Shown here: in pieces, positions 1-64,000 of the stretch
How positions within the stretch are numbered: position 1 is the first letter of the stretch
Layout: the number at the start of each line of letters is the position of its first letter
Source: Candidatus Poribacteria bacterium
GTDB lineage: Bacteria > Poribacteria > WGA-4E > GCA-2687025
NCBI GenBank assembly: GCA_963665845.2
Contig: OY762492.1
Coordinates: forward strand, 1,248,001 to 1,312,000
Reading direction: 5' to 3'
Length of the DNA stretch: 64,000 bases
Notes under the pieces: generated by a model
What the model was told of the DNA's origin: nothing
The model's input: the letters and a program-made list of their open reading frames with translations, nothing else
Databases searched by the model: none
Position numbers and translations under genes: made by a program

Positions 1-312
1 CATATTCAGAAGGAATAATTTAGAGGCTGCCCCGCCGTTCGCTTGGCGAGGGCAGACCGTTTCTGCCGATATTCTGGATGCCCGTTCACGCGGGCGCGTC
101 GATTCGGCAGCCGGAACCTTTTACCCAAGACCAGATCCAAAGGCGTTTTGCGCTTCCATGCCTCCCTATGCGGGGCAGGTTTCGCAAGACGTCTTGACAT
201 ACGCCGCTGGAGCGGGGTATGTTAATTTGCAGCGAGTATGTCCGTTTCAGGCACAGTTGAAGGAGAATGCCGGTTTGACGCGGTATGCGCAGCCCGGCGA
301 TTTGCAGCGAAC

Positions 313-2364
313 ATGACAGAACATCCAATCACGCCTTCCGAAAACGAAGAACGCGCGGACGAACCGACAGCGTCCGACAACACACCCGCTCCGCCGGAGC
401 CGCCCGTCAGCGACGCGGCCGAGCCGGACGCGCCGCCCGCCGGCATCAACGCGGTCAATCTGCCCGACGATATTTCTACGGACGAGCAGCTGGCAGCCGC
501 ATACGAAGAGACGATGAAAAACATTCAGGAAAGCGAGGTGGTGCGCGGGCAGGTGCTGAAAGTCGCCGGCGATTCCGCGCTCGTCGACATCGGGTACAAG
601 TCGGAAGGCGTCATTCCTCTCCGTGAATTCCCGTTCGACGCGGACGGCAACCCGCTCGTCAAAGAAGGCGACGAGGTGGACGTCTATATTGTGCGCCTTG
701 AAGACATGAACGGGTCGCTTGTGCTGTCCAAGGCGATCGCCGACCAGCGGCGAGTCTGGGACGAGATCGCCGCGGCGTATGAAGCGAACCGCCCCGTCAA
801 GGGGGTTGCGCAGCAGCGCACCAAAGGCGGTTTGCGCGTCGAAATCGACAACATGACCGCTTTTCTTCCGGCGTCGCAGATCGACATCCGCCCCGTCAAG
901 GACCTTGACCTTTACATCGGGCGCGAGCTGGAGATGCGCGTCATCAAGCTGAACAGGCGCCGGCGCAACATCGTTCTCTCCCGCCGCGCGCTTCTAGAGG
1001 AAGAGCGCGACGCGATGCGCCAAGAGCTGCTCATGACGCTCGCCCCCGGACAGATACGCCGAGGCGTCGTCAAGAACATCATGCCGTTCGGCGCGTTCAT
1101 CGATCTGGGCGGGCTAGACGGGCTGCTTCACCGCAGCGAAATGTCCTGGGGGCGCGTTCACGACGCCTCCGATTTTGTCGACCGCGACCAGGAGCTGGAT
1201 GTGATGGTTCTGAATGTGAACCGCGAATCCGGCAAGGTCTCCCTCGGACTCAAACAGCTGACGCGCAACCCGTGGGCGGATTGCCAAGAGAAATACAAGG
1301 CGGGGCTGGACGTCCAAGGGCGCGTCGTCAACATACTCGAATACGGCGCGTTTGTGGAGCTGGAAAAGGGGGTCGAAGGGCTTGTCCACACCTCCCAGAT
1401 GTCATGGACGCGGCGCGGAAACATTGACCCGTACACGATTCTGCAGGTGGGCGAGGAGGTTACGGTACGCATTCTTGAGGTGGACCCTGAACGGCAAAAG
1501 ATTTCGCTTGGGCTGAAACAGGTTGGGGAAAGTCCTTGGGAGCGTCTTGAGCGGGAGAACCCTGTCGGCTCGCGCGTGTCAGGCAAGGTTCAAAATTTCA
1601 CCGACTTCGGCGTCTTTGTGACGCTGGAGGGCGGCATTGACGGGCTGATCCACGTTACGGACCTGTCATGGACGAAGCGGCTGGAACCGCGCGAAATGAT
1701 GCAGGTCGGGGACGACATTGACGTTGTCATTCTAAAGATTGACCGGGAACGGGAGCGGGTCTCGCTTGGCGTCAAGCAGCTGGAGCCGGACCCATGGCTT
1801 CAGGTTCCTCAAAAATACAAAGTTGGAACCGCGACGCAGGCGCATATCGTTGACATAGTCGACTTTGGCGCGTTCGCCAAACTGGAAGGCGGCATCGAAG
1901 GGCTGATCCACATCTCCGAGTTGAGCGACCAGCATGTGAACTCGCCCGGAGAAGTGGTGCGCGTCGGCGACGTGATCGACGTCAAGGTGATCAATATCGA
2001 CCTCCAGGATCGGCGCATCGGTTTGAGCCGAAAGGCGTATCTGGCGGAGGGTCATCGAATTGACGCTGAAGTTTCTTCCGCCCCCAAAGATTCAACGGGC
2101 AGGCAGGAGCCGAGGCGTCAAGACGCTGACGAACGGGCGCAGCCGACGGGGCGCACTCTCGCAGACCTGGTGGACGAAGCGCAGGCGCGGCGCGACGAAA
2201 GCGACAGCGGCGGCGCGGATGAAGCGCAGGAGGAGCGCGGCGACAACGACAGCGGCGGCGCGGATGAAGCGCAGGAGGACCGCGGCGACAACGACAGCGG
2301 CGGCGCGGATGAAACGCAGGAGGAGCGCGGCGACAACGACAGCGGCGACGACAGCGAAGAGTAG
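313..2364 (+). CDS. rpsA: 30S ribosomal protein S1 with acidic N- and C-terminal extensions
   Basis: Six S1 repeats (VDIGYKSEG, FGAFIDLGGLDGLLH, YGAFVELEKGVEGLVH, FGVFVTLEGGIDGLIH, FGAFAKLEGGIEGLIH). ATG at 313 chosen within ORF 238..2364. Confidence 0.95.
   Translation: MTEHPITPSENEERADEPTASDNTPAPPEPPVSDAAEPDAPPAGINAVNLPDDISTDEQLAAAYEETMKNIQESEVVRGQVLKVAGDSALVDIGYKSEGVIPLREFPFDADGNPLVKEGDEVDVYIVRLEDMNGSLVLSKAIADQRRVWDEIAAAYEANRPVKGVAQQRTKGGLRVEIDNMTAFLPASQIDIRPVKDLDLYIGRELEMRVIKLNRRRRNIVLSRRALLEEERDAMRQELLMTLAPGQIRRGVVKNIMPFGAFIDLGGLDGLLHRSEMSWGRVHDASDFVDRDQELDVMVLNVNRESGKVSLGLKQLTRNPWADCQEKYKAGLDVQGRVVNILEYGAFVELEKGVEGLVHTSQMSWTRRGNIDPYTILQVGEEVTVRILEVDPERQKISLGLKQVGESPWERLERENPVGSRVSGKVQNFTDFGVFVTLEGGIDGLIHVTDLSWTKRLEPREMMQVGDDIDVVILKIDRERERVSLGVKQLEPDPWLQVPQKYKVGTATQAHIVDIVDFGAFAKLEGGIEGLIHISELSDQHVNSPGEVVRVGDVIDVKVINIDLQDRRIGLSRKAYLAEGHRIDAEVSSAPKDSTGRQEPRRQDADERAQPTGRTLADLVDEAQARRDESDSGGADEAQEERGDNDSGGADEAQEDRGDNDSGGADETQEERGDNDSGDDSEE
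2202..2347 (+). repeat. 45-bp tandem repeat (3 copies plus a partial) encoding DSGGADE(A/T)QE(E/D)RGDN in the S1 tail
   Basis: Near-identical units start at 2202, 2247, 2292 and 2337. Confidence 0.92.
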
Positions 2365-2400
2365 CGCGCGGCAACGCCGCCATTCAAACTGGGGATTGTT

Positions 2401-3539
2401 TTGGAACACTATTTCACATCGGAATCTGTGACGGAAGGCCATCCCGACAAGATGGCTGACCGCATATCAGACGCTGTCCTGGACGCCGTTCTTGAACAGG
2501 ACGACCAGGGGCGCGTCGCATGCGAAACGCTTGTGACGACCGGCATGGCGATCATCGCGGGCGAAATATCGACCAAGCATGCGTATGTGCATATGCCGGA
2601 CCTGGTGCGCAGTACCATACGGGACATCGGCTATACGGACGCGAATTTCGGGTTCGATTATGAAACATGCGCCGTCATGACCTCCATCGATGAGCAGTCG
2701 CCCGACATCGCGCAGGGCGTTGACACGGGCGGGGCGGGCGATCAGGGCATGATGTTCGGTTACGCCTGCGACGACACGGAGGAGTTGATGCCGGCGCCGA
2801 TTATGTATGCGCACAAGTTGGCGAGGAAGTTGACGCATGCGCGTAAAAGCGGCGACCTGCCGTTTCTCCGTCCAGACGGCAAGACGATGGTCACAGCGCG
2901 TTACCGGGACGGGCGGTTTCTGGATATCGAGACGGCGCTGGTTTCGGCGCAGCATGCTGCAGAGACGTCGAAATCAAAAATAAAAGAAGCGCTGATTGAG
3001 CGCGTCATCAAAGAGACGATCCCAGAGGAGCTGCGGGCGCCCGGCATCCAGTATCTCATCAATCCGACCGGCACGTTTGTTCAAGGCGGACCGAAGGCGG
3101 ACTGCGGTCTCACGGGGCGCAAGATCATCGTCGACACCTACGGCGGCATGGGCAGGCACGGCGGCGGCGCCTTTTCAGGCAAAGACGCGACGAAGGTGGA
3201 CAGAAGCGCCGCCTACGCAGCCCGCCACGCCGCAAAGAATGTGGTCGCGGCGGGGCTTGCCGAACGATGCGAGATACAGATTGCGTACGCCATCGGCATC
3301 GCGGAGCCTGTGTCGATCAATGTGGACTCCTTTGGTACCGGCGCGAAGCCGGACGAACAGCTGGCGGCGGCGGTGAACGATGTGTTCGATTTCACGCCCG
3401 ACGGCATCATTGAGCGTCTTCAACTGCGCCGACCGATCTATAAACAGACCTCCGCCTATGGACATTTTGGACGGAACGAGCCTGACTTTACCTGGGAAAA
3501 GACCGACTTTGTGGAGCGGCTGAACGAACGGGCGCGCGC

Positions 3540-3543
<4 letters not shown>
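2401..3543 (+). CDS. metK: S-adenosylmethionine synthetase
   Basis: [19 protein letters not shown] and GGGAFSGKD motifs; TTG start. Confidence 0.97.
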
Positions 3544-4796
<1,253 letters not shown>

Positions 4797-4853
4797 GAGG
4801 CGCCTGCAAAATCTAGACACACGGAGAGGCGTTATGACGCGCCAACGCGCCGC

Positions 4854-5066
4854 ATGAAGTGGGAATGGATTGAGGGGGCGTTTATGCTTCTATGCGTTGC
4901 GGCGCTGTGGCCGGTCGTCGCGTCGATGCGGTCGGGGGCGGCGCTGCCGAGGGGGTATTCGGCGGTTCTGGCGGTGGCGGCGGCGGGGCTTCTCGTAGTG
5001 ACGGCGCGGCGGATCATTCGCATTCACAAAGCGTTTCAAGAGCAGCAGCGAAATAAAAAACGATGA
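4854..5066 (+). CDS. small two-TM membrane protein
   Basis: Two hydrophobic segments; fills the operon gap and overlaps the next start (ATGA). Confidence 0.6.
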   Translation: MKWEWIEGAFMLLCVAALWPVVASMRSGAALPRGYSAVLAVAAAGLLVVTARRIIRIHKAFQEQQRNKKR

Positions 5067-5971
5067 GCGTTCTGGTCGTCGGAACCGTCGCATTCGATAC
5101 GATCGAGACCTCGTCGGGACGCGCCGAAAAGACGCTCGGCGGGTCGGCGATGTATGCGTCCGCCGCCGCCAGTTTTTTCGCGCCGTCGCAGCTGGTCGGC
5201 GTTGTCGGGGACGATTTTGAGGCGTCCCATCTTCGTTTTTTTGAACGCCTCGGCGTCGATCTTCAGGGACTTGAGCGGCGTCCGGGTAAGACGTTTCACT
5301 GGGCGGGGCGGTATTCGGACGATTTCAGCAGCCGAGAGACGCTTGCGACCGATCTGAACGTGTTTGCCGACTATTCGCCGAAACTGCCAAACGCGCTGCG
5401 GGACGCTGAGATGCTGATGCTGGCAAACATCCACCCGCAGCAGCAGATGGAGGCGCTGTCGCAGGCGCGCATGCCCCGTCTCATCGCCCTTGACACGATG
5501 AACCTTTGGATCGACACTTGCAGGGGCGGTCTGCTGCGCGCGTTGAAACAGATCGACCTGCTCATCTTAAACGACGAGGAAGCGCGGCAGCTCGCGCAAA
5601 CGCCGCATCTGATGAAGGCGGGCGAAGCGCTGTTGAAGATGGGGCCGCGGCGCGTCGTCGTCAAGAAGGGGGAGCATGGGGTCCTTTCTTTTTCTGAAGA
5701 GGGGCTTTTCGGGTTCCCCGCCTACCCGGTGGCGGATGTGGTTGACCCGACCGGCGCGGGCGACTGCTTCGCCGGGGCGATGCTGGGCAGCCTCGCCGGG
5801 GAACGGACGCTGGATGAGAGCGCGTATCGGCGGGCGATGGTGAACGGCGCCGTCCTCGGATCGTTTGTAGTCGAAGGGCTGGGACCGGAAAGGCTGCGCA
5901 GCTTAACCCGAGAAGAGATCGCAGCGAGGCGAAAGGAGCTGCTGCAGTTTGCGGCGGCGCCGAATTTTTAA
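5063..5971 (+). CDS. PfkB/ribokinase-family kinase (possibly adenosine/nucleoside kinase)
   Basis: GG switch (LGGSA), NDEEA, KKGEHG and DPTGAGDCF signature. Confidence 0.88.
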   Translation: MSVLVVGTVAFDTIETSSGRAEKTLGGSAMYASAAASFFAPSQLVGVVGDDFEASHLRFFERLGVDLQGLERRPGKTFHWAGRYSDDFSSRETLATDLNVFADYSPKLPNALRDAEMLMLANIHPQQQMEALSQARMPRLIALDTMNLWIDTCRGGLLRALKQIDLLILNDEEARQLAQTPHLMKAGEALLKMGPRRVVVKKGEHGVLSFSEEGLFGFPAYPVADVVDPTGAGDCFAGAMLGSLAGERTLDESAYRRAMVNGAVLGSFVVEGLGPERLRSLTREEIAARRKELLQFAAAPNF

Positions 5972-5987
5972 CATGAACGGAAAGCGC

Positions 5988-7043
5988 ATGCAAAACATGG
6001 ACGCGCCGCTATACGACTACGCGGGGGCGATACATATCCACTCAAACCTGTCGGACGGAACCGGCGCGGTGCCGACGATCATTGAGCAGGCGCAGCAGGC
6101 GGAGCTGGATTTCATCATCCTCACCGACCATGAGCATCTGGAGGCGCGGGAACTCGGCTATGAGGGCTGGCGCGGCAACACGCTCTGCCTTGTCGGCGAG
6201 GAGATCACGCCGCGCTTTCACAACCACTATCTCGCGTTCAACATCCGCCGGCCGATACGCGGGCGCGGCAACTGGCGGCGTCCGCAGGCGTTCATCGACG
6301 AAACGCGCCGGCAAGGCGGCATCGGTTTCATCGCGCATCCGATAGGCGACGACTACCCTGTGCGCGGGATGGCAAAACCGTGGCTCGACTGGGAGGTGGA
6401 CGGGTTCACCGGCATTGAGCTATGGTCATACATGCATGACTGGGCGCGGAATCTGCGTTGGAAAAACATCGCTCGGGCGCTGCGCGACCCCGATTCGCTG
6501 GTGCGCGGACCGCATCCGAAGGCGCTGAAGCGGTGGGACGAAATCGGAAAGCGGCGGCGCGTCGCGGCGATCGGAACGCTGGATATACACGCGAAACGGG
6601 CGCCGGGGCTGCCGTACGCAAAGATATTGCCGTATCGGCATGCGTTTCGGACGATACGAACGCATGTGTTGACCGAGTATCCGCTGGCGCAGAACGATCC
6701 GTATGAGGCGGGTCGGCAGGTGTATGAGGCGCTTGCGCATGGGCGCGCCTATATCGCGCATGACGGGTTCGGGGACGGCGCGGGGTTTCAGTTTTTCGCG
6801 GCGAAGGGCGGCAGGACGGCGGCGCTCATGGGCGGAGAGACGGCGGCGTCGGCGGGTCTTGAGCTGTATGTCCAGACGCCGGAGAGGTGCAGCGTTGCGC
6901 TCCTGCGGGACGGCGAGCCGATCGCGCAGACGAACGGCAAAACGCTGGAGGCGCCGGCGGACGAGCCGGGCGTCTACCGCGTGGAGGCGCGCAAAGAGGG
7001 GCGGCCCTGGATCTATTCGAATGCGGTGTATGCGCGGGGGTAG
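5988..7043 (+). CDS. PHP-domain metallohydrolase (CehA/McbA-like)
   Basis: HIHSNLSDG, ILTDH, IAHP and DIH motifs; C-terminal YRVEA...WIYSN. Start is uncertain (5973/5988/5997). Confidence 0.8.
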   Translation: MQNMDAPLYDYAGAIHIHSNLSDGTGAVPTIIEQAQQAELDFIILTDHEHLEARELGYEGWRGNTLCLVGEEITPRFHNHYLAFNIRRPIRGRGNWRRPQAFIDETRRQGGIGFIAHPIGDDYPVRGMAKPWLDWEVDGFTGIELWSYMHDWARNLRWKNIARALRDPDSLVRGPHPKALKRWDEIGKRRRVAAIGTLDIHAKRAPGLPYAKILPYRHAFRTIRTHVLTEYPLAQNDPYEAGRQVYEALAHGRAYIAHDGFGDGAGFQFFAAKGGRTAALMGGETAASAGLELYVQTPERCSVALLRDGEPIAQTNGKTLEAPADEPGVYRVEARKEGRPWIYSNAVYARG

Positions 7044-7070
7044 ATATTTGCGGCGGCGCGGCGCGTTCCG

Positions 7071-7160
7071 ATTCCCCCCTTGAAAAGGGGGGCTAGGGGG
7101 GTTTAAAGGACGGGCGCGGCGGCTGCGAAGCCTTAAGATTCCCGCTTACGCGGGAATGAC
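7071..7160. repeat. composite intergenic palindromes: CCCCCTT..AAGGGGG family plus ATTCCC-N8-GGGAAT hairpin
   Basis: attccccccttgaaaaggggggctagggggg at 7071-7104; gattcccgcttacgcgggaatgac at 7137-7160. Confidence 0.85.
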
Positions 7161-7291
7161 GAGGAGAGGGCGCGGGAATGCATGTCCTCGCGGGCATGTC
7201 CTCGCGGAAGCGGGGAACGTCAGGCGGCGGCGACGCTTTAGGGTCAAAAATGAAGCTCATCGCATGAGCGTACTACCTATGAGAAAAGGCG

Positions 7292-7320
7292 TTGCGCTCC
7301 GCCGACGCAAGGAGTAAAAT
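7292..7320 (+). promoter_or_regulatory. sigma70-like promoter
   Basis: TTGCGC-17 nt-TAAAAT upstream of an AAGGAGG RBS and ATG 7352. Confidence 0.6.
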
Positions 7321-7351
7321 AGGGGCGTCATTAAATAAAGGAGGGGATCGT

Positions 7352-8296
7352 ATGTTGCCGCGCAAGATTTACATCGGCGCCGTTCTCTTTGCTGCGCTCA
7401 TTTTGGCGGTGTTTGTTTGGCTGTGGATAGACGCTGAGCGCGGCAGTGGCGCCGCGCTTCCGAATACGATGCCGCCCGAATCTGCCCAGATACAGACTCC
7501 CCCCGTTCCGCGCGCCATCAACGCGGATAAATCTGACGGGGAAGACGAAGAGACGGAGGTCGGCGCGGATGACAGCGGTCGCTCCCAAGATGCGCCTTAC
7601 CAGTTCAAAGATTGGAAGGAGGCGCGCGATAGCTGGGCGAATCTGGTCGCGGAAGAATTCGAGAGGCTGTTGCGCACAGAGTCGTTTAACCACCCATTCG
7701 ATCTGACTGCGACAGCGTATGAAAACATCCTGGAACGCGTCATAGATAAGGAAGATCCGCTCTCTAAGGCTATAACGCCATTCCTCCCCCTAAACGATCT
7801 TCCTGGGCGGATACCGATTGATGACATCGGCCCTGTTCGTTTTCTGATACGGACAGGCCACATGTCCCCCGATGTGTATAAGATTCGGATGAAGCTGCCG
7901 AACGGCGAGATGTACATGGCGGACAACAACGAGCAGGTCGTCATGACTTATCAGGTTTTGCGTCCGCTCTATCCTGTTGAAAAGGAGAGTATAGCGCGCC
8001 TTGAAAAACAGATCTTGGATTTAGAAGCGCGGCTGTTGGCGACTCCCAACGATGCCGCGCTGCAACAAAAGCTCAACGGGAAACGCGCAGAGTTGGAAGA
8101 GATGAAGCAGCCAAGATATGTGACTCACACAAGCGGAGGGGGAGCGACGAACAGGGGTCAGCCCGGCTTTAGAATCACCGAAATGGATTTTGGGATTCTT
8201 AGTGAAGAGGATCTGAATCGGGAGAGTTCAGGTTATCGGGGTAGACTCTGGGGCTTTACGGAAGAGTTTCGGAGGAAGTATCCACATTTGAAATAG
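7352..8296 (+). CDS. membrane-anchored hypothetical protein (paralog of 8957..9826)
   Basis: N-terminal TM, low-complexity linker, LPNGE motif and coiled coil; strong RBS. Confidence 0.75.
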   Translation: MLPRKIYIGAVLFAALILAVFVWLWIDAERGSGAALPNTMPPESAQIQTPPVPRAINADKSDGEDEETEVGADDSGRSQDAPYQFKDWKEARDSWANLVAEEFERLLRTESFNHPFDLTATAYENILERVIDKEDPLSKAITPFLPLNDLPGRIPIDDIGPVRFLIRTGHMSPDVYKIRMKLPNGEMYMADNNEQVVMTYQVLRPLYPVEKESIARLEKQILDLEARLLATPNDAALQQKLNGKRAELEEMKQPRYVTHTSGGGATNRGQPGFRITEMDFGILSEEDLNRESSGYRGRLWGFTEEFRRKYPHLK

Positions 8297-8885
8297 GCTT
8301 TGGGGTTTTTGGCGGTAAAGCGGCTTGATCGGTCTGGAGGCTAGTTGTTGGCGCGGGAGACGGCTTTCCATAAAGCGTCGGTCCGATATGCCATTCGCCC
8401 TTATCTTTTCGAGGCTTTACGAATCCAAAGATCGTGTCGGCGCCATGGTTGACTGGCATTTCGGAATTGCAAGACATATACTCAACGATCCTTTCAGCCC
8501 CTTTGTGCTTATGGCGATGAACGGCGCTTTCGATCTCGACCCGCATGCCGCGCAGCGTCGGGACGCCTGTGAAAGCGTACGTTCCATGCTTGGATGTTTT
8601 GACCGTTTGAGAGTAGTTTTTCGCGTAGAGTCGGACCCTGCATTCGTTTTTTACGGCGGTTCCGTCGGGCGGCGTTTCATCGGAGCTCAAAGGCGTCCGG
8701 TCTATCGCGCAGAACACTTTCCCTTTCACCCTAATTTTCTGTTGAGAATTCCACCAAATCTGAACAGAGTCGAAGGTTGACGCGGCGCCGCTCGTCAGAA
8801 TACTCGCGCACAGCAAACCGAGCGGAATCGCTATAACGACAGCGGCGGCTTTGGCGGCAATGTTTTTGACCGATGCGACAGACAT
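8256..8885 (-). CDS. hypothetical protein with N-terminal TM and carboxypeptidase-regulatory-like beta domain
   Basis: Hydrophobic N-terminus; VKGKV...RVRL...TSKHGTYAFTGVP pattern. Confidence 0.55.
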   Translation of the reverse strand: MSVASVKNIAAKAAAVVIAIPLGLLCASILTSGAASTFDSVQIWWNSQQKIRVKGKVFCAIDRTPLSSDETPPDGTAVKNECRVRLYAKNYSQTVKTSKHGTYAFTGVPTLRGMRVEIESAVHRHKHKGAERIVEYMSCNSEMPVNHGADTIFGFVKPRKDKGEWHIGPTLYGKPSPAPTTSLQTDQAALPPKTPKPISNVDTSSETLP

Positions 8886-8956
8886 GAGCAGCCCGACCTC
8901 CAATGCAGATTGTGTTCGGCGGTAAAATGCGCCCGCTAAGGCGCCGCCGCATCAGT

Positions 8957-9826
8957 TTAATGCTCATGATGGGCGACGTCAACAACTCCCAAGTCCAGCT
9001 CGATAATTTTGTATGTGTCCTCCGCCCCCGCCTTAAAGACGCGGGGGGAGGATATTGTCGGCGATTGCAGCGCCGTTATCGATTTTTTGACCTTCTTCAG
9101 CTCCTCAACGACGCTGTCAAACTCCGCATCCGATGCATTGATCAGCGCGGTATACAAAGCAGACTCGCGCCGGCGCAGAGTTTCGGATACCCGCGCCCCT
9201 TCCGCTGTACGAACGCGGGGAGGCGTTCGCGTCCGGTATGCCGCCCGCAGCTGATGATTTTTTTCTAGAGGAAAAACCTCCCCGTTGGGCAAACTGACCA
9301 TAATGTACTGGCTTCCGCCAGGCAACTTCCCCGCCCAGACCATTATCCAACTGGCGCTGCTCCATATTTCCCAGGGTATCGCCGTATCGTTCCAGCGGTC
9401 ATATTTTTCCCGTTCCGCCTCACTCATACCCTTAATCGGAGGGAACGGCATAAACTTCTCCATCGCCTTATTCAATGCGGCTAATTCAGGGTCGTTTCGA
9501 AGTTTCTCGTTAAAGTTAATGACTGCATAGAATTCTGGTTGGGGGCGCCCCTCAGCCTTCAGCCGTTCGCATTCTTCGCCTGCCTGTCGCGCGTACTCGT
9601 TCAGCGCGTCTTGCCATGTCAGAAAGTGATAGGTTTTCTCGGCGGCGGAATCCGCCGTCTCCTGCTCCTTTATATCCGGCTGTTCAGATTCGTTAGAGGG
9701 CGAAGATGCGTCCGCCGGCGCGTCGGGGGCAATCGGATCCGATTCGTCATTCCGCCTCAGCAGCGCGAAGAGAGCGCCAATGATGATGAGCGCCGTCAAC
9801 GCGATGGCCGCATACCGTTTTTTCAT
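8957..9826 (-). CDS. membrane-anchored hypothetical protein (paralog of 7352..8296)
   Basis: MKKRY signal anchor; shares YxFxxW..A......EE.ERL, LPNGE and I.E.D.G motifs with 7352..8296. Confidence 0.75.
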   Translation of the reverse strand: MKKRYAAIALTALIIIGALFALLRRNDESDPIAPDAPADASSPSNESEQPDIKEQETADSAAEKTYHFLTWQDALNEYARQAGEECERLKAEGRPQPEFYAVINFNEKLRNDPELAALNKAMEKFMPFPPIKGMSEAEREKYDRWNDTAIPWEIWSSASWIMVWAGKLPGGSQYIMVSLPNGEVFPLEKNHQLRAAYRTRTPPRVRTAEGARVSETLRRRESALYTALINASDAEFDSVVEELKKVKKSITALQSPTISSPRVFKAGAEDTYKIIELDLGVVDVAHHEH

Positions 9827-9848
9827 GATTCTCCCGTCCGTTGAGCGG

Positions 9849-10382
9849 CTACCGCGTATTTTTGCTTGCGCGGGAACGGCGGCGCTGTCGGCGGAGCGCG
9901 TCCCACTTTTGGCGTTTGAGACGGGCGGCGGCGGCGCGTTCAATAGCGGCGCGCACCTTCGCGCTCTGAATGCTGGACGCCATCCTTCGAATTTCCGCCC
10001 GCTCCTCCGCGGTCAGCTCCACGTTTTCAAGATCGGGCTTCGGCGGGGGCGGACGGCGGACAGGCGGCGCCTGTTTCGGCGCCGAACCGCTCTTGCCCCG
10101 ATTCTCAATGCGGACGCTTCGAACCGCGTTTTGACCCAGATACTGGTTGACGCGCTCCAGATAGATCGTCTGCGCGAAGGACGCCTCCTGGGCGGCGGGC
10201 GACGACTCCGCCGACAAGAGCAGCGTTCCCTTGAAGAGGCTCACCGGGCGCGCGATCGTCGACTCAGGCGCGCCGACGATCTCATCCCAGCGGTCAAACA
10301 GGTCGCGGACGCTTCGCCCGTGTTTCAGCTCCCGCTCCATCGAAAGCCGCTGGACAATGTCGGATAGAGAGGTGAGTTTCAT
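9849..10382 (-). CDS. DUF721/DciA-family protein
   Basis: W.EIVG...ARP.....GTL......AQE......LE.VN..LG...V..V pattern. Confidence 0.75.
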   Translation of the reverse strand: MKLTSLSDIVQRLSMERELKHGRSVRDLFDRWDEIVGAPESTIARPVSLFKGTLLLSAESSPAAQEASFAQTIYLERVNQYLGQNAVRSVRIENRGKSGSAPKQAPPVRRPPPPKPDLENVELTAEERAEIRRMASSIQSAKVRAAIERAAAARLKRQKWDALRRQRRRSRASKNTR

Positions 10383-10417
10383 GCGCGTTTTAAGATTCTC
10401 GCGTCAAGCGCGGGATA

Positions 10418-10576
10418 CTGACCTTGAGTCTTTAGTTGGAACATTCGGCCTGGCGAACGCGGACGGTTTCTGTCGGGACTCTGGATTCCCGCTTGCGCGG
10501 GAATGACAGGGAGAGGGCGCGGGAATGACGACCTGGTTAGCATACTCTTTCCCGTCAATAGAGCGGTCATTCGTTC
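10418..10576 (+). mobile_element. MITE copy (right end decayed)
   Basis: ctgacc..ctttagttggaacat end, dRS3-like hairpin and aatagagcggtcattcgttc core, all shared with 36037..36203. Confidence 0.75.
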
Positions 10577-10595
10577 TATAGGCGCCGCCGCTTGA

Positions 10596-11189
10596 TCAGT
10601 TCGGCTGTATTCCGAACGCTTGGATTTCGCGCAGGCGCGCCGGCGATTCAATGATGATGCGGTAGTACTCGATGAGGCGTCCGGCAACGATGTCGCGGTG
10701 ATAGTCGATGATGATGTCGCCCGGTTCGGGCGCCAGTTTCGTGATGATGATGTCGTCCGCGGTGCGCGACGCCGTAACGCGCAGCCGGTCGGTTTGAATG
10801 TTGATGTTGCGTATGTCGAAACGGGGCTGTATCTGCCGCGCAATCCCTTCCACATGGCGCCGCTGCCGGACAGTTTCTAGGTTCTCCCACATTTCGCGCT
10901 GCGGGTCCCAGTAATCGACGCGGAACCTGTGCAGGTTGTCGTTTTCGATTTTGATGCGCCGGATGCGTTTCACTTCAGGAAATTGAAGGATGAATTCGCG
11001 CGGCTCTTTTGGGCGCGTCTCGGCGACGGTGGAGAATTTGCCGTCGTTCAGATACGGATGATTGGCGGCTGCGCCAAGCTCCGACAGGGCGTAGTTTTCG
11101 CTCCATTCCGTGTGGACGAGCGACGCGCACCCTGCGCAGCACGCCATGAGCGCCAACGCCGCTCCGATCAGCCGGACGCGCGTTCGCAT
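10596..11189 (-). CDS. putative lipoprotein (discoidin-like beta domain)
   Basis: Signal peptide ending ACCAGC; LNDG...FILQFP...IRRIKI pattern. Confidence 0.65.
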   Translation of the reverse strand: MRTRVRLIGAALALMACCAGCASLVHTEWSENYALSELGAAANHPYLNDGKFSTVAETRPKEPREFILQFPEVKRIRRIKIENDNLHRFRVDYWDPQREMWENLETVRQRRHVEGIARQIQPRFDIRNINIQTDRLRVTASRTADDIIITKLAPEPGDIIIDYHRDIVAGRLIEYYRIIIESPARLREIQAFGIQPN

Positions 11190-11190
11190 A

Positions 11191-11373
11191 TCAGTTCGGT
11201 TCGCCGATGGAGCCGCCCAGTCCAGCGATTCCGATAAACAGAGCCGCCAGTACCGCCGACGGGAGCGTCAAGGAGAAGCCCATGCCGGCAATCAGCCCGG
11301 CGAGGCATCCGATGGCGGCTCCGTATGCGGCGCCGATGACGGCTCCCCAGAGCGTTGCTTTTAAAGCGCGCAT
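11191..11373 (-). CDS. small Gly-rich membrane protein
   Basis: Two GxxxG TM helices; tightly packed in the operon. Confidence 0.6.
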   Translation of the reverse strand: MRALKATLWGAVIGAAYGAAIGCLAGLIAGMGFSLTLPSAVLAALFIGIAGLGGSIGEPN

Positions 11374-11382
11374 CTCTTTTTC

Positions 11383-11976
11383 CTATTCAACTCGAAAGGC
11401 GGCAACGCGCAATCGATCCAGAAACCGCTGCCAGTAGTAATGGATGCGCCGCCGCTTCCAGTATAACGTAACGAACCCGTACACGATGAAGGCGGAGAGC
11501 ATCGCCAGCGCCGCGACGGGCTGATTTGAGCCGATCGCTTTCAACAGCAGAAGCGGTATCGCCGCGAGCGAGGCGCCGTAAAACAGTGTGCGCATGCCGA
11601 GAACGGCGTTCAGCAGCCAGACGCGGCGTATCCACCTTGGCGCCGTCCATGTGAAGACGCAGTACACGGCGCCGCCGATGAACACCCATGCGGGCAGCAA
11701 GCCCGCCTGCGTCACCGCGAGGCCGGCGGCGGCAAGCATGAACGTGTCGGCGAGCCGTTCCGCCTTCGCTCCAAAGTCGGTCTGCGCTTTCCATCGGCGC
11801 GCCAGGGCGCCGTCCACCCAGTCGGTGATCTGGGCGGCGACCAGCGCGCACAGCGAGGCGATGTAATGCTCCCGAACGGTCAGCCAGTAAAACGCGACCG
11901 AAAGCGGAATGCGCGAGGCGGTGAGCAGATTGGGCGCCCAGCGCCGTAGGTCGGTTCGTTGCGGTGAAACAAGCAT
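11383..11976 (-). CDS. CDP-alcohol phosphatidyltransferase
   Basis: PNLLT.SR and TDWVDGALAR...TDFGAKAERLAD (DxxDGxxAR...G...DxxxD with one D replaced by E). Confidence 0.88.
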   Translation of the reverse strand: MLVSPQRTDLRRWAPNLLTASRIPLSVAFYWLTVREHYIASLCALVAAQITDWVDGALARRWKAQTDFGAKAERLADTFMLAAAGLAVTQAGLLPAWVFIGGAVYCVFTWTAPRWIRRVWLLNAVLGMRTLFYGASLAAIPLLLLKAIGSNQPVAALAMLSAFIVYGFVTLYWKRRRIHYYWQRFLDRLRVAAFRVE

Positions 11977-11992
11977 GGCGTCAATCCTGCGG

Positions 11993-12859
11993 CTATTGAA
12001 TTGTTTTGAGCATGTCTTGTATGTTTTCTAAACAGTAGCGGGACGCCTCTTCGCCCGCTTCGGAAAAAGCGGCGCCGCCGGGGCGGTTCAGGAGCGACTC
12101 GGACAGCGCCTCCTTCGGCCGCCAGTGCGTTTCCAGCGTCAAGTAGCCGTCGTATCCGTCCGCGAGGTAACGTTCAAACTGCCCGCGCCAGTCGATGAGT
12201 CCTTCGCCGACCGGAACGCTTTGCATCTCGCCGTTCTCGTCCGGCGCGCCGTCTTTCATATGCCCGTGAATCATGACATCTTTGAGCGTCTCGTATCCTG
12301 CAGGGTACGGCGTCACGCCGTCTTCGGCGTACAGCTCGTTTGCCGGGTCCCAGATGGCGCGGACGCATGGGCGGTTGATTTCATCGATGAAGCGGCGGGT
12401 GAGAGCCGCTGTCGCCAGCGAAGTGGTGTGTTCATTCTCCATGCCGAGCGTCATTCCTTCGCTTTCGGCGATGCGCAGCGGTTCTTCGAAGGCGTCCAGT
12501 ATTTCGCCCCACCGCTCCTCGGTCTTTCCGCAGTCCCAGAAGGCGAAGACGCGCAGAACGGGGGCGTCGAAGGCTTGAGCGAGTCGGGCGCAATTTCGAA
12601 GTATCTGCAGATGCTCCCTGCGTTCGTCAGGGTCGTCGATCTCGCATTTGTAGAACGGCGTTGCGACGCCGCACACGTCCACGCCGGACCCGTCCAGAGC
12701 CGTTTTCATCTGGGCGATGTCGTCGGCGTCCAGGTCTTGCGGCTGCTTGTTGTTCACAGAACGAATCTCGATGGCGTCCAGACCGTAGTCTTGGCACACC
12801 TTGAGAACTACGTTGAAGTCCTGCGACACTTCGTCGGTGATGATTCCAAGTTTGAACAT
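11993..12859 (-). CDS. sugar phosphate isomerase/epimerase (AP_endonuc_2 TIM barrel)
   Basis: GIITDE, MENE, WDPAN, HMKD and LETH metal ligands. Confidence 0.88.
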   Translation of the reverse strand: MFKLGIITDEVSQDFNVVLKVCQDYGLDAIEIRSVNNKQPQDLDADDIAQMKTALDGSGVDVCGVATPFYKCEIDDPDERREHLQILRNCARLAQAFDAPVLRVFAFWDCGKTEERWGEILDAFEEPLRIAESEGMTLGMENEHTTSLATAALTRRFIDEINRPCVRAIWDPANELYAEDGVTPYPAGYETLKDVMIHGHMKDGAPDENGEMQSVPVGEGLIDWRGQFERYLADGYDGYLTLETHWRPKEALSESLLNRPGGAAFSEAGEEASRYCLENIQDMLKTIQ

Positions 12860-12924
12860 AAGCGTCCTTCACATATCATAACGCATCGTAGGGCGTTTGG
12901 CTACATGCTTGCGCGTTTTCGCCG

Positions 12925-14217
12925 TCAAATGAATGCCGGCAGGTTGTCATTTGCGTCAAAAACCATCTCTTCGGGTTCGCTGACGATCTCGATCTCGGTC
13001 CGTTCGCGCAATTCGGGAAGCAGCGCTTCGGAGACCATCGCCTCGGACAGATGCAGCGTCGTCTTGATGCGCGCCGTCCGCGAGCGCTCCGGCGGCGTCA
13101 AACCGATCGTGTCCAGCGCCTTCTCGATCGCCTCCTTATCAGAACGGAACGCGGCGGGTATGCGGACGCCATGCGGCGTGTTCGCCGTAAAAGCGTTCAT
13201 GACGGTCGCATGCATGTCGATTCGATCCACAAGCCGCTGCGTTGTAACATCGGCGAGGCCGATGCCGCATGCGTTTCCGTACGATTTATCGGTCAGATCC
13301 AGCGCGGCAATGCGCAGCGCTTTCGGCGCGTCGGGCGGCATCGGGTACAGGTCGGGATAGAGCGCGCGTCCGATGATGTTGGTGTCCATGCCGGTTCCGC
13401 TGATGTTTTTTCCGATCTGGTCAATGATGAGGCAATCGAGCGGATCGGCGGGCAGTTTGCCCATGAGGTTGCGCGCTTCGGTCAGCAGTTTCTGCTCCGT
13501 TTCGATGATCTCTTCCGGGGCGACCGCATGGAGGCGCGCCGTTTCATCGTAAGCGTTTTCCAGTATCGCCAGCCCGAAGAGCAGCTTGCCTCGGTCGATG
13601 TGCGTCTGCGCGGCTCCGAGGACGGTCGATTCAAAGTCCACATTCAGAAACGCTTTGTGGTAGTAGTCGGCGCCGAGCTGCTTTCCGACGCCGATAGCGA
13701 GCATTTTACACAAGCCGCTTTCGACGCAGCCGTTGAAGTCGGTATGCGGTTTGACGCGGTTGACGACGGCGATATGGTCGGCGTTGTAGGCATGGCGGTC
13801 GCAGTAGACGGGCGTTCCGTTGGAAAGTACGCCGATCTCTACCGCGTCCATTGAGGAGCGTATCGGGCATCCCATGCTGTTTTCGTTGACGCCGTAGCTG
13901 TTGAGTACGTCGATCTGCCCTTGCGCCGCCGCTCCGCCGTGGCTTCCCATGGCGGGGAAAATGAACGGCTTGGCGCCGGCGTCTTTGAGGCTATCGACAA
14001 CGGCGCGCAGGATCTCGGCGATGTTGGCGATGCCGCGGGAGCCTGCGGTTACGGCAACCTCGGCGCCGGGTTGAAGGCGCGTTTCGAGGCGCAGCCGTTT
14101 CAGCTCCTGGACGGCGCCGGCGCGGACATCCGACAGCGCCGGGCGCGGAAATCGATGCCGTATCTTCGCCATTTTAGGGAGGCGGCCGTTGCGGCGCGGG
14201 GTCTGGTTCATCAACAT
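12925..14217 (-). CDS. LarA/DUF2088-like (lactate racemase domain) protein
   Basis: GSRGI, PAMGSHGG, NRVKPHTDF, ESGLCKMLAIG.GK and GKNISGTGMDTN motifs. Confidence 0.75.
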   Translation of the reverse strand: MLMNQTPRRNGRLPKMAKIRHRFPRPALSDVRAGAVQELKRLRLETRLQPGAEVAVTAGSRGIANIAEILRAVVDSLKDAGAKPFIFPAMGSHGGAAAQGQIDVLNSYGVNENSMGCPIRSSMDAVEIGVLSNGTPVYCDRHAYNADHIAVVNRVKPHTDFNGCVESGLCKMLAIGVGKQLGADYYHKAFLNVDFESTVLGAAQTHIDRGKLLFGLAILENAYDETARLHAVAPEEIIETEQKLLTEARNLMGKLPADPLDCLIIDQIGKNISGTGMDTNIIGRALYPDLYPMPPDAPKALRIAALDLTDKSYGNACGIGLADVTTQRLVDRIDMHATVMNAFTANTPHGVRIPAAFRSDKEAIEKALDTIGLTPPERSRTARIKTTLHLSEAMVSEALLPELRERTEIEIVSEPEEMVFDANDNLPAFI

Positions 14218-14233
14218 GCTCCTCTGCTGCGTT

Positions 14234-14309
14234 TGGCGCGCCCGGCAGGAGTCGAACCTGCGGCCTAGTGATTAGAAGTCACTTGCTCTATCCGCTGAGC
14301 TACGGGCGC
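14234..14309 (-). tRNA. tRNA-Arg (anticodon UCU)
   Basis: 76 nt: GCGCCCG acceptor stem, TAGCTCAG D arm, AGTGA-CT-TCT-AA-TCACT anticodon arm, GGTTCGACTCC T arm, encoded CCA. Confidence 0.97.
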
Positions 14310-14342
14310 TCCTCTGATGCGCTCTTGGCGCGCTCAATTTAA

Positions 14343-14371
14343 AGTATAGCGGAGCGGCTTTAAAACGGCAA
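14343..14371 (-). promoter_or_regulatory. sigma70 promoter for tRNA-Arg
   Basis: TTGCCG-17 nt-TATACT on the minus strand. Confidence 0.7.
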
Positions 14372-14380
14372 CGTTTGGAA

Positions 14381-14548
14381 CTGACCTGACGCCTAAAGTT
14401 GGGACATTTGAACCGACCATCGCTCTATTCATGGGTTAAAGGCGTCATCAACCGGGTCGTCATTCCCGCGTAAGCGGGAATCCAGAGTCTACCCCGAAAC
14501 CGTCCGCGTTCACAACCAGAATTGTCCCAACTCTAAGGGTGTGGTCAG
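14381..14548 (-). mobile_element. full-length ~168-bp MITE with ~26-bp imperfect TIRs and an internal dRS3-like hairpin
   Basis: Ends ctgacctgacgcctaaagttgggaca / tgtcccaactctaagggtgtggtcag; collinear (inverted) with 36037..36203. Confidence 0.8.
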
Positions 14549-14556
14549 TTGGAAAA

Positions 14557-14640
14557 CTGACCTTACGTCTATAGTCGGGACATGGCGGCGGGCGAACGCG
14601 GACGGTTTCTGCGGCGCCTCTAGATTCCCGCTTACGCGGG
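14557..14640 (+). mobile_element. left part of a MITE copy interrupted by IS110 (continues at 16188..16200)
   Basis: The hairpin gattcccgcttacgcggg stops at 14640; its normal continuation aatgacgacctgg appears at 16188. Confidence 0.85.
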
Positions 14641-14759
14641 AGTATCTGTGTTCAAAGTCAACCATATCTCGTTCTCCGTAGTCCAGAAAGTCGCCGCGGC
14701 GGATCTTTTTCGGCAGTACCGAAGGAGCCGCCGCAGCTGTCTCTCGGAAAGGGTTTTCA

Positions 14760-15958
14760 TCAGCCTTGCGTCCTGTCGCTTGACTGCGGATCGGAAGACG
14801 CCGCCGCCGGCGCTTCTCCAGGCGCCGGCAGCGCCTCCCCGTCAGCCTCATCAGAAGACGCCGCCGCAGACGTTTCGGTCTGACCCGCGACCGACGCATC
14901 GGAAGACCCCGACTCTTCCGATGGCGCCTCAGCCTCAGTGTCATCCTGCTCATCAGAAGACGCCGACTCTTCCGACGAAGCCAACGAATGCAGCTCATCC
15001 AAAGGAACCCAAGGCGTCTCCCGCTTCAGAATCGCGTTCGCAAGAACCGCCAGCTTCCGCATGACCGCCACAAGAGCCGCCTTCCCAGGCTTGCCGTTCT
15101 CCTTCAGACGCTCGTAAAACACCTTCATGTCCGGGTTGAAACGAATCGCCGACATCGCCGACATATACAGAAGCGCCCGAATATCGCTCCGACCGCCCCA
15201 AATGCGGCGCCGACCTGTCGACTTGCCGCTCTCGTGCGCCCAAGGAGCCAAACCAAGCAGGGAACAGATCTGACGGCCGCTCCGCTCGCCCAACTCCGGC
15301 ACAAAAGAACCAGATATGCGGAAATGAGATCGCCGAAGCCCGGAATGCTCTTCAACAGACGGAACCTCTTGTAAAGATCAGGCTTTTCCTTGATCAACGC
15401 CAGAGCTTCCCGCTCCGCCGCCTTGCGCTCCTCTTTCAGAGTGTCGCGCAGCTTTTTGGTCGCAGCCTCCGTCGGCTCGCCTTCCAGTAGATGCAGCCGA
15501 TTGGTCAACTGGGTGGTCATTTTCACCAGCTGCCTGTCCATCGTCATCCAGCAGCGAGCGTCTTTCACGATCGGATCGATCGGCGTTGTCGATTCCAGAT
15601 CGCGGCTCAGCCCATACAGCGCGAGCATCTTGGCGTTCAGCGCGTCGGTCTTGGCGCGGACGCTGTAGGAGCGGATGAAGTTATGGGCAAAGTTTGGATG
15701 GCAGCGGCGGTAAGGGATCTCTGCTTCGGCGAGCAGCGACGCCAGTTTCCGCTCGTATCCGCCGGTCGGTTCAAAGACGACCATGTTGATGTTGGGGTGG
15801 GTCGTCAGGAGGCGTTTGATGAACCGCTTGATGGGGCTCGCGGCGTTTTTAATGGTGGAGGTTTCCCCGCCGTTGATGGAGATTTCAAGCGTGTCTTTGG
15901 ACGCGTCGATTCCGGCGACGATTTTGTTGCTGTTTGTCTTGGTCTGAGTTAGACTCAT
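14760..15958 (-). pseudogene. IS110 transposase, frameshifted near 15303, fourth catalytic Asp replaced by Asn
   Basis: GIDASK, VFEPTG, AKTDALNA and SIPGFG in one frame; PELG, GLAP..ESG, IWGGR..IR..LYM and A.VAVMRKL in another. Confidence 0.88.
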
Positions 15959-15989
15959 GCTCGTTCTCCTTTCTGGAGAAAAAGGACGA

Positions 15990-16175
15990 GAAGGACCGGC
16001 CTCCCTACTTGTATTCTGCACGAATGCACAACATCTGTCCGGAGCCGCCGGTTCTTCTTGTCTTCTTTGCGCGGCTCTCGATACTCCCGCACGGCGCCGC
16101 TGCGAAGCAACGCGCCCAAGACGGTCTGGAGTCTCACCGCGCTGCCCCTTAAGTATGCGCTTACTCTAGGGGCAA
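15990..16175 (-). ncRNA. putative IS110 bridge RNA
   Basis: A 5' hairpin (gcccct..aggggc) is followed by two stem-internal-loop domains containing segments that match the target (GCGGGAG) and the donor (ACAGATGTT, ATACAAG). Ends are approximate. Confidence 0.8.
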
Positions 16176-16216
16176 TGTCATCATACAAATGACGACCTGG
16201 CTTGCGACGCTCGCTG

Positions 16217-16245
16217 TTGCAATATCCCGCGCCTCTGCGTATCAT
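16217..16245 (+). promoter_or_regulatory. sigma70-like promoter for rhaI
   Basis: TTGCAA-17 nt-TATCAT. Confidence 0.6.
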
Positions 16246-16284
16246 GCGTTTCAACATTAAAAGCAACAGCGCGATGGGACGACA

Positions 16285-17517
16285 ATGCCGACTAAAGACC
16301 AGATCCAAGCCCGCTACAACCTGCTCATCGAAGACCTGATGGAGCGCGGCGTTGATGTGAACGACGTTCGACAACGGCTCCAAAACCAGCGCATCGAAAC
16401 GCCCTCATGGGGGTACGGCGATTCGGGTACGCGCTTTGGCGTTTTTCAACAAGAATGGGCGGCGCGCGACACCCAAGAGCGCCTGCAAGACGCCGCCGTC
16501 ACGCATCAGCACACCGGGGTCGCGCCCTCGGTCGCGCTCCATATTCCGTGGGACAAGGTGGACGACTGGGCGGCGCTGAAACAGTACGCCGACGAGCTCG
16601 GCGTCGAAGTGGGAGCCATCAACCCGAACCTGTTCCAAGAGCCGGACTATATGCTCGGAAGCGTCTGCCATCCTGACGCCGAGGTGCGCCAAATGTCCAT
16701 CGACCATCTCCTAGAATGCGCGGAGATCATGCGCATCACAGGCTCCGACATCATGAGCGTCTGGCTCGCCGACGGCACCAACTACCCAGGACAGGACGAT
16801 TTCCGCGAACGAAAGCGGCGGCTGCTGGAATGCCTGCAAGCGGGCTACGACGCGATGCCGAACGACGCGCGCATGCTGGTGGAGTACAAATTCTTTGAAC
16901 CCGCCTTTTACCACACCGACCTGCCCGACTGGGGAACCTCGCTGGTCGTCTGTCAAAATCTGGGCGACCGGGCGCAGGTACTGATCGACACGGGGCATCA
17001 CGCGCAGGGGACGAACATCGAGTTCATCGTCGCCTACCTGCTGGATGAGGAACGGCTCGGCGGCTTCCATTTCAACTGCCGAAAATACGCCGACGACGAT
17101 CTCACCACTGGCTCCATCAACCCGCAGGAACTGTTTCTGATCTACACGGAGCTGGTCAAGGAGGAGAACGACCCGAACTCGACCGCCGACATCGCCTACA
17201 TGATCGACCAGAGCCACAACATCAAGCCGAAAATCGAGGCGATGATTCAGTCGATCATGAACATTCAGACGGCGTACGCCCGCGCGCTCATCGTTCCCTA
17301 CGGCGACCTGAAAGAGGCGCAGCGCGCCAAAGATGTGGTCGGCGCCGAGATGATCATGCAGCAGGCAAACAATACGGATGTGGAGCCGCTGCTTCAGACG
17401 CTGCGCATCGAAGCGGGGCTGGATCCGAATCCGCTGGAGGCGTTTCGGCGCAGCGGCTATCTTGAAAAAGCGGCCGCGGAACGGCGCGAGGGACCGCGCA
17501 CCGGATGGGGAGCCTAA
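16285..17517 (+). CDS. rhaI: L-rhamnose isomerase (RhaI type)
   Basis: IETPSWGYG.SGTRF, ALHIPWD, WLADGTNYPGQ, EYKFFEP, DTGHH and YADDDL motifs. Confidence 0.9.
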   Translation: MPTKDQIQARYNLLIEDLMERGVDVNDVRQRLQNQRIETPSWGYGDSGTRFGVFQQEWAARDTQERLQDAAVTHQHTGVAPSVALHIPWDKVDDWAALKQYADELGVEVGAINPNLFQEPDYMLGSVCHPDAEVRQMSIDHLLECAEIMRITGSDIMSVWLADGTNYPGQDDFRERKRRLLECLQAGYDAMPNDARMLVEYKFFEPAFYHTDLPDWGTSLVVCQNLGDRAQVLIDTGHHAQGTNIEFIVAYLLDEERLGGFHFNCRKYADDDLTTGSINPQELFLIYTELVKEENDPNSTADIAYMIDQSHNIKPKIEAMIQSIMNIQTAYARALIVPYGDLKEAQRAKDVVGAEMIMQQANNTDVEPLLQTLRIEAGLDPNPLEAFRRSGYLEKAAAERREGPRTGWGA

Positions 17518-17525
17518 CCCAAACG

Positions 17526-18062
17526 ATGAGCGGAAAACGAACCGCTGTCTTTCCAGCCAGCTTCGATCCGGTGACGAACGGGCATCTGGACATCATCCGC
17601 CGGGCGTTGGCGCTGAACATCTTTGACGAAATCGTCCTGGCGGTCGGCGTCAACCCGGCAAAGCGGAGCCTGTTCTCGCTTGAAGAACGGGTCGCGCTTT
17701 TGAAAGAGGCGGTCGCCGGCTGGGATGGTCAAGAACGCATCCGAGTTCTCGCTATGGAGGGGCTGACAGCGGACTTTGCCCGCGGCGTCCAAGCCTCCGC
17801 CATCCTGCGCGGCATCCGCTCCCCGCTCGACTTTGAGTACGAGGCGCAGATGTATTTTTTAAACAGGCGGCTGGCGCCGGAGATCGACACGATCTTTCTC
17901 TTGGCAGACCCGAAATACGCTTTTTTAAGCAGCGCGCTCGTGAAGCAGGTGGCGCAGATCGGAGGCTCGTTGGACGGTCTCGCGCCGCCGCAGGTTGTGG
18001 AAAAACTGCGCGCGCGGCTTCAAGAAAATCCGATTCATGCAAACGCGCATGACGCCGAATAG
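17526..18062 (+). CDS. coaD: pantetheine-phosphate adenylyltransferase
   Basis: FPASFDPVTNGHLDII, RGIR...DFEYE and LSSALVK motifs. Confidence 0.95.
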   Translation: MSGKRTAVFPASFDPVTNGHLDIIRRALALNIFDEIVLAVGVNPAKRSLFSLEERVALLKEAVAGWDGQERIRVLAMEGLTADFARGVQASAILRGIRSPLDFEYEAQMYFLNRRLAPEIDTIFLLADPKYAFLSSALVKQVAQIGGSLDGLAPPQVVEKLRARLQENPIHANAHDAE

Positions 18063-18074
18063 AAACGGGTTCAA

Positions 18075-21000
18075 ATGCCGCGCGACACCGAACTGAACGA
18101 AAAGCAGCGGGAAGCCGTCGAACATGGCGATGGTCCGCTTCTTGTTTTGGCGGGTCCTGGAACAGGAAAAACGCGCGTCATCGCATGTCGAGTCGCGCAC
18201 CTGATCGAGTCGGGGAGATGTCCGGCGGAGGCGCTGCTAGCCATCACCTTCACCAACAAGGCGGCGCATGAGCTGGAGGAGCGGGTATTGAGCTTGATTG
18301 GGTCCAGCGTCGCCGGCGACTCCTGGATCGGCACCTTTCACCACACCTGCGCGCGCATCCTGCGCGAAAGCGGCGGCGATATGGGCATCGACAGCGACTT
18401 CGGCATCCTTGACCAGGACGCCCAGGACGCGCTCATGGCGGACGCGCTGCGCTCCGCGAATCTTGAAGTGGACCCGATCACGCTGAGCAGGCTTCGGTTC
18501 GCCCTCAGCGCGCGCAAAAGCGGAACCGCCGACAACAGAGAGCCGCCGCTCTTTGAAGAGGAGGATGAAGACACAACGGATGAAGCGTTTATCGCCGCTT
18601 TTAAAGAGGCGATCAGCCATTACGGCGCCCGCCTCGCCGCCTACAACGCGCTCGACTTTGACGACCTGATCGCCATCGCTGTAGAAAAGCTGCGCGAATC
18701 GCCGACAGTTTTGAAGAAATACCAGAGCAAGTTTCAGCATATCCTGATCGACGAGTATCAGGACATCAACGGATCGCAGTATGAGCTGATAAAGCTGTTG
18801 AGCGGATCAAGGCGCTGCGTTACAGCCGTTGGCGACGCGAACCAGAGCATTTACAGCTGGCGAGGCTCCAACCCTGAATGGATGCGCCGTTTCCGCGATG
18901 AGTTTCAACCTGAAACGATCGCTCTTGAGGCGCATTACCGTTCCACGCGCACCATCCTTTCCGCGGCGACGGGACTCATCCGCAAGAGCTCTCCGCAAAC
19001 GCGCCTGCGCACCGACAATCCGCCCGGCAACCCGATCCGCGCCTATTTTACACGTTCTGAAGCGGAATCGGCGTATATCGTCAAACGGCTTATTCAGAAG
19101 CTGCATGCGGAAGCGCGCATGCCGTATCGGGACATCGCCGTCTTTTATCGGAATCACCGGACGGCTGAACGGCTTGAAGACTCGCTGCGCCGTTCAAGCG
19201 TTCCATTTCGCCGCGCGCAGCCCGCCCGCGAACTTGTCAACGACGACGCGAACCGCGTTCTCGCATGGCTGCGTTACATCTGCTTTGGGCTGGGGGCGCA
19301 TTTAGCGGACGCGCTCATGTTTCCAAATCTCGTTCTGGACGAATGGACGCGCGTCTGGTTTCAATGGCGGGCGATGCGGGAGGGCAAGTCGTTTAGAGAG
19401 CTGGCGGAAAATCCAGACGAGGCGCCGCCTCTCACGCGCGCCTCTCTGAAACGGGTCGTCGGTCGGATGCAGGATCTGAGGGAGAGGCTGACGCCGCTCG
19501 GCGCCTCCAAAGCGGCTGCCGCTTTTTTTGAGGAGCTGGAAACGCTGCGCAGCCCGTTTCGGCATGAGGAGCTGGAGAAGGCGCCGGAATGGGCTGACTT
19601 TCCGCAGCTGGCCGCTTCAGCGGATGTGATCGCCGCGGCGCTTCAACGGGGCGAAATTCCCAGCCTGACGGAGGACGGCTCAATGGACGCCGTCTGCGCC
19701 AAGCTGATTTTACAAAAAACATTCGAAGATTATTTCGATAAAAATCTGGAGGAAGCGTCCGGCGATTCGGTTCAGATACGGATCGGGAATGTTGAACCTG
19801 CGCAAGAAGTGGAACGCGCCGTTTGGATCAACCCGCCCGACGAAATCGAGACGAACGCGCTTCAGTTGACCGCCCCTGACGGGTCGCCCGCCTGCGCCGC
19901 TTGGATCGCGCATCGGTTGTGTCAGCGTCTGCTTCATTTGGTTGAAAAGACGCCGAACGCGGACGTCGTCGTCTACGATCTGGAAACGACGGGGGCGAAT
20001 CCGCGGCAAGCCGAGATCATTGAATTCGCGGGCGACCGCATTTACGAAAAGCCAGCCTCCATTCTACACCTTTATATACGTCCGAGGGCGCGCATCCCGC
20101 GCCGATCAACCCAGATACATGGCATTGACGCCGATACCGTACGCGACCAGCCGCGCATCGAAGAGCGCATCGGCGAAATACGCGACTTCTTCGGAGACGC
20201 CGTCCTGGTCGGACACAACATCATTGAGTTTGACAACCGCTTTATTGAACGGGAAATGCGCCGGCATCTGCGCGAGACGCCCAACAACCCGTCTTACGAC
20301 ACCTTGAAGATCGCGCGCCGCCTCTATCCGCATGTGAATCACACGCTCACTTCGCTTGCGGAGCGGTTTCAGATCGAGTATGTCGAAAGCCATCGGGCGA
20401 TGCATGATGTGGCGGCGACAGCGAAGTTGTTTGAGCATTTGCGCCGGGAGGAGGCGCGCCGCCGCGCCCAATCGAGCCTGCCGGAACTGCTGCCGTTCTT
20501 GGCGGTCGGGGCGATGTCGAAAGGCGCATGGGAGGACCCGATGTTGGAAGCGCATCGGCATGCGGCAGCCCGCTGGCTCAAAGCGAACAAGCCGCGCGAA
20601 GAGACGCTCATGGCTTTTCCCGAAGAGACGCGCGTCGAGGCGGGGCGCGCCTTAGACGACGCGCGGCGCGCGCCGGCTCCAGAAACGGACGAGGACCGCC
20701 GATGGCAGCTGTTGAAAGGGCGCGTCCTGCGCCGGGCGCAGCGGTATGAGGCGATGCGCTCCGGCGCCTCATTGAAAGATTTTGTGAACGCGCAGTCGCT
20801 GCTGGAGCCGCTGGACAGCATGGACGAAGCCGACGAACCAAGCGACGCCGTCTCGCTCATGACGCTCCACACAGCGAAGGGTACCGAGTTCCGCGCCGTC
20901 CTGATTGTCGGGCTGGAGGACGGGACGCTGCCTTGGTTCCGCTCCATACAGCGTCCCGAAGCGCTGGACGAGGAGCGGCGGCTGCTTTATGTCGGCATGA

Positions 21001-21125
21001 CGCGGGCGCAGGAGCGGCTTTATCTGATCGCCGCCAAGCGCAGAGGCGGACGCGACCTGAAGCCGTCCCGCTTCTTGCGCGAGATTCCGTCCAACCTGAT
21101 GCGCCGCTGGTCTCCTAAGGGTTAG
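18075..21125 (+). CDS. UvrD/PcrA-family helicase with inserted degenerate DHH-like segment and DEDDh exonuclease domain
   Basis: Helicase motifs AGPGTGKT, TFTNKAA, DEYQD, GD.NQSIY.WRG, YRS, TLH.AKG.EF and EERRLLYVGMTRA. Internal YDLETTG, GHNI.EFD and HRA.HDV. Confidence 0.9.
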   Translation: MPRDTELNEKQREAVEHGDGPLLVLAGPGTGKTRVIACRVAHLIESGRCPAEALLAITFTNKAAHELEERVLSLIGSSVAGDSWIGTFHHTCARILRESGGDMGIDSDFGILDQDAQDALMADALRSANLEVDPITLSRLRFALSARKSGTADNREPPLFEEEDEDTTDEAFIAAFKEAISHYGARLAAYNALDFDDLIAIAVEKLRESPTVLKKYQSKFQHILIDEYQDINGSQYELIKLLSGSRRCVTAVGDANQSIYSWRGSNPEWMRRFRDEFQPETIALEAHYRSTRTILSAATGLIRKSSPQTRLRTDNPPGNPIRAYFTRSEAESAYIVKRLIQKLHAEARMPYRDIAVFYRNHRTAERLEDSLRRSSVPFRRAQPARELVNDDANRVLAWLRYICFGLGAHLADALMFPNLVLDEWTRVWFQWRAMREGKSFRELAENPDEAPPLTRASLKRVVGRMQDLRERLTPLGASKAAAAFFEELETLRSPFRHEELEKAPEWADFPQLAASADVIAAALQRGEIPSLTEDGSMDAVCAKLILQKTFEDYFDKNLEEASGDSVQIRIGNVEPAQEVERAVWINPPDEIETNALQLTAPDGSPACAAWIAHRLCQRLLHLVEKTPNADVVVYDLETTGANPRQAEIIEFAGDRIYEKPASILHLYIRPRARIPRRSTQIHGIDADTVRDQPRIEERIGEIRDFFGDAVLVGHNIIEFDNRFIEREMRRHLRETPNNPSYDTLKIARRLYPHVNHTLTSLAERFQIEYVESHRAMHDVAATAKLFEHLRREEARRRAQSSLPELLPFLAVGAMSKGAWEDPMLEAHRHAAARWLKANKPREETLMAFPEETRVEAGRALDDARRAPAPETDEDRRWQLLKGRVLRRAQRYEAMRSGASLKDFVNAQSLLEPLDSMDEADEPSDAVSLMTLHTAKGTEFRAVLIVGLEDGTLPWFRSIQRPEALDEERRLLYVGMTRAQERLYLIAAKRRGGRDLKPSRFLREIPSNLMRRWSPKG

Positions 21126-21199
21126 TCCCCATGGGAAAAGACTCCGCCAACCGGATCGTCCTTCGCGCCTTCTATTCGTCCTTCACGCCTTCTATTTTC

Positions 21200-21289
21200 G
21201 TCATTCCCGCGCAAGCGGGAATCCAGAGTCTACCCCGAAACCTTCCGCGTTCGCCAGGCGGGATGTCCCAACTAAAGACGTGAGGTCAG
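21200..21289 (-). mobile_element. MITE half copy with dRS3-like hairpin
   Basis: gtcattcccgcgcaagcgggaatccagag ... atgtcccaactaaagacgtgaggtcag. Confidence 0.75.
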
Positions 21290-21354
21290 GCTTCACGCTT
21301 TACACGCCGCGTCAGATGCATTATCATAAACGGACGCTCACGCTTGTGGTTCAT

Positions 21355-22098
21355 ATGACGCACCTTCGCTGCCCGTTCATCGTCAAACTGGTTGAAAGCG
21401 ACGCTGTTTCGATACCGAACGACGTCGGTCAGGGCGTCATGATACCGACGCAAACGCCGGTTGATCTGCCGCTGTACCGCCGAGAGGTGCGCGGTTTCCG
21501 TCAGATGACGCCCGCGCAGCGCGCCCAAAGCCGGCGCAACGCCATCGAAGAAGCGAAACTTGCCTCTTTTGAAAAGTTCATTCTCTCCCTGCAGATTATC
21601 GCCGAATATGAGCCGTACTTGAGCGTCAGCGCGTTGGACGAAAAAGCGCCGCGCCGTTACGCCCTTCTCATTTCCGAGGGGCGCTGGAACCGTCTGCGCC
21701 GTCAAGCGGCTCCGACAGGCGGGCGTTCTCTCCGCGCGCGCGTCGGCGCCCTTGAGTTCGATATACTCACCCATCCGCGCCTCAACGCGAACGAGGCGTA
21801 TCTTGTCGCGGCGGAAAAATATCTGCTTTATCTGCGTCCGAAGCAGGCGGCGAACGGCTATGTGGTCTCCCGCAGCGAATTTATCGACCGGATGCCCGAC
21901 AGCGGTCCGCCGCTTTCCATGCGCCCTGAACGCGCGCTTCGGGAGCTGTTTGAAGCGTCGCAGACCGCGTCGTCCACCGCTGCCGGCGCGGAGAACGATG
22001 TCAACCCATGCCCAGAATGCGGGGGCAAAACGGTGCCGCTCTCCCCAGGCGCCGCCTTCTGTCTAGAGTGCGAGTGGGACAACCTTAAAAAGCTTTAA
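21355..22098 (+). CDS. hypothetical protein with C-terminal Zn ribbon; N-terminal part weakly encapsulin-like
   Basis: CPECGG...CLECEW at the C-terminus. A TTTACA-17-TATCAT promoter at 21299-21327 favours the start at 21355. Confidence 0.65.
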   Translation: MTHLRCPFIVKLVESDAVSIPNDVGQGVMIPTQTPVDLPLYRREVRGFRQMTPAQRAQSRRNAIEEAKLASFEKFILSLQIIAEYEPYLSVSALDEKAPRRYALLISEGRWNRLRRQAAPTGGRSLRARVGALEFDILTHPRLNANEAYLVAAEKYLLYLRPKQAANGYVVSRSEFIDRMPDSGPPLSMRPERALRELFEASQTASSTAAGAENDVNPCPECGGKTVPLSPGAAFCLECEWDNLKKL

Positions 22099-22102
22099 CC
22101 AA

Positions 22103-22756
22103 TCAAAACCGATGAATCGTTGTGCGGTCGGGTTTGTCCGGCTGGATCCATTTTAAGTAGATAAAACCGACCAAGATCCCGCCGAGATGCGCAAAGTGCG
22201 CTACATTCATGACGCCGTATCCGCGGGCGGTCGCCAAGGCGCGCGCCGTCTCCGCGGCGGCGTAGACCAACACCATGAAACGCGCGGGCAGCGGAATAAA
22301 AATAAAAAGAAGGAGCCGATTTGGAAACATCAGCCCGAACGCCAGCAGAACGCCCGACACCGCCCCGCTCGCCCCAATCAGCCCTGATGGTTTCCATCCA
22401 AGCGCATAGGTCGCCCCCAGATGAAGCAAGGCGCCCCCAACCCCGCATGTGAGGTAGTAAATCAGGAAACGCTTATACCCCCACCGCTCCTCCACCTCCG
22501 AGCCGAGCATCCACAGCGCGAACATGTTCAAGCCGATGTGCATGAAATCCGCATGCAGAAACTGGTAGGTGATGAACTGCCAGAGCCGCAGCTGGCTCAA
22601 TTCTGAATACAACGGCAGATGCCGCTCAATTGCGTTCCATTCGCCGCTTAGCCTAAAGATAGGGGAGAGATACGCCGCGGCAAAGAGCGCAAAGTTCGCT
22701 ATGAGCAGCCATTTGACGACAGGAGGCAGCAAGCCGCGCCGACGGCGGTAGTTCAT
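22103..22756 (-). CDS. rhomboid-family intramembrane serine protease
   Basis: WQFITYQFLH...H...NM, GASG and AHFAHLGG motifs. Confidence 0.93.
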   Translation of the reverse strand: MNYRRRRGLLPPVVKWLLIANFALFAAAYLSPIFRLSGEWNAIERHLPLYSELSQLRLWQFITYQFLHADFMHIGLNMFALWMLGSEVEERWGYKRFLIYYLTCGVGGALLHLGATYALGWKPSGLIGASGAVSGVLLAFGLMFPNRLLLFIFIPLPARFMVLVYAAAETARALATARGYGVMNVAHFAHLGGILVGFIYLKWIQPDKPDRTTIHRF

Positions 22757-22760
22757 CGGT

Positions 22761-23927
22761 TCATCCGCCTTTCAAAGACTGCGCCCATGCGCTCAACACT
22801 TCCGCGACCTCTTTGCGCGTGAATTCGGGCGGCAGCGGCTCGCCGTTTGAGAGCATCTCCCGCACCTTTGTGCCGGACAGAAACACGCGCTCCTGCGTTC
22901 CGGCGGGGCTGGTCTTTATGGTCGCCATGCTTTCGGTTCGCAGGCAGTAAAACGCATGCTCAAAGCGCAGCGGCTCAATTCCGATTTCCCCCTGCTCAAA
23001 CTGATCAAAGATGCGCTGCGCGTCGTAGGCGCCGTAGTAGTTTCCGACGCCCGCATGGTCGCGCCCGACGATGAAATGCGTACAGCCGTAGTTTTGACGG
23101 GCGAGCGCATGCAGAACCGCCTCGCGCGGGCCGGCGTAACGCATTGCCGAGGGCATTGTGCCGAGCAGGACGCGGTCGGCGGGGAAATAATGTTTGAGGA
23201 TCGTTCGATAACATTCCATGCGAACCTCGGCAGGGATGTCGCCCTCCTGCGTCCATCCGATCAGCGGATGCAGAAACAGCCCGTCCGCAATCTCCATCGC
23301 CGATTTGACGATATACTCGTGCGCTCGGTGAATCGGGTTGCGCGTTTGAAAGGCGGCGACCCGCTTCCATCCGCGCTCCGCAAACGCCGCGCGCGACGCC
23401 GCAGGGGGAAGCTCCGCATCCTCAAACAGCTCGCGCCTGGCGAACCGCAGCGCCGTAATCTCTCCCCCAATCAGCGTCTCTTTTTGGGCGTACAGCTCGG
23501 CGGCGCCTGGGTGCGCCTCTTCTTCGGTCAGAAAAACCTGTTTCGCCTCGCGCCGTTTGTCGTACCCGTATGCTTCTGGTTCTTTTAAAACGCCGAGCAG
23601 CGATCCGTCTGGAGAATGCAGCGCCGCGCCGCCCGCCGATTCAACCGCCCGCGCCTCGGACGCGGAGGCGGACAAAGTGATCGGAATCGGCCATGGCAAG
23701 CCGTCCGCGAGGCGCATGTTTTCAACGACGTTTTCATAGTCGGCGCGGCGCAGATAGCCTGTCAGAGGGCTAAATGCGCCGACGGCGATCATCTCAAAAT
23801 CGCACATTTCGCGGACGCTCAACGTCAAACGGGGCAGCTCCGCCGCTTTCTCTTGGACAGCCTCGGCGTTCCGCCCCGCCGTCCGCTGAACGAGACGGCC
23901 GCCATGAGGAGCGATCATATCGGACAT
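22761..23927 (-). CDS. sat: sulfate adenylyltransferase
   Basis: PHGG.LV, GAFSPL.G, FQTRNPIHRAHEY, MRYAGPREA, GRDHAGVG and SGTKVR motifs. Confidence 0.96.
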   Translation of the reverse strand: MSDMIAPHGGRLVQRTAGRNAEAVQEKAAELPRLTLSVREMCDFEMIAVGAFSPLTGYLRRADYENVVENMRLADGLPWPIPITLSASASEARAVESAGGAALHSPDGSLLGVLKEPEAYGYDKRREAKQVFLTEEEAHPGAAELYAQKETLIGGEITALRFARRELFEDAELPPAASRAAFAERGWKRVAAFQTRNPIHRAHEYIVKSAMEIADGLFLHPLIGWTQEGDIPAEVRMECYRTILKHYFPADRVLLGTMPSAMRYAGPREAVLHALARQNYGCTHFIVGRDHAGVGNYYGAYDAQRIFDQFEQGEIGIEPLRFEHAFYCLRTESMATIKTSPAGTQERVFLSGTKVREMLSNGEPLPPEFTRKEVAEVLSAWAQSLKGG

Positions 23928-24000
23928 TCGATGCCTTTCTTCGCGCCCATAACCGCTTACAATCTTAACCCCGCAGGCGCCGCTCTTCAAGTCCGGCGTT

Positions 24001-24090
24001 CTAACCTTAGCGCTTTAGTTGGGGCATTCCGCCTGACGAACGCGGATGTCTTCTGCGGCGCCTCTGGATTCCCGCTTGCGCGGGAATGAC
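24001..24090 (+). mobile_element. MITE half copy with dRS3-like hairpin
   Basis: ctaacc..ctttagttggggcat ... gattcccgcttgcgcgggaatgac. Confidence 0.72.
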
Positions 24091-24222
24091 GGCCTGGATC
24101 GGCCAGACGTCGCGTAAAAATGAATGTCGTCGCCAGTATGTACTGTCGCCCAACATCCAGCGCTACACAAACGCTGACGAAGCGCTATAATAACTTTTAC
24201 ATACACAGGGAGAAAGCGGCGA

Positions 24223-25836
24223 ATGACAGGCGCAAAACGAACGGTTGAGGTGTGCGACGAAACGCTCCGAGACGGCGGACAAGCGGAAGGCATCGCCTTT
24301 TCGGTTGAAAGCAAACTCATTTTACTGCAAGCGTTCGACGAAATCGGCATTCATTTTGTCGTCGGAGGATGGCCCTATTCAAACCCGCGCGACATCGAAT
24401 TCTTTAAACGCGCCAAAGAGCTGGATCTAAAAACCGCGAATCTCATGCCGTTCGGAAGCACGCGGCGAAAAAATCTGCCCCCGGACGAAGACCCGAACCT
24501 GCTCGCCCTCGTCGACACCAGCTGCCGATACGCGACCATCTTCGGCAAAAGCTGGACATTCCATGCAACCGACATCTTGAGAGTCTCGTTAGAGGAAAAC
24601 CTAGAGATGATCCGCTCCTCGGTCGATTTTTTGACGCAGCGGGGTATGAATGTCCTCTACGACGCCGAGCATTTTTTTGACGGGTACCAGCATGACGCCG
24701 ACTATGCGCTCGCTTCGCTGCGCGCGGCGGCTGAAGGCGGAGCCTGTCGTCTCGTCCTTTGCGACACGAACGGCGGAGCGCTCCCTTCCCAGCTGGCGGA
24801 CGCCGCCGCGCATGTCTGCGAGGCATTTCCCGATTATATCATCGGAATCCACACCCACAACGACTCTGGAACCGCCGTCGCCAACACGCTCATGGCGGTC
24901 GAACAAGGCGTCGGGCATGTGCAAGGGACCTTCAACGGACATGGCGAACGGTGCGGAAACGCCGACCTGTGCGCCATCATTCCGAACCTTGAACTCAAAA
25001 TGGACTGCGATGTTGTCGGGCGGGACAATCTGCGAGAGCTGATGCGCGTCTCGCGGCTTGTGAACGAAATGGCGAACCACGCCCATAACGACAAGGCGCC
25101 GTATGTCGGGCGCTCCGCCTTCGCCCACAAAGGCGGCGTTCATATCGATGCGGCGCGCAAAAACCCGCTTTCCTACGAGCACGTTGCGCCTGAAACGGTC
25201 GGCAACGTCCAGCGCGTTCTGATCTCCGATCAAGCGGGGCGCAGCGCCATTATTGAAAAGATCGAGAGCGACTACCCGCACCTTGACAAACGTTCCCCGG
25301 AGGTTCAGCGCATCTACGAACGGCTGAAGGAGGCGGAACAGCTCGGATATGAGTTTGAAGGCGCGGACGCTTCCTTCCTGCTGCTCGCGCAAAAGGCGAT
25401 GGGGCATTTTCAGTCCGCGTTTGAGCGGGTCGGATTTCGCATCATCGTTGAAAAGTTTCTGACGCGCGACATGCGCTCCGAAGCGACCGTCAAGATACTG
25501 GACCCCAGCGGAGCCGAGGAGCATTCCGCCGCCGAAGGCAACGGACCGATCAACGCGCTCGACTCCGCCCTGCGAAAAGCGCTGGACAGGTTCTATCCGC
25601 AGTTTCAGCATGTGTTCCTTCAAGACTACAATGTGCGCATCCTGGATTCTCAACGCTCCACCGCCGCCCGCATCCGCGTTCTCATCACATCGTCGGACGG
25701 CGAGGACACATGGGGAACGGTCGGCGTCTCTGAAAACATCATCGAAGCCTCTTGGGAGGCGCTGGTCGACAGCTATGAGTATAAGATCTACAAAGATGAG
25801 CGCGAGCGGAAGCGGAACGGGCAGCGGGCAAAATAA
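24223..25836 (+). CDS. cimA: citramalate synthase (LeuA family)
   Basis: DETLRDGGQ.EG, GGWP.SNP, FGST, IFGKSW.FH, YDAEHFFDGY, HTHND and AFAHKGG motifs; C-terminal regulatory domain. Confidence 0.88.
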   Translation: MTGAKRTVEVCDETLRDGGQAEGIAFSVESKLILLQAFDEIGIHFVVGGWPYSNPRDIEFFKRAKELDLKTANLMPFGSTRRKNLPPDEDPNLLALVDTSCRYATIFGKSWTFHATDILRVSLEENLEMIRSSVDFLTQRGMNVLYDAEHFFDGYQHDADYALASLRAAAEGGACRLVLCDTNGGALPSQLADAAAHVCEAFPDYIIGIHTHNDSGTAVANTLMAVEQGVGHVQGTFNGHGERCGNADLCAIIPNLELKMDCDVVGRDNLRELMRVSRLVNEMANHAHNDKAPYVGRSAFAHKGGVHIDAARKNPLSYEHVAPETVGNVQRVLISDQAGRSAIIEKIESDYPHLDKRSPEVQRIYERLKEAEQLGYEFEGADASFLLLAQKAMGHFQSAFERVGFRIIVEKFLTRDMRSEATVKILDPSGAEEHSAAEGNGPINALDSALRKALDRFYPQFQHVFLQDYNVRILDSQRSTAARIRVLITSSDGEDTWGTVGVSENIIEASWEALVDSYEYKIYKDERERKRNGQRAK

Positions 25837-25853
25837 CGCCATCGCGCGCGGCT

Positions 25854-26011
25854 AAAACCCCCCTAGCCCCCCTTTTCAAGGGGGAATTGGACGCGCCCCT
25901 TATAGCCTGCCCCCGTGAAAACGGGGTCATTCCCGCGTAAGCGGGAATCTTAAGGCATCGCAGCCAGCGCGCGGCTAAAACCCCCCTAGCCCCCCTTTTC
26001 AAGGGGGGAAT
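25854..26011. repeat. two direct copies of aaaacccccctagcccccttttcaaggggggaat flanking a dRS3-like hairpin
   Basis: Copies at 25854-25887 and 25977-26011; hairpin at 25926-25949. Confidence 0.85.
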
Positions 26012-26116
26012 CGGACGCGCGGCGCTGTCATTTGTAACGGACGCCCCTTCGCCTTCGTTTAGTGGATGCAACGCCAATTCATGCGCATCAACGCGCCAAC
26101 GCAAGAGGAGCGACCA

Positions 26117-26512
26117 ATGGGAAACCCAGTTGTCCACTTTGAGTTTTACGCCAAGGACATGAAAGCGCAGAGCGAGTTCTACGCCGGGATTTTTGGATGG
26201 GAAACGACGGCCCATGACGAATCGGGCTACGTCATTTTCAACACCGGCAGCGAGGAAGGCATCGGCGGCGGCGGAATTCAGATGGACGGCGAACATGAAG
26301 GGATGAAACCCTACATCACTTTTTATATTCAGGTGGACGACCTGCAGGCGAGCCTGGCAAAAGTGAACGCGGGCGGCGGACAGACGATCATGCCGCCGAT
26401 GGAGATCCCAGGCTCCAAGGGGGCTGCCAGCATGGCTCTTTTCCTTGACCCAGAACAAAACGTGGTCGGCCTCTACACGGTGAACGATCCCGACGCGGTC
26501 TGCGACGACTAG
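26117..26512 (+). CDS. VOC/glyoxalase-family protein
   Basis: NPVVHFE, FY..IFGW, YI.VDD and F.DPE.N..GL; GAGGAG RBS. Confidence 0.9.
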   Translation: MGNPVVHFEFYAKDMKAQSEFYAGIFGWETTAHDESGYVIFNTGSEEGIGGGGIQMDGEHEGMKPYITFYIQVDDLQASLAKVNAGGGQTIMPPMEIPGSKGAASMALFLDPEQNVVGLYTVNDPDAVCDD

Positions 26513-26530
26513 TCGGATCGATTCGCCAAA

Positions 26531-26601
26531 CTGACCTAAGGCTTTAGTTGAGACATGTCCGCATTGGAAACGCGGACATCTTCTGCTTGCGCGGGAATGA
26601 C
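26531..26601 (+). mobile_element. internally deleted MITE fragment
   Basis: ctgacctaaggctttagttgagacat ... gcttgcgcgggaatgac. Confidence 0.65.
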
Positions 26602-26612
26602 GATGCGGAAAG

Positions 26613-27392
26613 TCAGTCTAAACGGAAAAATCGGCGCGCCGCTTCGGATGTCTTCTGGGCGGCGCGCTCAAACGATTCCCCCCGCGCCGACGCGACCGCC
26701 TCGGCTGCCGCGCGAACATAAGACGGCTCATTTCGCTTTCCGCGCCAGGCTTGAGGCGCCAGCCATGGGCTGTCTGTCTCGACCATGACCCGACCGATCG
26801 GCAGCGTTTCAACCGCCTTGCGCAGTTCGTCCGATTTTGGGTAGGTTAAAATTCCGCCCAAACCGAAATAGCAGCCGATCTCGACAGCGCGCGCCGCTTC
26901 TTCAACAGAGCCGCTAAAACAGTGCAGCAGCGCGGATGAACCCATGCCGACCGCTTCCAGCGCGTCCATCACATCCTCGGCGGCGGCGCGTTGATGAATC
27001 ACAAACGGCAGCCCCGTCTCGGCGGCCAGCTCCATTTGTCCATGAAAGGCGCGCATCTGATCCGTTTTAGAAGCATGGTTCCGGTAGTAATCCAGCCCCG
27101 TTTCGCCGACAGCGACCGCCTTTGGATGTTGAGACAAGGCGCGCAACTCTCGCTTGACCGACTCGCTCCATGAACCCGCCTCATGCGGATGCAGCCCAAC
27201 CGCCGCCCAGCAGATCGCATGCGCTTCCGCCAGCTCCAGCGCCGCGCGCGACGACTCGGCATTGATGCCGATATTGACAATCGCCTCCACCCCCGCCTCC
27301 TCGGCGCGCTGAAGTACCGCCTTCCGATCCTCGTCAAATGCGGGCAGCTGAAGATGCGCATGCGTGTCGATGAGCGTCCATCCGCGCGTCAA
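26613..27392 (-). CDS. tatD: TatD-family deoxyribonuclease
   Basis: IDTHAHL, GLHP, GETGLDY, HCFSG and ETDSP.L.P motifs. Confidence 0.93.
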   Translation of the reverse strand: MTRGWTLIDTHAHLQLPAFDEDRKAVLQRAEEAGVEAIVNIGINAESSRAALELAEAHAICWAAVGLHPHEAGSWSESVKRELRALSQHPKAVAVGETGLDYYRNHASKTDQMRAFHGQMELAAETGLPFVIHQRAAAEDVMDALEAVGMGSSALLHCFSGSVEEAARAVEIGCYFGLGGILTYPKSDELRKAVETLPIGRVMVETDSPWLAPQAWRGKRNEPSYVRAAAEAVASARGESFERAAQKTSEAARRFFRLD

Positions 27393-29296
27393 GACACTTC
27401 CGCTCCGTCTGCGATCTCTCGGTCAAACTCGGCAACGACGAGAGCCTCTCCGTCTTTGCCCGCCAACAGCATTCCCTGCGATTCAATGCCGAAGATCTTG
27501 CGCGGGGCGAGATTGGCGACGATCGCAATGCGCTTGCCGACCAGCTCTTCAGGCGCGTAATGCTCCGCGACGCCGGCGACAATGACGCGCGTTTCCTCCC
27601 CGACCTGCGTTGTCAACTTCAACAGCTTGTCCGCTTTCGGGACCCGCTCCGCCGCCGCGACGCGCGCGACGCGCAGATCAATTTTGCGAAAATCGTCAAA
27701 ACTGACGACGCCTGTTTCTTTTTCCGGCGCCTTCGCTTTCGGCTTGCTTTTTGGTTGAGTGGGCGTTTCCGCCTCCGCTTTCACATCTATGCGCGGGAAC
27801 AGCGGGCTTGCTTCGCCGATTGGTTTGCCCGCCTCTAAGCCGCCCCAGACCAGCCCGTCAAAGTTCACTGCCGACACGCCCAGCTGCGCGCGCAGCTGTC
27901 CCGCCGACGACGGAATGAACGGCGCCAGCATCGCCCCCGCCCAGCGCAGCGCCTCCATCGCGTGGTATAGAACGGTTCCCGCGCTGTCCAGGTCTCCCTG
28001 CTTCGCCAGGTTCCACGGCTGCCGTTCGGACAGATACCGGTTCGTCTCCCGTATGAGCGACATCGGCTCGTCCAGCGCCAGATGCAGCTGATACCGATCC
28101 ATCAACGCATGCATCCGTTCAAGCCGCGCCGCCGCAAACTGCGCCAGCGCCTGTTCGCTTTCCCCAGGCTCGTCCGCAGGGGGAGCCGACCCGTTGAAAT
28201 GCGCGTTCACAAGCCGCAGCGTCCGATTCAGCAGGTTCCCCAAATCGTTCGCCAGGTCGGCGTTATACCGCGCCGCAAAGGACTCCCATGTGAAGTCGCC
28301 GTCCTGATCAAACGGCATATTGCGCAGCAGAAAATACCGCACCGCGTCCACTCCGTAGGCCTCCACCGCCGCCACGGGATCGACGAAGATGCCGCGCGTC
28401 TTGCTCATCTTCTCGCCTTTGAGGTGGAGAAACCCATGCACCGCCGCCCGCTTCGGCAACGGCAAGCCGGCGCTCATGAGCATCGCGGGCCAATAGACGC
28501 AGTGAAAACGCCACATGTCCTTTCCCATGATATGTACGTCGCATGGCCAGTACTTCTCGTACATCTGCGGATTGTCGGGAAAGCCGACGCCGGTCAAATA
28601 GTTGATGAGCGCATCGAACCAGACATACATGACATGGTTCTCGTCAATGGGGCATGGAACGCCCCATTGCTTGTCGGCGCGCGTCACGCTGAAATCGTCT
28701 AGACCGCGCTCAATGAACGCGAGAACCTCGTTCCGGCGCGACTCTGGATACACCCAATCAGGACGGTCCCGAAACAGCTGCAGGAGCCGATCTTCGTATT
28801 TTGAAAGGGCAAAAAAGTAGTTTTTTTCTGAAACCCACTCGCATTTTTTCTGATGTTCCGGGCAGTCGGTTCCGCCGACAAGTTCCTCTTCATTGTAAAA
28901 TGTGTTGCATGAGTTGCAGTAGTAGCCTTCATATTCGCCTAGGTAGATGTCGCCGTTGTCGTAAGCGCGCTGAAACATCTCCTGGGAGGCGCGCCAGTGC
29001 CGCGGCTCCGTCGTGCGGAGCATGTCGTCAAAAGAGATGTCCAGCTTCTCCCATGTGTTGCGGAAACCTGCCGCGATCTCATCCAAATAGACCTTCGTTT
29101 CCTTGCCAAGCTCCCGCGCTCTCTTCTCGGAATCCTGCGAATTTTCGTCCAGACCCGTCAAGAACCACACATCTCGACCGCAAAGGCGGTGGTAGCGGGC
29201 GAGCGCATCCGCCGCGGCGAACTCATACGAATGCCCCAAATGCGGCAGTTTGTTCACATACGGAATCGTCGTCGTGATGTAGTAGGTTGAATCCAT
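27389..29296 (-). CDS. metG: methionyl-tRNA synthetase with C-terminal tRNA-binding domain
   Basis: YYITT.IPYVN..PHLGH, CNSC/CPEH knuckle, YVWFDAL.NY, KMSKT and DLRVA..SQGMLL. Confidence 0.96.
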   Translation of the reverse strand: MDSTYYITTTIPYVNKLPHLGHSYEFAAADALARYHRLCGRDVWFLTGLDENSQDSEKRARELGKETKVYLDEIAAGFRNTWEKLDISFDDMLRTTEPRHWRASQEMFQRAYDNGDIYLGEYEGYYCNSCNTFYNEEELVGGTDCPEHQKKCEWVSEKNYFFALSKYEDRLLQLFRDRPDWVYPESRRNEVLAFIERGLDDFSVTRADKQWGVPCPIDENHVMYVWFDALINYLTGVGFPDNPQMYEKYWPCDVHIMGKDMWRFHCVYWPAMLMSAGLPLPKRAAVHGFLHLKGEKMSKTRGIFVDPVAAVEAYGVDAVRYFLLRNMPFDQDGDFTWESFAARYNADLANDLGNLLNRTLRLVNAHFNGSAPPADEPGESEQALAQFAAARLERMHALMDRYQLHLALDEPMSLIRETNRYLSERQPWNLAKQGDLDSAGTVLYHAMEALRWAGAMLAPFIPSSAGQLRAQLGVSAVNFDGLVWGGLEAGKPIGEASPLFPRIDVKAEAETPTQPKSKPKAKAPEKETGVVSFDDFRKIDLRVARVAAAERVPKADKLLKLTTQVGEETRVIVAGVAEHYAPEELVGKRIAIVANLAPRKIFGIESQGMLLAGKDGEALVVAEFDREIADGAEVS

Positions 29297-29313
29297 GCCG
29301 CCCTTTCCGGTAC

Positions 29314-30762
29314 CTATTTTTCCGACGCGCGCAGCTCAAGGATGTTGAGCGTCTGCAAGACGCCGAACGTCAGCTCCAGCGCCGTGTCCGATTCCAGCTC
29401 GCCTTGGCTTAGCTGAATGCGCCGCGCGTCCGCCGGCGTTTGTCCCAGCGTCGCGTCCAACGCGATCCATTCTCCGACATACGCTTCATGCCAAAAATGG
29501 TAGTAAAACCCGTCCTTCATCCAGACGACGCCGGACGCGATCCGCGCCGGTATGCCCGCCGCGCGCGTCAACGCAACCGCCAGCATCGTATGCTCCGTGC
29601 AGTCGCCCGTCTGCGAATCGAGCGTCTCTTTTGCCGTCGCATAACCTCGGTCGAACCGCTTCTCCTTCACATATTTGTGCGTCCACTCGGAGACGCGCTT
29701 TGCCGCTTCCCAGGCGCCCTCCGCTCCGTCCACAATTTCAGCCGCCTTGGCGCGAATCTCCGGATCGTCCGCCTGAACGTACAACGTTGACGACAAAAAC
29801 GGCGCCAGCTCCGCGCTCTTTATCGGGTAAGGTACGCTCTCCTTCGGCGGCGCGTCTCTCTTCACCTCTAGCGTCATCCAGTCGGAATCGGCAATTGGGG
29901 TCAAGGTTTGGCGGTTCGTGTTCGGCGCCGCGTTGGACAGGTCTTTTTTAAGCAGCCGCGCCTCGGCGGTAAAATGTTCGGGGTCGCTCGGCGGCGCGCC
30001 TTGGAACTCCGCCTTCGTGGAGATCACAATGTCAAAACGCCCTTCAGGGGTCTCCGTCGCCTCCTTCTCGGTCGCGCGCGCCAGACGTATCGAAAAACCT
30101 CCCAGCGGAATGATCGTCTCCAACGCGGCGCCGTCCTTGGTTATGTAGGTCGTCACCTCAATTTGAAGCTGCTCCAGCAGATAGACCGTCGCAAAGGTTT
30201 CTTCGTCCTCCGAATCGATGGCAGAGACGCGGTAGGAGATCGGACTCATCAGGTCGTAGTTGAAAGAGAAATAGGACGCCTTGTCGCCCACTTTAAAGGC
30301 GCGGTCATGCAGCAGCAACGGCAGCGCCTCTTCAAACACCGCGCCCGCCGGCATCCCAACCGTTTTTTCGTACTGCTCGCCGCCGAGCAGAATGGAGAGC
30401 TGCATCTCCTCGCCGACCGCGCGCCCTTCAACCCGTTTCTCGCCGCCCTCTTCCTGACTTATATAAGAAAAGCTGCGCGGCGCAAACGGCGGCTCCGCGT
30501 CAAAACGAACCACCCGAGTCTGTCGAACATCGACAGGGAAGCCGAAGCGGCTCAACTTCATTAAAAACTCGGTCTGTACGACAATCTCCGACTCAACCTT
30601 CTCGCTGCGGATCCACATGCTGCCGACATGGGCGCCCATGATCTCGACGCGGTACCAGTCTTCCCAGTCGACCGGAACCTTCGGCATCGCGTCCAGAGCA
30701 AACGCCGTCTGCCCCGCCCATATCATCGCCATTCCCAACAGTACCGCTGCAGCGTTTCGCAT
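29314..30762 (-). CDS. secreted transglutaminase-like protein
   Basis: Signal peptide; GDCTEH, GIPAR, YHFW.E and W..LDAT (Cys-His-Asp triad). Confidence 0.85.
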   Translation of the reverse strand: MRNAAAVLLGMAMIWAGQTAFALDAMPKVPVDWEDWYRVEIMGAHVGSMWIRSEKVESEIVVQTEFLMKLSRFGFPVDVRQTRVVRFDAEPPFAPRSFSYISQEEGGEKRVEGRAVGEEMQLSILLGGEQYEKTVGMPAGAVFEEALPLLLHDRAFKVGDKASYFSFNYDLMSPISYRVSAIDSEDEETFATVYLLEQLQIEVTTYITKDGAALETIIPLGGFSIRLARATEKEATETPEGRFDIVISTKAEFQGAPPSDPEHFTAEARLLKKDLSNAAPNTNRQTLTPIADSDWMTLEVKRDAPPKESVPYPIKSAELAPFLSSTLYVQADDPEIRAKAAEIVDGAEGAWEAAKRVSEWTHKYVKEKRFDRGYATAKETLDSQTGDCTEHTMLAVALTRAAGIPARIASGVVWMKDGFYYHFWHEAYVGEWIALDATLGQTPADARRIQLSQGELESDTALELTFGVLQTLNILELRASEK

Positions 30763-30777
30763 CGTTCTCCCAATCTC

Positions 30778-33003
30778 TTACGGCGTCGATTCGTCATCCA
30801 TCAAGGCGCGGAGCCGCGCGCGCGCCGACACCGCAAACGCGCCCGTCGCGTTCCGCTTCAACAACCGCTGATACGCATCAATGGCGCCCGTTCGGTTTCC
30901 GCTTTCATCGTAGAGCCGCCCCAGCGCGGTCAGCGCCTGCGCGCCTAAATGCCCCTCTTCTTTCGCCAGCGTCTCGTACGCGGCGGCGGCGCGCTCCGCG
31001 TCGCCCGCTTCCATCGCCGTCTCCGCCAGCAGGGAGAGCGCGTCCTGCGCGAGCGGAACCCGCTTCGCCGCCTCCGCAGCCTCCTCGCAGACCGACATCG
31101 CCTCGGTCAGTTTTCCGTTCGCGCGCAGCCGCAGCGCCGCGGCGTAAAGGCGCAGCGCTTCCGCGTTGCCTGCGCCGTTGTGTATCAAGGCGATGCGCGC
31201 CAGAGCGTCGTTCGACGACTCCGATTCAAGATAGGTTTCGGCGACCTTTTCATAAAGCGTTTCCGCCGCTTCATGCTCTCCGTTGAAGAACAGTATCTCC
31301 GCCGTTAGAAACATGCGTTTCGATTCTTTTTCAGGAAAACTGGAGCGGTTCTGAACCAGCGCAACGCCCGCCGACGCAAGATCGCCCAGGAGCAGATACG
31401 CCTCCGCTGTCAGAATCGTCAAATCCTCCAGTTGCGGCTTCAGCTGCGGCAAGGCGGACGCCTCCTGCAGATGCGCCAGCGCCAGATCGGGGCGGCGCAT
31501 TCCGCGCATATACGCCAGCGCCAGCCGCGCGTCCAGATCGGGATCCGACTGCCGAAGCGGGTCGAACTGTATCGCGGAACGGTACGCTTCCGCGCACTCT
31601 TCATACAGCCCTAGCGCCTCCTGCGCCCGCCCGACCATCGCATAACGGCGCGCGACGCCGGGCGCGGTCGGGTTCAGATCGATGGCGCCTTTCAAGAAAC
31701 GCAGAGCCTCCTTCTGCCGCTCCTTTTCGATGAGCGTTTCGCCAAACTGCTCCATCGCCGCAACCGAGTCGATGCGTCCATGGAGCGCTTTTAGTCGGTT
31801 CAAACTTTCCTCGTACTCTTCAGCTAAAAACGCGAAATCCGCCGCTGTCAATTGCGCTGTCAGATCCTGCGAACGGTCCGCCTCCCCGCTCAAACGTTCA
31901 TACTCTTGACGGAGCCGATCCGCCGGCAGCATTTCCTTGACCGCCTCTAAAATCGGGCGGCGCGCCGCGTAGCTGAAACCGAGATGGGGCAGCGAACGCA
32001 TATACACCTCAAACGCCTTGTCCGTTTGACCCATGATCTGGTACACGTTTGCAATGCGCGTGTAGAGATACGAGAAGGTGGGCTGCAGCGCCGAGGCGCG
32101 TTCGTACTGCTCAACCGCGTCTTCAAAAAAGCCATGCCTTTGAAATAGATACCCCAGCTGCATCCGCTGGCTGTACTGCTCGTTGTCGGCGTCCACGGTG
32201 CGCAGCCATGCCTCGCGCGCTTTTTCTCGGTCGCCTTTTGCGGCGTAGGCTCCGCCAAGCGATTCCAGCAGGTTCGAGTCGCCGGGGCGCCGCTCAAGAG
32301 CCTTTTCTAATAGGCGCACCGCGTCGTCCATACGCCCCTGCTGCTGGTACACTTCCGCCAACTGATCCAGCAGGCTCGCATTGTTCGGCGTCATGCCGAG
32401 CCGTTTTGTGAGAAGCGCCTCCGCTTTCTCCGCTTCTCCCGACTGTATCAGGAGGCTTGTGAGACGGCCGACCGCGCTGCTGAAGTACATTGAGTTCGGG
32501 TACTGCTCAATAAACGATTCGTACGCATTCGCCGATTTCTCCGGTTTCGCCCCGCCCATCTCCAGATAGGTTCCCAACGAATAGTGGGCGTATTCCGCGG
32601 CGGTCGTGTTCGGATAAGCGCGGATCAGGTTTTCGCACATCGTCTGCGCTTCCGTATACTGATAACGGCGGAGATACATATTTCCCCAGAGCGAGACGAT
32701 AGAGTAGATGTAGGAGTCGTCCGGTCCCGCCTCAACGCCCTTCGCATACGCCTTGCGGGCGTTTTCCAGTTCTTCCAAGTTGCCGTATGCCTGTCCGAGG
32801 CGCATATAGATACGGGTTAGGTACCTGTAGTCAGGATTTTCGGACGCAAAGGTTTCATACGCCGCCGCCGCTTCCCGCCATTTCGCCTGCGAATACAGCT
32901 GGTCTGCATGCGTCGGCTCGCTCTCCTGCGCATACGCCGGCATAAGGGCGCCGATCAACAGCGCGCATACGCAAACGAGGCGAATCTGAACCGCAGCCGT
33001 CAT
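30778..33003 (-). CDS. exported tetratricopeptide-repeat protein
   Basis: Signal peptide (AYA|Q) and multiple TPR-like helical repeats; start at MTAAVQ. Confidence 0.85.
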   Translation of the reverse strand: MTAAVQIRLVCVCALLIGALMPAYAQESEPTHADQLYSQAKWREAAAAYETFASENPDYRYLTRIYMRLGQAYGNLEELENARKAYAKGVEAGPDDSYIYSIVSLWGNMYLRRYQYTEAQTMCENLIRAYPNTTAAEYAHYSLGTYLEMGGAKPEKSANAYESFIEQYPNSMYFSSAVGRLTSLLIQSGEAEKAEALLTKRLGMTPNNASLLDQLAEVYQQQGRMDDAVRLLEKALERRPGDSNLLESLGGAYAAKGDREKAREAWLRTVDADNEQYSQRMQLGYLFQRHGFFEDAVEQYERASALQPTFSYLYTRIANVYQIMGQTDKAFEVYMRSLPHLGFSYAARRPILEAVKEMLPADRLRQEYERLSGEADRSQDLTAQLTAADFAFLAEEYEESLNRLKALHGRIDSVAAMEQFGETLIEKERQKEALRFLKGAIDLNPTAPGVARRYAMVGRAQEALGLYEECAEAYRSAIQFDPLRQSDPDLDARLALAYMRGMRRPDLALAHLQEASALPQLKPQLEDLTILTAEAYLLLGDLASAGVALVQNRSSFPEKESKRMFLTAEILFFNGEHEAAETLYEKVAETYLESESSNDALARIALIHNGAGNAEALRLYAAALRLRANGKLTEAMSVCEEAAEAAKRVPLAQDALSLLAETAMEAGDAERAAAAYETLAKEEGHLGAQALTALGRLYDESGNRTGAIDAYQRLLKRNATGAFAVSARARLRALMDDESTP

Positions 33004-33026
33004 GGGCGTCTCTCTGTAAGCGGCCG

Positions 33027-34379
33027 TTAGATGTTGAACACTCCTGGGAGAACCCAGACATATTTCACCGCCAGCGTCCAGCGCAATGCCATCTTGATGG
33101 GAACGCCGAGCATGATCAAAAGCAGGTTTGAAACGATGAAAAAGCGCAGCAGTCCGAGGTCCGCCACTTTTGAGACGATCCATTCAGGGATCGTTTCCAT
33201 GACCGCGGCGCGCCAACGCTCCCAGTTTTCTCGACGCCTCAAATGCAGCAGCAGCCACAAGAGAAGCGCCGCCGTCAAGACGGTTGCCATCGAGAACAGA
33301 AACGCCGCATACGCCCCCAACAGCAGCAGACAAAGGAGAAAACCAGCCGCCCCCAGCGACGGAATCCTCAAGAGTCCCAAGAAGATCAACGCCGGCAATT
33401 TCATCGACCAGATAAACAGGTCTAGCGCCAAGCCTGTCGGCGTCATTTTTTGCGGATCGGTTCCGGCGATCCAGTCGACCGTCAGGAGCGGGGAGCCGTC
33501 TCGAATGCGGCTCGTTTCAGGGTCGACGATCTCGCGCCGGCGAAGGACGCGCCTGCCGTAAAGATACCCCATCGGCGCCAGTCCGAGGTAACCCATCACC
33601 GCCGCGGCTCCGATCAGAATGCCGAGCGGTTTTTGGGCGTCAAAATGGGACGCGACGGCGACGCCGCCTTCCATGTTCAGGGCGTCCATGATGCCGGCGA
33701 CCCATGATCCGATCAGGTTCGACATATCGACGTTGTTGAGCGGGACGATCTTATGCGGGTCCCACGTTTCAAACAGGCCGAAGAAGTTCCAGCCCGGTCC
33801 GCGAAGGAAGGTGCCGATGAAGATCTGGGCGCACCATAAGACGAAGAAGCCGAAAAAGAAGACCGCAATCGCAAAGGGGCGCTCCCGCACCGTGTAGTAG
33901 CCCGACCCCGACTCGTTTGAATCCACATACGGGATCGCAATCAGACCCATGATAATGAGTCCGGGCAGGACGACGCCCGCAAACCATGGGTCGAAATAGA
34001 CCAGCATCTCCTGCAAGCCTAGAAAATACCATGGCGCTTTGGAGGGGTTCGGCGTTGTGGACGGATCGGCAGGCTCCTCCAGCGGCGCGTCCAGCGCGAC
34101 CGACCAGACCGTCATGATGACCATGACGATGATCAGCGCCAGGAACTCAAGGCGCGTCAGATAGGGCCAGGTTTGCGTCTTCTCGCCGGACTGCTCAATG
34201 AGGGGAAGTCCGGCGCGCCGCCGCCGGTCGTTCTCCATTCCCTGAACGATTCCCCAGCCGGTAAAGAAGGCGAGCAGCGGGTAAAGACCCAGAACAGGCA
34301 CATTGTCCGGCTTGCTGATGATGAGCCAGAAGTTGTTGAAGTCAAGGTCTTGGATTGCATGTACGATGGCGTCGATCAC
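33027..34379 (-). CDS. cytochrome b subunit IV-like (C-terminal half) protein with extra TM helices
   Basis: APLEEPADP..TPNPSKAPWYFLGLQE (PEWY-equivalent); follows cytochrome b6. Confidence 0.82.
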   Translation of the reverse strand: MIDAIVHAIQDLDFNNFWLIISKPDNVPVLGLYPLLAFFTGWGIVQGMENDRRRRAGLPLIEQSGEKTQTWPYLTRLEFLALIIVMVIMTVWSVALDAPLEEPADPSTTPNPSKAPWYFLGLQEMLVYFDPWFAGVVLPGLIIMGLIAIPYVDSNESGSGYYTVRERPFAIAVFFFGFFVLWCAQIFIGTFLRGPGWNFFGLFETWDPHKIVPLNNVDMSNLIGSWVAGIMDALNMEGGVAVASHFDAQKPLGILIGAAAVMGYLGLAPMGYLYGRRVLRRREIVDPETSRIRDGSPLLTVDWIAGTDPQKMTPTGLALDLFIWSMKLPALIFLGLLRIPSLGAAGFLLCLLLLGAYAAFLFSMATVLTAALLLWLLLHLRRRENWERWRAAVMETIPEWIVSKVADLGLLRFFIVSNLLLIMLGVPIKMALRWTLAVKYVWVLPGVFNI

Positions 34380-34395
34380 GTATTCTTCTCCAGCC

Positions 34396-34560
34396 TCAAA
34401 CTGCCCACACGGTCAAAACGATCAGCAGCAATATCAGCAGCGCCGCAACGGCGGCTATAACAACGGCGCAGCCCCAGCAGCCGCCCCGGCAGCCTTCCCG
34501 TCCAAAAAGCGCATAGACAATCAACACAACCAAGCATGCGCCGACCATCAATTCGAGCAT
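34396..34560 (-). CDS. 54-aa two-TM microprotein with CxxxCxxC loop (absent from the ORF track)
   Basis: MLELMVGACLVVLIVYALFGREGCRGGCWGCAVVIAAVAALLILLLIVLTVWAV; AAGGAG RBS; fills the operon gap. Confidence 0.7.
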   Translation of the reverse strand: MLELMVGACLVVLIVYALFGREGCRGGCWGCAVVIAAVAALLILLLIVLTVWAV

Positions 34561-34587
34561 CGCTTGAACGCTCCTTTTTCGACATTC

Positions 34588-35355
34588 TCACATCGGCCCC
34601 GATATGCCGCCGTCCTTGCGGACGCGCCAAAAGTGAACCGCCATCAAAATGGAGGCGATCAACGGGACAAAAATGCAGTGAAGCACATAAAAGCGCAGCA
34701 GGGCGACCTCGCCGACCGTCGTACCCCCCAGCAGCACAAAGCGGATGTCGTTCGCCTGCGTCACAAACTCCGGCGTCAGCGGACCCTCCGCGCCGATGCC
34801 TGGATGCGACTTCGCCATCGTGGTGCCGACCGTCACCGCCCAGTACGCCAGCTGATCCCACGGCAGGAGATAGCCCGTGAAGCTCAAAAACAGCGTCAAC
34901 ACGAGCAGCACGACGCCGACGCCCCAGTTGAACTCGCGCGGCTTCTTATACGAGCCTGTCATGAAGACGCGCAGCATATGCAGCCAGATTGCAATCACCA
35001 TCCCATGCGCTGCCCAGCGGTGCATGTTCCGCAGCAGCGGACCGAAGGAGACGTCAAACGCCAGATGCGTGATGTCTGTGTAGGCGTACTCCGGCGTCGG
35101 GCGGTAGTAAAACATGAGCAGGACGCCCGTGACGGTACAGATGAGAAACATCAGAAAGGTGATGCCGCCCATGCACCATGTAAAACGTATCTTCGTCGCG
35201 TGGCGGGCGACCGAGACCGGATGGAGATGCAGGAAAACGTTGTTGAGAATCTGCAAAGCGCGGTTGCGCCGAGTGTCTTTGTAGTCGTGCCGAAACATCG
35301 ACTTCCAGACCTGCGATCCGGTGATTGAGTCTTTCAGATTCTGCCAAAACGCCAT
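34588..35355 (-). CDS. cytochrome b6-type (N-terminal half) of a Rieske/cytb complex
   Basis: [41 protein letters not shown] and RFY.LH; TWCMGG heme-ci Cys. Confidence 0.92.
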
Positions 35356-35398
35356 GATTCTCCTCTCGCCAGTATCAATGTTCTCATTTCAAGCGCCG

Positions 35399-35923
35399 TT
35401 ATGCGACCGGGCGCGGCGTCTCGATGATGCTCCGCGCGTCGGACCATTGCCCCTTCTCTTCTCGGTACCGCTGCGCCTTGTCGATGACGACCTGCCCCTC
35501 CAGCATCTGAATCGCCAGCTTTTCAAGCGGACGCGGCGCTGGACCTTCAAAGTTGACGCCGTACGGATAAAATCCGCTGCCGTGGCATGGGCATTTGAAT
35601 TTGCCCTCGTTTTCAAGCCAGCGCGGGGTGCAGCCCAGATGGGTGCATTGCGCATAAAAGGCGTAGATGCCATGCTTGCCGGTCGTCGGGTCGTCGCCAT
35701 GGACGATCCAGACCCGCTCGGTCGTCTTGTAGTTTTCATACACGCGGATGCGCCCGCCCGGATCCGGCGGGTAGTTGGAGGGCGGACCCGCCTTGAACTC
35801 CGTCGCCGGCTCATAAAGCGCGCGGGGGAAAAGAAACTTGACAAGGAGAAACAAGGAGCTCCCCGCCATACCCGCGAGCGTTCCGATCCAGCCAAACGCC
35901 TTGAAAAATTTTCGCCGACCCAT
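35399..35923 (-). CDS. Rieske iron-sulfur subunit
   Basis: Tat-like RRKFF, CTHLGC, CPCHGS and GPAPRPL; GGAGGAG RBS before 35923. Confidence 0.93.
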   Translation of the reverse strand: MGRRKFFKAFGWIGTLAGMAGSSLFLLVKFLFPRALYEPATEFKAGPPSNYPPDPGGRIRVYENYKTTERVWIVHGDDPTTGKHGIYAFYAQCTHLGCTPRWLENEGKFKCPCHGSGFYPYGVNFEGPAPRPLEKLAIQMLEGQVVIDKAQRYREEKGQWSDARSIIETPRPVA

Positions 35924-36036
35924 CGCTCCTCCGTAAATTTCTACACCGTCCAACGTCCGTCCAGGCGCGTTGCGCGATAATCGCCGCCAACGCATATTGT
36001 TCCATACTCTTGCCATGCGCGTCAACTGTTTTTTTT

Positions 36037-36203
36037 CTGACCCTGCATCTTTAGTTGGAACATGGCGGCGGGTGGACGCGGACGTCGTCTGCGGCGCCCC
36101 TAGATTCCCGCTTGCGCGGGAATGACGACCTGGTTGATGGCGCTTTTTCCCATGAATAGAGCGGTCATTCGTTCAGATGTCCCAACTTTCAGCATGAGGT
36201 CGG
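36037..36203 (+). mobile_element. full-length ~167-bp MITE
   Basis: ctgaccctgcatctttagttggaacat ... atgtcccaactttcagcatgaggtcgg, with internal hairpin gattcccgcttgcgcgggaatgac. Confidence 0.8.
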
Positions 36204-36214
36204 AAAGAAGAATG

Positions 36215-36243
36215 TTGCCGTACGCCGCCGTATCCTGTATGAT
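36215..36243 (+). promoter_or_regulatory. sigma70-like promoter
   Basis: TTGCCG-17 nt-TATGAT. Confidence 0.62.
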
Positions 36244-36276
36244 TGTATATGCGACTTCAGAACACAGGAAAGAAAA

Positions 36277-36849
36277 ATGAACGCAATCCCGAAGCTTTTT
36301 TTGACGACCGCTCTTGCCTTCGCCATCGCCCTCGCCAGCTGCGGCGATACTAAAGACCCTGTCGAGCCGATCGATCCCGGTCCGCAGGATCCCTGGGACG
36401 GACCATGGGGCATCCTCTCCGTCGACAATGTTCGCCCCAGCTCCGTCAACTCCACCTGGTTTGTTGAAGACAACGATGTTGGCTCCTTCACCAACAATGT
36501 CTCGTTTTACGCAAAGAGCCTGAAGTATGTGATCCGCCTCACATGGACCTACACACATGTTGACGGAACCCGTATGCCGACCGGCTCCAAAGTCGTTTAT
36601 ACGCAGGAAGGCTCCTACACGCGCGACGATCAAAATTACACGCTCACCGCCAATAACGACGGCTCCGTCAATGTCGCCTCCGCCATTAGGGTGCTGGACA
36701 ACTTCGTCGTCGGGGAAAGCTTTTTTAAGGCGGAAGGGATGAAATGGGCGACGCAAGGGACCGAGTCCGGAACCTGGAAACGCGAAGGAACCGTTCTCAC
36801 CCTGACAAGCGACGGCGGGCTGATACGCGAATTTAAAAGCCGGCGCTAG
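36277..36849 (+). CDS. putative lipoprotein (lipocalin-like beta barrel)
   Basis: Lipobox LASC; G.W near the N-terminus and GTW.REGT.LTLT near the C-terminus. Confidence 0.7.
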   Translation: MNAIPKLFLTTALAFAIALASCGDTKDPVEPIDPGPQDPWDGPWGILSVDNVRPSSVNSTWFVEDNDVGSFTNNVSFYAKSLKYVIRLTWTYTHVDGTRMPTGSKVVYTQEGSYTRDDQNYTLTANNDGSVNVASAIRVLDNFVVGESFFKAEGMKWATQGTESGTWKREGTVLTLTSDGGLIREFKSRR

Positions 36850-36896
36850 GGCATGACGACCTGCGCGGAGCCGAACCATAGAACCGCGAGACTCCG

Positions 36897-38249
36897 ATGC
36901 GCGCTGTGATCGTTGGAGCCGGCGAGATCGGTTACCATATCGCAAAAGCGCTCACCGACGAGCAATGCGATGTCGTCCTGATCGACAAGTCCAAAGAGGC
37001 GCTGCATAGAGTCGAAGAGCGGCTGGATCTGATGACGATCCACGGCTCCGGCTCGTCGCCTGTCATTCTGGAGAGGGCGGGCATTTCCTCCGCCGACTTC
37101 TCCATCGCCGTAACCCATGACGACGATGTGAATGTGATCGCCTCCATCGTCGCGCAAAAAAGCGGCGTTTTGACAAAGATCGCGCGCGTCTCGTCGTTGA
37201 ACTACTTCTCAAAGCAGTCGATACTCGCCCCCTCCGATGTCGGCATTGATCTGCTTGTGAACCCTGAAATGCTGTCGGCGGAGGAGTTTCTGCGCCTGCT
37301 TTCCGCGCCGGAAGCGCGGGAGCTGGTCGAATTCGCCCAAGGGCGCGTGCAGTTGATCGCCTTTGAGGTGCGCCCCGACAACAACCTGCGCAACCATTCC
37401 ATCGAAGACCTGCGCAAGAATATCATTCGCCGAGACCTGCTTTTCGCCGCCATCAAAAAGCCGGACGGCTCCGTCGTCATACCTAAAGGAAGCGATGTGA
37501 TTCGCGGCGGAGACGAGCTGTTTGCGGTCGGAAGCGGCGAGAGCGTCGCCCATCTGATGAGCTGCTCAGGCGCCAGCCGCATCGCCTTGGAGCGGGTCGT
37601 CATCAACGGGGCGGGGCGAATCGGCCTCGCGCTCGGTCGGTTGGTTGAAAAGAGCGGCGCCAAAGCGGTCGTCATCGAAAAAGACCGCGCCGCCGCCCAA
37701 GCCGCCGCCGAGCAGCTCGCCAGAGCGGATGTCATCCACGGCGACGTCCATGACGAAGAGGTTTTGGAAGACGCGGCGGTGGACGCCGCGGACGGGTTCG
37801 TCTCCGTCACCGGCGACGACGACAGCGACGTCATGGCATGCGTCTCCTCCAAGAAGAAGGGCTGCCCCCGCGTCCTGACGCTGATCCAAAAGCCCCGCTA
37901 TCTTCCGATCATCAAGTCGATACCGATGCTGGACGGCGCTGTCAGCCGGCACCTTGCCGCCGTCGGAGCGGCGCTGAAACTGATTCGCAGGGGCAATGTG
38001 ATCTCCGTCGCCGCGCTTCATGAAATCGACGCCGAGGCGCTGGAGCTGGTCGCGCGGCGAACCGCCAGAGTCGCCGGCAAGGAGCTTTCCAGCCTCGACA
38101 TGCCGGAGGACGCGATCATCGGAGCCATCGTGCGCGACGGAATGGTCATCATTCCGAAAGGCTCCGACGCGATCATGCCGGACGACCGCGTCGTCGTCTT
38201 CTGCCTGCCGCATGCGATACAGCCGGTGGAGCGGCTCTTTTCAGGTTAG
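36897..38249 (+). CDS. trkA: Trk potassium uptake regulatory subunit
   Basis: Two RCK domains (GAGEIG, GAGRIG) and TrkA_C domains. Confidence 0.93.
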   Translation: MRAVIVGAGEIGYHIAKALTDEQCDVVLIDKSKEALHRVEERLDLMTIHGSGSSPVILERAGISSADFSIAVTHDDDVNVIASIVAQKSGVLTKIARVSSLNYFSKQSILAPSDVGIDLLVNPEMLSAEEFLRLLSAPEARELVEFAQGRVQLIAFEVRPDNNLRNHSIEDLRKNIIRRDLLFAAIKKPDGSVVIPKGSDVIRGGDELFAVGSGESVAHLMSCSGASRIALERVVINGAGRIGLALGRLVEKSGAKAVVIEKDRAAAQAAAEQLARADVIHGDVHDEEVLEDAAVDAADGFVSVTGDDDSDVMACVSSKKKGCPRVLTLIQKPRYLPIIKSIPMLDGAVSRHLAAVGAALKLIRRGNVISVAALHEIDAEALELVARRTARVAGKELSSLDMPEDAIIGAIVRDGMVIIPKGSDAIMPDDRVVVFCLPHAIQPVERLFSG

Positions 38250-38259
38250 AGGCTCGGCT

Positions 38260-39759
38260 GTGAACAAAAAAGTTGTCGCCTACACCCTCAGCAACCTGCT
38301 GCTTTTTCTTGCCGCCGCTCTTGCCGCGCCTCTTTTCGTCGCCGTTTACTATAGCCGCGTTCACGGAGAGACCGGCGTCGCTTCGTTCCTTTTGTCGATT
38401 GTTGTGGCCGCTGTAGTCGGTTTCGCCGGACGGATCATTTTAAAGGGAAACGCGGAGCTGCGAAACCGCGAAGGGATTGCCGCCGTCGCTCTCGGTTGGA
38501 CGGCGGTCGCGCTGTTCGGCGCTTTGCCGTTTCTGTTTGAGGGCGTCTTTGCCGAACCTGGACGCAGCAAATTTGAAGAGCTTGTCTTTTGCTTTTTTGA
38601 ATCGATCTCTGGGTTCACGACGACCGGCGCCACCGTCCTGACCGACATCGAATCGGTCCCCCATGCCGTTCTTTTTTGGAGAAGCTTGACCCACTGGCTC
38701 GGCGGAATGGGCATCGTGGTGCTGGCGGTCGCGATCCTGCCGCTTCTCGGCGTCGGCGGAATGCAGCTGTACCGCGCTGAAGCTCCCGGACCCGAAACGG
38801 ACCGCCTCACCCCCCGCATCGCGCAGACCGCCAAGCTCATGTGGGGGATCTATGCGGTCGTCTCCGCCGCCGAGTTCATCCTGCTCTGGGCGGGCGGAAT
38901 GGCGCCCTTCGACGCCGCCTGCCACACCTTCGGAACCATGGCGACCGGCGGATTCTCCACCAAAAATGGAAGCATTCAGCATTACAACAGCCTCTATTTC
39001 GACCTCGTCATTCTTGTTTTCATGTTTCTGGCGGGAACCAACTTTGCGCTCCATCTGAAACTGATACGCGGCGACTTCAAGGCGCATATTCAAGACTCCG
39101 AATTCCGCTTCTACGCCGCCGTCTTCGCCGGCGCCGTCCTGCTGATCATATGGAACGTCATGCGCCCCTCCAACGGCGGCGCGCCCGTCTACGACTCGCT
39201 TCCCGAAGCGGCGCGGTATGCTTCGTTTCAGGTTGGAACGATCCTCACCACCACGGGCTACGCCACCGCCGACTTTGAGATGTGGCCCGCCTTGTCGCAG
39301 GCGCTTCTCGTGATACTCATGCTGTTTGGAGGATGCGCAGGCTCCACCGCCGGCGGCATGAAACATATCCGCATGATGCTGCTTCTCAAGCACGGGTATG
39401 TGGAGGTGAAACGGCTCATCAAGCCCAGATCGGTCATCGCGATTCGGGTCGGCGGCAGGGTCGTCTCGCCCGACATTATGCGAAACATACTCGGTTTCTT
39501 TTTTCTGTTTATGGCGCTTTTCGCCGTCGCAACCTGCTTTATGGCGGCGCTCGGCATGGACATTGTCAGCGCCGGCAGCTCCGTCATTGCGGCGATGTTC
39601 AATATCGGACCGGGGCTTGGAACGGTCGGTCCCACCGACAATTACGCGCACATACCGACGCTCGGCAAATGCGCGCTCTCCTTCTGTATGCTGCTGGGGC
39701 GTTTGGAGCTGTTTACGGTTCTGGCGCTCTTCATGCCTCAACTGTGGAAACGGCGATGA
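38260..39759 (+). CDS. trkH: Trk potassium uptake permease
   Basis: FES.SGFTTTG, WLGGMG, TGGFS, TTTGY, GGCAGST.GG.K, NIGPG and MLLGRLE; GTG start. Confidence 0.94.
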   Translation: MNKKVVAYTLSNLLLFLAAALAAPLFVAVYYSRVHGETGVASFLLSIVVAAVVGFAGRIILKGNAELRNREGIAAVALGWTAVALFGALPFLFEGVFAEPGRSKFEELVFCFFESISGFTTTGATVLTDIESVPHAVLFWRSLTHWLGGMGIVVLAVAILPLLGVGGMQLYRAEAPGPETDRLTPRIAQTAKLMWGIYAVVSAAEFILLWAGGMAPFDAACHTFGTMATGGFSTKNGSIQHYNSLYFDLVILVFMFLAGTNFALHLKLIRGDFKAHIQDSEFRFYAAVFAGAVLLIIWNVMRPSNGGAPVYDSLPEAARYASFQVGTILTTTGYATADFEMWPALSQALLVILMLFGGCAGSTAGGMKHIRMMLLLKHGYVEVKRLIKPRSVIAIRVGGRVVSPDIMRNILGFFFLFMALFAVATCFMAALGMDIVSAGSSVIAAMFNIGPGLGTVGPTDNYAHIPTLGKCALSFCMLLGRLELFTVLALFMPQLWKRR

Positions 39760-41165
39760 ACGACGTCCAGCGATCCGCCCTGCGCAGCCTGCCCGTTGTC
39801 GATGAGGCGCTCAACAAGCCTGTTCTGGCGCCTTACGCGAAGCGTTTTCGCCGCCGTTTTTTAAAGCGCCTCGTCCAAGAGGAAATCGAACGGGCGCGTC
39901 AACGCATTCTGAACAGCCCCGACAATCCGCCGACCCTCTCCGCCGAAGAAGCCGCCCAATCTGCCGCAAACCGCCTTGCGCGCCGGACGCTCCCTCTCCG
40001 CCGAGTCATCAACGCGACCGGAACGGTCACGCATACGAACCTGGGGCGCTCCATTTTGCCTGAAGCGGCGGCAGACGCGCTTTTAACGGCGGCGAGTCAT
40101 TGCGTCAACCTTGAATACGACCTTCAAAAAGGCGGAAGAGGCGGCCGATACCAGAGCGTCGAAACCGCTTTAAAACGGCTGACGCAGGCGGAAGCGGCTG
40201 TCGTCGTCAACAACAACGCCGCCGCCGTTCTGATCGCGCTCAAAACGCTCGCCGAGGGGCGCGAAACGATCGTCTCGCGCGGCGAGCTGATCGAGATCGG
40301 CGGCTCCTTCAGGCTTCCCGATGTGATGGAGGCGGCGGGAACAACGCTGCGCGAGGTCGGGACGACCAACCGAACCCACCCGCGCGACTACGAAAACGCG
40401 GTCAACGAAAACACGGCGCTGCTACTCAAGGCGCATCCCAGCAACTACGCGGTTCAAGGTTTCACGCGCGAAACCTCCATCGAACAGCTTGCCGAGATCG
40501 GACGCCAACGCGGTTTGCCGGTGATGGAAGACCTCGGCAGCGGCGCGGTGATCCGCCTAGAGCAGTACGGGTTGCCGATGGAACCTACGCCGTCAGACCG
40601 CCTCGCCGCGGGCGCGGACATCGTAACCTTCAGCGGCGACAAGCTCCTCGGCGGGCCGCAGGCGGGAATACTGGTCGGCAAGGCGGCGCTGATAGAACAG
40701 ATCAAACGGCATCCGCTCATGCGCGCCGTCAGGGTTGGAAAATTGACGCTTGCCGCGCTCTCCGCTGTTCTGGATCTTTATGAAACGTCCGCGCGTCCTG
40801 AGCAGGAGCTTCCGATGCTTCGACAGATGACGCAGCCTCTGCGGAAGGTGAAACGGCGCGCCCGCCGATTCGTCCAAAAATGCGCGCAAGAGATGGACGG
40901 CGCCGCTGAAGTTGCTGTCATGCCGTCCGAAGCGCAAATCGGAAGCGGCGCCCAGCCGATGTCTCCGATACAGAGCGCGGCGGCGACCCTCCGCCCCGCG
41001 GATCCGCGCGCGTCTATTGAGCGGTGGGAAGCGGTCCTGCGTTCCGCCGACCCGCCCGTCATCGCGCGCCTTCAACGCGGGCGGCTCTGGTTCGACTTCC
41101 GCACGGTACGCCCGTCAGACGAGAGCGACCTGCTCCGCGCCGTCCGCCTTTTGAAAACTCCATGA
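39756..41165 (+). CDS. selA: L-seryl-tRNA(Sec) selenium transferase
   Basis: VINATG.V.HTNLGR, VVNNNAAA, EIGGSFR, EVGTTN.T, DLGSG and FSGDKLLGGPQAG motifs. Confidence 0.96.
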   Translation: MNDVQRSALRSLPVVDEALNKPVLAPYAKRFRRRFLKRLVQEEIERARQRILNSPDNPPTLSAEEAAQSAANRLARRTLPLRRVINATGTVTHTNLGRSILPEAAADALLTAASHCVNLEYDLQKGGRGGRYQSVETALKRLTQAEAAVVVNNNAAAVLIALKTLAEGRETIVSRGELIEIGGSFRLPDVMEAAGTTLREVGTTNRTHPRDYENAVNENTALLLKAHPSNYAVQGFTRETSIEQLAEIGRQRGLPVMEDLGSGAVIRLEQYGLPMEPTPSDRLAAGADIVTFSGDKLLGGPQAGILVGKAALIEQIKRHPLMRAVRVGKLTLAALSAVLDLYETSARPEQELPMLRQMTQPLRKVKRRARRFVQKCAQEMDGAAEVAVMPSEAQIGSGAQPMSPIQSAAATLRPADPRASIERWEAVLRSADPPVIARLQRGRLWFDFRTVRPSDESDLLRAVRLLKTP

Positions 41166-41175
41166 AAACGGCGCC

Positions 41176-43092
41176 ATGAAACATATCATCCTCGGCACCG
41201 CCGGACATGTCGACCATGGCAAAACGGAGCTGATCAAGGCTCTCACCGGCATCGAAACGGACCGCCTTAAAGAAGAAAAAGAGCGCGGACTCTCCATCGA
41301 ACTCGGCTTCGCCCACTTCGACCTGCCGAACGGCATGCGCATCGGCGTCGTCGATGTGCCGGGGCATGAGCGTTTCATCGACGCGATGATGGCGGGCGCG
41401 CATGGCATGGACATGGTACTGCTGGCGGTCTCCGCCAAAGAAGGCGTCCAGCCTCAAACGCGGGAACATCTGGAGGCGCTGAACCTGTTAGAAATACGGC
41501 GCGGCGTCCTTGTGTTGACGATGCGCGATCTGACCGACGAGGAGGAGACCGAATTTGCGCTTGAGGAGGCGCGCGAGACGCTGGAAGGAACCAGCCTCGC
41601 CGGTATGCCCGCCGTTGCCGTCTCGGCGCGCACGGGCGAAGGGATGGACGCATTAAAACGGCTCATCGAAGAAACCGCCATGCAAGCCGCCAAAGAAGAG
41701 CCTGAAGAAGACGGCGTCCCGACGCTGCCGGTCGACCGCGTCTTTACCCTGGACGGCATCGGCGCTGTCGTCACGGGGACGCTGCGCGGCGGCTGTCTTG
41801 AAGAGGGGGAGTCGGTCGTTCTTTGGCCTGAAGAGATCGAAGCGCGCGTCCGCAGCGTCCACACGCATGGCGAAAACGTTCCGCGCGCCAACCCTGGACA
41901 ACGCGCCGCGCTCAACCTTGCCGGCGTACGGCGTTCCCAGCTCGCGCGCGGACAGGTCGTTACGCTGCCGAATCACGGACGGCTCGCGGACCGCATCGAT
42001 GTCGATCTGCGCGTCGCCGGCGGTTATCCGCGCATCGTGGAGCGGTGGACGCGGGCGCGGCTGCATATCGGAACCGCGGAAACGTTCTGCCGTATCGTTC
42101 CGCTCGCCGAGGATGCGGCGCTTCTCCCAGGCGAAGCGGGAAGCGCGCAGCTGCGCATCGAAAAACCGATCTTCGCCCACCGAGGCGACCGATTCCTCAT
42201 ACGCGACGACTCTGTACAGCGAATACTCGGCGGCGGACGCATACTGGATCCGGTCGCGCCAATCTACAAACGAAGCGCCCCCGCAAGCCAGTCGGCTCTC
42301 CAAACGATGCGCGGCGACTCGGACGAGGCGGTCTTGCTGCATCTGCTCACGCGCGGGAAGGACCCGTTTTTTCCTATAGAAAGCCTGTCGGTCTATTTTC
42401 CGATGCGGCGCCGTCAGCGGCAAAACTGGATTGACGCGCTAGAGGAGGACGGGCGGCTGCTTCAAGCCGGCGCGTTTCTGATTGAGGCGGAGAGGTTTCA
42501 GCGGCTTCAACATGAGATTGAAACGGCGCTGCAGGATTTCCATGAGCAGAATCCGCTTGCAGGCGGCATGGGCGTCTCCGAACTTCGCAGCGCGGTTGAA
42601 TCGCCTGTCTCTGAAACGGCGTTTGAATGGGCGCTGAACCGATTTGCCGAAGCGGGCGTCGTTGAACGGGACGGTAACTTGGCTCGCCTCCGCGGACGTC
42701 AGATCGAGTTTGACGAAGCGGCTGACGCCCTGCGCGCCGAATTGGAACGCCGCCTCCAAAATGCGGGACTCGCGGCGCCCTCGGAGGCGGAGCTGCATGA
42801 GCGGTACGGTTTGGAGCTGGTGAACGCGCTGACGCAGCTCGGCGCGCTGGTGAAGATCGCGGACGGTTACTGGATACACCGCTCAACCTACGATGAGACG
42901 CTCCAGAAACTGCGCGCCGCCTTTCAGACGCAGCAGCGCGTGGACATCGCCGCGTTCCGCGAGCTGACCGGCGCCTCGCGCAAATACGCGCTGCCGTTCT
43001 TGGAGCATTGCGATCAGCAGGGATGGACGATGCGCGTCGGCAACGCGCGCAAAGCGTCGCAGCGGTTTCTCAACGCGCAAGAGCCGTCATAG
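41176..43092 (+). CDS. selB: selenocysteine-specific elongation factor
   Basis: GTAGHVDHGKT, DRLKEE..RG.SIELGF and DVPGHE; C-terminal winged helix SRKYALP.LE. Confidence 0.96.
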   Translation: MKHIILGTAGHVDHGKTELIKALTGIETDRLKEEKERGLSIELGFAHFDLPNGMRIGVVDVPGHERFIDAMMAGAHGMDMVLLAVSAKEGVQPQTREHLEALNLLEIRRGVLVLTMRDLTDEEETEFALEEARETLEGTSLAGMPAVAVSARTGEGMDALKRLIEETAMQAAKEEPEEDGVPTLPVDRVFTLDGIGAVVTGTLRGGCLEEGESVVLWPEEIEARVRSVHTHGENVPRANPGQRAALNLAGVRRSQLARGQVVTLPNHGRLADRIDVDLRVAGGYPRIVERWTRARLHIGTAETFCRIVPLAEDAALLPGEAGSAQLRIEKPIFAHRGDRFLIRDDSVQRILGGGRILDPVAPIYKRSAPASQSALQTMRGDSDEAVLLHLLTRGKDPFFPIESLSVYFPMRRRQRQNWIDALEEDGRLLQAGAFLIEAERFQRLQHEIETALQDFHEQNPLAGGMGVSELRSAVESPVSETAFEWALNRFAEAGVVERDGNLARLRGRQIEFDEAADALRAELERRLQNAGLAAPSEAELHERYGLELVNALTQLGALVKIADGYWIHRSTYDETLQKLRAAFQTQQRVDIAAFRELTGASRKYALPFLEHCDQQGWTMRVGNARKASQRFLNAQEPS

Positions 43093-44997
43093 CTGCATCG
43101 GCAAAATGTTGTTCCCGCGCCCCGTGGCAAAGCCGAGCGCCGACAGCAGCCCCGCCGCCGCGTAATCGCCCAGAATCAACCCGAAAAAAAGCGGGCGCCA
43201 GGCATGGTAGGTCTTCGGGCCGCCGAAGCGTATCGCCATCGATTTCACCGCCCAGGCGGCAAAAAGCGACGACCACAGCACATACGGCGCCGAACTCGCC
43301 CCGACAGCGTACCCGATCGGATGGAGCGGAAAGCCGACGAACCGATAGCGCAGGAGAAGCATCGCCGCTGTCGCGCCCGCGCCGAGGGCGACGGAGCCAG
43401 CCTCCATCCCTGAAGGCGGCGCGGGCGAGTCGATCAGATTTGCCGCCCTGTTAAACGGCGTTCGGGTGAACCATCCGCCGCCGGTCGCCAAGTTGAGCGC
43501 GCCTTCCGTATAGCCGAGATACAGTGTCGCGGCATAGGACACTCCCGCCGCCGCCACAACGCCCCCCGCCAGCGCCAGCGCCACATGCCTGCCCTTCAGC
43601 CCCATCTCCGGTCCGATGCGCGCCCCATGCGCGAAATGCGGCATCGGCAGCTGCTCCCATGCGCGCATGAGCGTATGCTCTGGGAGCGCGAGTATCGGCA
43701 GGCTGCCCCGTCCGACCGCCCTTGACCCGAACAGCAGGACGATCCAATCGGACGGGTAAAAGGGGGCTTGGACGACCATCAACCCGCCGTTCGCCACCAT
43801 CCATGTCAAGACGGTTGAGATGAGCAGGAAGATCAGCATGACAGCGAGCGCCGGCCAGACCGAGACGCCCGCCCATATCAGCAGCAGAGCCGCGCCCGCC
43901 GCGCCGCCGACATACCCGCCGACCGCCTGTCGGCGCGACAGCAATTCCCCCTCTCCCTTGTTCGATCCGAAACCGAAGGCGCCCTTGACGGCGCGGTAAA
44001 GATGATCCTTCGCCGACCAGGCAATCAAGCAGCCGACAGCGATGATGGCGCCGATCGATTGACGGCTCGCCGCCGTCCATGGACGTATTGGAATCGAGAA
44101 CGCCGAGATGATCACATACTGCGCCTTAAACGCCCAGAAAAAGAACCAAAGGCTAAACGAAATCTCCAACGGCAGCAGATACCCGATGCCGATGACGGAC
44201 GGATAGATCATCGCGACGGGAGCCGGCCAATGGTTCAAGGTACCCCATGGGCGTCCTGTGATTCCGCGCGTCAAATGGAACCGGGTCGGTATTTCGGGGA
44301 CGGCGGGGTTCATGTCATGCAGCGCGTTCAGCCCATGAAGAAGGAGCGGAATGAGCGCGCCGATCCAGAGCCGCTTGTCGTAGAGGAGGCGCGGAAGCCG
44401 TCTGCCGGCGTTCGGCGTATGCATCAGCTCCATCGGAACGCGCGCCAGCGGGAACGAATACCGTTCGCGTTCCACCCATGGACGGCGCAGCAGAACGCAC
44501 AGGCAGTATAATGACAAGAAACAGAGCAGGACAAACGCGGTCCAAAATCCGAGCGGTTTGAGCCACGCTTCCCATGGGACGGCGGCGCCGTCAGCCGATT
44601 CAAAGAATTTGCGCGCCGCTTCAGCGTCGGAGACGCGCGCCCAGCTGGGGATCGCCTCGTTCAGCAGCGCTTCCCAGTCGTTCTCCGGCGTTTTGAAATA
44701 GGCGGTTGATGCGAGCAGCGGGATCAGAAACGCCGTCAGCCCGCGCAGGGGCAGGACGCTTGCGATGGCGGACATGATCCAGATGAACGCGAGTTCGCTG
44801 GAGCGCAGGCGCGCCTTGGGCGTCCATCTTGCGGCGGCGGGGTTCCATATCAGAACGAGAAACGCCAGCAGCAGAAGCGGAGCGAGCGGAAGGTTCCCCC
44901 CAAACGACGAATTGCGCAGAACGTAGTTGTTATACGGGGCTAACGCGCTCTGAACGGCGACCCACGCAAGCCCGATCAGAAAAGCGCGCGGCGTCAT
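43087..44997 (-). CDS. polytopic membrane protein (DUF6785/DUF6784-like, putative transporter)
   Basis: Many TM helices; VPWEAW.KP, W.E.ER..FPL, FSLWFF, PLHPIGY and PLF.GL.LG motifs. Confidence 0.7.
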   Translation of the reverse strand: MTPRAFLIGLAWVAVQSALAPYNNYVLRNSSFGGNLPLAPLLLLAFLVLIWNPAAARWTPKARLRSSELAFIWIMSAIASVLPLRGLTAFLIPLLASTAYFKTPENDWEALLNEAIPSWARVSDAEAARKFFESADGAAVPWEAWLKPLGFWTAFVLLCFLSLYCLCVLLRRPWVERERYSFPLARVPMELMHTPNAGRRLPRLLYDKRLWIGALIPLLLHGLNALHDMNPAVPEIPTRFHLTRGITGRPWGTLNHWPAPVAMIYPSVIGIGYLLPLEISFSLWFFFWAFKAQYVIISAFSIPIRPWTAASRQSIGAIIAVGCLIAWSAKDHLYRAVKGAFGFGSNKGEGELLSRRQAVGGYVGGAAGAALLLIWAGVSVWPALAVMLIFLLISTVLTWMVANGGLMVVQAPFYPSDWIVLLFGSRAVGRGSLPILALPEHTLMRAWEQLPMPHFAHGARIGPEMGLKGRHVALALAGGVVAAAGVSYAATLYLGYTEGALNLATGGGWFTRTPFNRAANLIDSPAPPSGMEAGSVALGAGATAAMLLLRYRFVGFPLHPIGYAVGASSAPYVLWSSLFAAWAVKSMAIRFGGPKTYHAWRPLFFGLILGDYAAAGLLSALGFATGRGNNILPMQL

Positions 44998-45085
44998 ATC
45001 AGATGAAGCGCGGCAGTTTTGCGCCGCTCGCGCCGCATGAGCGATGCAGTTTCCAACGCCCCGTGCCGTTCAACATGTCCATGCC

Positions 45086-48000
45086 CTAACGCAGAATCAC
45101 CAGTTTTCCGAGGCGCTCTTGCGCCTCTTTCTGATCAAAATGCCAAGATTCCATCCGGAACTTATAAAAGTAGACGCCGTTCGAGAGCGTCTCGCCGTCG
45201 TCGGATCGCCCGTCCCATCGGTACTCATTTTTGCCGCGCTCTGCCGGGGCGTCGTCAATCGTTTTCACCAGCCGACCCGCCGAGGTGTACACGCGCACCG
45301 TGACCGATTCCGCGGGCTGCGTCAGCGCGTAGGTGAAGAAGGTGCCGCGCGTGACAGGATCGATCGGGCTGAACGGATTCGGCGCGTTCAACACCTGCCC
45401 AATGAGGCGCGTCGGCTCTTCAACGGAAAATCGGAACGGCGCTTCGGGACTGCCGCTCAAATATCCTTCGTTCTCGGTCACATCCTGAAACGACGCATGG
45501 ATCTCATACTCGCCGTTCGGCAGGTCGGCGCTCCATGAGATGCGCGCCGTCTTCGGGTCGGGCCGCTGAAATTCATACGCGAGCGGCTCTGGGGTTTCCC
45601 CCTCTTCGCCTTTTCGCGCGACGGTCAATTGAAGGGTGCGCATGCTTAAAATGTGATTGTCGTCGATCTGCAGCGTCAAGGTCTCCGGCGTTTTCGTGAA
45701 GATATGATTCGGACTGACGGCGCCCTGTTCGCTGTGGAGAGCGATCGTCGGCGGGTCAAAATCGGGCGGGCGCTCCACCTTGAAGTTGAACTCGGCGCCC
45801 GGCTCCTCCATCCCTGTCAGGTCGACGGCGCGCAGCTGAAACGCATGCTCCCCGACATACAGCGCCGGCTTCATCCGCAGCGACATTTGAACAATCTGGC
45901 TTCGGTCAAGCGAATACTGGTCAGGAGAAACGGTTTCAAAATCAGCGGCGCCGGGAGCTTTATGCCGCAGCTGAATCGCATGCGGGTCGATGCCGTTCGG
46001 GTCCGTTATCAGAAAGGCAACCTCCGGCTGCGGCTCAATGACGGAGCCGTCCGCCGGCGTTTCGTTGTCGACAAAGATTTGAACGGCGGGCGGATTCAGG
46101 TCTTTGTCCCGCATGAGCGTGAAAATGCCGGCGGTATCCGTTTCGGCGCGTATCGTCATTACGCGCCCGATGCGCGCCCGCGCCAGATCGCCGAACGCAA
46201 ACGGGCGGTTGCCCTCAAGCGCCTGAAACTTCAGGCCGATGCTCCCTACATTGATCTCCACTCCGTTGACGGAGCCTTGGATCGCGCGTCCGGACGAATT
46301 GAGGATCTGATCGCCGTTTCCGTCCCGTATCTCATACAGGCTATCGCTTTTGAAGAAGACGAACCAGTCCCCGTACAGCGCGTTGTTGACCGTCACATTG
46401 GCGCGCAGCTGCAGCGTGACGGAGCCGTCGCCGGCGTTGGAATAGCGCATATTCTTCGCCTGAACGATTCCGTTTTCGCTGACCGTTTCAAAGGTCAGAA
46501 CATCTCCCGGCTGCGCCGGCTTGGAGACGGCGCTGGACGGACCCTCCGGGTCGATGTTCCTGACAAGCATCCGCCGCAGGTACACCGTCTCGTCCTGATA
46601 AGGCGCGTCCAACCGCCCTGGAACGGGGAGTTCGATATAGGCATGGTCGCCCCCTTCGTTAAACAACACGCGGTATTTCTGATGCGAAACGAACATGACC
46701 GCCCATTTCCCGATAGGTCCGATCGTGCTGTCCACCTCAATATCTCCATGGAAGCGCAGGTTGGAGCTCTCTAGGTTGTTATAGAGGGGAGGCGTGATAT
46801 GTACGCTTTCAATCGGCTCTCCGTCCTCTCCCCGGTCCAGCGTGGACGGAAAGCGCCGCCATGCCGCCAGCTCCTCATCCCACTGGTAGACGCTGACAAG
46901 GCTCAACGCCTCCTTGACCGCCTCTTTATGGCTCTCGATCTCTGGGCTAGTCCACTGAAACGGGTTGAACGGCAGGTCAAGGTCGCGCGCGACATCGTCC
47001 TTGAGCGCCTGATAGTTGAAACCGATGCGCAGCGTTGCCGGCGCCTTGAACGCGGTGTCGCCGGAGGTCAATTTGACTTCGAAGGCGGTCTTGTCGTTGT
47101 TTCGGATGCGCTGATATTGAACGCGCCCATACGGAGCGTCCTCCCCGTCCGATAAATCGCCCTCCATCGGCGGAAGCAGCGAGATCGACAAGGTTGTTGG
47201 AGACGGCGCCGCCTCTTTTGGAACGTCGATATGGAACGTTCGGTCAAGGCTGTATGCGGTCGCGTCGTCCTCTCCGATGTAAAAGTCGCTCACTTCAAAC
47301 GGCTTGAAGGTGACGTTGTCTGTCTCTCTCAACTCATAGATTTTTCCTAAGGCGGTGTCCGCCGGGTCGTCGGGTCTTTCAGGGTCAACCCAGACGGTGA
47401 TGTCATGAGAGCCGGGGCTGAGCGGCTTTTCCAGAGGCAGAACGACCGGCGCCTGTTCCCACTCGTCCAAGGCGGGATCGCCCGGCAGCCACTGGTCGGG
47501 GTGAACGACCGCTTGGGCGAGGATCTCCGGCGGCGGATCGGCGTCTAAAACGCCGTTGCCGTCGGCGTCCGCCGAGCCTCTGATGATCAGCACCTCAAAC
47601 GGAATTTCAGGGCGGTGGTCGCCCAGGTTCACCACCGTCGTTCTGAAGACCCATCTTTGCGTCTCTTCGTCAAATCCGTAAGACAGCTCCGGTATGTCCG
47701 TTGATCCGATCTGCCGCACCGCCAGATTCGGTCCTTCAGGCATACGGAACCGCTGCGTTTCCGAGACGACTTCAGGGCGTCCGCCGGCGTCTTCAAACCG
47801 GACATAATACAGAATGCTTCTGCCGAAACGCGGCAGCGGTATGCCTTCAACCGATTCAAACAAGCCGCCTTCTTTTCGCGGCATGGGGGTTTCTTTCCAT
47901 ACGTGGTCGTCCGTATTTTTCCAGTGCGCGGTAACTTTGGCGACGCCGTCCGGTCCTTCGGGGTGTACCGCTTCGGCGGAGATGTAAAGCATATCCTCTA

Positions 48001-51000
48001 TCCTCTCCGCGCTCACCGACAAGATGCGCGCCTGCCCTATCGAAAACCAGGCGCCGCCGACGGCGGTCTGTTTTCCGTCATGCGACTCCGCAAACACGCG
48101 CGCCGACGCCTCCCCCCATGTGGACAGATCGGCGGGAATCGTCAGCTGCGGGCTGTCCAGAAATTCCCCCCCGATCACCGGAACGGTATGCTCAACAACG
48201 GGGCTGTCGTTGTGCGGATACGGGTCAAGGTTGTTCGGAAAATCGAGCGCGATCCGCATCTGACCGTCAAAATCGGCAACCTTCATCGGCGGATCGACCG
48301 CCATGTTCAGTACCGAACCTTGAAGAACGCGCAGCTGCTGGCGCGGATCAACCGCTTCGGGTTTCACCTTCACCTCAACGTTAAAGTCGGGGCGCCGCAG
48401 CGGCGCCGCCGGGTCTCCAAACAGCGTGTACTGCATGAGTCCAGGGATGCAGTACGTGCTGCGCTCGTTTTCCGCAAACAGAACAGCTTCTATCTTTGCC
48501 GTTGTCAGCAGCTCGCCGATTCGGTTGGAGGGATGATGAAACAGTATCGGGAAGAAGATGTTGTCGAAGTCGATGTTGCAGTTGGCGTAGGTTTTGCGCG
48601 TCGCGCCAATCACCGCCGACGCCCCGGCTCCGCTTCGCAAAAGAAACTCTTCGCCCATAGAGCGCTGCCCGATCTGCTCGGGCGAGTCGAAGGCGCTGAT
48701 GAGGCATGTTGTGGCGATGACGAGCGGCTGCCGAGCGCCGTTGCGCATACGCAGGATGTCTTCGGTGCGCAGGATGTCCTCGTCCGCCCAGACGCTGCGC
48801 CCGCCATGCCCCGCGTACTCCAGAAGCAAAGCCCCCTCGGAGACCGCCTTGACGATGCGGTCGTTAGCCTCGCGGCTGGACGGCAGGGTCTCCTCTTCGG
48901 GCGGGTCCCATTTTCCGTTTGAGGGCGCCTTGTCCCGCAGGTAGATCTTGTTGACATCATACCCCGGCGGCGTCCGTTCGCGTATCAATTCTTCTCGGCT
49001 GGTTCGGAACACATGGTCGCCGTTGTGGGTGGTGCGGTTGTCGGAAATATGAATCACTCTGGAGCGCCATTCGGGGTTGGGTCCGCTCTCCGTTTCGTAG
49101 GCGATGATCTTCTGAATGACCGAGCGCAGCTCGCTGACGGTGTGGATCGGCAGACGCCCGATGTGAAGGTCGGGAATCTTGTCTTTCCCTTCGATGGTGG
49201 CGAAGCGGTGGTCCATCGGGGTCTCGCCGCCGCCTTCAAGCCCTCCGTCCGACCAGCCATGGATCGTCGGAATGAAGTTGGGGTACCCGTCGACGATTTC
49301 AGGGTTGGCTTGGCGCATAAAATAGTCGGAGTTGTCCCCTTTATAGTTGTAATGCCCGTCCCCGACAAGCAGCGCATATTCCGGCGGAATCTCCCAGCTT
49401 TGATACGCGGTGCGCAAAAAGGTTTTGATAGCGAAGGGGCTGAAACGCCCGTGGTTAAAGTCGTTGTAGATGTCTTCTATATTGGCGACAACGACATGGA
49501 AGCCTTGGTTCTCCCGATGCTCCTTCAGCTCGTCCAGCGCGTTCATGAAGACGGGATGCGCAATGATGAGATAGTTTCCCTTGATGGACGGGCTGCGGAG
49601 ACCGCTGCGCGGAGCCGGCAAAATCGCAAACGGCGTTTTCACATCCTCCGGACGAACGACGGCAAACTGCGCCGGCTTCGTCAGGTCGTCTTCAAAAGAG
49701 ACCGTGTAGGTTCTCGGATCGGCATTGTCGATCTGCGCATCCAGTTGGGCGAATCTCGTCTCTAAACTTCCGTCGCCGCCGATTCGATAGACCAGCGGAA
49801 ACGGCGTCGGGCATGCCTCCACCCTGAAAAGAACCGGCCCCGGGTCCGGTTCGGGATAAAGACGCTCCGATATATACGCGCCCTTCGGCTCCACGCGCGA
49901 ATACTCCATCCGCCGCCAGTAATCGATCTCATACCAGTCCAGCAGGATGTCGTAGTTGTTCGCTCGAGCCTCGGTGCCGTTGTCGTCGTTGGAGGTGAAG
50001 GTGAAACCTGTCTTTTCCGCCACAAAACGCTGCGGAAAATAGAACTCGCCGTATCGGGACTTCTGCCCGTTCCAGTTGAGCCGTCCGATGCGGTTCTGCC
50101 CGATATAGATGGAGAACTCATGCGGGTCGTTTGAGTTTTGTCCGCCATGCAGCAGGATGCGGAAGACGGCTTGCGCCGAGATGTTGTTCGCTTCGTCTGT
50201 GAAGTCGTACACCACAGGCGTTTTGCGCGTGACGCCGGTAAAGCCGGTCCAGAAATAATGGTCTATCTGGTCGTTGTCCTGCTTTTCGAGATTGTCATGA
50301 AATACATTGTCTTCAAAAAAACGGGGCGCGCGGAACGCCCTCGGCTGCGGCGCGTCAAGCGTCTTCGGCTTGCCGTTTTTTAAAAAGGTGCGGCTGCCCT
50401 GCTTTCCGCCCCATTCAAGAAAGTACGCGTTCGTCAAATTGTACCGGTTATGCGGTATACGCTCGGCGAAGAAATAGATGCGATCCGCGTCATCGAAGCG
50501 TCCATTTTCGTTTTTGTCCGTTATATCAATGGAGACCTCATTGCCAAGGCGCGTCAGTCTAAAGGTGTGCGGATCGATGCTGTCAGGGTCAACCCCCGCA
50601 GAACGCAGCGCGTTTGGCGAAATGCGGTGCAGCGCTGTCTGCACAACCAGTATTTTGACGCGCCTTAAGCTGTCATCCTCTTGCGTTGAGGCGGGAGCTG
50701 TCCGCGGACGCGCGCGCCCGACGCGCAGCCGTTCCGCCTGCCGGTTGTTGAGCAGCAGCCGATCCATGGATGTCTGCATCGTTTCAGACCGCGGCATTTT
50801 CTCCCGAACCCGACCGGGAACTGTCGAGACGGAAGCCCCGAACTCAATGCGGACGCTGCATCGCTCCGTGACAACAAGGTCGGCGCCGTCCACAGCGGCG
50901 GGGCGTATCTGCAGGGCGCCGAGGTACTGGTCGCGGAAATAGCCGGCGGCGCGGACGGAGACTAACGCGGGGCTGTACGTTTCAGGGAGATTCTGCGCCT

Positions 51001-51277
51001 TCGGAAATTGGGTGAGCGGAATGCGCCGCGTCGTCTTGGAGAGAACGACCGCTGTCGGCTTGGAATCAGCGGGGAGGGCGAGCGCCGCCGCGGCGTAAGG
51101 TTTGCCGGGGACGGCGCCGTCAAAGGTGAACGAGCTGCCGCTTTCGCGCAGGTTGTTCAACGTGAATTCAACGTTCAGGCCATGGTCGTCGGCGCCGACG
51201 ACTCGAATGTCGGCATCGGCGAATGCGCCGCTTCCAAAGAGGAGAGCCGCAGCCGCCCAAGAAAAAAGAGAGCGCAT
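45086..51277 (-). CDS. large secreted peptidase C25 (gingipain/PorU-like) with C-terminal FlgD-Ig sorting-like domain
   Basis: Signal peptide; YLII, IYN.F, LL.GD, IGRLP, YAGHG (His), TTC (Cys), YTLFGDP; C-terminal NAPNPF...WDG.S.DG..L.NGVY.Y. Confidence 0.85.
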   Translation of the reverse strand: MRSLFSWAAAALLFGSGAFADADIRVVGADDHGLNVEFTLNNLRESGSSFTFDGAVPGKPYAAAALALPADSKPTAVVLSKTTRRIPLTQFPKAQNLPETYSPALVSVRAAGYFRDQYLGALQIRPAAVDGADLVVTERCSVRIEFGASVSTVPGRVREKMPRSETMQTSMDRLLLNNRQAERLRVGRARPRTAPASTQEDDSLRRVKILVVQTALHRISPNALRSAGVDPDSIDPHTFRLTRLGNEVSIDITDKNENGRFDDADRIYFFAERIPHNRYNLTNAYFLEWGGKQGSRTFLKNGKPKTLDAPQPRAFRAPRFFEDNVFHDNLEKQDNDQIDHYFWTGFTGVTRKTPVVYDFTDEANNISAQAVFRILLHGGQNSNDPHEFSIYIGQNRIGRLNWNGQKSRYGEFYFPQRFVAEKTGFTFTSNDDNGTEARANNYDILLDWYEIDYWRRMEYSRVEPKGAYISERLYPEPDPGPVLFRVEACPTPFPLVYRIGGDGSLETRFAQLDAQIDNADPRTYTVSFEDDLTKPAQFAVVRPEDVKTPFAILPAPRSGLRSPSIKGNYLIIAHPVFMNALDELKEHRENQGFHVVVANIEDIYNDFNHGRFSPFAIKTFLRTAYQSWEIPPEYALLVGDGHYNYKGDNSDYFMRQANPEIVDGYPNFIPTIHGWSDGGLEGGGETPMDHRFATIEGKDKIPDLHIGRLPIHTVSELRSVIQKIIAYETESGPNPEWRSRVIHISDNRTTHNGDHVFRTSREELIRERTPPGYDVNKIYLRDKAPSNGKWDPPEEETLPSSREANDRIVKAVSEGALLLEYAGHGGRSVWADEDILRTEDILRMRNGARQPLVIATTCLISAFDSPEQIGQRSMGEEFLLRSGAGASAVIGATRKTYANCNIDFDNIFFPILFHHPSNRIGELLTTAKIEAVLFAENERSTYCIPGLMQYTLFGDPAAPLRRPDFNVEVKVKPEAVDPRQQLRVLQGSVLNMAVDPPMKVADFDGQMRIALDFPNNLDPYPHNDSPVVEHTVPVIGGEFLDSPQLTIPADLSTWGEASARVFAESHDGKQTAVGGAWFSIGQARILSVSAERIEDMLYISAEAVHPEGPDGVAKVTAHWKNTDDHVWKETPMPRKEGGLFESVEGIPLPRFGRSILYYVRFEDAGGRPEVVSETQRFRMPEGPNLAVRQIGSTDIPELSYGFDEETQRWVFRTTVVNLGDHRPEIPFEVLIIRGSADADGNGVLDADPPPEILAQAVVHPDQWLPGDPALDEWEQAPVVLPLEKPLSPGSHDITVWVDPERPDDPADTALGKIYELRETDNVTFKPFEVSDFYIGEDDATAYSLDRTFHIDVPKEAAPSPTTLSISLLPPMEGDLSDGEDAPYGRVQYQRIRNNDKTAFEVKLTSGDTAFKAPATLRIGFNYQALKDDVARDLDLPFNPFQWTSPEIESHKEAVKEALSLVSVYQWDEELAAWRRFPSTLDRGEDGEPIESVHITPPLYNNLESSNLRFHGDIEVDSTIGPIGKWAVMFVSHQKYRVLFNEGGDHAYIELPVPGRLDAPYQDETVYLRRMLVRNIDPEGPSSAVSKPAQPGDVLTFETVSENGIVQAKNMRYSNAGDGSVTLQLRANVTVNNALYGDWFVFFKSDSLYEIRDGNGDQILNSSGRAIQGSVNGVEINVGSIGLKFQALEGNRPFAFGDLARARIGRVMTIRAETDTAGIFTLMRDKDLNPPAVQIFVDNETPADGSVIEPQPEVAFLITDPNGIDPHAIQLRHKAPGAADFETVSPDQYSLDRSQIVQMSLRMKPALYVGEHAFQLRAVDLTGMEEPGAEFNFKVERPPDFDPPTIALHSEQGAVSPNHIFTKTPETLTLQIDDNHILSMRTLQLTVARKGEEGETPEPLAYEFQRPDPKTARISWSADLPNGEYEIHASFQDVTENEGYLSGSPEAPFRFSVEEPTRLIGQVLNAPNPFSPIDPVTRGTFFTYALTQPAESVTVRVYTSAGRLVKTIDDAPAERGKNEYRWDGRSDDGETLSNGVYFYKFRMESWHFDQKEAQERLGKLVILR

Positions 51278-51425
51278 AAAGCGTCCTTTGCTTGCGTAAG
51301 GTTGACGCTATGATGATACTTGATTTTGATCGCTCAATCAAGTTCCCGCTTCCGTTGATGTCCTCCAGCGCGCGCGTTATACTAACCGCGTCCAGCGCCC
51401 CTATGACGAGCGAAAGCATTCAACC

Positions 51426-52670
51426 ATGACGAACGCCAACTTTGCCAGTCGAACCATGTGGACAGGCGACAACCTGAACATCATGCGCGGCATGAACTCC
51501 GCCTGCGTCGACCTGATCTACCTTGATCCGCCCTTCAACAGCAAACGCGACTACGCCGCGCCGATCGGATCAAAGGCGGCGGGCGCCGAGTTCAAAGACA
51601 CATGGTCGCTGGAGGATGTGGACGTCGAATGGATCAACCTGATGGAATCGAGTTATCCGGCGATGCATCGGGTCTTGCTCGCCGCGATGACCGACTCGGA
51701 CAAAAGTTACCTCGCTTACATGGCAATACGGCTGCTGGAAATGAAGCGGATCTTGAAGCCGACAGGTTCTATCTACCTGCACTGCGACCCGACGATGAGC
51801 CACTATCTGAAGCTGCTGATGGACTCCATCTTTGGACGGAAGAATTTTAGAAATGAGATCGTCTGGTTTTACCCTGACTCTCCTGGACGAAGCACAAAAT
51901 ACTTTCCCAAAAAGCATGACATCATCATCTGCTACGGCAACGGAGGGGAGACGGTCTTCAACGGCGGCGATGTGCGAATTCCGCTGAAAGCCGCCTCGAT
52001 TCGCCGATACCAATCGCCGCGCACAATCGGCGGGAAAACATACCTCGGCGGCGAGGGAGCGAGTAAAGGCAAAATCCCTGAAGATGTATGGCAAATACCC
52101 GTTGTTAAAAAACACCGCGGATCCAAAGAGGCTACAGGCTATCCGACGCAGAAGCCTCTCGCGTTACTGAACCGCATCGTTAAGGCGTCGTCCAATGAGG
52201 GCGATCTTGTTCTGGATCCGTTTTGCGGCTGCGCGACGACTTTAGTCGCTGCCGAGGACCTGGGGCGCAACTGGACGGGTATCGATATCAGCCCAAAGGC
52301 ATCCGAGCTGGTCGTGTCGCGCATCGAAGAGCGGCAGGGGTTGTTTAAAGACATCGTCCACCGCAGCGACATTCCGAAACGCACTGACCTAGGCAAGCTT
52401 CCCCGACCCGCGACTCACAAGAAAACTCTATACGGCGAGCAGTCGGGCGACTGCGCAGGATGCGACGTCCATTTTGAAGCGCGCCATCTTGAAGTGGATC
52501 ATATCATCGCCAAGTCAAAGGGCGGAACCGACCATATCGACAACCTCCAACTGCTATGCGGCGACTGCAACCGAAAGAAAGGCAGTCGGGGCATGGAGTA
52601 TCTGCGCACTAGACTTCGACTTGGGATTCAGATGCAGGAGGGCAAGAGCGCGCGGGGGCGCGCCCGCTAA
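51426..52670 (+). CDS. N6/N4 DNA methyltransferase (beta class) fused to C-terminal HNH endonuclease
   Basis: GDNL, IYLDPPF, YPTQKP and LDPFCGCATT; C-terminal CAGC...DHII.KSKGG....NLQLLC..CN. Confidence 0.92.
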   Translation: MTNANFASRTMWTGDNLNIMRGMNSACVDLIYLDPPFNSKRDYAAPIGSKAAGAEFKDTWSLEDVDVEWINLMESSYPAMHRVLLAAMTDSDKSYLAYMAIRLLEMKRILKPTGSIYLHCDPTMSHYLKLLMDSIFGRKNFRNEIVWFYPDSPGRSTKYFPKKHDIIICYGNGGETVFNGGDVRIPLKAASIRRYQSPRTIGGKTYLGGEGASKGKIPEDVWQIPVVKKHRGSKEATGYPTQKPLALLNRIVKASSNEGDLVLDPFCGCATTLVAAEDLGRNWTGIDISPKASELVVSRIEERQGLFKDIVHRSDIPKRTDLGKLPRPATHKKTLYGEQSGDCAGCDVHFEARHLEVDHIIAKSKGGTDHIDNLQLLCGDCNRKKGSRGMEYLRTRLRLGIQMQEGKSARGRAR

Positions 52671-52693
52671 GCAGGACTAAAACCCCCGCGCCC

Positions 52694-52722
52694 TTGCCCC
52701 GTTCGCCATATCGCGCCATAAT
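52694..52722 (+). promoter_or_regulatory. sigma70 promoter for antitoxin copy 1
   Basis: TTGCCC-17 nt-CATAAT. Confidence 0.65.
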
Positions 52723-52780
52723 ATCCCCAGAGCCGCCTTTCAAATGCAGGGCATCATTGTGAGCAGAAGAGAGTATCTAT

Positions 52781-53299
52781 ATGAAAACGACCGACTATGA
52801 CGCCGAGGCGTATCTTCAGCGCGGCAACGCTTACCGCGCCAAAGGCGAGATCGACAAGGCGATTGCGGACTACACCTGCTTGCTAGAGATGCGTCCGAAG
52901 GTCGCGCGCCACTTTTACATTCGCGGGGAGACGCGTCTGCTGGCGCAAGACTGGGACGGCGCGCGGGACGACTTGTCCGCGTCGCTCCTTCAAGGCGTGG
53001 ATGTTGCCGCCGAGTTTCAAGCGAGCTTCGGAACCGCCCCCGCCTTTGAAGAGAAGACAGGCGTTCGTTTGCCGACAGAGATTGCGGAGCTGCTGCGGCC
53101 GCGGGAGGGCGTTCCGTTTGAGATGGACAAGGAGGCGCGCGTCGCCTTGGCGATGCGTTATTACGCGAGCGGCGAGCTGAGCAGCGGTCTTGCCGCGAAG
53201 CTTGCCGGCGTGATGCGCGAGGAGTTTTGGCGCCGCATGGGCGATTACGGGCTTTCTATCTTTAGTTTCGGCGATGTCAAAGTCGATAAAGGGCTTTGA
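52781..53299 (+). CDS. short TPR-UPF0175 (COG2886) antitoxin-like fusion, copy 1
   Basis: One TPR plus a capping repeat, then LA..YY....LS.G.AA.LAG..R.EF...MG.YG HTH. Confidence 0.8.
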   Translation: MKTTDYDAEAYLQRGNAYRAKGEIDKAIADYTCLLEMRPKVARHFYIRGETRLLAQDWDGARDDLSASLLQGVDVAAEFQASFGTAPAFEEKTGVRLPTEIAELLRPREGVPFEMDKEARVALAMRYYASGELSSGLAAKLAGVMREEFWRRMGDYGLSIFSFGDVKVDKGL

Positions 53300-53791
53300 A
53301 TGTCGATAGGTCCTATCGTCAGCGACAACAGTCCGCTTGTTGGGCTGTTGGAAATCAATCTGCTTTCTCTTCTTCGGGATCTTTATACAGAGGTTCTGAT
53401 CCCTAGAGCCGTTGAAAGCGAGTTTCTTCAATGGTCTCCAATTGCCCGCCGCGAGGCGCTTGACAACGCCCCATGGATCCGAGTCGTTGATTTACAGGAT
53501 CCGCAAAAAATATCGGACTATGGGAACCTTGGTCTAGGAGAAGCCGAGGCATTGGCTCTTGCCGACGAAAATAAGGCGCGTCTTGTTCTTATTGATGAGG
53601 AGGAAGGACGGAAGATAGCCGAAGAGCGCGGGTTTGCCGTCAAGGGGACAGTCGGCATTTTGCTGGAGGCAAAAGAGAAGCGTTTGATCGACAAGGTTGA
53701 ACCGCATTTGATCGCATTGAAAAAGAGCGGGATGCATATAAGCGACTCGCTCATCCGTCTAGCTCTGGAGATGGCAAGCGAGGCGGACTAA
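53300..53791 (+). CDS. DUF3368 (COG2405) PIN-domain toxin-like protein, copy 1
   Basis: VSDNSPL, IP.AV..E, LG.GEAEA, LIDE..GR and GT.GIL..AK motifs. Confidence 0.88.
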   Translation: MSIGPIVSDNSPLVGLLEINLLSLLRDLYTEVLIPRAVESEFLQWSPIARREALDNAPWIRVVDLQDPQKISDYGNLGLGEAEALALADENKARLVLIDEEEGRKIAEERGFAVKGTVGILLEAKEKRLIDKVEPHLIALKKSGMHISDSLIRLALEMASEAD

Positions 53792-53811
53792 CGAACGAGG
53801 CGCCTTCTTTC

Positions 53812-53840
53812 TTGCGCAGCCTGTCGGGGCGTGTCATGAT
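53812..53840 (+). promoter_or_regulatory. sigma70-like promoter for antitoxin copy 2
   Basis: TTGCGC-17 nt-CATGAT in the conserved post-toxin spacer. Confidence 0.55.
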
Positions 53841-53876
53841 GCCGGGCATATTATGAGCGCGTCGAGGAGAGAGACC

Positions 53877-54389
53877 ATGAGCAAACCGCTAAACGACGCC
53901 GAGGCGTATCTTCAGCGCGGCAACGCTCACCGCGCTAAAGGCGAGATCGACAAGGCGATTGCGGACTACACCTGCTTGCTAGAGATGCGTCCGAAGATCG
54001 CGCGCCACTTTTACATTCGCGGCGAGACGCGCCTGCTGGCGCAAGATTGGGACGGCGCGCGGGATGACCTGTCCGCGTCGCTCCTTCAAGGTATGGATGT
54101 TGCCGCCGAGTTTCAGGCGAGCTTCGGAACCGCCGCCGCCTTTGAAGAGAAAACAGGCGTTCGTCTGCCAACAGAGATTGTGGAGCTGTTGAGACCGCGG
54201 GAGGGCGTTCCGTTTGAGATGGACAAGGAGGCGCGCGTCGCCCTGGCGATGCGTTATTACGCAAACGATGAGCTCGGCAGCGGTCTTGCCGCCCGACTTG
54301 CCGGCGTGTCGCGCGTGGAGTTTTGGGATCTCATGGGCGATTACGGCCTTTATCTCATCACCGTCACCGACGACGACGACGGGCTTTAA
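53877..54389 (+). CDS. short TPR-UPF0175 antitoxin-like fusion, copy 2
   Basis: Near-identical to copy 1; GAGGAG RBS before MSKPLND. Confidence 0.8.
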   Translation: MSKPLNDAEAYLQRGNAHRAKGEIDKAIADYTCLLEMRPKIARHFYIRGETRLLAQDWDGARDDLSASLLQGMDVAAEFQASFGTAAAFEEKTGVRLPTEIVELLRPREGVPFEMDKEARVALAMRYYANDELGSGLAARLAGVSRVEFWDLMGDYGLYLITVTDDDDGL

Positions 54390-54881
54390 ATGTCAGTAGC
54401 TCCCGTCGTCAGCGACACGAGTCCGCTTATTTCGCTGTTGAAGATCGAAAAGCTTTTTCTTCTTCGGGATCTTTATACCGAAATTTTGATCCCTAGAGAA
54501 GTTGAAAACGAGTTTCTTGAAAAGTTTCCAGCAGCCTCCCGCGAGGCGCTTGACAACGCGCCATGGATCCGAGTCGTTGATTTACAGAACCCGCAAAAAA
54601 TAGCGGACTATGCGAGAATTAATCTAGGAGAAGCCGCAGCGTTGGTTCTTGTCGAGGAGAAAAAGGCACGTCTCATTCTTATGGACGATATGAAAGGACG
54701 GAAGGAAGCCAAAGCGCGCGGATTTGTCGTCAAGGGAACGGCAGGCGTTTTGCTGGAGGCAAAGGAAAAAGATTTGATCAACAAGGTGAAACCGCATTTA
54801 ATGGCAATGAAAAAGAGCGGGACATATCTAAGCGACTCGATCATCCGCGCAGCTCTGGAAAAGGCAGGCGAGACAGATTAA
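54390..54881 (+). CDS. DUF3368 PIN-domain toxin-like protein, copy 2
   Basis: VSDTSPL, V..E, GEAAA, MDD..GR and GT.GVL..AK motifs. Confidence 0.88.
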   Translation: MSVAPVVSDTSPLISLLKIEKLFLLRDLYTEILIPREVENEFLEKFPAASREALDNAPWIRVVDLQNPQKIADYARINLGEAAALVLVEEKKARLILMDDMKGRKEAKARGFVVKGTAGVLLEAKEKDLINKVKPHLMAMKKSGTYLSDSIIRAALEKAGETD

Positions 54882-54901
54882 CGAACAAGACGTATTCTTT
54901 C

Positions 54902-54930
54902 TTGCGCCCGCTCCGCTGCGTTGACATAAT
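54902..54930 (+). promoter_or_regulatory. sigma70 promoter for antitoxin copy 3
   Basis: TTGCGC-17 nt-CATAAT. Confidence 0.62.
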
Positions 54931-54990
54931 CCGCCTGACGCGTTACCGTAGAATCAACCTTTTTGAAAAATTGAAGCGTGGAGAAAGTCC

Positions 54991-55503
54991 ATGGGCAAAC
55001 CGCTAAACGACGCCGAGGCGTATCTTCAGCGCGGCAACGCTTACCGCGCTAAAGGTGAAATCGACAAGGCGATTGCGGACTACACCTGCTTGCTAGAGAT
55101 GCGTCCGAAGGTCGCGCATCACTTTTACATCCGCGGCGAGGCGCGCCTGCTGGCGCAAGACTGGGACGGCGCGCGGGACGACCTGTCCGCGTCGCTCCTT
55201 CAAGGCGTGGATGTTGCCGCCGAGTTTCAGGCAACCTTCGGAACCGCCGCCGCCTTTGAAGAGAAAACAGGCGTCCATTTGCCGGCAGAGATTGCGGAGC
55301 TGCTGCGCCCGCGGGAGGGCGTCCCGTTTGAGATGGACAAGGACGCGCGCGTCGCCCTGGCGATGCGCTATTACGCGAATGATGAGCTGAGCAGCGGTCT
55401 TGCCGCCCGACTTGCCGGCGTGTCGCGCGTGGATTTTTGGTATCTCATGGGCGATTACGGCCTTTATCTCATCACCGTCACCGACGACGATGACGGGCTT
55501 TGA
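54991..55503 (+). CDS. short TPR-UPF0175 antitoxin-like fusion, copy 3 (orphan)
   Basis: Near-identical to copy 2; followed only by ATG TCA TAA. Confidence 0.8.
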   Translation: MGKPLNDAEAYLQRGNAYRAKGEIDKAIADYTCLLEMRPKVAHHFYIRGEARLLAQDWDGARDDLSASLLQGVDVAAEFQATFGTAAAFEEKTGVHLPAEIAELLRPREGVPFEMDKDARVALAMRYYANDELSSGLAARLAGVSRVDFWYLMGDYGLYLITVTDDDDGL

Positions 55504-55519
55504 ATGTCATAACCATGTC

Positions 55520-55595
55520 GTCATTCCCGCGTAAGCGGGAATCTAGAGTCCTGCGCAGGGCTAAAACCCCCCTGCCCCCCTTACAAAGGGGGAAT
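55520..55595. repeat. dRS3-like hairpin plus CCCCCTT..AAGGGGG palindrome
   Basis: gtcattcccgcgtaagcgggaatc; aaaacccccctgccccccttacaaagggggaat. Confidence 0.85.
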
Positions 55596-55613
55596 CTAGA
55601 AAACCCTGCGCTC

Positions 55614-55642
55614 TTGCGCCGCCCGCCGTATCGCGCCATAAT
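55614..55642 (+). promoter_or_regulatory. sigma70 promoter for the type IIG-like RM gene
   Basis: TTGCGC-17 nt-CATAAT. Confidence 0.62.
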
Positions 55643-55664
55643 GGGCGTCAGAAAAGGGCGGCAT

Positions 55665-58600
55665 ATGAAAATGATGGGCGGCAAGATGAGTCTCCGAGAC
55701 GAGATCAAGCGGGCATTGGGCGCCTTCAGCGGCGGAAAACTGTCCGACAACGCGGCAAACCTGTTCAAGACGCTCGGCTATGAGAGCCAGAGGACGCTCA
55801 ACCGCCCCGACAACTCCCCCGACGCGCTCCTGAAAGATTTTGACACGGAGGAATGCTTTGACCGCGAGAAGGCGCGCCTAAACGAATGGGAAACGGCGGA
55901 CTTCCTGTTTCAACTGACCGCCCACGAACTCTCCCTCCCGACAACGGACCCCCAGCCCGCCGCCGAAAATCGCCTTGACCGCAGCGTCTACAAATCGTAT
56001 CTGTTCTTTGCGGTTCGGCTAAAGGGCGACGAGTATCCGCGCGGCGCGCTCGCCCGAATGACGCGCGAAATCAACCGCCTCTTTTCGATGCCCTCGTTCG
56101 TTCTCTTTCAGCATGGGCGGACGCTCACCTTCTCCGTCATAGACCGCCGCCCGAATAAGATTCAGCCGGAGCGGGACGTCCTCGAAAAAGTGACGCTCAT
56201 CAAAGACATTGACGTCCAACAGCCGCACCGCGCGCATCTCGACATACTCGCCGACCTGTCGCTGGACATCCTCTCATCAACGCAGACGTTCGAGAACATC
56301 ATGCAGTTCCATGAGGCATGGCGAAAAACGCTGGACGCCTCCGAACTGAACAAACGCTTCTTCAAGGAGATCGCCGACTGGCACTTCTGGGCGGTCAAGA
56401 CGGCAGCCTTCCCCGAAGACGGCGATCCCGACGACTCGCAGCGGCGCAGCGCCAACGGCGTCATCCGCCTCATCACGCGGCTCATCTTCGTCTGGTTCCT
56501 GAAAGAAAAGCAGCTCGTTCCAGAGGAGCTGTTCGACAAGGAGGAGGCGGGGCGGCTGCTCAACAGCCTCGAAGACGAGGAGAGTTCCTACTACAAAGCG
56601 ATCCTGCAAAACCTGTTTTTTGCGACGCTGAACCAAGAGATGAACCAGCCCGGTAAAAAGAAAAAGCGGGACTTCCGCAACGACGGGCAGCATTACAACA
56701 TCACGCATCTTTACCGCTATCGGCGCCTCTTCAGCGACCCGCAGGCGGCTCTCAAACTCTTTGAGTCGATCCCGTTTCTGAACGGCGGCTTGTTTGAATG
56801 TCTAGACAAGCCCGACCCTGAAAACCCCAAGAAGGTCCTGCGCGTTGACGGCTTCTCGGACAGATCGGACAACCAGATCGATGTCCCAAACGAGCTGTTT
56901 TTCGCCGAGAAAAAGTCGGTCGATCTGAACGAAGCATACGGAACCGAAAACAAGCTCTATTCGGCGCGGGGCGTCCTGCGCATCCTGGAACGGTATAAAT
57001 TCACCGTCGCGGAAAACACGCCGATAGAGGAGGAAGTCGCGCTAGACCCCGAACTGCTAGGGCGCGTCTTTGAAAACCTGTTTGCCGCCTACAACACGGA
57101 AACCGCCGCCGCCGCCCGCAAAGAGCAAGGCTCCTTCTACACGCCGCGCGGCATGGTGAACTATATGGTTGACGAGTCGCTCGTTGCCTACCTCAAAAAC
57201 AGCGTCAACGACGAAGAGCGGCTGCGCAAACTGACCGCCTACAACGACGAACCGCATGGCTTCGCCGACGATGAAACGGAACGGCTCATCGAAGCCATTG
57301 ACCGCCTCAAAATCATCGACCCGGCATGCGGGTCGGGCGCGTTTCCGATGGGCATTCTGCATAAGCTGGTCCACATGCTCGGCAAACTGGACCCGCTCAA
57401 CGAACAATGGAAACAGCGGCAGATCGCGCGAGTCGACAACGCGATTAAAGAGGTTGAACAGATCGACGTCTACCAATCCCGCGACCATGTTGACGGAGCT
57501 ATAAAAGAACTGGAACAGGAAAAGGCGGACATCGAAGAGGCGTTTGCGCGAAACGAACTCGATTATCCGCGAAAACTGTTCCTCATCAATAAGTGCATAC
57601 ACGGCGCGGACATCCAGCCCATCGCCGCGCAGATTGCCAAACTGCGTTTCTTCATCTCGCTCATCATCGACCAAAAAACGGACGACAAACGAGAGAATCG
57701 AGGCGTCCGGCCGCTGCCGAACCTAGAAACAAGGTTTGTCGCCGCGAATACGCTGATTGATCTGGAGCGTCCGGAGGGGCTGCACTTCTCCGACATAGAG
57801 CGAAAAAAGAAGGACCTGAAGGCGATACGGGATAAGCATTTCACTGTCAGAGATCCGCGAACGAAGGAGAAGTACCGCAAGAAGGACGAGGAACTGCGCA
57901 AGCAAATCAGCGAACTGATCCTCAAGAAAATTGGCGCGGCGCGGGAATTCTCAAGAGAGACCGCCGAAATGATGGCGAACTGGGACCCATACGACCAAAA
58001 CGCTGTCGCCGACTTCTTCAACGCCGAATGGATGTTTGGCGTGGAGCAGTTCGACATCGTTATCGGAAACCCGCCCTATGTGCGCCAAGAGAAGATTGAT
58101 AAGAAACTGAAGGCGCTCCTCAAAGATAAAAAACGGTATACCGCTTTCACGGGCAAATCCGACCTGTATATCAGCTTTTATGAGCGCGGGTTCCAGCTGC
58201 TCAAAGAGCGCGGCGTCCATACCTTTATCTGCTCAAACAGCTGGCTCGACGTCCAATACGGCGCGCCGCTGCAGGAATACCTGTTGACGAACGCGGCGGA
58301 AGGCGTCGTCTGCCACAGCGAAGCGGAACGCGCCTTTGAAACGGCAGACGTCAACACCATCGTCAGCCTCTTCCGCAAAGGAAAGCCCGATGAGCTGGCG
58401 CAGATGCGCTTCATAACGTTCAAAGGGGCGGTCGGAGACGCGGAGCAGGAGGAACCCCAAGAACGCGCCCCCTCATACGAACAGCTGTTACAGGAAGGGA
58501 CGCGCAACGGAAAATACGCCGGCGGCAAATGGGGCGGACGGTATCTGCGCGCGCCCGACATCTACTGGACAATCCTGAAAAAAGGCGAAGGCAAACTGAA

Positions 58601-59381
58601 GCCGCTGAGCAGTCTTGCGGAGGCTCGGATCGGCGTCAAAACAGGCGCCAACGAGTTCTTTTTTCTGGACGAAGCGCAGATTCAGAAATGGGGAATTGAG
58701 CCGAAGTTTTTGCATCCCGGTGTCAAAAATTCGAGTGATTGCAAAACGATCCGCATTGATCCGAGGCGGCTGCATCTTCAGCTGTTCATGTGCCATACCG
58801 ATGAAGAGGCGTTGACGGGAACCGCCGCGCTGGAGTATATCCGCTGGGGCGAATCGCAAGGGTTCCATCAACGCCCAAGCTGCCGAGGACGCCCTAGATG
58901 GTATGATTTAGGGGAACGGCGGAAGCCGACGCTTGTGTTCAATCGTACGGTTCATTCAACAGCGAGAACCTTGTATGCGCCTGACGGTTGCTATGCAAGC
59001 AACACTTTTCATGAGGTACATGCGGATTCAGATTTGACGCTGCCGCTGTGCGCCGCCTTGAATTCAACGCCGTTTCAGTTGATGGTGAACACGATGGGGC
59101 GTTCGAATCTCGGCGGAGGCGCGCTGGCAATTGAGGCTTACGAACTTTTAGATTTGCAGTGCCTAGATCCAAAGACCTTTGCCTTTGACGACGCGGCGCT
59201 GTTCGATTCGTCGGCGTGGGATGCGGTCAAGTTGTCCGACGCCCGACGCGCTCTCGACAGCGTCATCTTCGATGCGCTCCATCTGACGCAAGGCGAACGC
59301 GACGGCGTTTATGAGGCGGTCGTCCGTCTGGTGGAGAATCGGCTTCGGAAGGCGAAGAGCGCGCGGGGCCGCTCCCGCTAG
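55665..59381 (+). CDS. Eco57I/type IIG-like restriction-modification protein (gamma-class N6A MTase plus TRD)
   Basis: IPFLNGGLF, LDPELLG.VFENL, GSFYTP, IIDPACGSGAF and IVIGNPPY. The ORF-track start at 55500 runs through repeats; the real start is 55665 or 55686. Confidence 0.88.
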   Translation: MKMMGGKMSLRDEIKRALGAFSGGKLSDNAANLFKTLGYESQRTLNRPDNSPDALLKDFDTEECFDREKARLNEWETADFLFQLTAHELSLPTTDPQPAAENRLDRSVYKSYLFFAVRLKGDEYPRGALARMTREINRLFSMPSFVLFQHGRTLTFSVIDRRPNKIQPERDVLEKVTLIKDIDVQQPHRAHLDILADLSLDILSSTQTFENIMQFHEAWRKTLDASELNKRFFKEIADWHFWAVKTAAFPEDGDPDDSQRRSANGVIRLITRLIFVWFLKEKQLVPEELFDKEEAGRLLNSLEDEESSYYKAILQNLFFATLNQEMNQPGKKKKRDFRNDGQHYNITHLYRYRRLFSDPQAALKLFESIPFLNGGLFECLDKPDPENPKKVLRVDGFSDRSDNQIDVPNELFFAEKKSVDLNEAYGTENKLYSARGVLRILERYKFTVAENTPIEEEVALDPELLGRVFENLFAAYNTETAAAARKEQGSFYTPRGMVNYMVDESLVAYLKNSVNDEERLRKLTAYNDEPHGFADDETERLIEAIDRLKIIDPACGSGAFPMGILHKLVHMLGKLDPLNEQWKQRQIARVDNAIKEVEQIDVYQSRDHVDGAIKELEQEKADIEEAFARNELDYPRKLFLINKCIHGADIQPIAAQIAKLRFFISLIIDQKTDDKRENRGVRPLPNLETRFVAANTLIDLERPEGLHFSDIERKKKDLKAIRDKHFTVRDPRTKEKYRKKDEELRKQISELILKKIGAAREFSRETAEMMANWDPYDQNAVADFFNAEWMFGVEQFDIVIGNPPYVRQEKIDKKLKALLKDKKRYTAFTGKSDLYISFYERGFQLLKERGVHTFICSNSWLDVQYGAPLQEYLLTNAAEGVVCHSEAERAFETADVNTIVSLFRKGKPDELAQMRFITFKGAVGDAEQEEPQERAPSYEQLLQEGTRNGKYAGGKWGGRYLRAPDIYWTILKKGEGKLKPLSSLAEARIGVKTGANEFFFLDEAQIQKWGIEPKFLHPGVKNSSDCKTIRIDPRRLHLQLFMCHTDEEALTGTAALEYIRWGESQGFHQRPSCRGRPRWYDLGERRKPTLVFNRTVHSTARTLYAPDGCYASNTFHEVHADSDLTLPLCAALNSTPFQLMVNTMGRSNLGGGALAIEAYELLDLQCLDPKTFAFDDAALFDSSAWDAVKLSDARRALDSVIFDALHLTQGERDGVYEAVVRLVENRLRKAKSARGRSR

Positions 59382-59388
59382 GCGGGTC

Positions 59389-59573
59389 GTCATTCCCGCC
59401 GCCGTTCCGCGTCCCCCGCCGTCCCCCGCTTCCGCGAGGGCATGCATTCCCGCGCCCCTCGCTGTCATTCCCGCGCCCCTCCTCGTCATTCCCGCGTAAG
59501 CGGGAATCCAGAGGCGCCGCCGAAACCGCCCGCGCTCCTCGCCGTCATTCCCGCGTAAGCGGGAATCCAGAGT
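59389..59573. repeat. cluster of complete and partial GTCATTCCCGC hairpins
   Basis: Two full attccc-gcgtaagc-gggaat hairpins and several half sites. Confidence 0.85.
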
Positions 59574-59594
59574 CCGCAAGGTCAGCCTTTTCTG

Positions 59595-59623
59595 TTGACA
59601 TTCGCTGTCGGGCATGATAGGGT
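59595..59623 (+). promoter_or_regulatory. sigma70-like promoter for the long TPR antitoxin
   Basis: TTGACA-17 nt-TAGGGT. Confidence 0.5.
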
Positions 59624-59650
59624 TACTAGCGTAATGATTGGAGCGTCGGT

Positions 59651-62269
59651 ATGAGCGAAATACAGCCTCACGATAATTCGAGCTTGGCACGGTTTGTTCC
59701 GAGCTTGGCACAGTTTAACGAAAAGCAGCAGCCTATCGTTATTCGGATATCTGCACAGTTTCTGGAATTTGAGGCAGATCCGTATCTGTTCCGCGGCCTT
59801 CCGAAGGAGAGTGCGGATAACAGACCGTATAATGAATCTGATGTCCGGAACCACCTAAGACGCGGTAACGATGCGCATGTGAAAGGCGATCTTGACGACG
59901 CCATCAGAGAATATACCAAAGCGATTGAGCTGGATCCAAACTCTGCCGACGCTTATCGCCTGCGCGGCGTCGCTTACGGCACAAAAGGCGATCTTGACGA
60001 CGCTATCAAAGATTTCAGCAAGGCGATTGAGCTGGATCCAAACTCTGCCGACGCCTATCACAATCGCGGCTTTGCTTACGGCACAAAAGGCGATCTTGAC
60101 GACGCCATCGAAGATTATACCAAAGCGATTGAGCTGGATCCGAGCTCCGTCATCACTTATGTCTTTCGCGGCATGGCTTATGTTCAAAACAGCGAACATG
60201 AAAAAGCCATTGACGACTGCAGCAAGGCAATCGAAATCGATTCAGACAATCTTGACGCCTACAACTTTCGCGGCTGCGCTTATTTCGGAAAAGGCGATCT
60301 CGACAAAGCCATTGACGACTACAGCAAAGCAATCGAAATCGATCCAAACAATGCCATAACCTATGCCAACCGAGGCAGCGCTTATGTCCAAAATAGCGAG
60401 CGTGGAAAAGCCATTGACGACTGCAGCAAGGCAATCGAAATCGATCCAAACGATGCCTTCGCCCATCGGATTCGCGGCGACGCTCATGCCGAAAACAACG
60501 ATTTTCAGGCAGCCATAAAAGATTTTGACAAAGCGGTTGAACTGGACCCAAACGATGTCGGCGTCTATAACAGTCGCGGCTACGCTTATGTCCAAAAAGG
60601 CGATTTTCAGGCAGCCATAAAAGATTTTGACAAAGCGGTTGAACTGGACCCAAACAATATGGCTGTTTATAACAATCGCGGCTACGCTTATGTCCAAAAA
60701 GGCGATTTTCAGGCAGCCATAAAAGATTTTGACAAAGCGGTTGAACTGGACCCAAACAATGCGGCGGTCTATGCCAATCGTGGCAAGGCTTATGCCAAAA
60801 ACAGCGATTTTGAGACTGCCATCGAAGATTATACCGAAGCAATCGAACTGGACCCAAATGATGTCGACATCTATAACAATCGCGGCATTGCTCATGCCGA
60901 AAACAACGATTTTCATGCAGCCTTCGAAGATTTTAATAAAGCGATTGAGATCAATCCAAAATATGCAGAAGCCTATAGCAATCGCGGTGGAGCTTACGCC
61001 CGAAAAGGCGATTTTGAAACAGCCATCATAGATTATGACAAATCGATTAAACTGGACCCAAAAGGAGTCAATGCCTATAGCAATCGCGGTCGGGCTTACG
61101 CCCGAAAAGGCGATTTTGAAACAGCCATCGAAGATTATACCGCAGCGATCGAACTGAACCCGAACGATGTCGGCGTCTATAACAGCCGCGGCATTGCTCA
61201 TGCCGAAAACAACGATTTTGAGGCTGCCATCAAAGATTTTGACAAAGCGATTGAACTGGATCCAAACGAGGACAACATCTATAGAAATCGCGGTCGGGCT
61301 CACGCCATAAAAGGCGATTTTGAGGCTGCCATCGAAGATTATACCGAAGTGATTGAGCTGGACCCAAACGATGTCAATGCCTACCGCAATCGTGGCTTGG
61401 CCTATGCTCAAAACAGCAATTTTGATGCCGCTATCCTGGACTACACAAAAGCGATTGAGCTGAACCCAAACGATGCTGTCGCCTATAACAATCGCGGCTT
61501 GGCTTACATCCCAAAACGCGATTTTGACGCCGCCATCAGAGACTATGACAAGGCGATCGAGATAAATCCAAACTTTGCCGACGCCTATGGCAATCGCGGC
61601 AACGCTTATGCTGGAAACAGTGATTATGATGCGGCTATTCAGGACTACACAAAAGCGATTGAGCTGAACCCAAACGATGCTATCTCCTATAACAATCGCG
61701 GCAGCATTTATTACGCTGGAAAACGCGATTTTGACGCCGCTATCAGAGACTATGGCAAGGCAACAGAACTGGATCCAAACAATGCCGGCGCCTATAATAA
61801 CCGCGCCAATGTTTACCGCACTAAAGGCGAGATCGACAAGGCAATTGAGGACTACAGCCGCTTGCTAGAGATGCGTCCGAAGGTCGCGCGTCACTTTTAC
61901 CTACGCGGCGCAGCGCGGCTGCTGGCAAAAGACTGGGACGGCGCGGGGGATGACTTGTCCGCGTCGCTCCTTCAAGGCGTGGACGTTGCCGCCGAATTTG
62001 AGAAAACCTTCGGAAGTGCCGCTGTCTTTGAAGAGAAAACTGGCGCTCGTTTACCGTCCGAAATTATGGAGCTGGTGCGCCCGCGGGAGGGCGTCCCGTT
62101 TGAGATGGACAAGGAGGCGCGCGTCGCCTTGGCGATGCGTTATTACGCAAACGACGAATTGAGCAGCGGTCTTGCCGCCCGACTTGCCGGCGTGTCGCGC
62201 GTCGATTTTTGGGATCTCATGGGCGATTACGGACTTTCTATCTTTAGCTTTGACGACGACGAGCTTTGA
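59651..62269 (+). CDS. long TPR (about 20 repeats)-UPF0175 antitoxin-like fusion, copy 4
   Basis: Twenty 34-aa repeats (Y.NRG.AY...D...AI.D..KAIE.DP) followed by the same cap and UPF0175 module as the short copies. Confidence 0.88.
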   Translation: MSEIQPHDNSSLARFVPSLAQFNEKQQPIVIRISAQFLEFEADPYLFRGLPKESADNRPYNESDVRNHLRRGNDAHVKGDLDDAIREYTKAIELDPNSADAYRLRGVAYGTKGDLDDAIKDFSKAIELDPNSADAYHNRGFAYGTKGDLDDAIEDYTKAIELDPSSVITYVFRGMAYVQNSEHEKAIDDCSKAIEIDSDNLDAYNFRGCAYFGKGDLDKAIDDYSKAIEIDPNNAITYANRGSAYVQNSERGKAIDDCSKAIEIDPNDAFAHRIRGDAHAENNDFQAAIKDFDKAVELDPNDVGVYNSRGYAYVQKGDFQAAIKDFDKAVELDPNNMAVYNNRGYAYVQKGDFQAAIKDFDKAVELDPNNAAVYANRGKAYAKNSDFETAIEDYTEAIELDPNDVDIYNNRGIAHAENNDFHAAFEDFNKAIEINPKYAEAYSNRGGAYARKGDFETAIIDYDKSIKLDPKGVNAYSNRGRAYARKGDFETAIEDYTAAIELNPNDVGVYNSRGIAHAENNDFEAAIKDFDKAIELDPNEDNIYRNRGRAHAIKGDFEAAIEDYTEVIELDPNDVNAYRNRGLAYAQNSNFDAAILDYTKAIELNPNDAVAYNNRGLAYIPKRDFDAAIRDYDKAIEINPNFADAYGNRGNAYAGNSDYDAAIQDYTKAIELNPNDAISYNNRGSIYYAGKRDFDAAIRDYGKATELDPNNAGAYNNRANVYRTKGEIDKAIEDYSRLLEMRPKVARHFYLRGAARLLAKDWDGAGDDLSASLLQGVDVAAEFEKTFGSAAVFEEKTGARLPSEIMELVRPREGVPFEMDKEARVALAMRYYANDELSSGLAARLAGVSRVDFWDLMGDYGLSIFSFDDDEL

Positions 62270-62761
62270 ATGTCAGTAAAGCCCGTCATCAGCGACACAA
62301 GTCCGCTTATTGCGCTGTCGAAGATCCAGAAGCTTTCGCTTCTTCGGGATCTTTATACAGAGGTTCTGATCCCTAGAGCTGTTGAAAACGAGTTTCTTCA
62401 AAAGTTTCCAATTGCCCGCCAGGAGGAGCTTGACAACGCCCCATGGATCCGAGTCGTTGATTTACAGGACCCTCAAAAAGCAGCGGCAAATGTAAGACTT
62501 GGTCTAGGGGAAGCCGAGGCTTTGGTTCTTGCCGACGAGAAAAAAGCGCGACTCGTTCTTATGGACGAGAAGAAAGGACGGAAGGCAGCCAGAGAGGGCG
62601 AGTTTATCGTTAAGAGAATGGCAGATATTTTGCTGGAGGCAAAGAAGAAACGCCTGATTGACATGGTTGAACCGTATTTAAACGCATTGAAAGCTAAGGG
62701 AGAACGTCTAAGCGATCCGATGATCCATAAAATTCTGAAGGCGGCGGGCGAGGCGGACTAA
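62270..62761 (+). CDS. DUF3368 PIN-domain toxin-like protein, copy 3
   Basis: ISDTSPL, V..E, LG.GEAEA and MDE..GR; ATG abuts the antitoxin stop. Confidence 0.88.
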   Translation: MSVKPVISDTSPLIALSKIQKLSLLRDLYTEVLIPRAVENEFLQKFPIARQEELDNAPWIRVVDLQDPQKAAANVRLGLGEAEALVLADEKKARLVLMDEKKGRKAAREGEFIVKRMADILLEAKKKRLIDMVEPYLNALKAKGERLSDPMIHKILKAAGEAD

Positions 62762-62845
62762 CGGACACGGCGCGTTCTTTCTTGCGCCGCCCGCCCCGAT
62801 GCGTTATGCTGTATCGGCAATCGGTTCGTTATGGAGGCTTTTTCG

Positions 62846-63652
62846 ATGAGAATGACTGACGAGGAGCGTTTTCGTTTTGACCTGAACGGGTATCTGCTGC
62901 GTCCGGCGATTTTGTCCCAGGACGAAATCGACGCGATCATTGACCAGATCGACCGCATCAAGCATGACCCTGAATCGCTGCCGCCTGAGCATCGCGCTGT
63001 GCCGGGCGGTCCGTCCAGCGTGTTGATTGATCATCCGATGGTGATCGGCGTTCTGAATGACATCATCGGACCTGAAATCCGTCTGGAGAGCAGTTTTTGC
63101 ATCTGGCGGCAGAAGGGTCAGAGCGCGGGCGGTTTGCATGGCGGCGGCCCGAGTCAGGGGGATCCGATCTTCGGCTATCGGGTTCGCAACGGGCGGATCC
63201 ATGCGGGGATGGTGCGCGTCGCGTTTGAGTTGACGGCCGTTTCCAAAGAGGACGGCGGGACGCATTTCATACCGGGCAGCCACAAGTCCAACTTCCCGAT
63301 GCATCCTGATCATATGTCGTTGGAGGACGGGAAGCGCAGCCCGTTTTTGACCAGCTACGACTGCCCCGCCGGCAGCGCGCTGTTCTTCACGGAGAACCTG
63401 TGCCATGCGGGTCCTGTATGGAAGCGGGACACGCCGCGCGTCACGGTTTTCAACGCTTACGCGCATCTGGCGACGCACTGGCATCGGTTGACGATTCCGC
63501 CCGCTGTGTTGAACGCCCTGCCGCGCGAGAAGCAGGCGTATTTCAGGGAGCCTTGGGTGGCAGACTTCCGCACCAGTCCCGCGACGCACAACACAATTGA
63601 GCGTTTTGTCGGGAACGAGGAGCCGACGGTCAACACGGATCGGCAGCCTTAG
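62846..63652 (+). CDS. phytanoyl-CoA dioxygenase (PhyH)-family 2OG-Fe(II) enzyme, HxG variant
   Basis: FDLNGYL, LIDHP, LHGG, DGGT..IPGSHK, AGS...F.E.L.H and distal R; GGAGG RBS before 62846. Confidence 0.87.
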   Translation: MRMTDEERFRFDLNGYLLRPAILSQDEIDAIIDQIDRIKHDPESLPPEHRAVPGGPSSVLIDHPMVIGVLNDIIGPEIRLESSFCIWRQKGQSAGGLHGGGPSQGDPIFGYRVRNGRIHAGMVRVAFELTAVSKEDGGTHFIPGSHKSNFPMHPDHMSLEDGKRSPFLTSYDCPAGSALFFTENLCHAGPVWKRDTPRVTVFNAYAHLATHWHRLTIPPAVLNALPREKQAYFREPWVADFRTSPATHNTIERFVGNEEPTVNTDRQP

Positions 63653-63660
63653 CGTTGGCG

Positions 63661-63737
63661 CTTGAGTCGGGACAACGCTGAATATGAACGCGGACGTCGT
63701 TTGTTGGACTCTGGATTCCCGCTTACGCGGGAATGAC
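63661..63737 (+). mobile_element. MITE half copy with dRS3-like hairpin
   Basis: cttgagtcgggaca...aacgcggacgtc...ctctggattcccgcttacgcgggaatgac. Confidence 0.65.
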
Positions 63738-63783
63738 GGCAAAGCCGCTTGCGTTCCGCCGCCGAATCGCGTAGGATTGCCGT

Positions 63784-64000
63784 ATGACAGCCAAGAAGAT
63801 ACGTTTGACAGAAACGGTCGAGTGCGCGGGTTGAGCGTCTAAGTTGTCTCCGGCGGCGCTGGAGAAGGCGGTCGGTCTTTTGCCGAAAACGGACGATCCG
63901 TCCCTGCTTTGGGGGATGGACACGTCGGACGATGCCGGCGTGTACCAGCTCTCTGACGAGATCGCGGTCGTCAACAGCGTCGACTATTTCACTCCCATTG
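63784..64000 (+). CDS. selD: selenophosphate synthetase, selenoprotein form (5' part; runs off the window)
   Basis: MTAKKIRLTETVECAG-UGA-ASKLSPAALEKAV...LLWGMDTSDDAGVYQLSDEIAVVNSVDYFTPI; TGA at 63832-63834 occupies the catalytic Cys/Sec position. Confidence 0.93.
63847..63865 (+). promoter_or_regulatory. candidate bacterial SECIS hairpin
   Basis: tctccgg-cggcg-ctggaga stem-loop starting 12 nt after the in-frame UGA. Confidence 0.65.

Follow-up and report, generated by a model that had tools for sequence, protein, structure and literature searches.

The closest described systems are IS621 and ISCro4/IS622 (PMC11208160, PMC11208158, PMC13626964, 10.1101/2025.05.14.653916; PDB 8wt6, 9t56). They have in common with the element described here a recombinase with RuvC-DEDD and Tnp-Ser parts, a left-end bridge RNA with a 5' stem-loop, two guide loops and handshake dinucleotides, a donor of the form ACAG-x-CT-TGTAT, a junction promoter and a REP target. 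IS621 has CT at both ends, a core called invariant. Its top strand is cut between positions 9 and 10 and its bottom strand four bases away, repair having been suggested (PMC11208158), and an unligated bottom strand is expected (PMC13626964). Cores were altered in donor and target together (PMC11208160, in part), bridge-editing designs require identical donor and target cores (10.1101/2025.05.14.653916, in part), and the core is listed as a constraint in a review (PMC13604230, in part). For CazIS110-1, top-strand integration exceeded bottom-strand integration more than 1,300-fold (10.1101/2025.10.25.684509, in part), and single-stranded copy-out with recombination at half-matches has been described for IS621 (10.64898/2026.08.31.748434, in part). 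According to Siddiquee et al. (PMC11187229, in part), IS110 makes no duplication, which is not characteristic of the family; in their ISEc21/seekRNA view, insertion proceeds in this way and one copy of an apparent repeat lies inside the element, as CT does here. The target of ISEc21 is different, and the core difference is not used as a strand marker in the available part of that text.

Insertion of IS110 elements into REP-like repeats, which a first-pass annotation of the present locus had given as established, is indeed already in print (PMC1525189, PMC11208160, both in part). All copies of ISPpu9, ISPpu10, ISPa11 and ISRm19 occupy one position of a host palindrome (PMC1525189, in part), as here. 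Neisseria dRS3 repeats have a user of this kind too: the IS110-type integrase of the Nf1/MDA phage uses a dRS3 subtype via a conserved CT in the middle of the repeat (PMC7058167, in part), whereas the element analyzed here cuts after ATT at the foot of the stem, where CT is absent.

The locus was studied in a stretch of 64,000 nucleotides ('the window') from the 3.98 Mb genome of a Candidatus Poribacteria bacterium. It contains an IS621-like IS110 element that has a bridge RNA and interrupts a CGTC-1 (dRS3-type) repeat at CGTCATT^CCCGC (Table 1). On the minus strand, the left junction reads GTCGTCA-TT|TGTAT (16196-16183) and the right junction ACAGATA-CT|CCCGC (14649-14636). These junctions, the guides and the promoter hexamers had been proposed in the first-pass annotation, made from the letters alone, and each was found at its given position. 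The extent proposed there, 14557..16200, had to be revised: the element itself covers 14641-16187, the interval 14557-14640 being occupied by the host repeat's right half and one terminal repeat of a MITE. The left end is 229 nt long and the right end about 119 nt, the longer non-coding end being upstream of the gene, and the order of the parts is that of IS621's own sequence (PMC11208160, part of the supplement).

Table 1. Positions of the element, its guides and the surrounding host DNA in the window
Feature	Position	Strand	Basis or remark
Complete 168-bp MITE, neighbouring, with empty target repeat	14381..14548	+	among 60 complete copies
MITE 27-bp terminal repeat, right arm only at window site	14557..14583	-	
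Right target half and rest of repeat hairpin with tail; host DNA	14621..14640	-	repeat profile
Right core CT, from donor; element's last bases	14641..14642	-	9/9 here, 44/44 in five other genomes
Left donor half (LD) ACAGATA	14643..14649	-	junction comparison
-35-like hexamer TTGACT of predicted circle-junction promoter	14656..14661	-	
IS110 recombinase gene, broken	14760..15958	-	PF01548, PF02371 in two frames
Predicted bridge RNA: 5' stem-loop, target-binding loop, donor-binding loop	15989..16176	-	fold z -6.2; covariance model; covarying stems
Donor-loop handshake UA	16006..16007	-	UG in distant copies and relatives
Right donor guide AUACAAG	16008..16014	-	AUGUAAG with RD TACAT in locus L005
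Left donor guide ACAGAUGUU	16030..16038	-	ACAGAUAC(A/C) in most sister copies
Target-loop handshake: UA 16083-16082 (conserved), UC 16081-16080 (8 closest copies only)	16080..16083	-	
Right target guide GCGGGAG; ends AG = reads CT; G.T wobble on TT target	16084..16090	-	
Left target guide ACCGUCUUG; U at position 8 reads TT core	16117..16125	-	relatives carry xxCGUCAU(U/A/G)
-10-like hexamer TATGAT of predicted circle-junction promoter	16180..16185	-	
Right donor half (RD) TGTAT, element's first bases	16183..16187	-	start as IS621 after CT
Left core TT, from target	16188..16189	-	TT in 822/824 empty repeats
Left target half (LT; positions 1-7, GTCGTCA; host DNA)	16190..16196	-	motif at 10/10 left junctions

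The genome holds seven near-full copies at about 90% identity, that of the window among them, as well as one truncated copy, two distant copies and one relic; at the level of junctions, nine complete copies and one truncated copy could be read. A check proposed in the first-pass annotation was whether the other copies sit at the same position of the repeat. All ten left junctions in the genome read xxCGTCA-TT, at the same base, and the nine full right junctions read ACAGATA-CT-CC(C/T)G. The empty site reconstructed in the first-pass annotation was also correct: among 824 oriented empty repeats of this genome, 822 have TT at the place of the core, one has TG, one has TC, and none has CT.

The repeat consists of a CGTC tag, an 8-bp stem starting with AT, a 4-nt loop and a CCA/CTA tail (profile of 824 copies). 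It fits the text definition of a CGTC-1 REP, the group that includes Neisseria dRS3 (PMC3733652, in part). The idea that the target hairpin is borne by a MITE held for a part of the sites: the MITE terminal repeat lies near 7 of the 10 filled sites, but near only 166 of the 824 empty copies (7/10 versus 20%, binomial p 0.0009). The guide-matching flank ACCGTCA was likewise enriched (5 of 10 filled sites versus 94 of 824, p 0.003); the two enrichments are confounded and the copies are not independent. The association with the MITE is an enrichment and no rule. The MITE itself, found in 60 complete copies, mostly of 168 bp with 27-bp ends, has terminal inverted repeats and no coding capacity, and an autonomous partner that has the same ends and a PF01609 transposase lies in the same genome (G000 C1:561321-562588). 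By a rule of our own, a direct repeat of 5-9 bp flanks 34 of the 60 copies and none flanks the other 26. At the window site the left MITE arm is absent.

The assignment to IS110 was confirmed by the presence of PF01548 and PF02371 and by alignment with the solved relatives ISCro4 and IS621, the best matches of this kind (E 1.7e-28 and 6.3e-27, respectively); by eye, roughly a third of the aligned residues are identical. In the intact copies, D18/E63/D105/D108 of the N-terminal DEDD RuvC domain (PF01548) align to IS621, S244 of the C-terminal Tnp domain (PF02371) aligns with S241 of IS621, and the wedge residues Y265-M266-M269 align as well. The gene ends in a tail of about 80 aa, acidic and of low complexity, which from its composition is predicted to be disordered. 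This tail, a feature of the sub-clade, and the CGTC-1 repeat as target distinguish the element from IS621; it further differs by an A at position 7 in both partners and by a His in place of the core-reading Asn84 (His87 in this enzyme). In the window copy, the gene is frameshifted near 15302 and encodes Asn for the fourth catalytic Asp (codon 15637-15635; position 108), and its Tnp domain (PF02371), with the catalytic Ser, lies out of frame. Every contig that covers the codon at 15637 in four public runs has Asp there; the Asn may be private to the window copy or an assembly error. Of the nine positions of the copy's own left target guide, only five match the window site. In cis, this copy probably has no activity, and it would rely on its sisters. 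With intact genes of 397-400 aa in four sister copies, the repaired recombinase called for in the first-pass annotation is unneeded. Intact copies lie, for instance, at G000 C1:3697544-3698737 and C1:526107-527306.

The predicted bridge RNA was searched for with a covariance model built solely from 16 relatives in other genomes, and the minus-strand segment 15989-16176 was the single match in the 64-kb window (36.2 bits, E 1.3e-8). An Rfam scan of the window returned one tRNA only and no bridge-RNA family. The resemblance to IS621 bridge RNA that had been noticed in the layout was recovered in the consensus of 16 relatives, which reproduces the IS621 arrangement; the default alignment fold missed the outer stem of the target loop through misalignment, and the 16-sequence subset was used instead. 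Both sides had changed in 28 of 49 pairs, more than in any of 500 shuffles and more than in slid controls (8-13), a count that leans towards support, because the structure had been taken from this very alignment, in which the guides were kept open. The expectation that the guides are not buried in stems was borne out in the alignment-based fold, which keeps them in loops, but not in the isolated window RNA, where much of the right target guide is hidden (mean unpaired probability 0.16) and opening all four guides costs 12.8 kcal/mol.

The guides reported at 16030-16038, 16008-16014 and 16080-16090 are present at those places, while the left target guide, ACCGTCTTG at 16125-16117, had been overlooked; an alternative register of it starts one base earlier and leaves a DNA base bulged. 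All four guides are complementary to target and donor and covary with them. At locus L155, both donor guides are altered in keeping with LD ACAGTTG and RD AGTAT; at L182, the right target half CCGGC goes with the guide GCCGGAG; at L193 and L237, the guides match 7/7 on other targets. In every lineage that targets REPs, the left target guide has U at position 8. A handshake of four nucleotides, TATC, had been read after the right target guide: its TA was retained, whereas the other two nucleotides are confined to the eight closest copies. This extension might offset the donor-loop UA of these eight copies.

A same core at both ends, as is CT in IS621, was not what we found. Complete insertions with TT on the left and CT on the right number 50 in six genomes, and the reverse arrangement was found in none; were the strand chosen by coin-flip, the probability would be 4e-16 (n = 51 including the truncated copy, independence assumed). 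In genomes G061-G065, where copies were enumerated by protein, 41 of 44 were TT/CT and two were CT/CT; in the remaining one the left end had been replaced by other DNA. The right core was CT in 44/44. Both CT/CT exceptions sit in natively CT sites: L267 is an off-target site, and at L168 the partner arm of the repeat has changed as well, which argues that the left core follows the target. In G001, ends of the element lie at contig breaks and an assembled gene was not found; the contig ends gave a left TT in 8/8 and a right CT in nine cases.

A pattern scan allowing CT or TT as right core yielded 117 loci in 14 of the 64 parts of the collection, in hosts labelled Dehalococcoidia, Thermodesulfobacteriota, Binatia, Chloroflexota, Ca. 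Leptofilum and Poribacteria. Thirteen loci had CT, 10 with an IS110 upstream, two at contig ends and one with 300 bases and no match. The 104 loci with TT, 63 of which extend at least 800 bases upstream, showed neither an IS110 match nor the donor flank ACAGATA, and the reciprocal ACAGATA-TT junction was absent from all 117 loci. A protein search of 60 relatives gave only matches of 26-38%, with other targets, and a search of plasmids gave distant IS110 only.

Scoring was possible for 43 of 87 loci of the wider clade; the others had no end, no donor match or no guide match. We counted 36 CT/CT, six TT/CT and one AT/CT, that is, 7 of 43 with unlike cores; the right core was always CT, and the left guide read the target's own base. 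Non-repeat targets are among the unlike ones (L237, TT/CT; L165, AT/CT). By eye, locus L011, which is outside the 43 scored, is GT/CT. On the tree, a clade of 19 rows (support 96) contains 13 unlike-core and six like-core members, with His at the Asn84 position in 18, and the unlike-core trait requires at least three changes; the tree is a quick version with long branches and one mis-extracted row (L245). The His is neither needed nor sufficient, since L155 and L165 have unlike cores with Asn, and five CT/CT relatives have His. The pairing of a natural TT target with a CT donor, put forward in the first-pass annotation as novel, is real and encoded in the guides; it is neither unique nor a new mechanism. 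The difference between TT and CT is a natural strand marker and not new chemistry, and such junctions likely record that one strand was joined first and dictated the product.

Site specificity, complementarity and covariation of guides and DNA, and TT-left/CT-right junctions are observed at these loci. We consider it probable that they are best explained by guide-matched insertion at one base, with a top-strand cut 3' of the shared T and a bottom strand rebuilt afterwards. For the circle, the promoter, expression, the cut sites, repair and the role of His87, a scheme can be proposed partly by analogy with IS621 and CazIS110-1. The bridge RNA matches the host CGTC-1 repeat to the left and right of a single base, and the circle would form a -35/-10 promoter driving RNA and recombinase. 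The left target guide, with its U at position 8, would form base pairs on the target's bottom strand; the right guides would keep AG via a contact of G with the protein (in the literature, G80/G165 contact the protein), and the TT target would be accepted by G.T wobble. The His at the Asn84 position may relax the preference for C. Donor (CT) and target (TT) would likely be joined by top-strand cuts just 3' of the shared T, positions up to 9 travelling with each top strand. The left junction would keep the TT of the target, and the right junction and the copied-out circle would have CT; the bottom strand would likely be rebuilt afterwards from the top strand. A new mechanism is not called for by the unlike core, since positions 6-9 go with the top strand, whose cut lies 3' of the core. 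Top-strand transfer as described for CazIS110-1 predicts exactly a TT left and a CT right (10.1101/2025.10.25.684509, in part); this work and that on IS621 copy-out and half-matches are bench results on other elements, while the evidence here is genomic only, and the word 'core' is absent from the available part of the CazIS110-1 paper. Since the top strand decides positions 6-9 in each published scheme, the junction pattern fits all of them, and junction letters alone cannot separate top-strand-only transfer from full exchange with repair.

The direction of insertion would come from position 6 of the handshake and not from the core. Counting Watson-Crick pairs at positions 6-9, we found a gain of one or two on exchange in 13 of 19 tabulated copies and none in the six window-type copies; for the latter, no forward bias is visible, since they have 6 pairs before and 6 after. 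Most relatives gain from 5 to 7, owing to position 6. At position 8, one pair is gained by the target loop and one is lost by the donor loop. Position 7 is A in target and donor alike, and both can be paired by the first handshake base; an arrangement of this type reduced the activity of IS621 strongly and is one that is avoided under design rules (10.1101/2025.05.14.653916, in part). Over the tabulated copies, these counts support neither a 4-nt handshake nor a net role of the core in it.

The circle-junction promoter claimed in the first-pass annotation was found as a sequence motif: TTGACT and TATGAT stand 17 nt apart across the reconstructed junction. The 19 tabulated copies all have the form TTG(ACT/ACA/TTT)-17-(T/C)ATG(A/T)T, their -10-like hexamer being TATGAT, TATGTT or CATGAT. 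The circle junction itself was absent from the contigs of four public runs, and contigs drop rare forms. In RNA run X9, from another sample, contigs cover parts of the element and of its left end as a small share, which cannot show transcription.

The junctions might have arisen otherwise. If cuts one base apart around the shared T exchanged both strands, leaving a true one-base overlap and no heteroduplex, the same 50:0 pattern would follow without host repair. The bottom cut of IS621, however, lies four bases from the top cut, the guides here keep the lengths and layout of IS621, and such an overlap cannot transfer the donor bases from positions 6/7-9 that are seen in three empty repeats (see below); we judge this very improbable. 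The core difference could instead have evolved as a third handshake by which insertion is driven forward, G.T becoming G-C after exchange. The target-loop pair does improve in all 19 tabulated copies, position 7 has no asymmetry here, so that another source would help, and U8 of the left donor guide, found in five of seven unlike-core but one of 36 like-core relatives, hints at adaptation. The elements behind these U8 counts are related and not independent, though, and the donor loop loses the same pair, for a net of zero; other positions, chiefly 6, account for the whole gain (5 to 7, 5 to 6, 4 to 6), and the guide G is also explained by protein contact. This makes a driving role of the core unlikely. 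Least probable is an origin in sites that were CT at insertion, or a later conversion of left junctions to TT by recombination with empty repeats. More than 800 repeats are present in the genome, and half-MITEs break inside the hairpin, which indicates that repeats do recombine; yet CT is absent from the 824 empty repeats, the U at position 8 of the left target guide recurs in every REP-targeting lineage, the natively CT site L168 kept CT, and the non-repeat targets L237 and L165 show the same pattern.

Possible traces of side reactions were also seen. Three empty repeats (C1:630784, 758333 and 2683231) read xxxG-TACT-CC instead of xxxGTCATT-CC, that is, positions 1-4 of the target followed by 6-9 of the donor. 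From their sequence, these GTACT repeats are possible footprints of bottom-strand exchange; as a bottom-strand product, they would place the target-side cut one base further out than in IS621, and the left guide of near copies permits a reading in which position 7 is bulged. The same letters, without any footprint of the recombinase, would also result from ordinary mutation or from gene conversion involving a right junction and an empty repeat, and we give this a chance slightly below even. In its favor, the cases number three, all in one genome, and the 878 exact repeats of six other genomes with such elements include none (at the same rate, the probability of finding zero is about 0.04); the length is also one base short of the prediction based on IS621. 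None was found in G061-G065, G001, G002, G003 and G067 or in viral contigs, nor was there an exact case in five further repeat-bearing genomes (G068-G072). Mutation or conversion would, on the other hand, require two changes, both towards the donor, whereas one-step intermediates were absent from the empty repeats (0 GTCACT, 0 GTATT); the three sites also have different flanks, and two of them show 7 and 9 mismatches in 80 against empty repeats but 18 against each other. Simple excision scars with a CT core were found in none of the 824 empty repeats.

Some irregular junctions were also seen. The truncated copy is joined at an internal CT, as backed by a contig in run X1; remnants of 9-10 left-end bases lie between TT and CT in two cases here and three in G001; and an HNH gene fragment carries an ACAGATA-CT of its own that is joined to the right repeat half, the reciprocal junction having been searched for and not found. 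These resemble half-match products, with microhomology deletion as the alternative. The half-match model of IS621, in which the CT core is held constant, would explain such junctions (10.64898/2026.08.31.748434, in part). A more inclusive reading is that the clade is a natural bridge system whose donor and target have only the T of the core in common, a His for Asn84 and the U of the left target guide opening position 8 to unlike cores; that both outcomes of the reaction are on record in the genome, as top-strand letters at each insertion junction and as rare GTACT footprints of bottom-strand exchange, with a target-side cut moved by one base because target position 7 is bulged out by the left guide of the sub-family; and that the remnants and the fusion are natural half-match recombination. 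This we regard as tentative and, taken together, rather doubtful.

The family, REP targeting and a sufficient mechanism were known already; what these loci add is the 50-to-0 natural strand marker, the testable residue and the possible footprints. No report of unlike natural cores, heteroduplex, footprints, or CGTC repeats or Poribacteria with IS110 was found in a search of open texts. The element is otherwise an ordinary member of a well-studied family. Pipelines that locate boundaries by a repeated core (cf. PMC11208160, in part) would miss or misplace elements of this kind. A natural TT/CT family, some of whose members have His, provides constructs with which dropping the identical-core rule could be tested, and the His clade is directly testable, the Asn84 contact having been named as a lever for engineering core preference (PMC11208158, part of the supplement). 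The unlike base is a built-in strand marker for the dispute between Holliday-junction exchange and top-strand-only, copy-out transposition, and the possible footprints, if true, would bear on the disputed second step of the reaction.

Empty repeats of the GTACT type were found in the genome that contains the window (G000; see table). At all three of them, the cut site carries donor bases and is one base short; they are possible bottom-strand footprints. In another genome (G071), GAACT precedes the stem in six repeats (L348-L354); an IS110 match was sought in the flanks of these six, and none was found.

The mini-remnants are built in a fixed order: the target TT, a short piece, CT, and then the right half of the repeat. 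For those of G000 and of a second genome, G001, the short piece corresponds to 9 to 10 bases from the left end of the element; for L309, in G067, the piece between TT and CT is 17 bases long. The HNH gene fragment is broken at ACAGATA-CT, within its own sequence, and may be a chromosomal pseudo-donor that recombined. A large family of DNA methyltransferase and methyltransferase-HNH genes is also present in G000 (C1:3739225 and many paralogues), with dozens of tblastn matches and several split genes.

Features of the element, its target repeats and the associated MITE
Feature	Position	Also found in
Recombinase tail, acidic, Ser/Ala/Pro-rich, 77-94 aa	window 14760-15000	P0001, P0007-P0017 (proteins of the same sub-clade)
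168-bp MITE, CGTC-1 hairpin at centre	window 14381-14548	
DDE transposase element, 1.27 kb, same ends as the MITE	G000 C1:561321-562588	
Empty repeats with GTACT where GTCATT is expected	G000 C1:630784(+), 758333(+), 2683231(-)	
Mini-remnants	G000 C1:3524971, 1919864	L310, L338, L347 (G001); L309 (G067)
HNH gene fragment joined to right half of repeat	G000 C1:3738841-3739075	L336 (similar case)

The MITE was found as 60 complete copies and 106 halves, the breakpoint of the latter being mostly within the hairpin. A tRNA gene (window 14237-14309) lies immediately downstream of the MITE pair.

The acidic tail of the recombinase comes after the conserved C-terminus and is restricted to the sub-clade of the window element; outside this sub-clade, the protein stops a few residues past the conserved C-terminus, without the tail.

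L155 and the remaining G065 copies have a left end of 290 nt, which appears to comprise two target-loop-like segments followed by one donor loop, both segments bearing guides to one same repeat. In the target loops of L182, L183, L187 and L216, the left target guide sequence occurs once more, within the inner stem-loop. In G062, a repeat dimer (L157) harbors one inserted copy in each arm, the two being tail to tail. The match in cis between guides and sites was not constant: the left guide fitting the target site in the window (16190-16196) is that of L007, and the guide of L005 matches its own occupied site at 5/7 positions. Such mismatches possibly reflect guiding in trans or mosaic copies.

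Follow-up and report, generated by a model that had tools for sequence, protein, structure and literature searches.

A variable slot in the genome of a Candidatus Poribacteria bacterium, a sponge-type organism whose genome is about 90% complete, carries an array that is probably a defensive variant of a type II toxin-antitoxin (TA) pair, in which a COG2405/DUF3368 PIN toxin is partnered by a UPF0175 antitoxin fused to a helical cap and a variable number of TPRs. The fuller reading, namely that tandem copies of this variant occupy a slot for defence genes and that the PIN toxin is freed in infection, stands slightly short of an even chance. The array was analysed within a window of 64,000 nucleotides, and its features are collected in Table 1.

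Anatomy of the array

Table 1. Features of the array and boundaries of its slot, counted from the first nucleotide of the window.
Feature	Position	Strand	Remarks
Peptidase C25 gene	45086-51277	-	Left boundary of variable slot
MTase-HNH	51426..52670	+	N6/N4 DNA methyltransferase fused to HNH; Pfam N6_N4_Mtase and HNH
Promoter-like site	52694..52722	+	17-bp spacer, before A1
A1	52781..53299	+	TPR (1 canonical, 1 degenerate)-helical cap-UPF0175 HTH antitoxin, 172 aa
T1	53300..53791	+	COG2405/DUF3368 PIN toxin, PADLOC PDC-S70 match, 163 aa
Promoter-like site	53812..53840	+	Before A2
A2	53853..54389	+	Short TPR-cap-UPF0175 antitoxin
T2	54390..54881	+	COG2405/DUF3368 PIN toxin, 67% identity to T1
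Promoter-like site	54902..54930	+	Before A3
A3	54991..55503	+	Short TPR-cap-UPF0175 antitoxin, 92% identity to A2; no toxin partner (lost)
Two-codon stub	55504..55512	+	Start as in toxin genes; putative remnant of lost toxin
REP-like palindromic repeat	55516..55551	.	Core ATTCCC-N8-GGGAAT
Promoter-like site	55614..55642	+	Before IIG gene; 84% like A1 promoter region
Type IIG-like restriction-modification enzyme	55665..59381	+	Eco57I methylase domain
Two more REP-like repeats	59484..59575	.	
Promoter-like site	59595..59623	+	Before A4
A4	59651..62269	+	~60-aa FRG-domain remnant, 20 TPRs, cap, UPF0175 antitoxin; 872 aa
T3	62270..62761	+	COG2405/DUF3368 PIN toxin
phyH-family gene	62831..63652	+	Right boundary of variable slot

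All nine open reading frames of the first-pass annotation were recovered in their order and positions, and in all three antitoxin-toxin (A-T) pairs the toxin ATG follows the antitoxin stop codon with a zero-base gap, as had been noted. Each of A1-A4 exceeds the Pfam cut-offs for TPR_1 and UPF0175 (PF03683, 46-50 bits against a cut-off of 27.9), and T1-T3 each exceed that of the DUF3368 PIN domain (PF11848). The original repeat count of one versus about 20 holds for A4, in which Pfam delineates 20 TPR_1 stretches, but in the short antitoxins an AlphaFold model (pLDDT 89) shows the cap preceded by one canonical and one degenerate hairpin. Behind the stop codon of A3, ATG-TCA-TAA repeats the first bases of the toxin genes and is followed by a REP-like repeat; hence A3 had a toxin stub rather than being a simple orphan, and the two codons presumably derive from a lost toxin. 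Fold searches with A1, which barely probed the cap-HTH part, returned TPR proteins only, the ESM Atlas yielded generic TPR clusters only, NCBIfam offered no model for A1 or T1-T3, and no meaningful match came from a PDB sequence search.

Among repeat domains, TPRs occur most often in poribacterial genomes; they have been discussed as host-interaction factors (PMC3909097), which would suit the view that the repeats are eukaryote-like, serve the interaction with the sponge host and are linked to TA genes incidentally. However, the A proteins lack a hydrophobic signal-like N-terminus, as judged from their sequences, and their C-terminal antitoxin domain, of DNA-binding type, is coupled to the gene of a cytoplasmic toxin, which renders this view highly improbable.

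An assembly artefact, raised at first pass as a possible source of the tandem copies, is rejected. Contigs listed for four runs on three samples of one study bridge the T1-A2, A2-T2-A3, MTase-A1, REP-IIG, REP-A4 and T3-phyH junctions at similar depth and with 0 differing letters (2 in one contig), and the sister species has an array in the same slot. The whole array is found in no single contig, and the A1-T1, A3-stub and A4-T3 junctions are absent among the matches listed. On contig C3, an alternative haplotype, an FRG-TPR-cap gene stands where A1 starts.

Of the proposal that each unit has its own promoter, the sites themselves stood: a promoter-like site precedes five cassette genes, and a looser motif, defined from these same sites, occurs before A1, A2, A3, the IIG gene, A4 and phyH. 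A stock promoter scan, on the contrary, detected only two sites on the plus strand and no enrichment (4 against a shuffle mean of 5.8). At 17-bp spacing the strict form of the motif has 116 occurrences in the genome, compared with 12-33 at eight other spacings. The site of A4 shares 80-84% identity with those of FRG-TPR genes at C1:3443049 and on C3. REP-like repeats number 866 in contig C1, and the two further copies downstream mean that the IIG gene, whose start is most likely at 55665 and not at the TTG at 55500, is flanked by REPs. An integron cassette array was rejected as well: the best match to the integron integrase model TIGR02249 in this ~90% complete genome reaches 80 bits against a cut-off of 265, and the inter-gene repeats are the promoter-like sites and REPs.

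The toxins and their predicted complex with the antitoxin

T1-T3 match seven models of the PADLOC family PDC-S70, the best of them (PDLC05071, E 2e-40 to 1.6e-44) over its full length (model positions 3-159 of 161), and the antitoxin HTH weakly matches an eighth. The acidic residues D9, E41, E81, D99 and D/E100 are present in all three toxins, the active site being assigned by alignment pattern (a stand-alone T1 model from 3 sequences has a pLDDT of 45). Among 52 toxins, which evolve with a dN/dS of 0.22, E41, E81 and D99 are invariant, while the first catalytic position is Asp in the six of this genus and Asn in the other 46, so that many relatives may be weak nucleases.

Binding of T1 by A1 is predicted, as the first-pass pairing had it, with a complex score of 0.86, the best of 3 controls scoring 0.00; this is a mark that 116 of 157 solved complexes attain but only 2 of 215 mismatched pairs do. 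Individual runs share at least 89% of contacts, with partner pLDDT of at least 91. In the predicted interface, residues 36-40 and 131-168 of A1 meet residues 10-14, 41-45, 75-81, 99-104 and others of T1, such that the HTH and tail of the antitoxin would cover the catalytic site of the PIN domain. In the model the toxin is touched by the last TPR loop too, through which the repeats might act on toxin release. Together with the literature on both families, the predicted complex backs the assignment to type II TA systems.

Alternatively, the A-T complex may itself be the working unit, the PIN domain acting as a mild nuclease that is targeted or regulated by the TPR-HTH subunit at protein-bound RNA or DNA, with no antidote involved. 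This would accommodate the prevalent Asn, the variably complete active sites listed for COG2405 (PMC5499597) and the finding that E. coli could harbour a PDC-S70 member (10.1101/2024.09.26.614923). Yet in the predicted complex the active-site residues lie within the interface, and the pattern of decay is the one usual for TA systems: an intact PIN gene lies directly downstream in 49 of 71 fusions, whereas in 22 the antitoxin has outlasted a toxin that is broken (11) or missing (11), and a frameshift splits the antitoxin in a single case, in which the toxin is broken as well. A complex without antidote is accordingly regarded as improbable.

For the predicted inhibitory complex, the distribution of substitutions is informative. 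Among the six toxins of the genus, at least three states occur at 18 of 36 predicted interface positions versus 26 of 127 others (p=0.001), with a dN/dS of 0.93 at the interface versus 0.56 elsewhere, and the antitoxin tail shows a dN of 0.18 versus 0.07 for the TPR-cap and 0.04 for the HTH. Over all 52 toxins the excess at the interface is gone (0.23 versus 0.22). Paralogues within the genus thus appear to diversify at the toxin-antitoxin interface with a near-identical TPR-cap, as expected for insulated paralogues.

Distribution of the fusion

The first-pass annotation suspected a conserved fusion of variable length, and TPR-UPF0175 fusions with 1-31 TPRs were indeed matched in 78 of 151 Poribacteria genomes. 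Most relatives have one or two matches, often between housekeeping genes; tandem arrays are confined to this genus. A second species of the genus has a three-pair array of its own in that slot, where the cargo has been swapped: the IIG gene is absent and MTase-HNH is replaced by an MTase-Mrr-like gene. Two of its three antitoxins have about 2 repeats, two copies being 99% identical in the TPR-cap; as three of the four antitoxins of the window are equally short, the arrays do not amount to a diversified sensor set.

Unfused UPF0175-PIN pairs occur in the class, and TPRs are therefore unneeded for neutralisation. In a PIN tree built by a quick method only, five unfused pairs are nested inside fused ones, which would fit either a single fusion that later reverted or repeated fusion events. 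Outside Poribacteria, no fusion was found among 68 GTDB loci (63 titled Poribacteria and 5 'uncultured bacterium') by a search that needs close motif matches and may miss unrelated TPR-UPF0175 fusions; a search of long proteins gave 3 matches, all of them TPR fusions. A phage-borne origin was rejected, as a pattern search of IMG/VR returned no relative. Two metatranscriptome runs contain 8-11% of the words.

The TPR-cap module and its other partners

Missed at first pass and new here is the recurrence of the TPR-antitoxin fusion with unrelated toxins, at least four families in all: TPR proteins with antitoxin-like tails precede eight ParE-like and two VapC toxins in this genome, and Doc in relatives. 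All eight ParE-like toxins (profile search) and all four UPF0175 domains of the genome have TPR-fused partners. Moreover, among 93 cap-bearing representatives the same TPR-cap module bears FRG (37) or TIR (17), effectors that match PDC-S15 and ThsB. The variable TPR stack may be a plug-in infection sensor on unrelated antitoxins (of COG2405 PIN, ParE-like, VapC and Doc toxins) and on FRG/TIR effectors, giving a lineage-wide, recombining immune repertoire of receptors and effectors without an NLR ATPase, a generalisation put forward with considerable reserve.

The TPR arrays are under purifying selection, with omega values of 0.64 in the groove, 0.40 at outer and 0.29 at structural positions (89 pairs, the choice of which inflates omega). 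Positive selection of the grooves was not detected, omega between genomes being below 1; duplicated repeats yielded 1.07 on 8 pairs, with the changes at repeat ends, which are likely duplication boundaries.

These observations also bear on a selfish or addiction TA origin, according to which antitoxins were fused to abundant TPR-cap genes as both gather in the same recombination-prone slots, leaving the TPRs as a passive or stabilising extension and any anti-phage effect to antitoxin decay. The cap ends in the motif LPxEIxxLL, which resembles the first helix of unfused UPF0175 and would offer a ready fusion point. The drift of TPR number, the frequent toxin decay, the origin of A4 as a rearranged FRG-TPR gene and the joining of the TPR-cap to the TaqI_C specificity domain of neighbouring IIG genes agree with such an origin, as do the occurrence of the same VapC antitoxin in fused and unfused form within one genome and the tandem amplification of unfused TA pairs in this genome. 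On the other hand, the fusion is kept in frame under purifying selection in about half of the genomes, recurs across toxin families and extends to every ParE-like toxin and UPF0175 domain here. In addition, the predicted toxin contact involves a fusion-specific loop (PK, A1 39-40) that is nearly invariant in 33 aligned fusions and mostly missing from unfused TPR-cap proteins. Weighed together, a purely selfish origin seems rather unlikely.

Restriction-modification neighbours

The IIG gene matches PADLOC REase_MTase_IIG (1.7e-71) and contains an Eco57I domain, while MTase-HNH has dozens of paralogues in the genome. Restriction-modification (RM) genes were taken as island markers by the first-pass annotation, but with 66 MTase/IIG-like ORFs of at least 200 aa in the genome, DNA methyltransferases are weak markers here. 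MTase, IIG, FRG or TIR genes occur in 31 of 68 fusion loci versus 5 of 40 control regions, and within 2.5 kb in 22 of 68 versus 3 of 40, although the marker profiles were seeded from the same loci, which favours the test set; with one locus drawn per site, markers remain in about 11 of 21 (range 9-13, p <=0.011). The anticipated enrichment near defence genes is therefore found, though over half of the loci (37/68) lack all four markers and the largest site, with 26 loci, sits among housekeeping genes.

The companion idea, that the TPR antitoxin binds the IIG enzyme or MTase and frees the PIN toxin once that enzyme comes under attack by a phage inhibitor, draws on IIG genes located upstream in the same orientation at 11 of 68 loci (profile search), four of them within ~300 bp of the fusion gene, on a second island of this genome that again mixes TPR-antitoxin pairs with an IIG gene and a PLD-SNF2 helicase, and on 7 of 13 other TPR-antitoxin loci lying <=5 kb from an MTase versus 16.5% of random points (p=0.002). 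It nevertheless finds little support and is improbable, because RM genes are swapped, as in the sister species, or absent, as from most fusion loci, while the pairs persist; the promoter-like site of each gene likewise speaks against it.

Relation to known systems

COG2886/UPF0175-COG2405/DUF3368 is a predicted type II TA pair, and UPF0175 has been reported exclusively beside COG2405 (Makarova 2009, PMC2701414; Matelska 2017, PMC5499597). The array shares the two families, the antitoxin-first order and the abutting genes. Known antitoxins, however, comprise ~90-100 aa, whereas here a cap and 1-31 TPRs replace the N-terminus, preceded in some cases by FRG or TIR, and this genus has amplified the pair in tandem. 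Since the antitoxins are not small single-domain proteins (170-872 aa here, with TPR and cap), the array constitutes a variant of this pair.

Through the profile matches of T1-T3 to its PIN models, the array is also akin to PADLOC PDC-S70, which the available part of the source defines as a single-gene PIN system without describing a TPR partner or regulation. One PDC-S70 member, different from those studied here and of a subfamily that this part leaves unstated, cut plating in E. coli ~100-fold for T7 and T4 and ~1000-fold for T5 (10.1101/2024.09.26.614923). The first-pass opinion that no named system has this architecture stands insofar as no published description of a TPR-fused UPF0175 antitoxin was found in the literature; the toxin family, though, is already a PADLOC candidate.

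Multi-domain antitoxins that sense infection have precedents. CapRel SJ46 frees a translation-blocking toxin but is a single polypeptide whose sensor domain is small (10.1101/2023.12.08.570793), and in VapBC52 the antitoxin doubles as infection sensor of a PIN tRNase, VapC52, although VapB52 uses an HTH-peptidase and self-cleavage (PMC13273310). Neither has a variable-length repeat scaffold or one common to unrelated toxins.

TPR repeats accompany effectors in prokaryotic immunity, as in Avs/NLR-like sensors. Avs/STAND-TPR sensors differ by their STAND NTPase, for which A4 has no space, being made up of the 60-aa leader, the TPRs, the cap and the HTH. TPR-GreAB-C-PIN (Pfam PF20698; PMC9503650) likewise combines TPR and PIN in prokaryotic immunity, but here the PIN domain is a separate gene of another family, partnered by a classic antitoxin domain; no GreAB domain appears in A1-A4 among the Pfam matches listed (best 25 of 39 for A4), and PF20698 matches T3 only below cut-off (E=0.016).

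Proposed mechanism and implications

In the proposed mechanism, the COG2405 PIN protein, a likely RNase, would be kept inactive by the UPF0175 domain at the C-terminus of the TPR-fused antitoxin until phage infection frees it and the infected cell is stopped, with the TPR stack as the candidate trigger of release. Amplification in this genus would have kept the TPR-cap near-identical while the toxin-antitoxin interface diverged. That the genes form a working TA pair, with the presumed RNase activity and toxicity, is very likely, and an anti-phage role appears reasonably probable; that a ligand bound by the TPRs triggers release, as opposed to host shut-off followed by antitoxin decay, is suggested only tentatively.

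To our knowledge, detection of infection by type II antitoxins is known for few systems only. If the proposal is true, a variable-length repeat scaffold on unrelated antitoxins would be a general and testable answer to this problem, for which the window provides a built-in experiment with near-identical antitoxins of 2 versus about 21 repeats and three diverged toxins. Moreover, the COG2886-COG2405 pair and PDC-S70 would gain a regulatory partner, and many 'eukaryote-like' TPR proteins of sponge symbionts would be anti-phage receptors rather than host-interaction factors.

Architecture and Integrity of the Array

The nine genes assigned to the array by the first-pass annotation proved to be as described in position and Pfam domains, including the UPF0175 domain that terminates each of the antitoxin-like proteins A1 to A4. 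A1 to A3 comprise 170-178 aa, and A4 comprises 872 aa with 20 TPR_1 stretches. The structure model of A1 (pLDDT 89) predicts two TPR-type hairpins, followed by a three-helix cap and the HTH. The toxin candidates T1 to T3 are 163-aa DUF3368 proteins sharing 66-67% pairwise identity, and the first base of each directly follows the antitoxin stop codon, as had been claimed. Downstream of A3, a two-codon toxin stub precedes a REP-like repeat (ATTCCC-N8-GGGAAT); such repeats lie on both sides of the IIG gene and number 866 in contig C1 of this genome (assembly G000). Their core resembles the neisserial dRS3 element.

The tandem copies are no assembly artefact, since six array junctions are bridged by contigs of four runs (three samples, one study) with nearly no differences and at similar depth, although no contig among these runs covers the entire array. 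As to the proposal that each unit has its own promoter, a motif with a 17-bp spacer, derived from these same array sites, precedes A1, A2, A3, the IIG gene, A4 and phyH. Across the genome, the strict form of this motif is more frequent at this spacing (116 versus 12-33 at other spacings), but a stock promoter scan found no excess of sites.

Predicted Toxin-Antitoxin Pairing

UPF0175 and COG2405 proteins appear as a predicted TA pair in earlier work (PMC2701414, PMC5499597, PMC6929052). For A1-T1, the pair that was modelled, binding is predicted with a score of 0.86 compared to 0.00 for the best control; on a benchmark only roughly valid for the alignments used here, this score is attained by 116 of 157 solved complexes and 2 of 215 mismatched pairs. 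Contact agreement is at least 89% and partner pLDDT at least 91. In the model, the acidic PIN residues would be covered by the antitoxin HTH and tail (131-168), and a loop of the last TPR (36-40) would also touch the toxin. The PK motif of this loop is nearly invariant among the fusions and rare among unfused caps.

The residues E41, E81 and D99 are the same in all 52 distinct toxins, whose dN/dS is 0.22, but position 9 carries Asn in 46, with Asp confined to the six toxins of this genus. Within these six, variable positions amount to 18 of 36 at the predicted interface versus 26 of 127 elsewhere (p=0.001), an excess that is absent across all 52; antitoxin tails in this genus are also more variable than the TPR-cap. 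The candidates very probably constitute working TA pairs.

Distribution and the Variable Slot

The fusion was found at 68 GTDB loci, by title 63 of Ca. Poribacteria and five of uncultured bacterium, and a cap-HTH query, at E 1e-15 or better, hits 78 of 151 genomes from the phylum, in most cases with one or two matches each. The viral contigs searched yielded no relative. Across the 71 fusion ORFs of these loci, the TPR number ranges from 1 to 31, and the PIN gene directly downstream is intact in 49, broken in 11 and absent in 11. An N-terminal FRG or TIR domain occurs in three of these fusions, and at one further locus from another search. Unfused UPF0175 genes are likewise common in the class. 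Poribacterial TPRs are discussed in PMC3909097 as host-interaction proteins. Full-text searches of the open-access literature listed no paper on TPR-fused antitoxins or on the TPR-UPF0175 fusion.

Inside the same two borders (peptidase C25 and phyH), a second species of the genus carries another MTase, one bearing an Mrr-like domain. One long A-T pair and two short ones come after it, and an IIG gene is missing. Contig C3 of this genome matches C1 at 97% up to the MTase-HNH stop, beyond which a frame-broken FRG-TPR-cap gene replaces A1. The promoter and first residues of A4 come from an FRG-TPR gene like that on C3. A different stretch of C1 has its own 97% copy in contig C2.

Association with Defence Genes

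T1 to T3 match PDC-S70, a PADLOC candidate presented in PMC12988326 as a single PIN gene and not mentioned in the main text of 10.1101/2024.01.29.577857. According to 10.1101/2024.09.26.614923, one PDC-S70 member lowers plating of T7, T4 and T5 100- to 1000-fold in E. coli.

The suggested enrichment near defence genes is borne out for a portion of the loci: N6/N4 MTase, IIG, FRG or TIR genes accompany 31 of the 68, versus 5 of 40 control regions (fixed positions in eight genomes of the class); the marker profiles took their seeds from this genome and the same loci, and the 68 loci are related. Counting one locus per site leaves about 11 of 21, and 37 of the 68 carry none of the four markers. 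Other TPR-antitoxin loci of this genome lie within 5 kb of an MTase in 7 of 13 cases versus 16.5% for random points; the genome holds 66 MTase/IIG-like ORFs of at least 200 aa, many of them MTase-HNH. A defence role of the A-T pairs is moderately likely.

Are the TPRs a Sensor?

Toxin release triggered by the TPRs, as the first-pass annotation suggested, is a tentative and somewhat doubtful reading. Avs proteins sense through TPRs. Sensor-antitoxins have precedents in CapRel and in VapBC52 (PMC13273310). Points in favour of sensing are that the fusion stays in frame, that TPRs recur alongside several toxins and effectors, and that a TPR-toxin contact is predicted. Purifying selection under which groove positions evolve fastest (omega 0.64, versus 0.40 and 0.29) also points this way. 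Yet groove omega stays below 1, the within-protein repeat selection test is confounded, and most antitoxins of the array carry roughly two repeats each and share almost identical TPR-caps. Moreover, unfused partners exist, and the fusion could arise easily, given that the last cap helix looks like the beginning of UPF0175 in its unfused form.

A Wider TPR-Antitoxin Theme

All eight ParE-like ORFs that a profile seeded on three members recovers from this genome directly follow a TPR protein whose tail is antitoxin-like; in a scan of five, Pfam ParE_like confirmed four and weakly matched one, and one of the other three is apparently truncated. The tails are called antitoxins on account of their position and resemblance, not of a library match. 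Among 81 genomes, this family is restricted to the genus. Two of four PF01850 PIN genes likewise come after TPR proteins, one of these antitoxins also existing unfused, and in relatives a TPR protein lies upstream of a Fic/Doc gene; at three such loci (L069, L089, L114) the TPR proteins directly upstream end in a common short tail. TPR-antitoxin pairs recur in a second island, where a large MTase, a PLD-SNF2 helicase and an IIG gene lie among them.

Of the best 150 representatives, 93 contain the cap, and among these, profiles built here find FRG in 37 and TIR in 17. Their tails include UPF0175 and a TaqI_C-like domain as well as other ends that resemble antitoxins. Six loci (L037, L051, L055, L068, L070, L087) show a C-terminal TaqI_C-like specificity domain on TIR- or FRG-TPR-cap proteins with an AAA/SMC-like ATPase gene next, a recurrent two-gene module. 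FRG is proposed in PMC9503650 as an NAD-targeting immune effector.

Coordinates of features in the window and in assembly G000
Feature	Location	Content
Slot left border	window 45086-51277	2063-aa peptidase C25 (gingipain-like), FlgD Ig, CHU_C-like C-terminus
Shared gene end	window 52625-52670 (MTase-HNH), 59336-59381 (IIG)	~30 bases, GC-rich; C3 haplotype diverges immediately past it
A2-tail variants	window 54320 and 54327	A3 letters in sample X3; may reflect gene conversion among the copies, or a chimeric contig
Alternative haplotype	G000:C3:14340-15776	MTase-HNH stop, then REP, A4-type promoter, frame-broken FRG-TPR-cap gene
TPR proteins with antitoxin-like tail and direct ParE-like toxin	G000:C1 317538, 1107485, 1680518, 1905434, 2348007, 2465365, 2774235, 3608147	
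Orphan TPR proteins with antitoxin-like tail	G000:C1 1238961, 1692052, 2788789, 3471148, 2515846	
Second island (L042)	G000:C1:1676500-1696000	MTase of N6/N4 type, a small ORF inserted in it; PIN pair; ParE-like toxin paired with TPR-antitoxin at 1680518-1681314; PLD-SNF2 helicase; IIG enzyme; IS1595 transposase; VapC paired with TPR protein at 1690481-1691980; orphan TPR-antitoxin; duplicate TPR protein then toxin stub
Restriction neighbourhood (L043)	G000:C1:1906300-1909500	PLD + DpnI_C protein and type II restriction enzyme adjoining TPR-antitoxin/ParE-like pair
TPR-VapC pair	G000:C1:3493623-3496101	674-aa TPR protein, then VapC-type PIN; tail homologous to a 181-aa protein that occurs unfused ahead of further PIN genes
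Unfused tandem (L046)	G000:C1:3608900-3612000	181-aa protein + PIN pair in tandem, copies partly decayed
Helicase	window 18075-21125	RNase T-type exonuclease domain inserted in UvrD-like helicase
selA-selB	window 39282-43092	
selD-like gene start	window 63743-64000	At window end; in-frame TGA, likely selenocysteine

Concluding Remarks

The TPR-UPF0175 fusion with its PIN partner is a real, phylum-restricted new form of a known TA family, and this form is probably defensive. It is one case within a broader TPR-antitoxin theme, which the first-pass annotation had not included.
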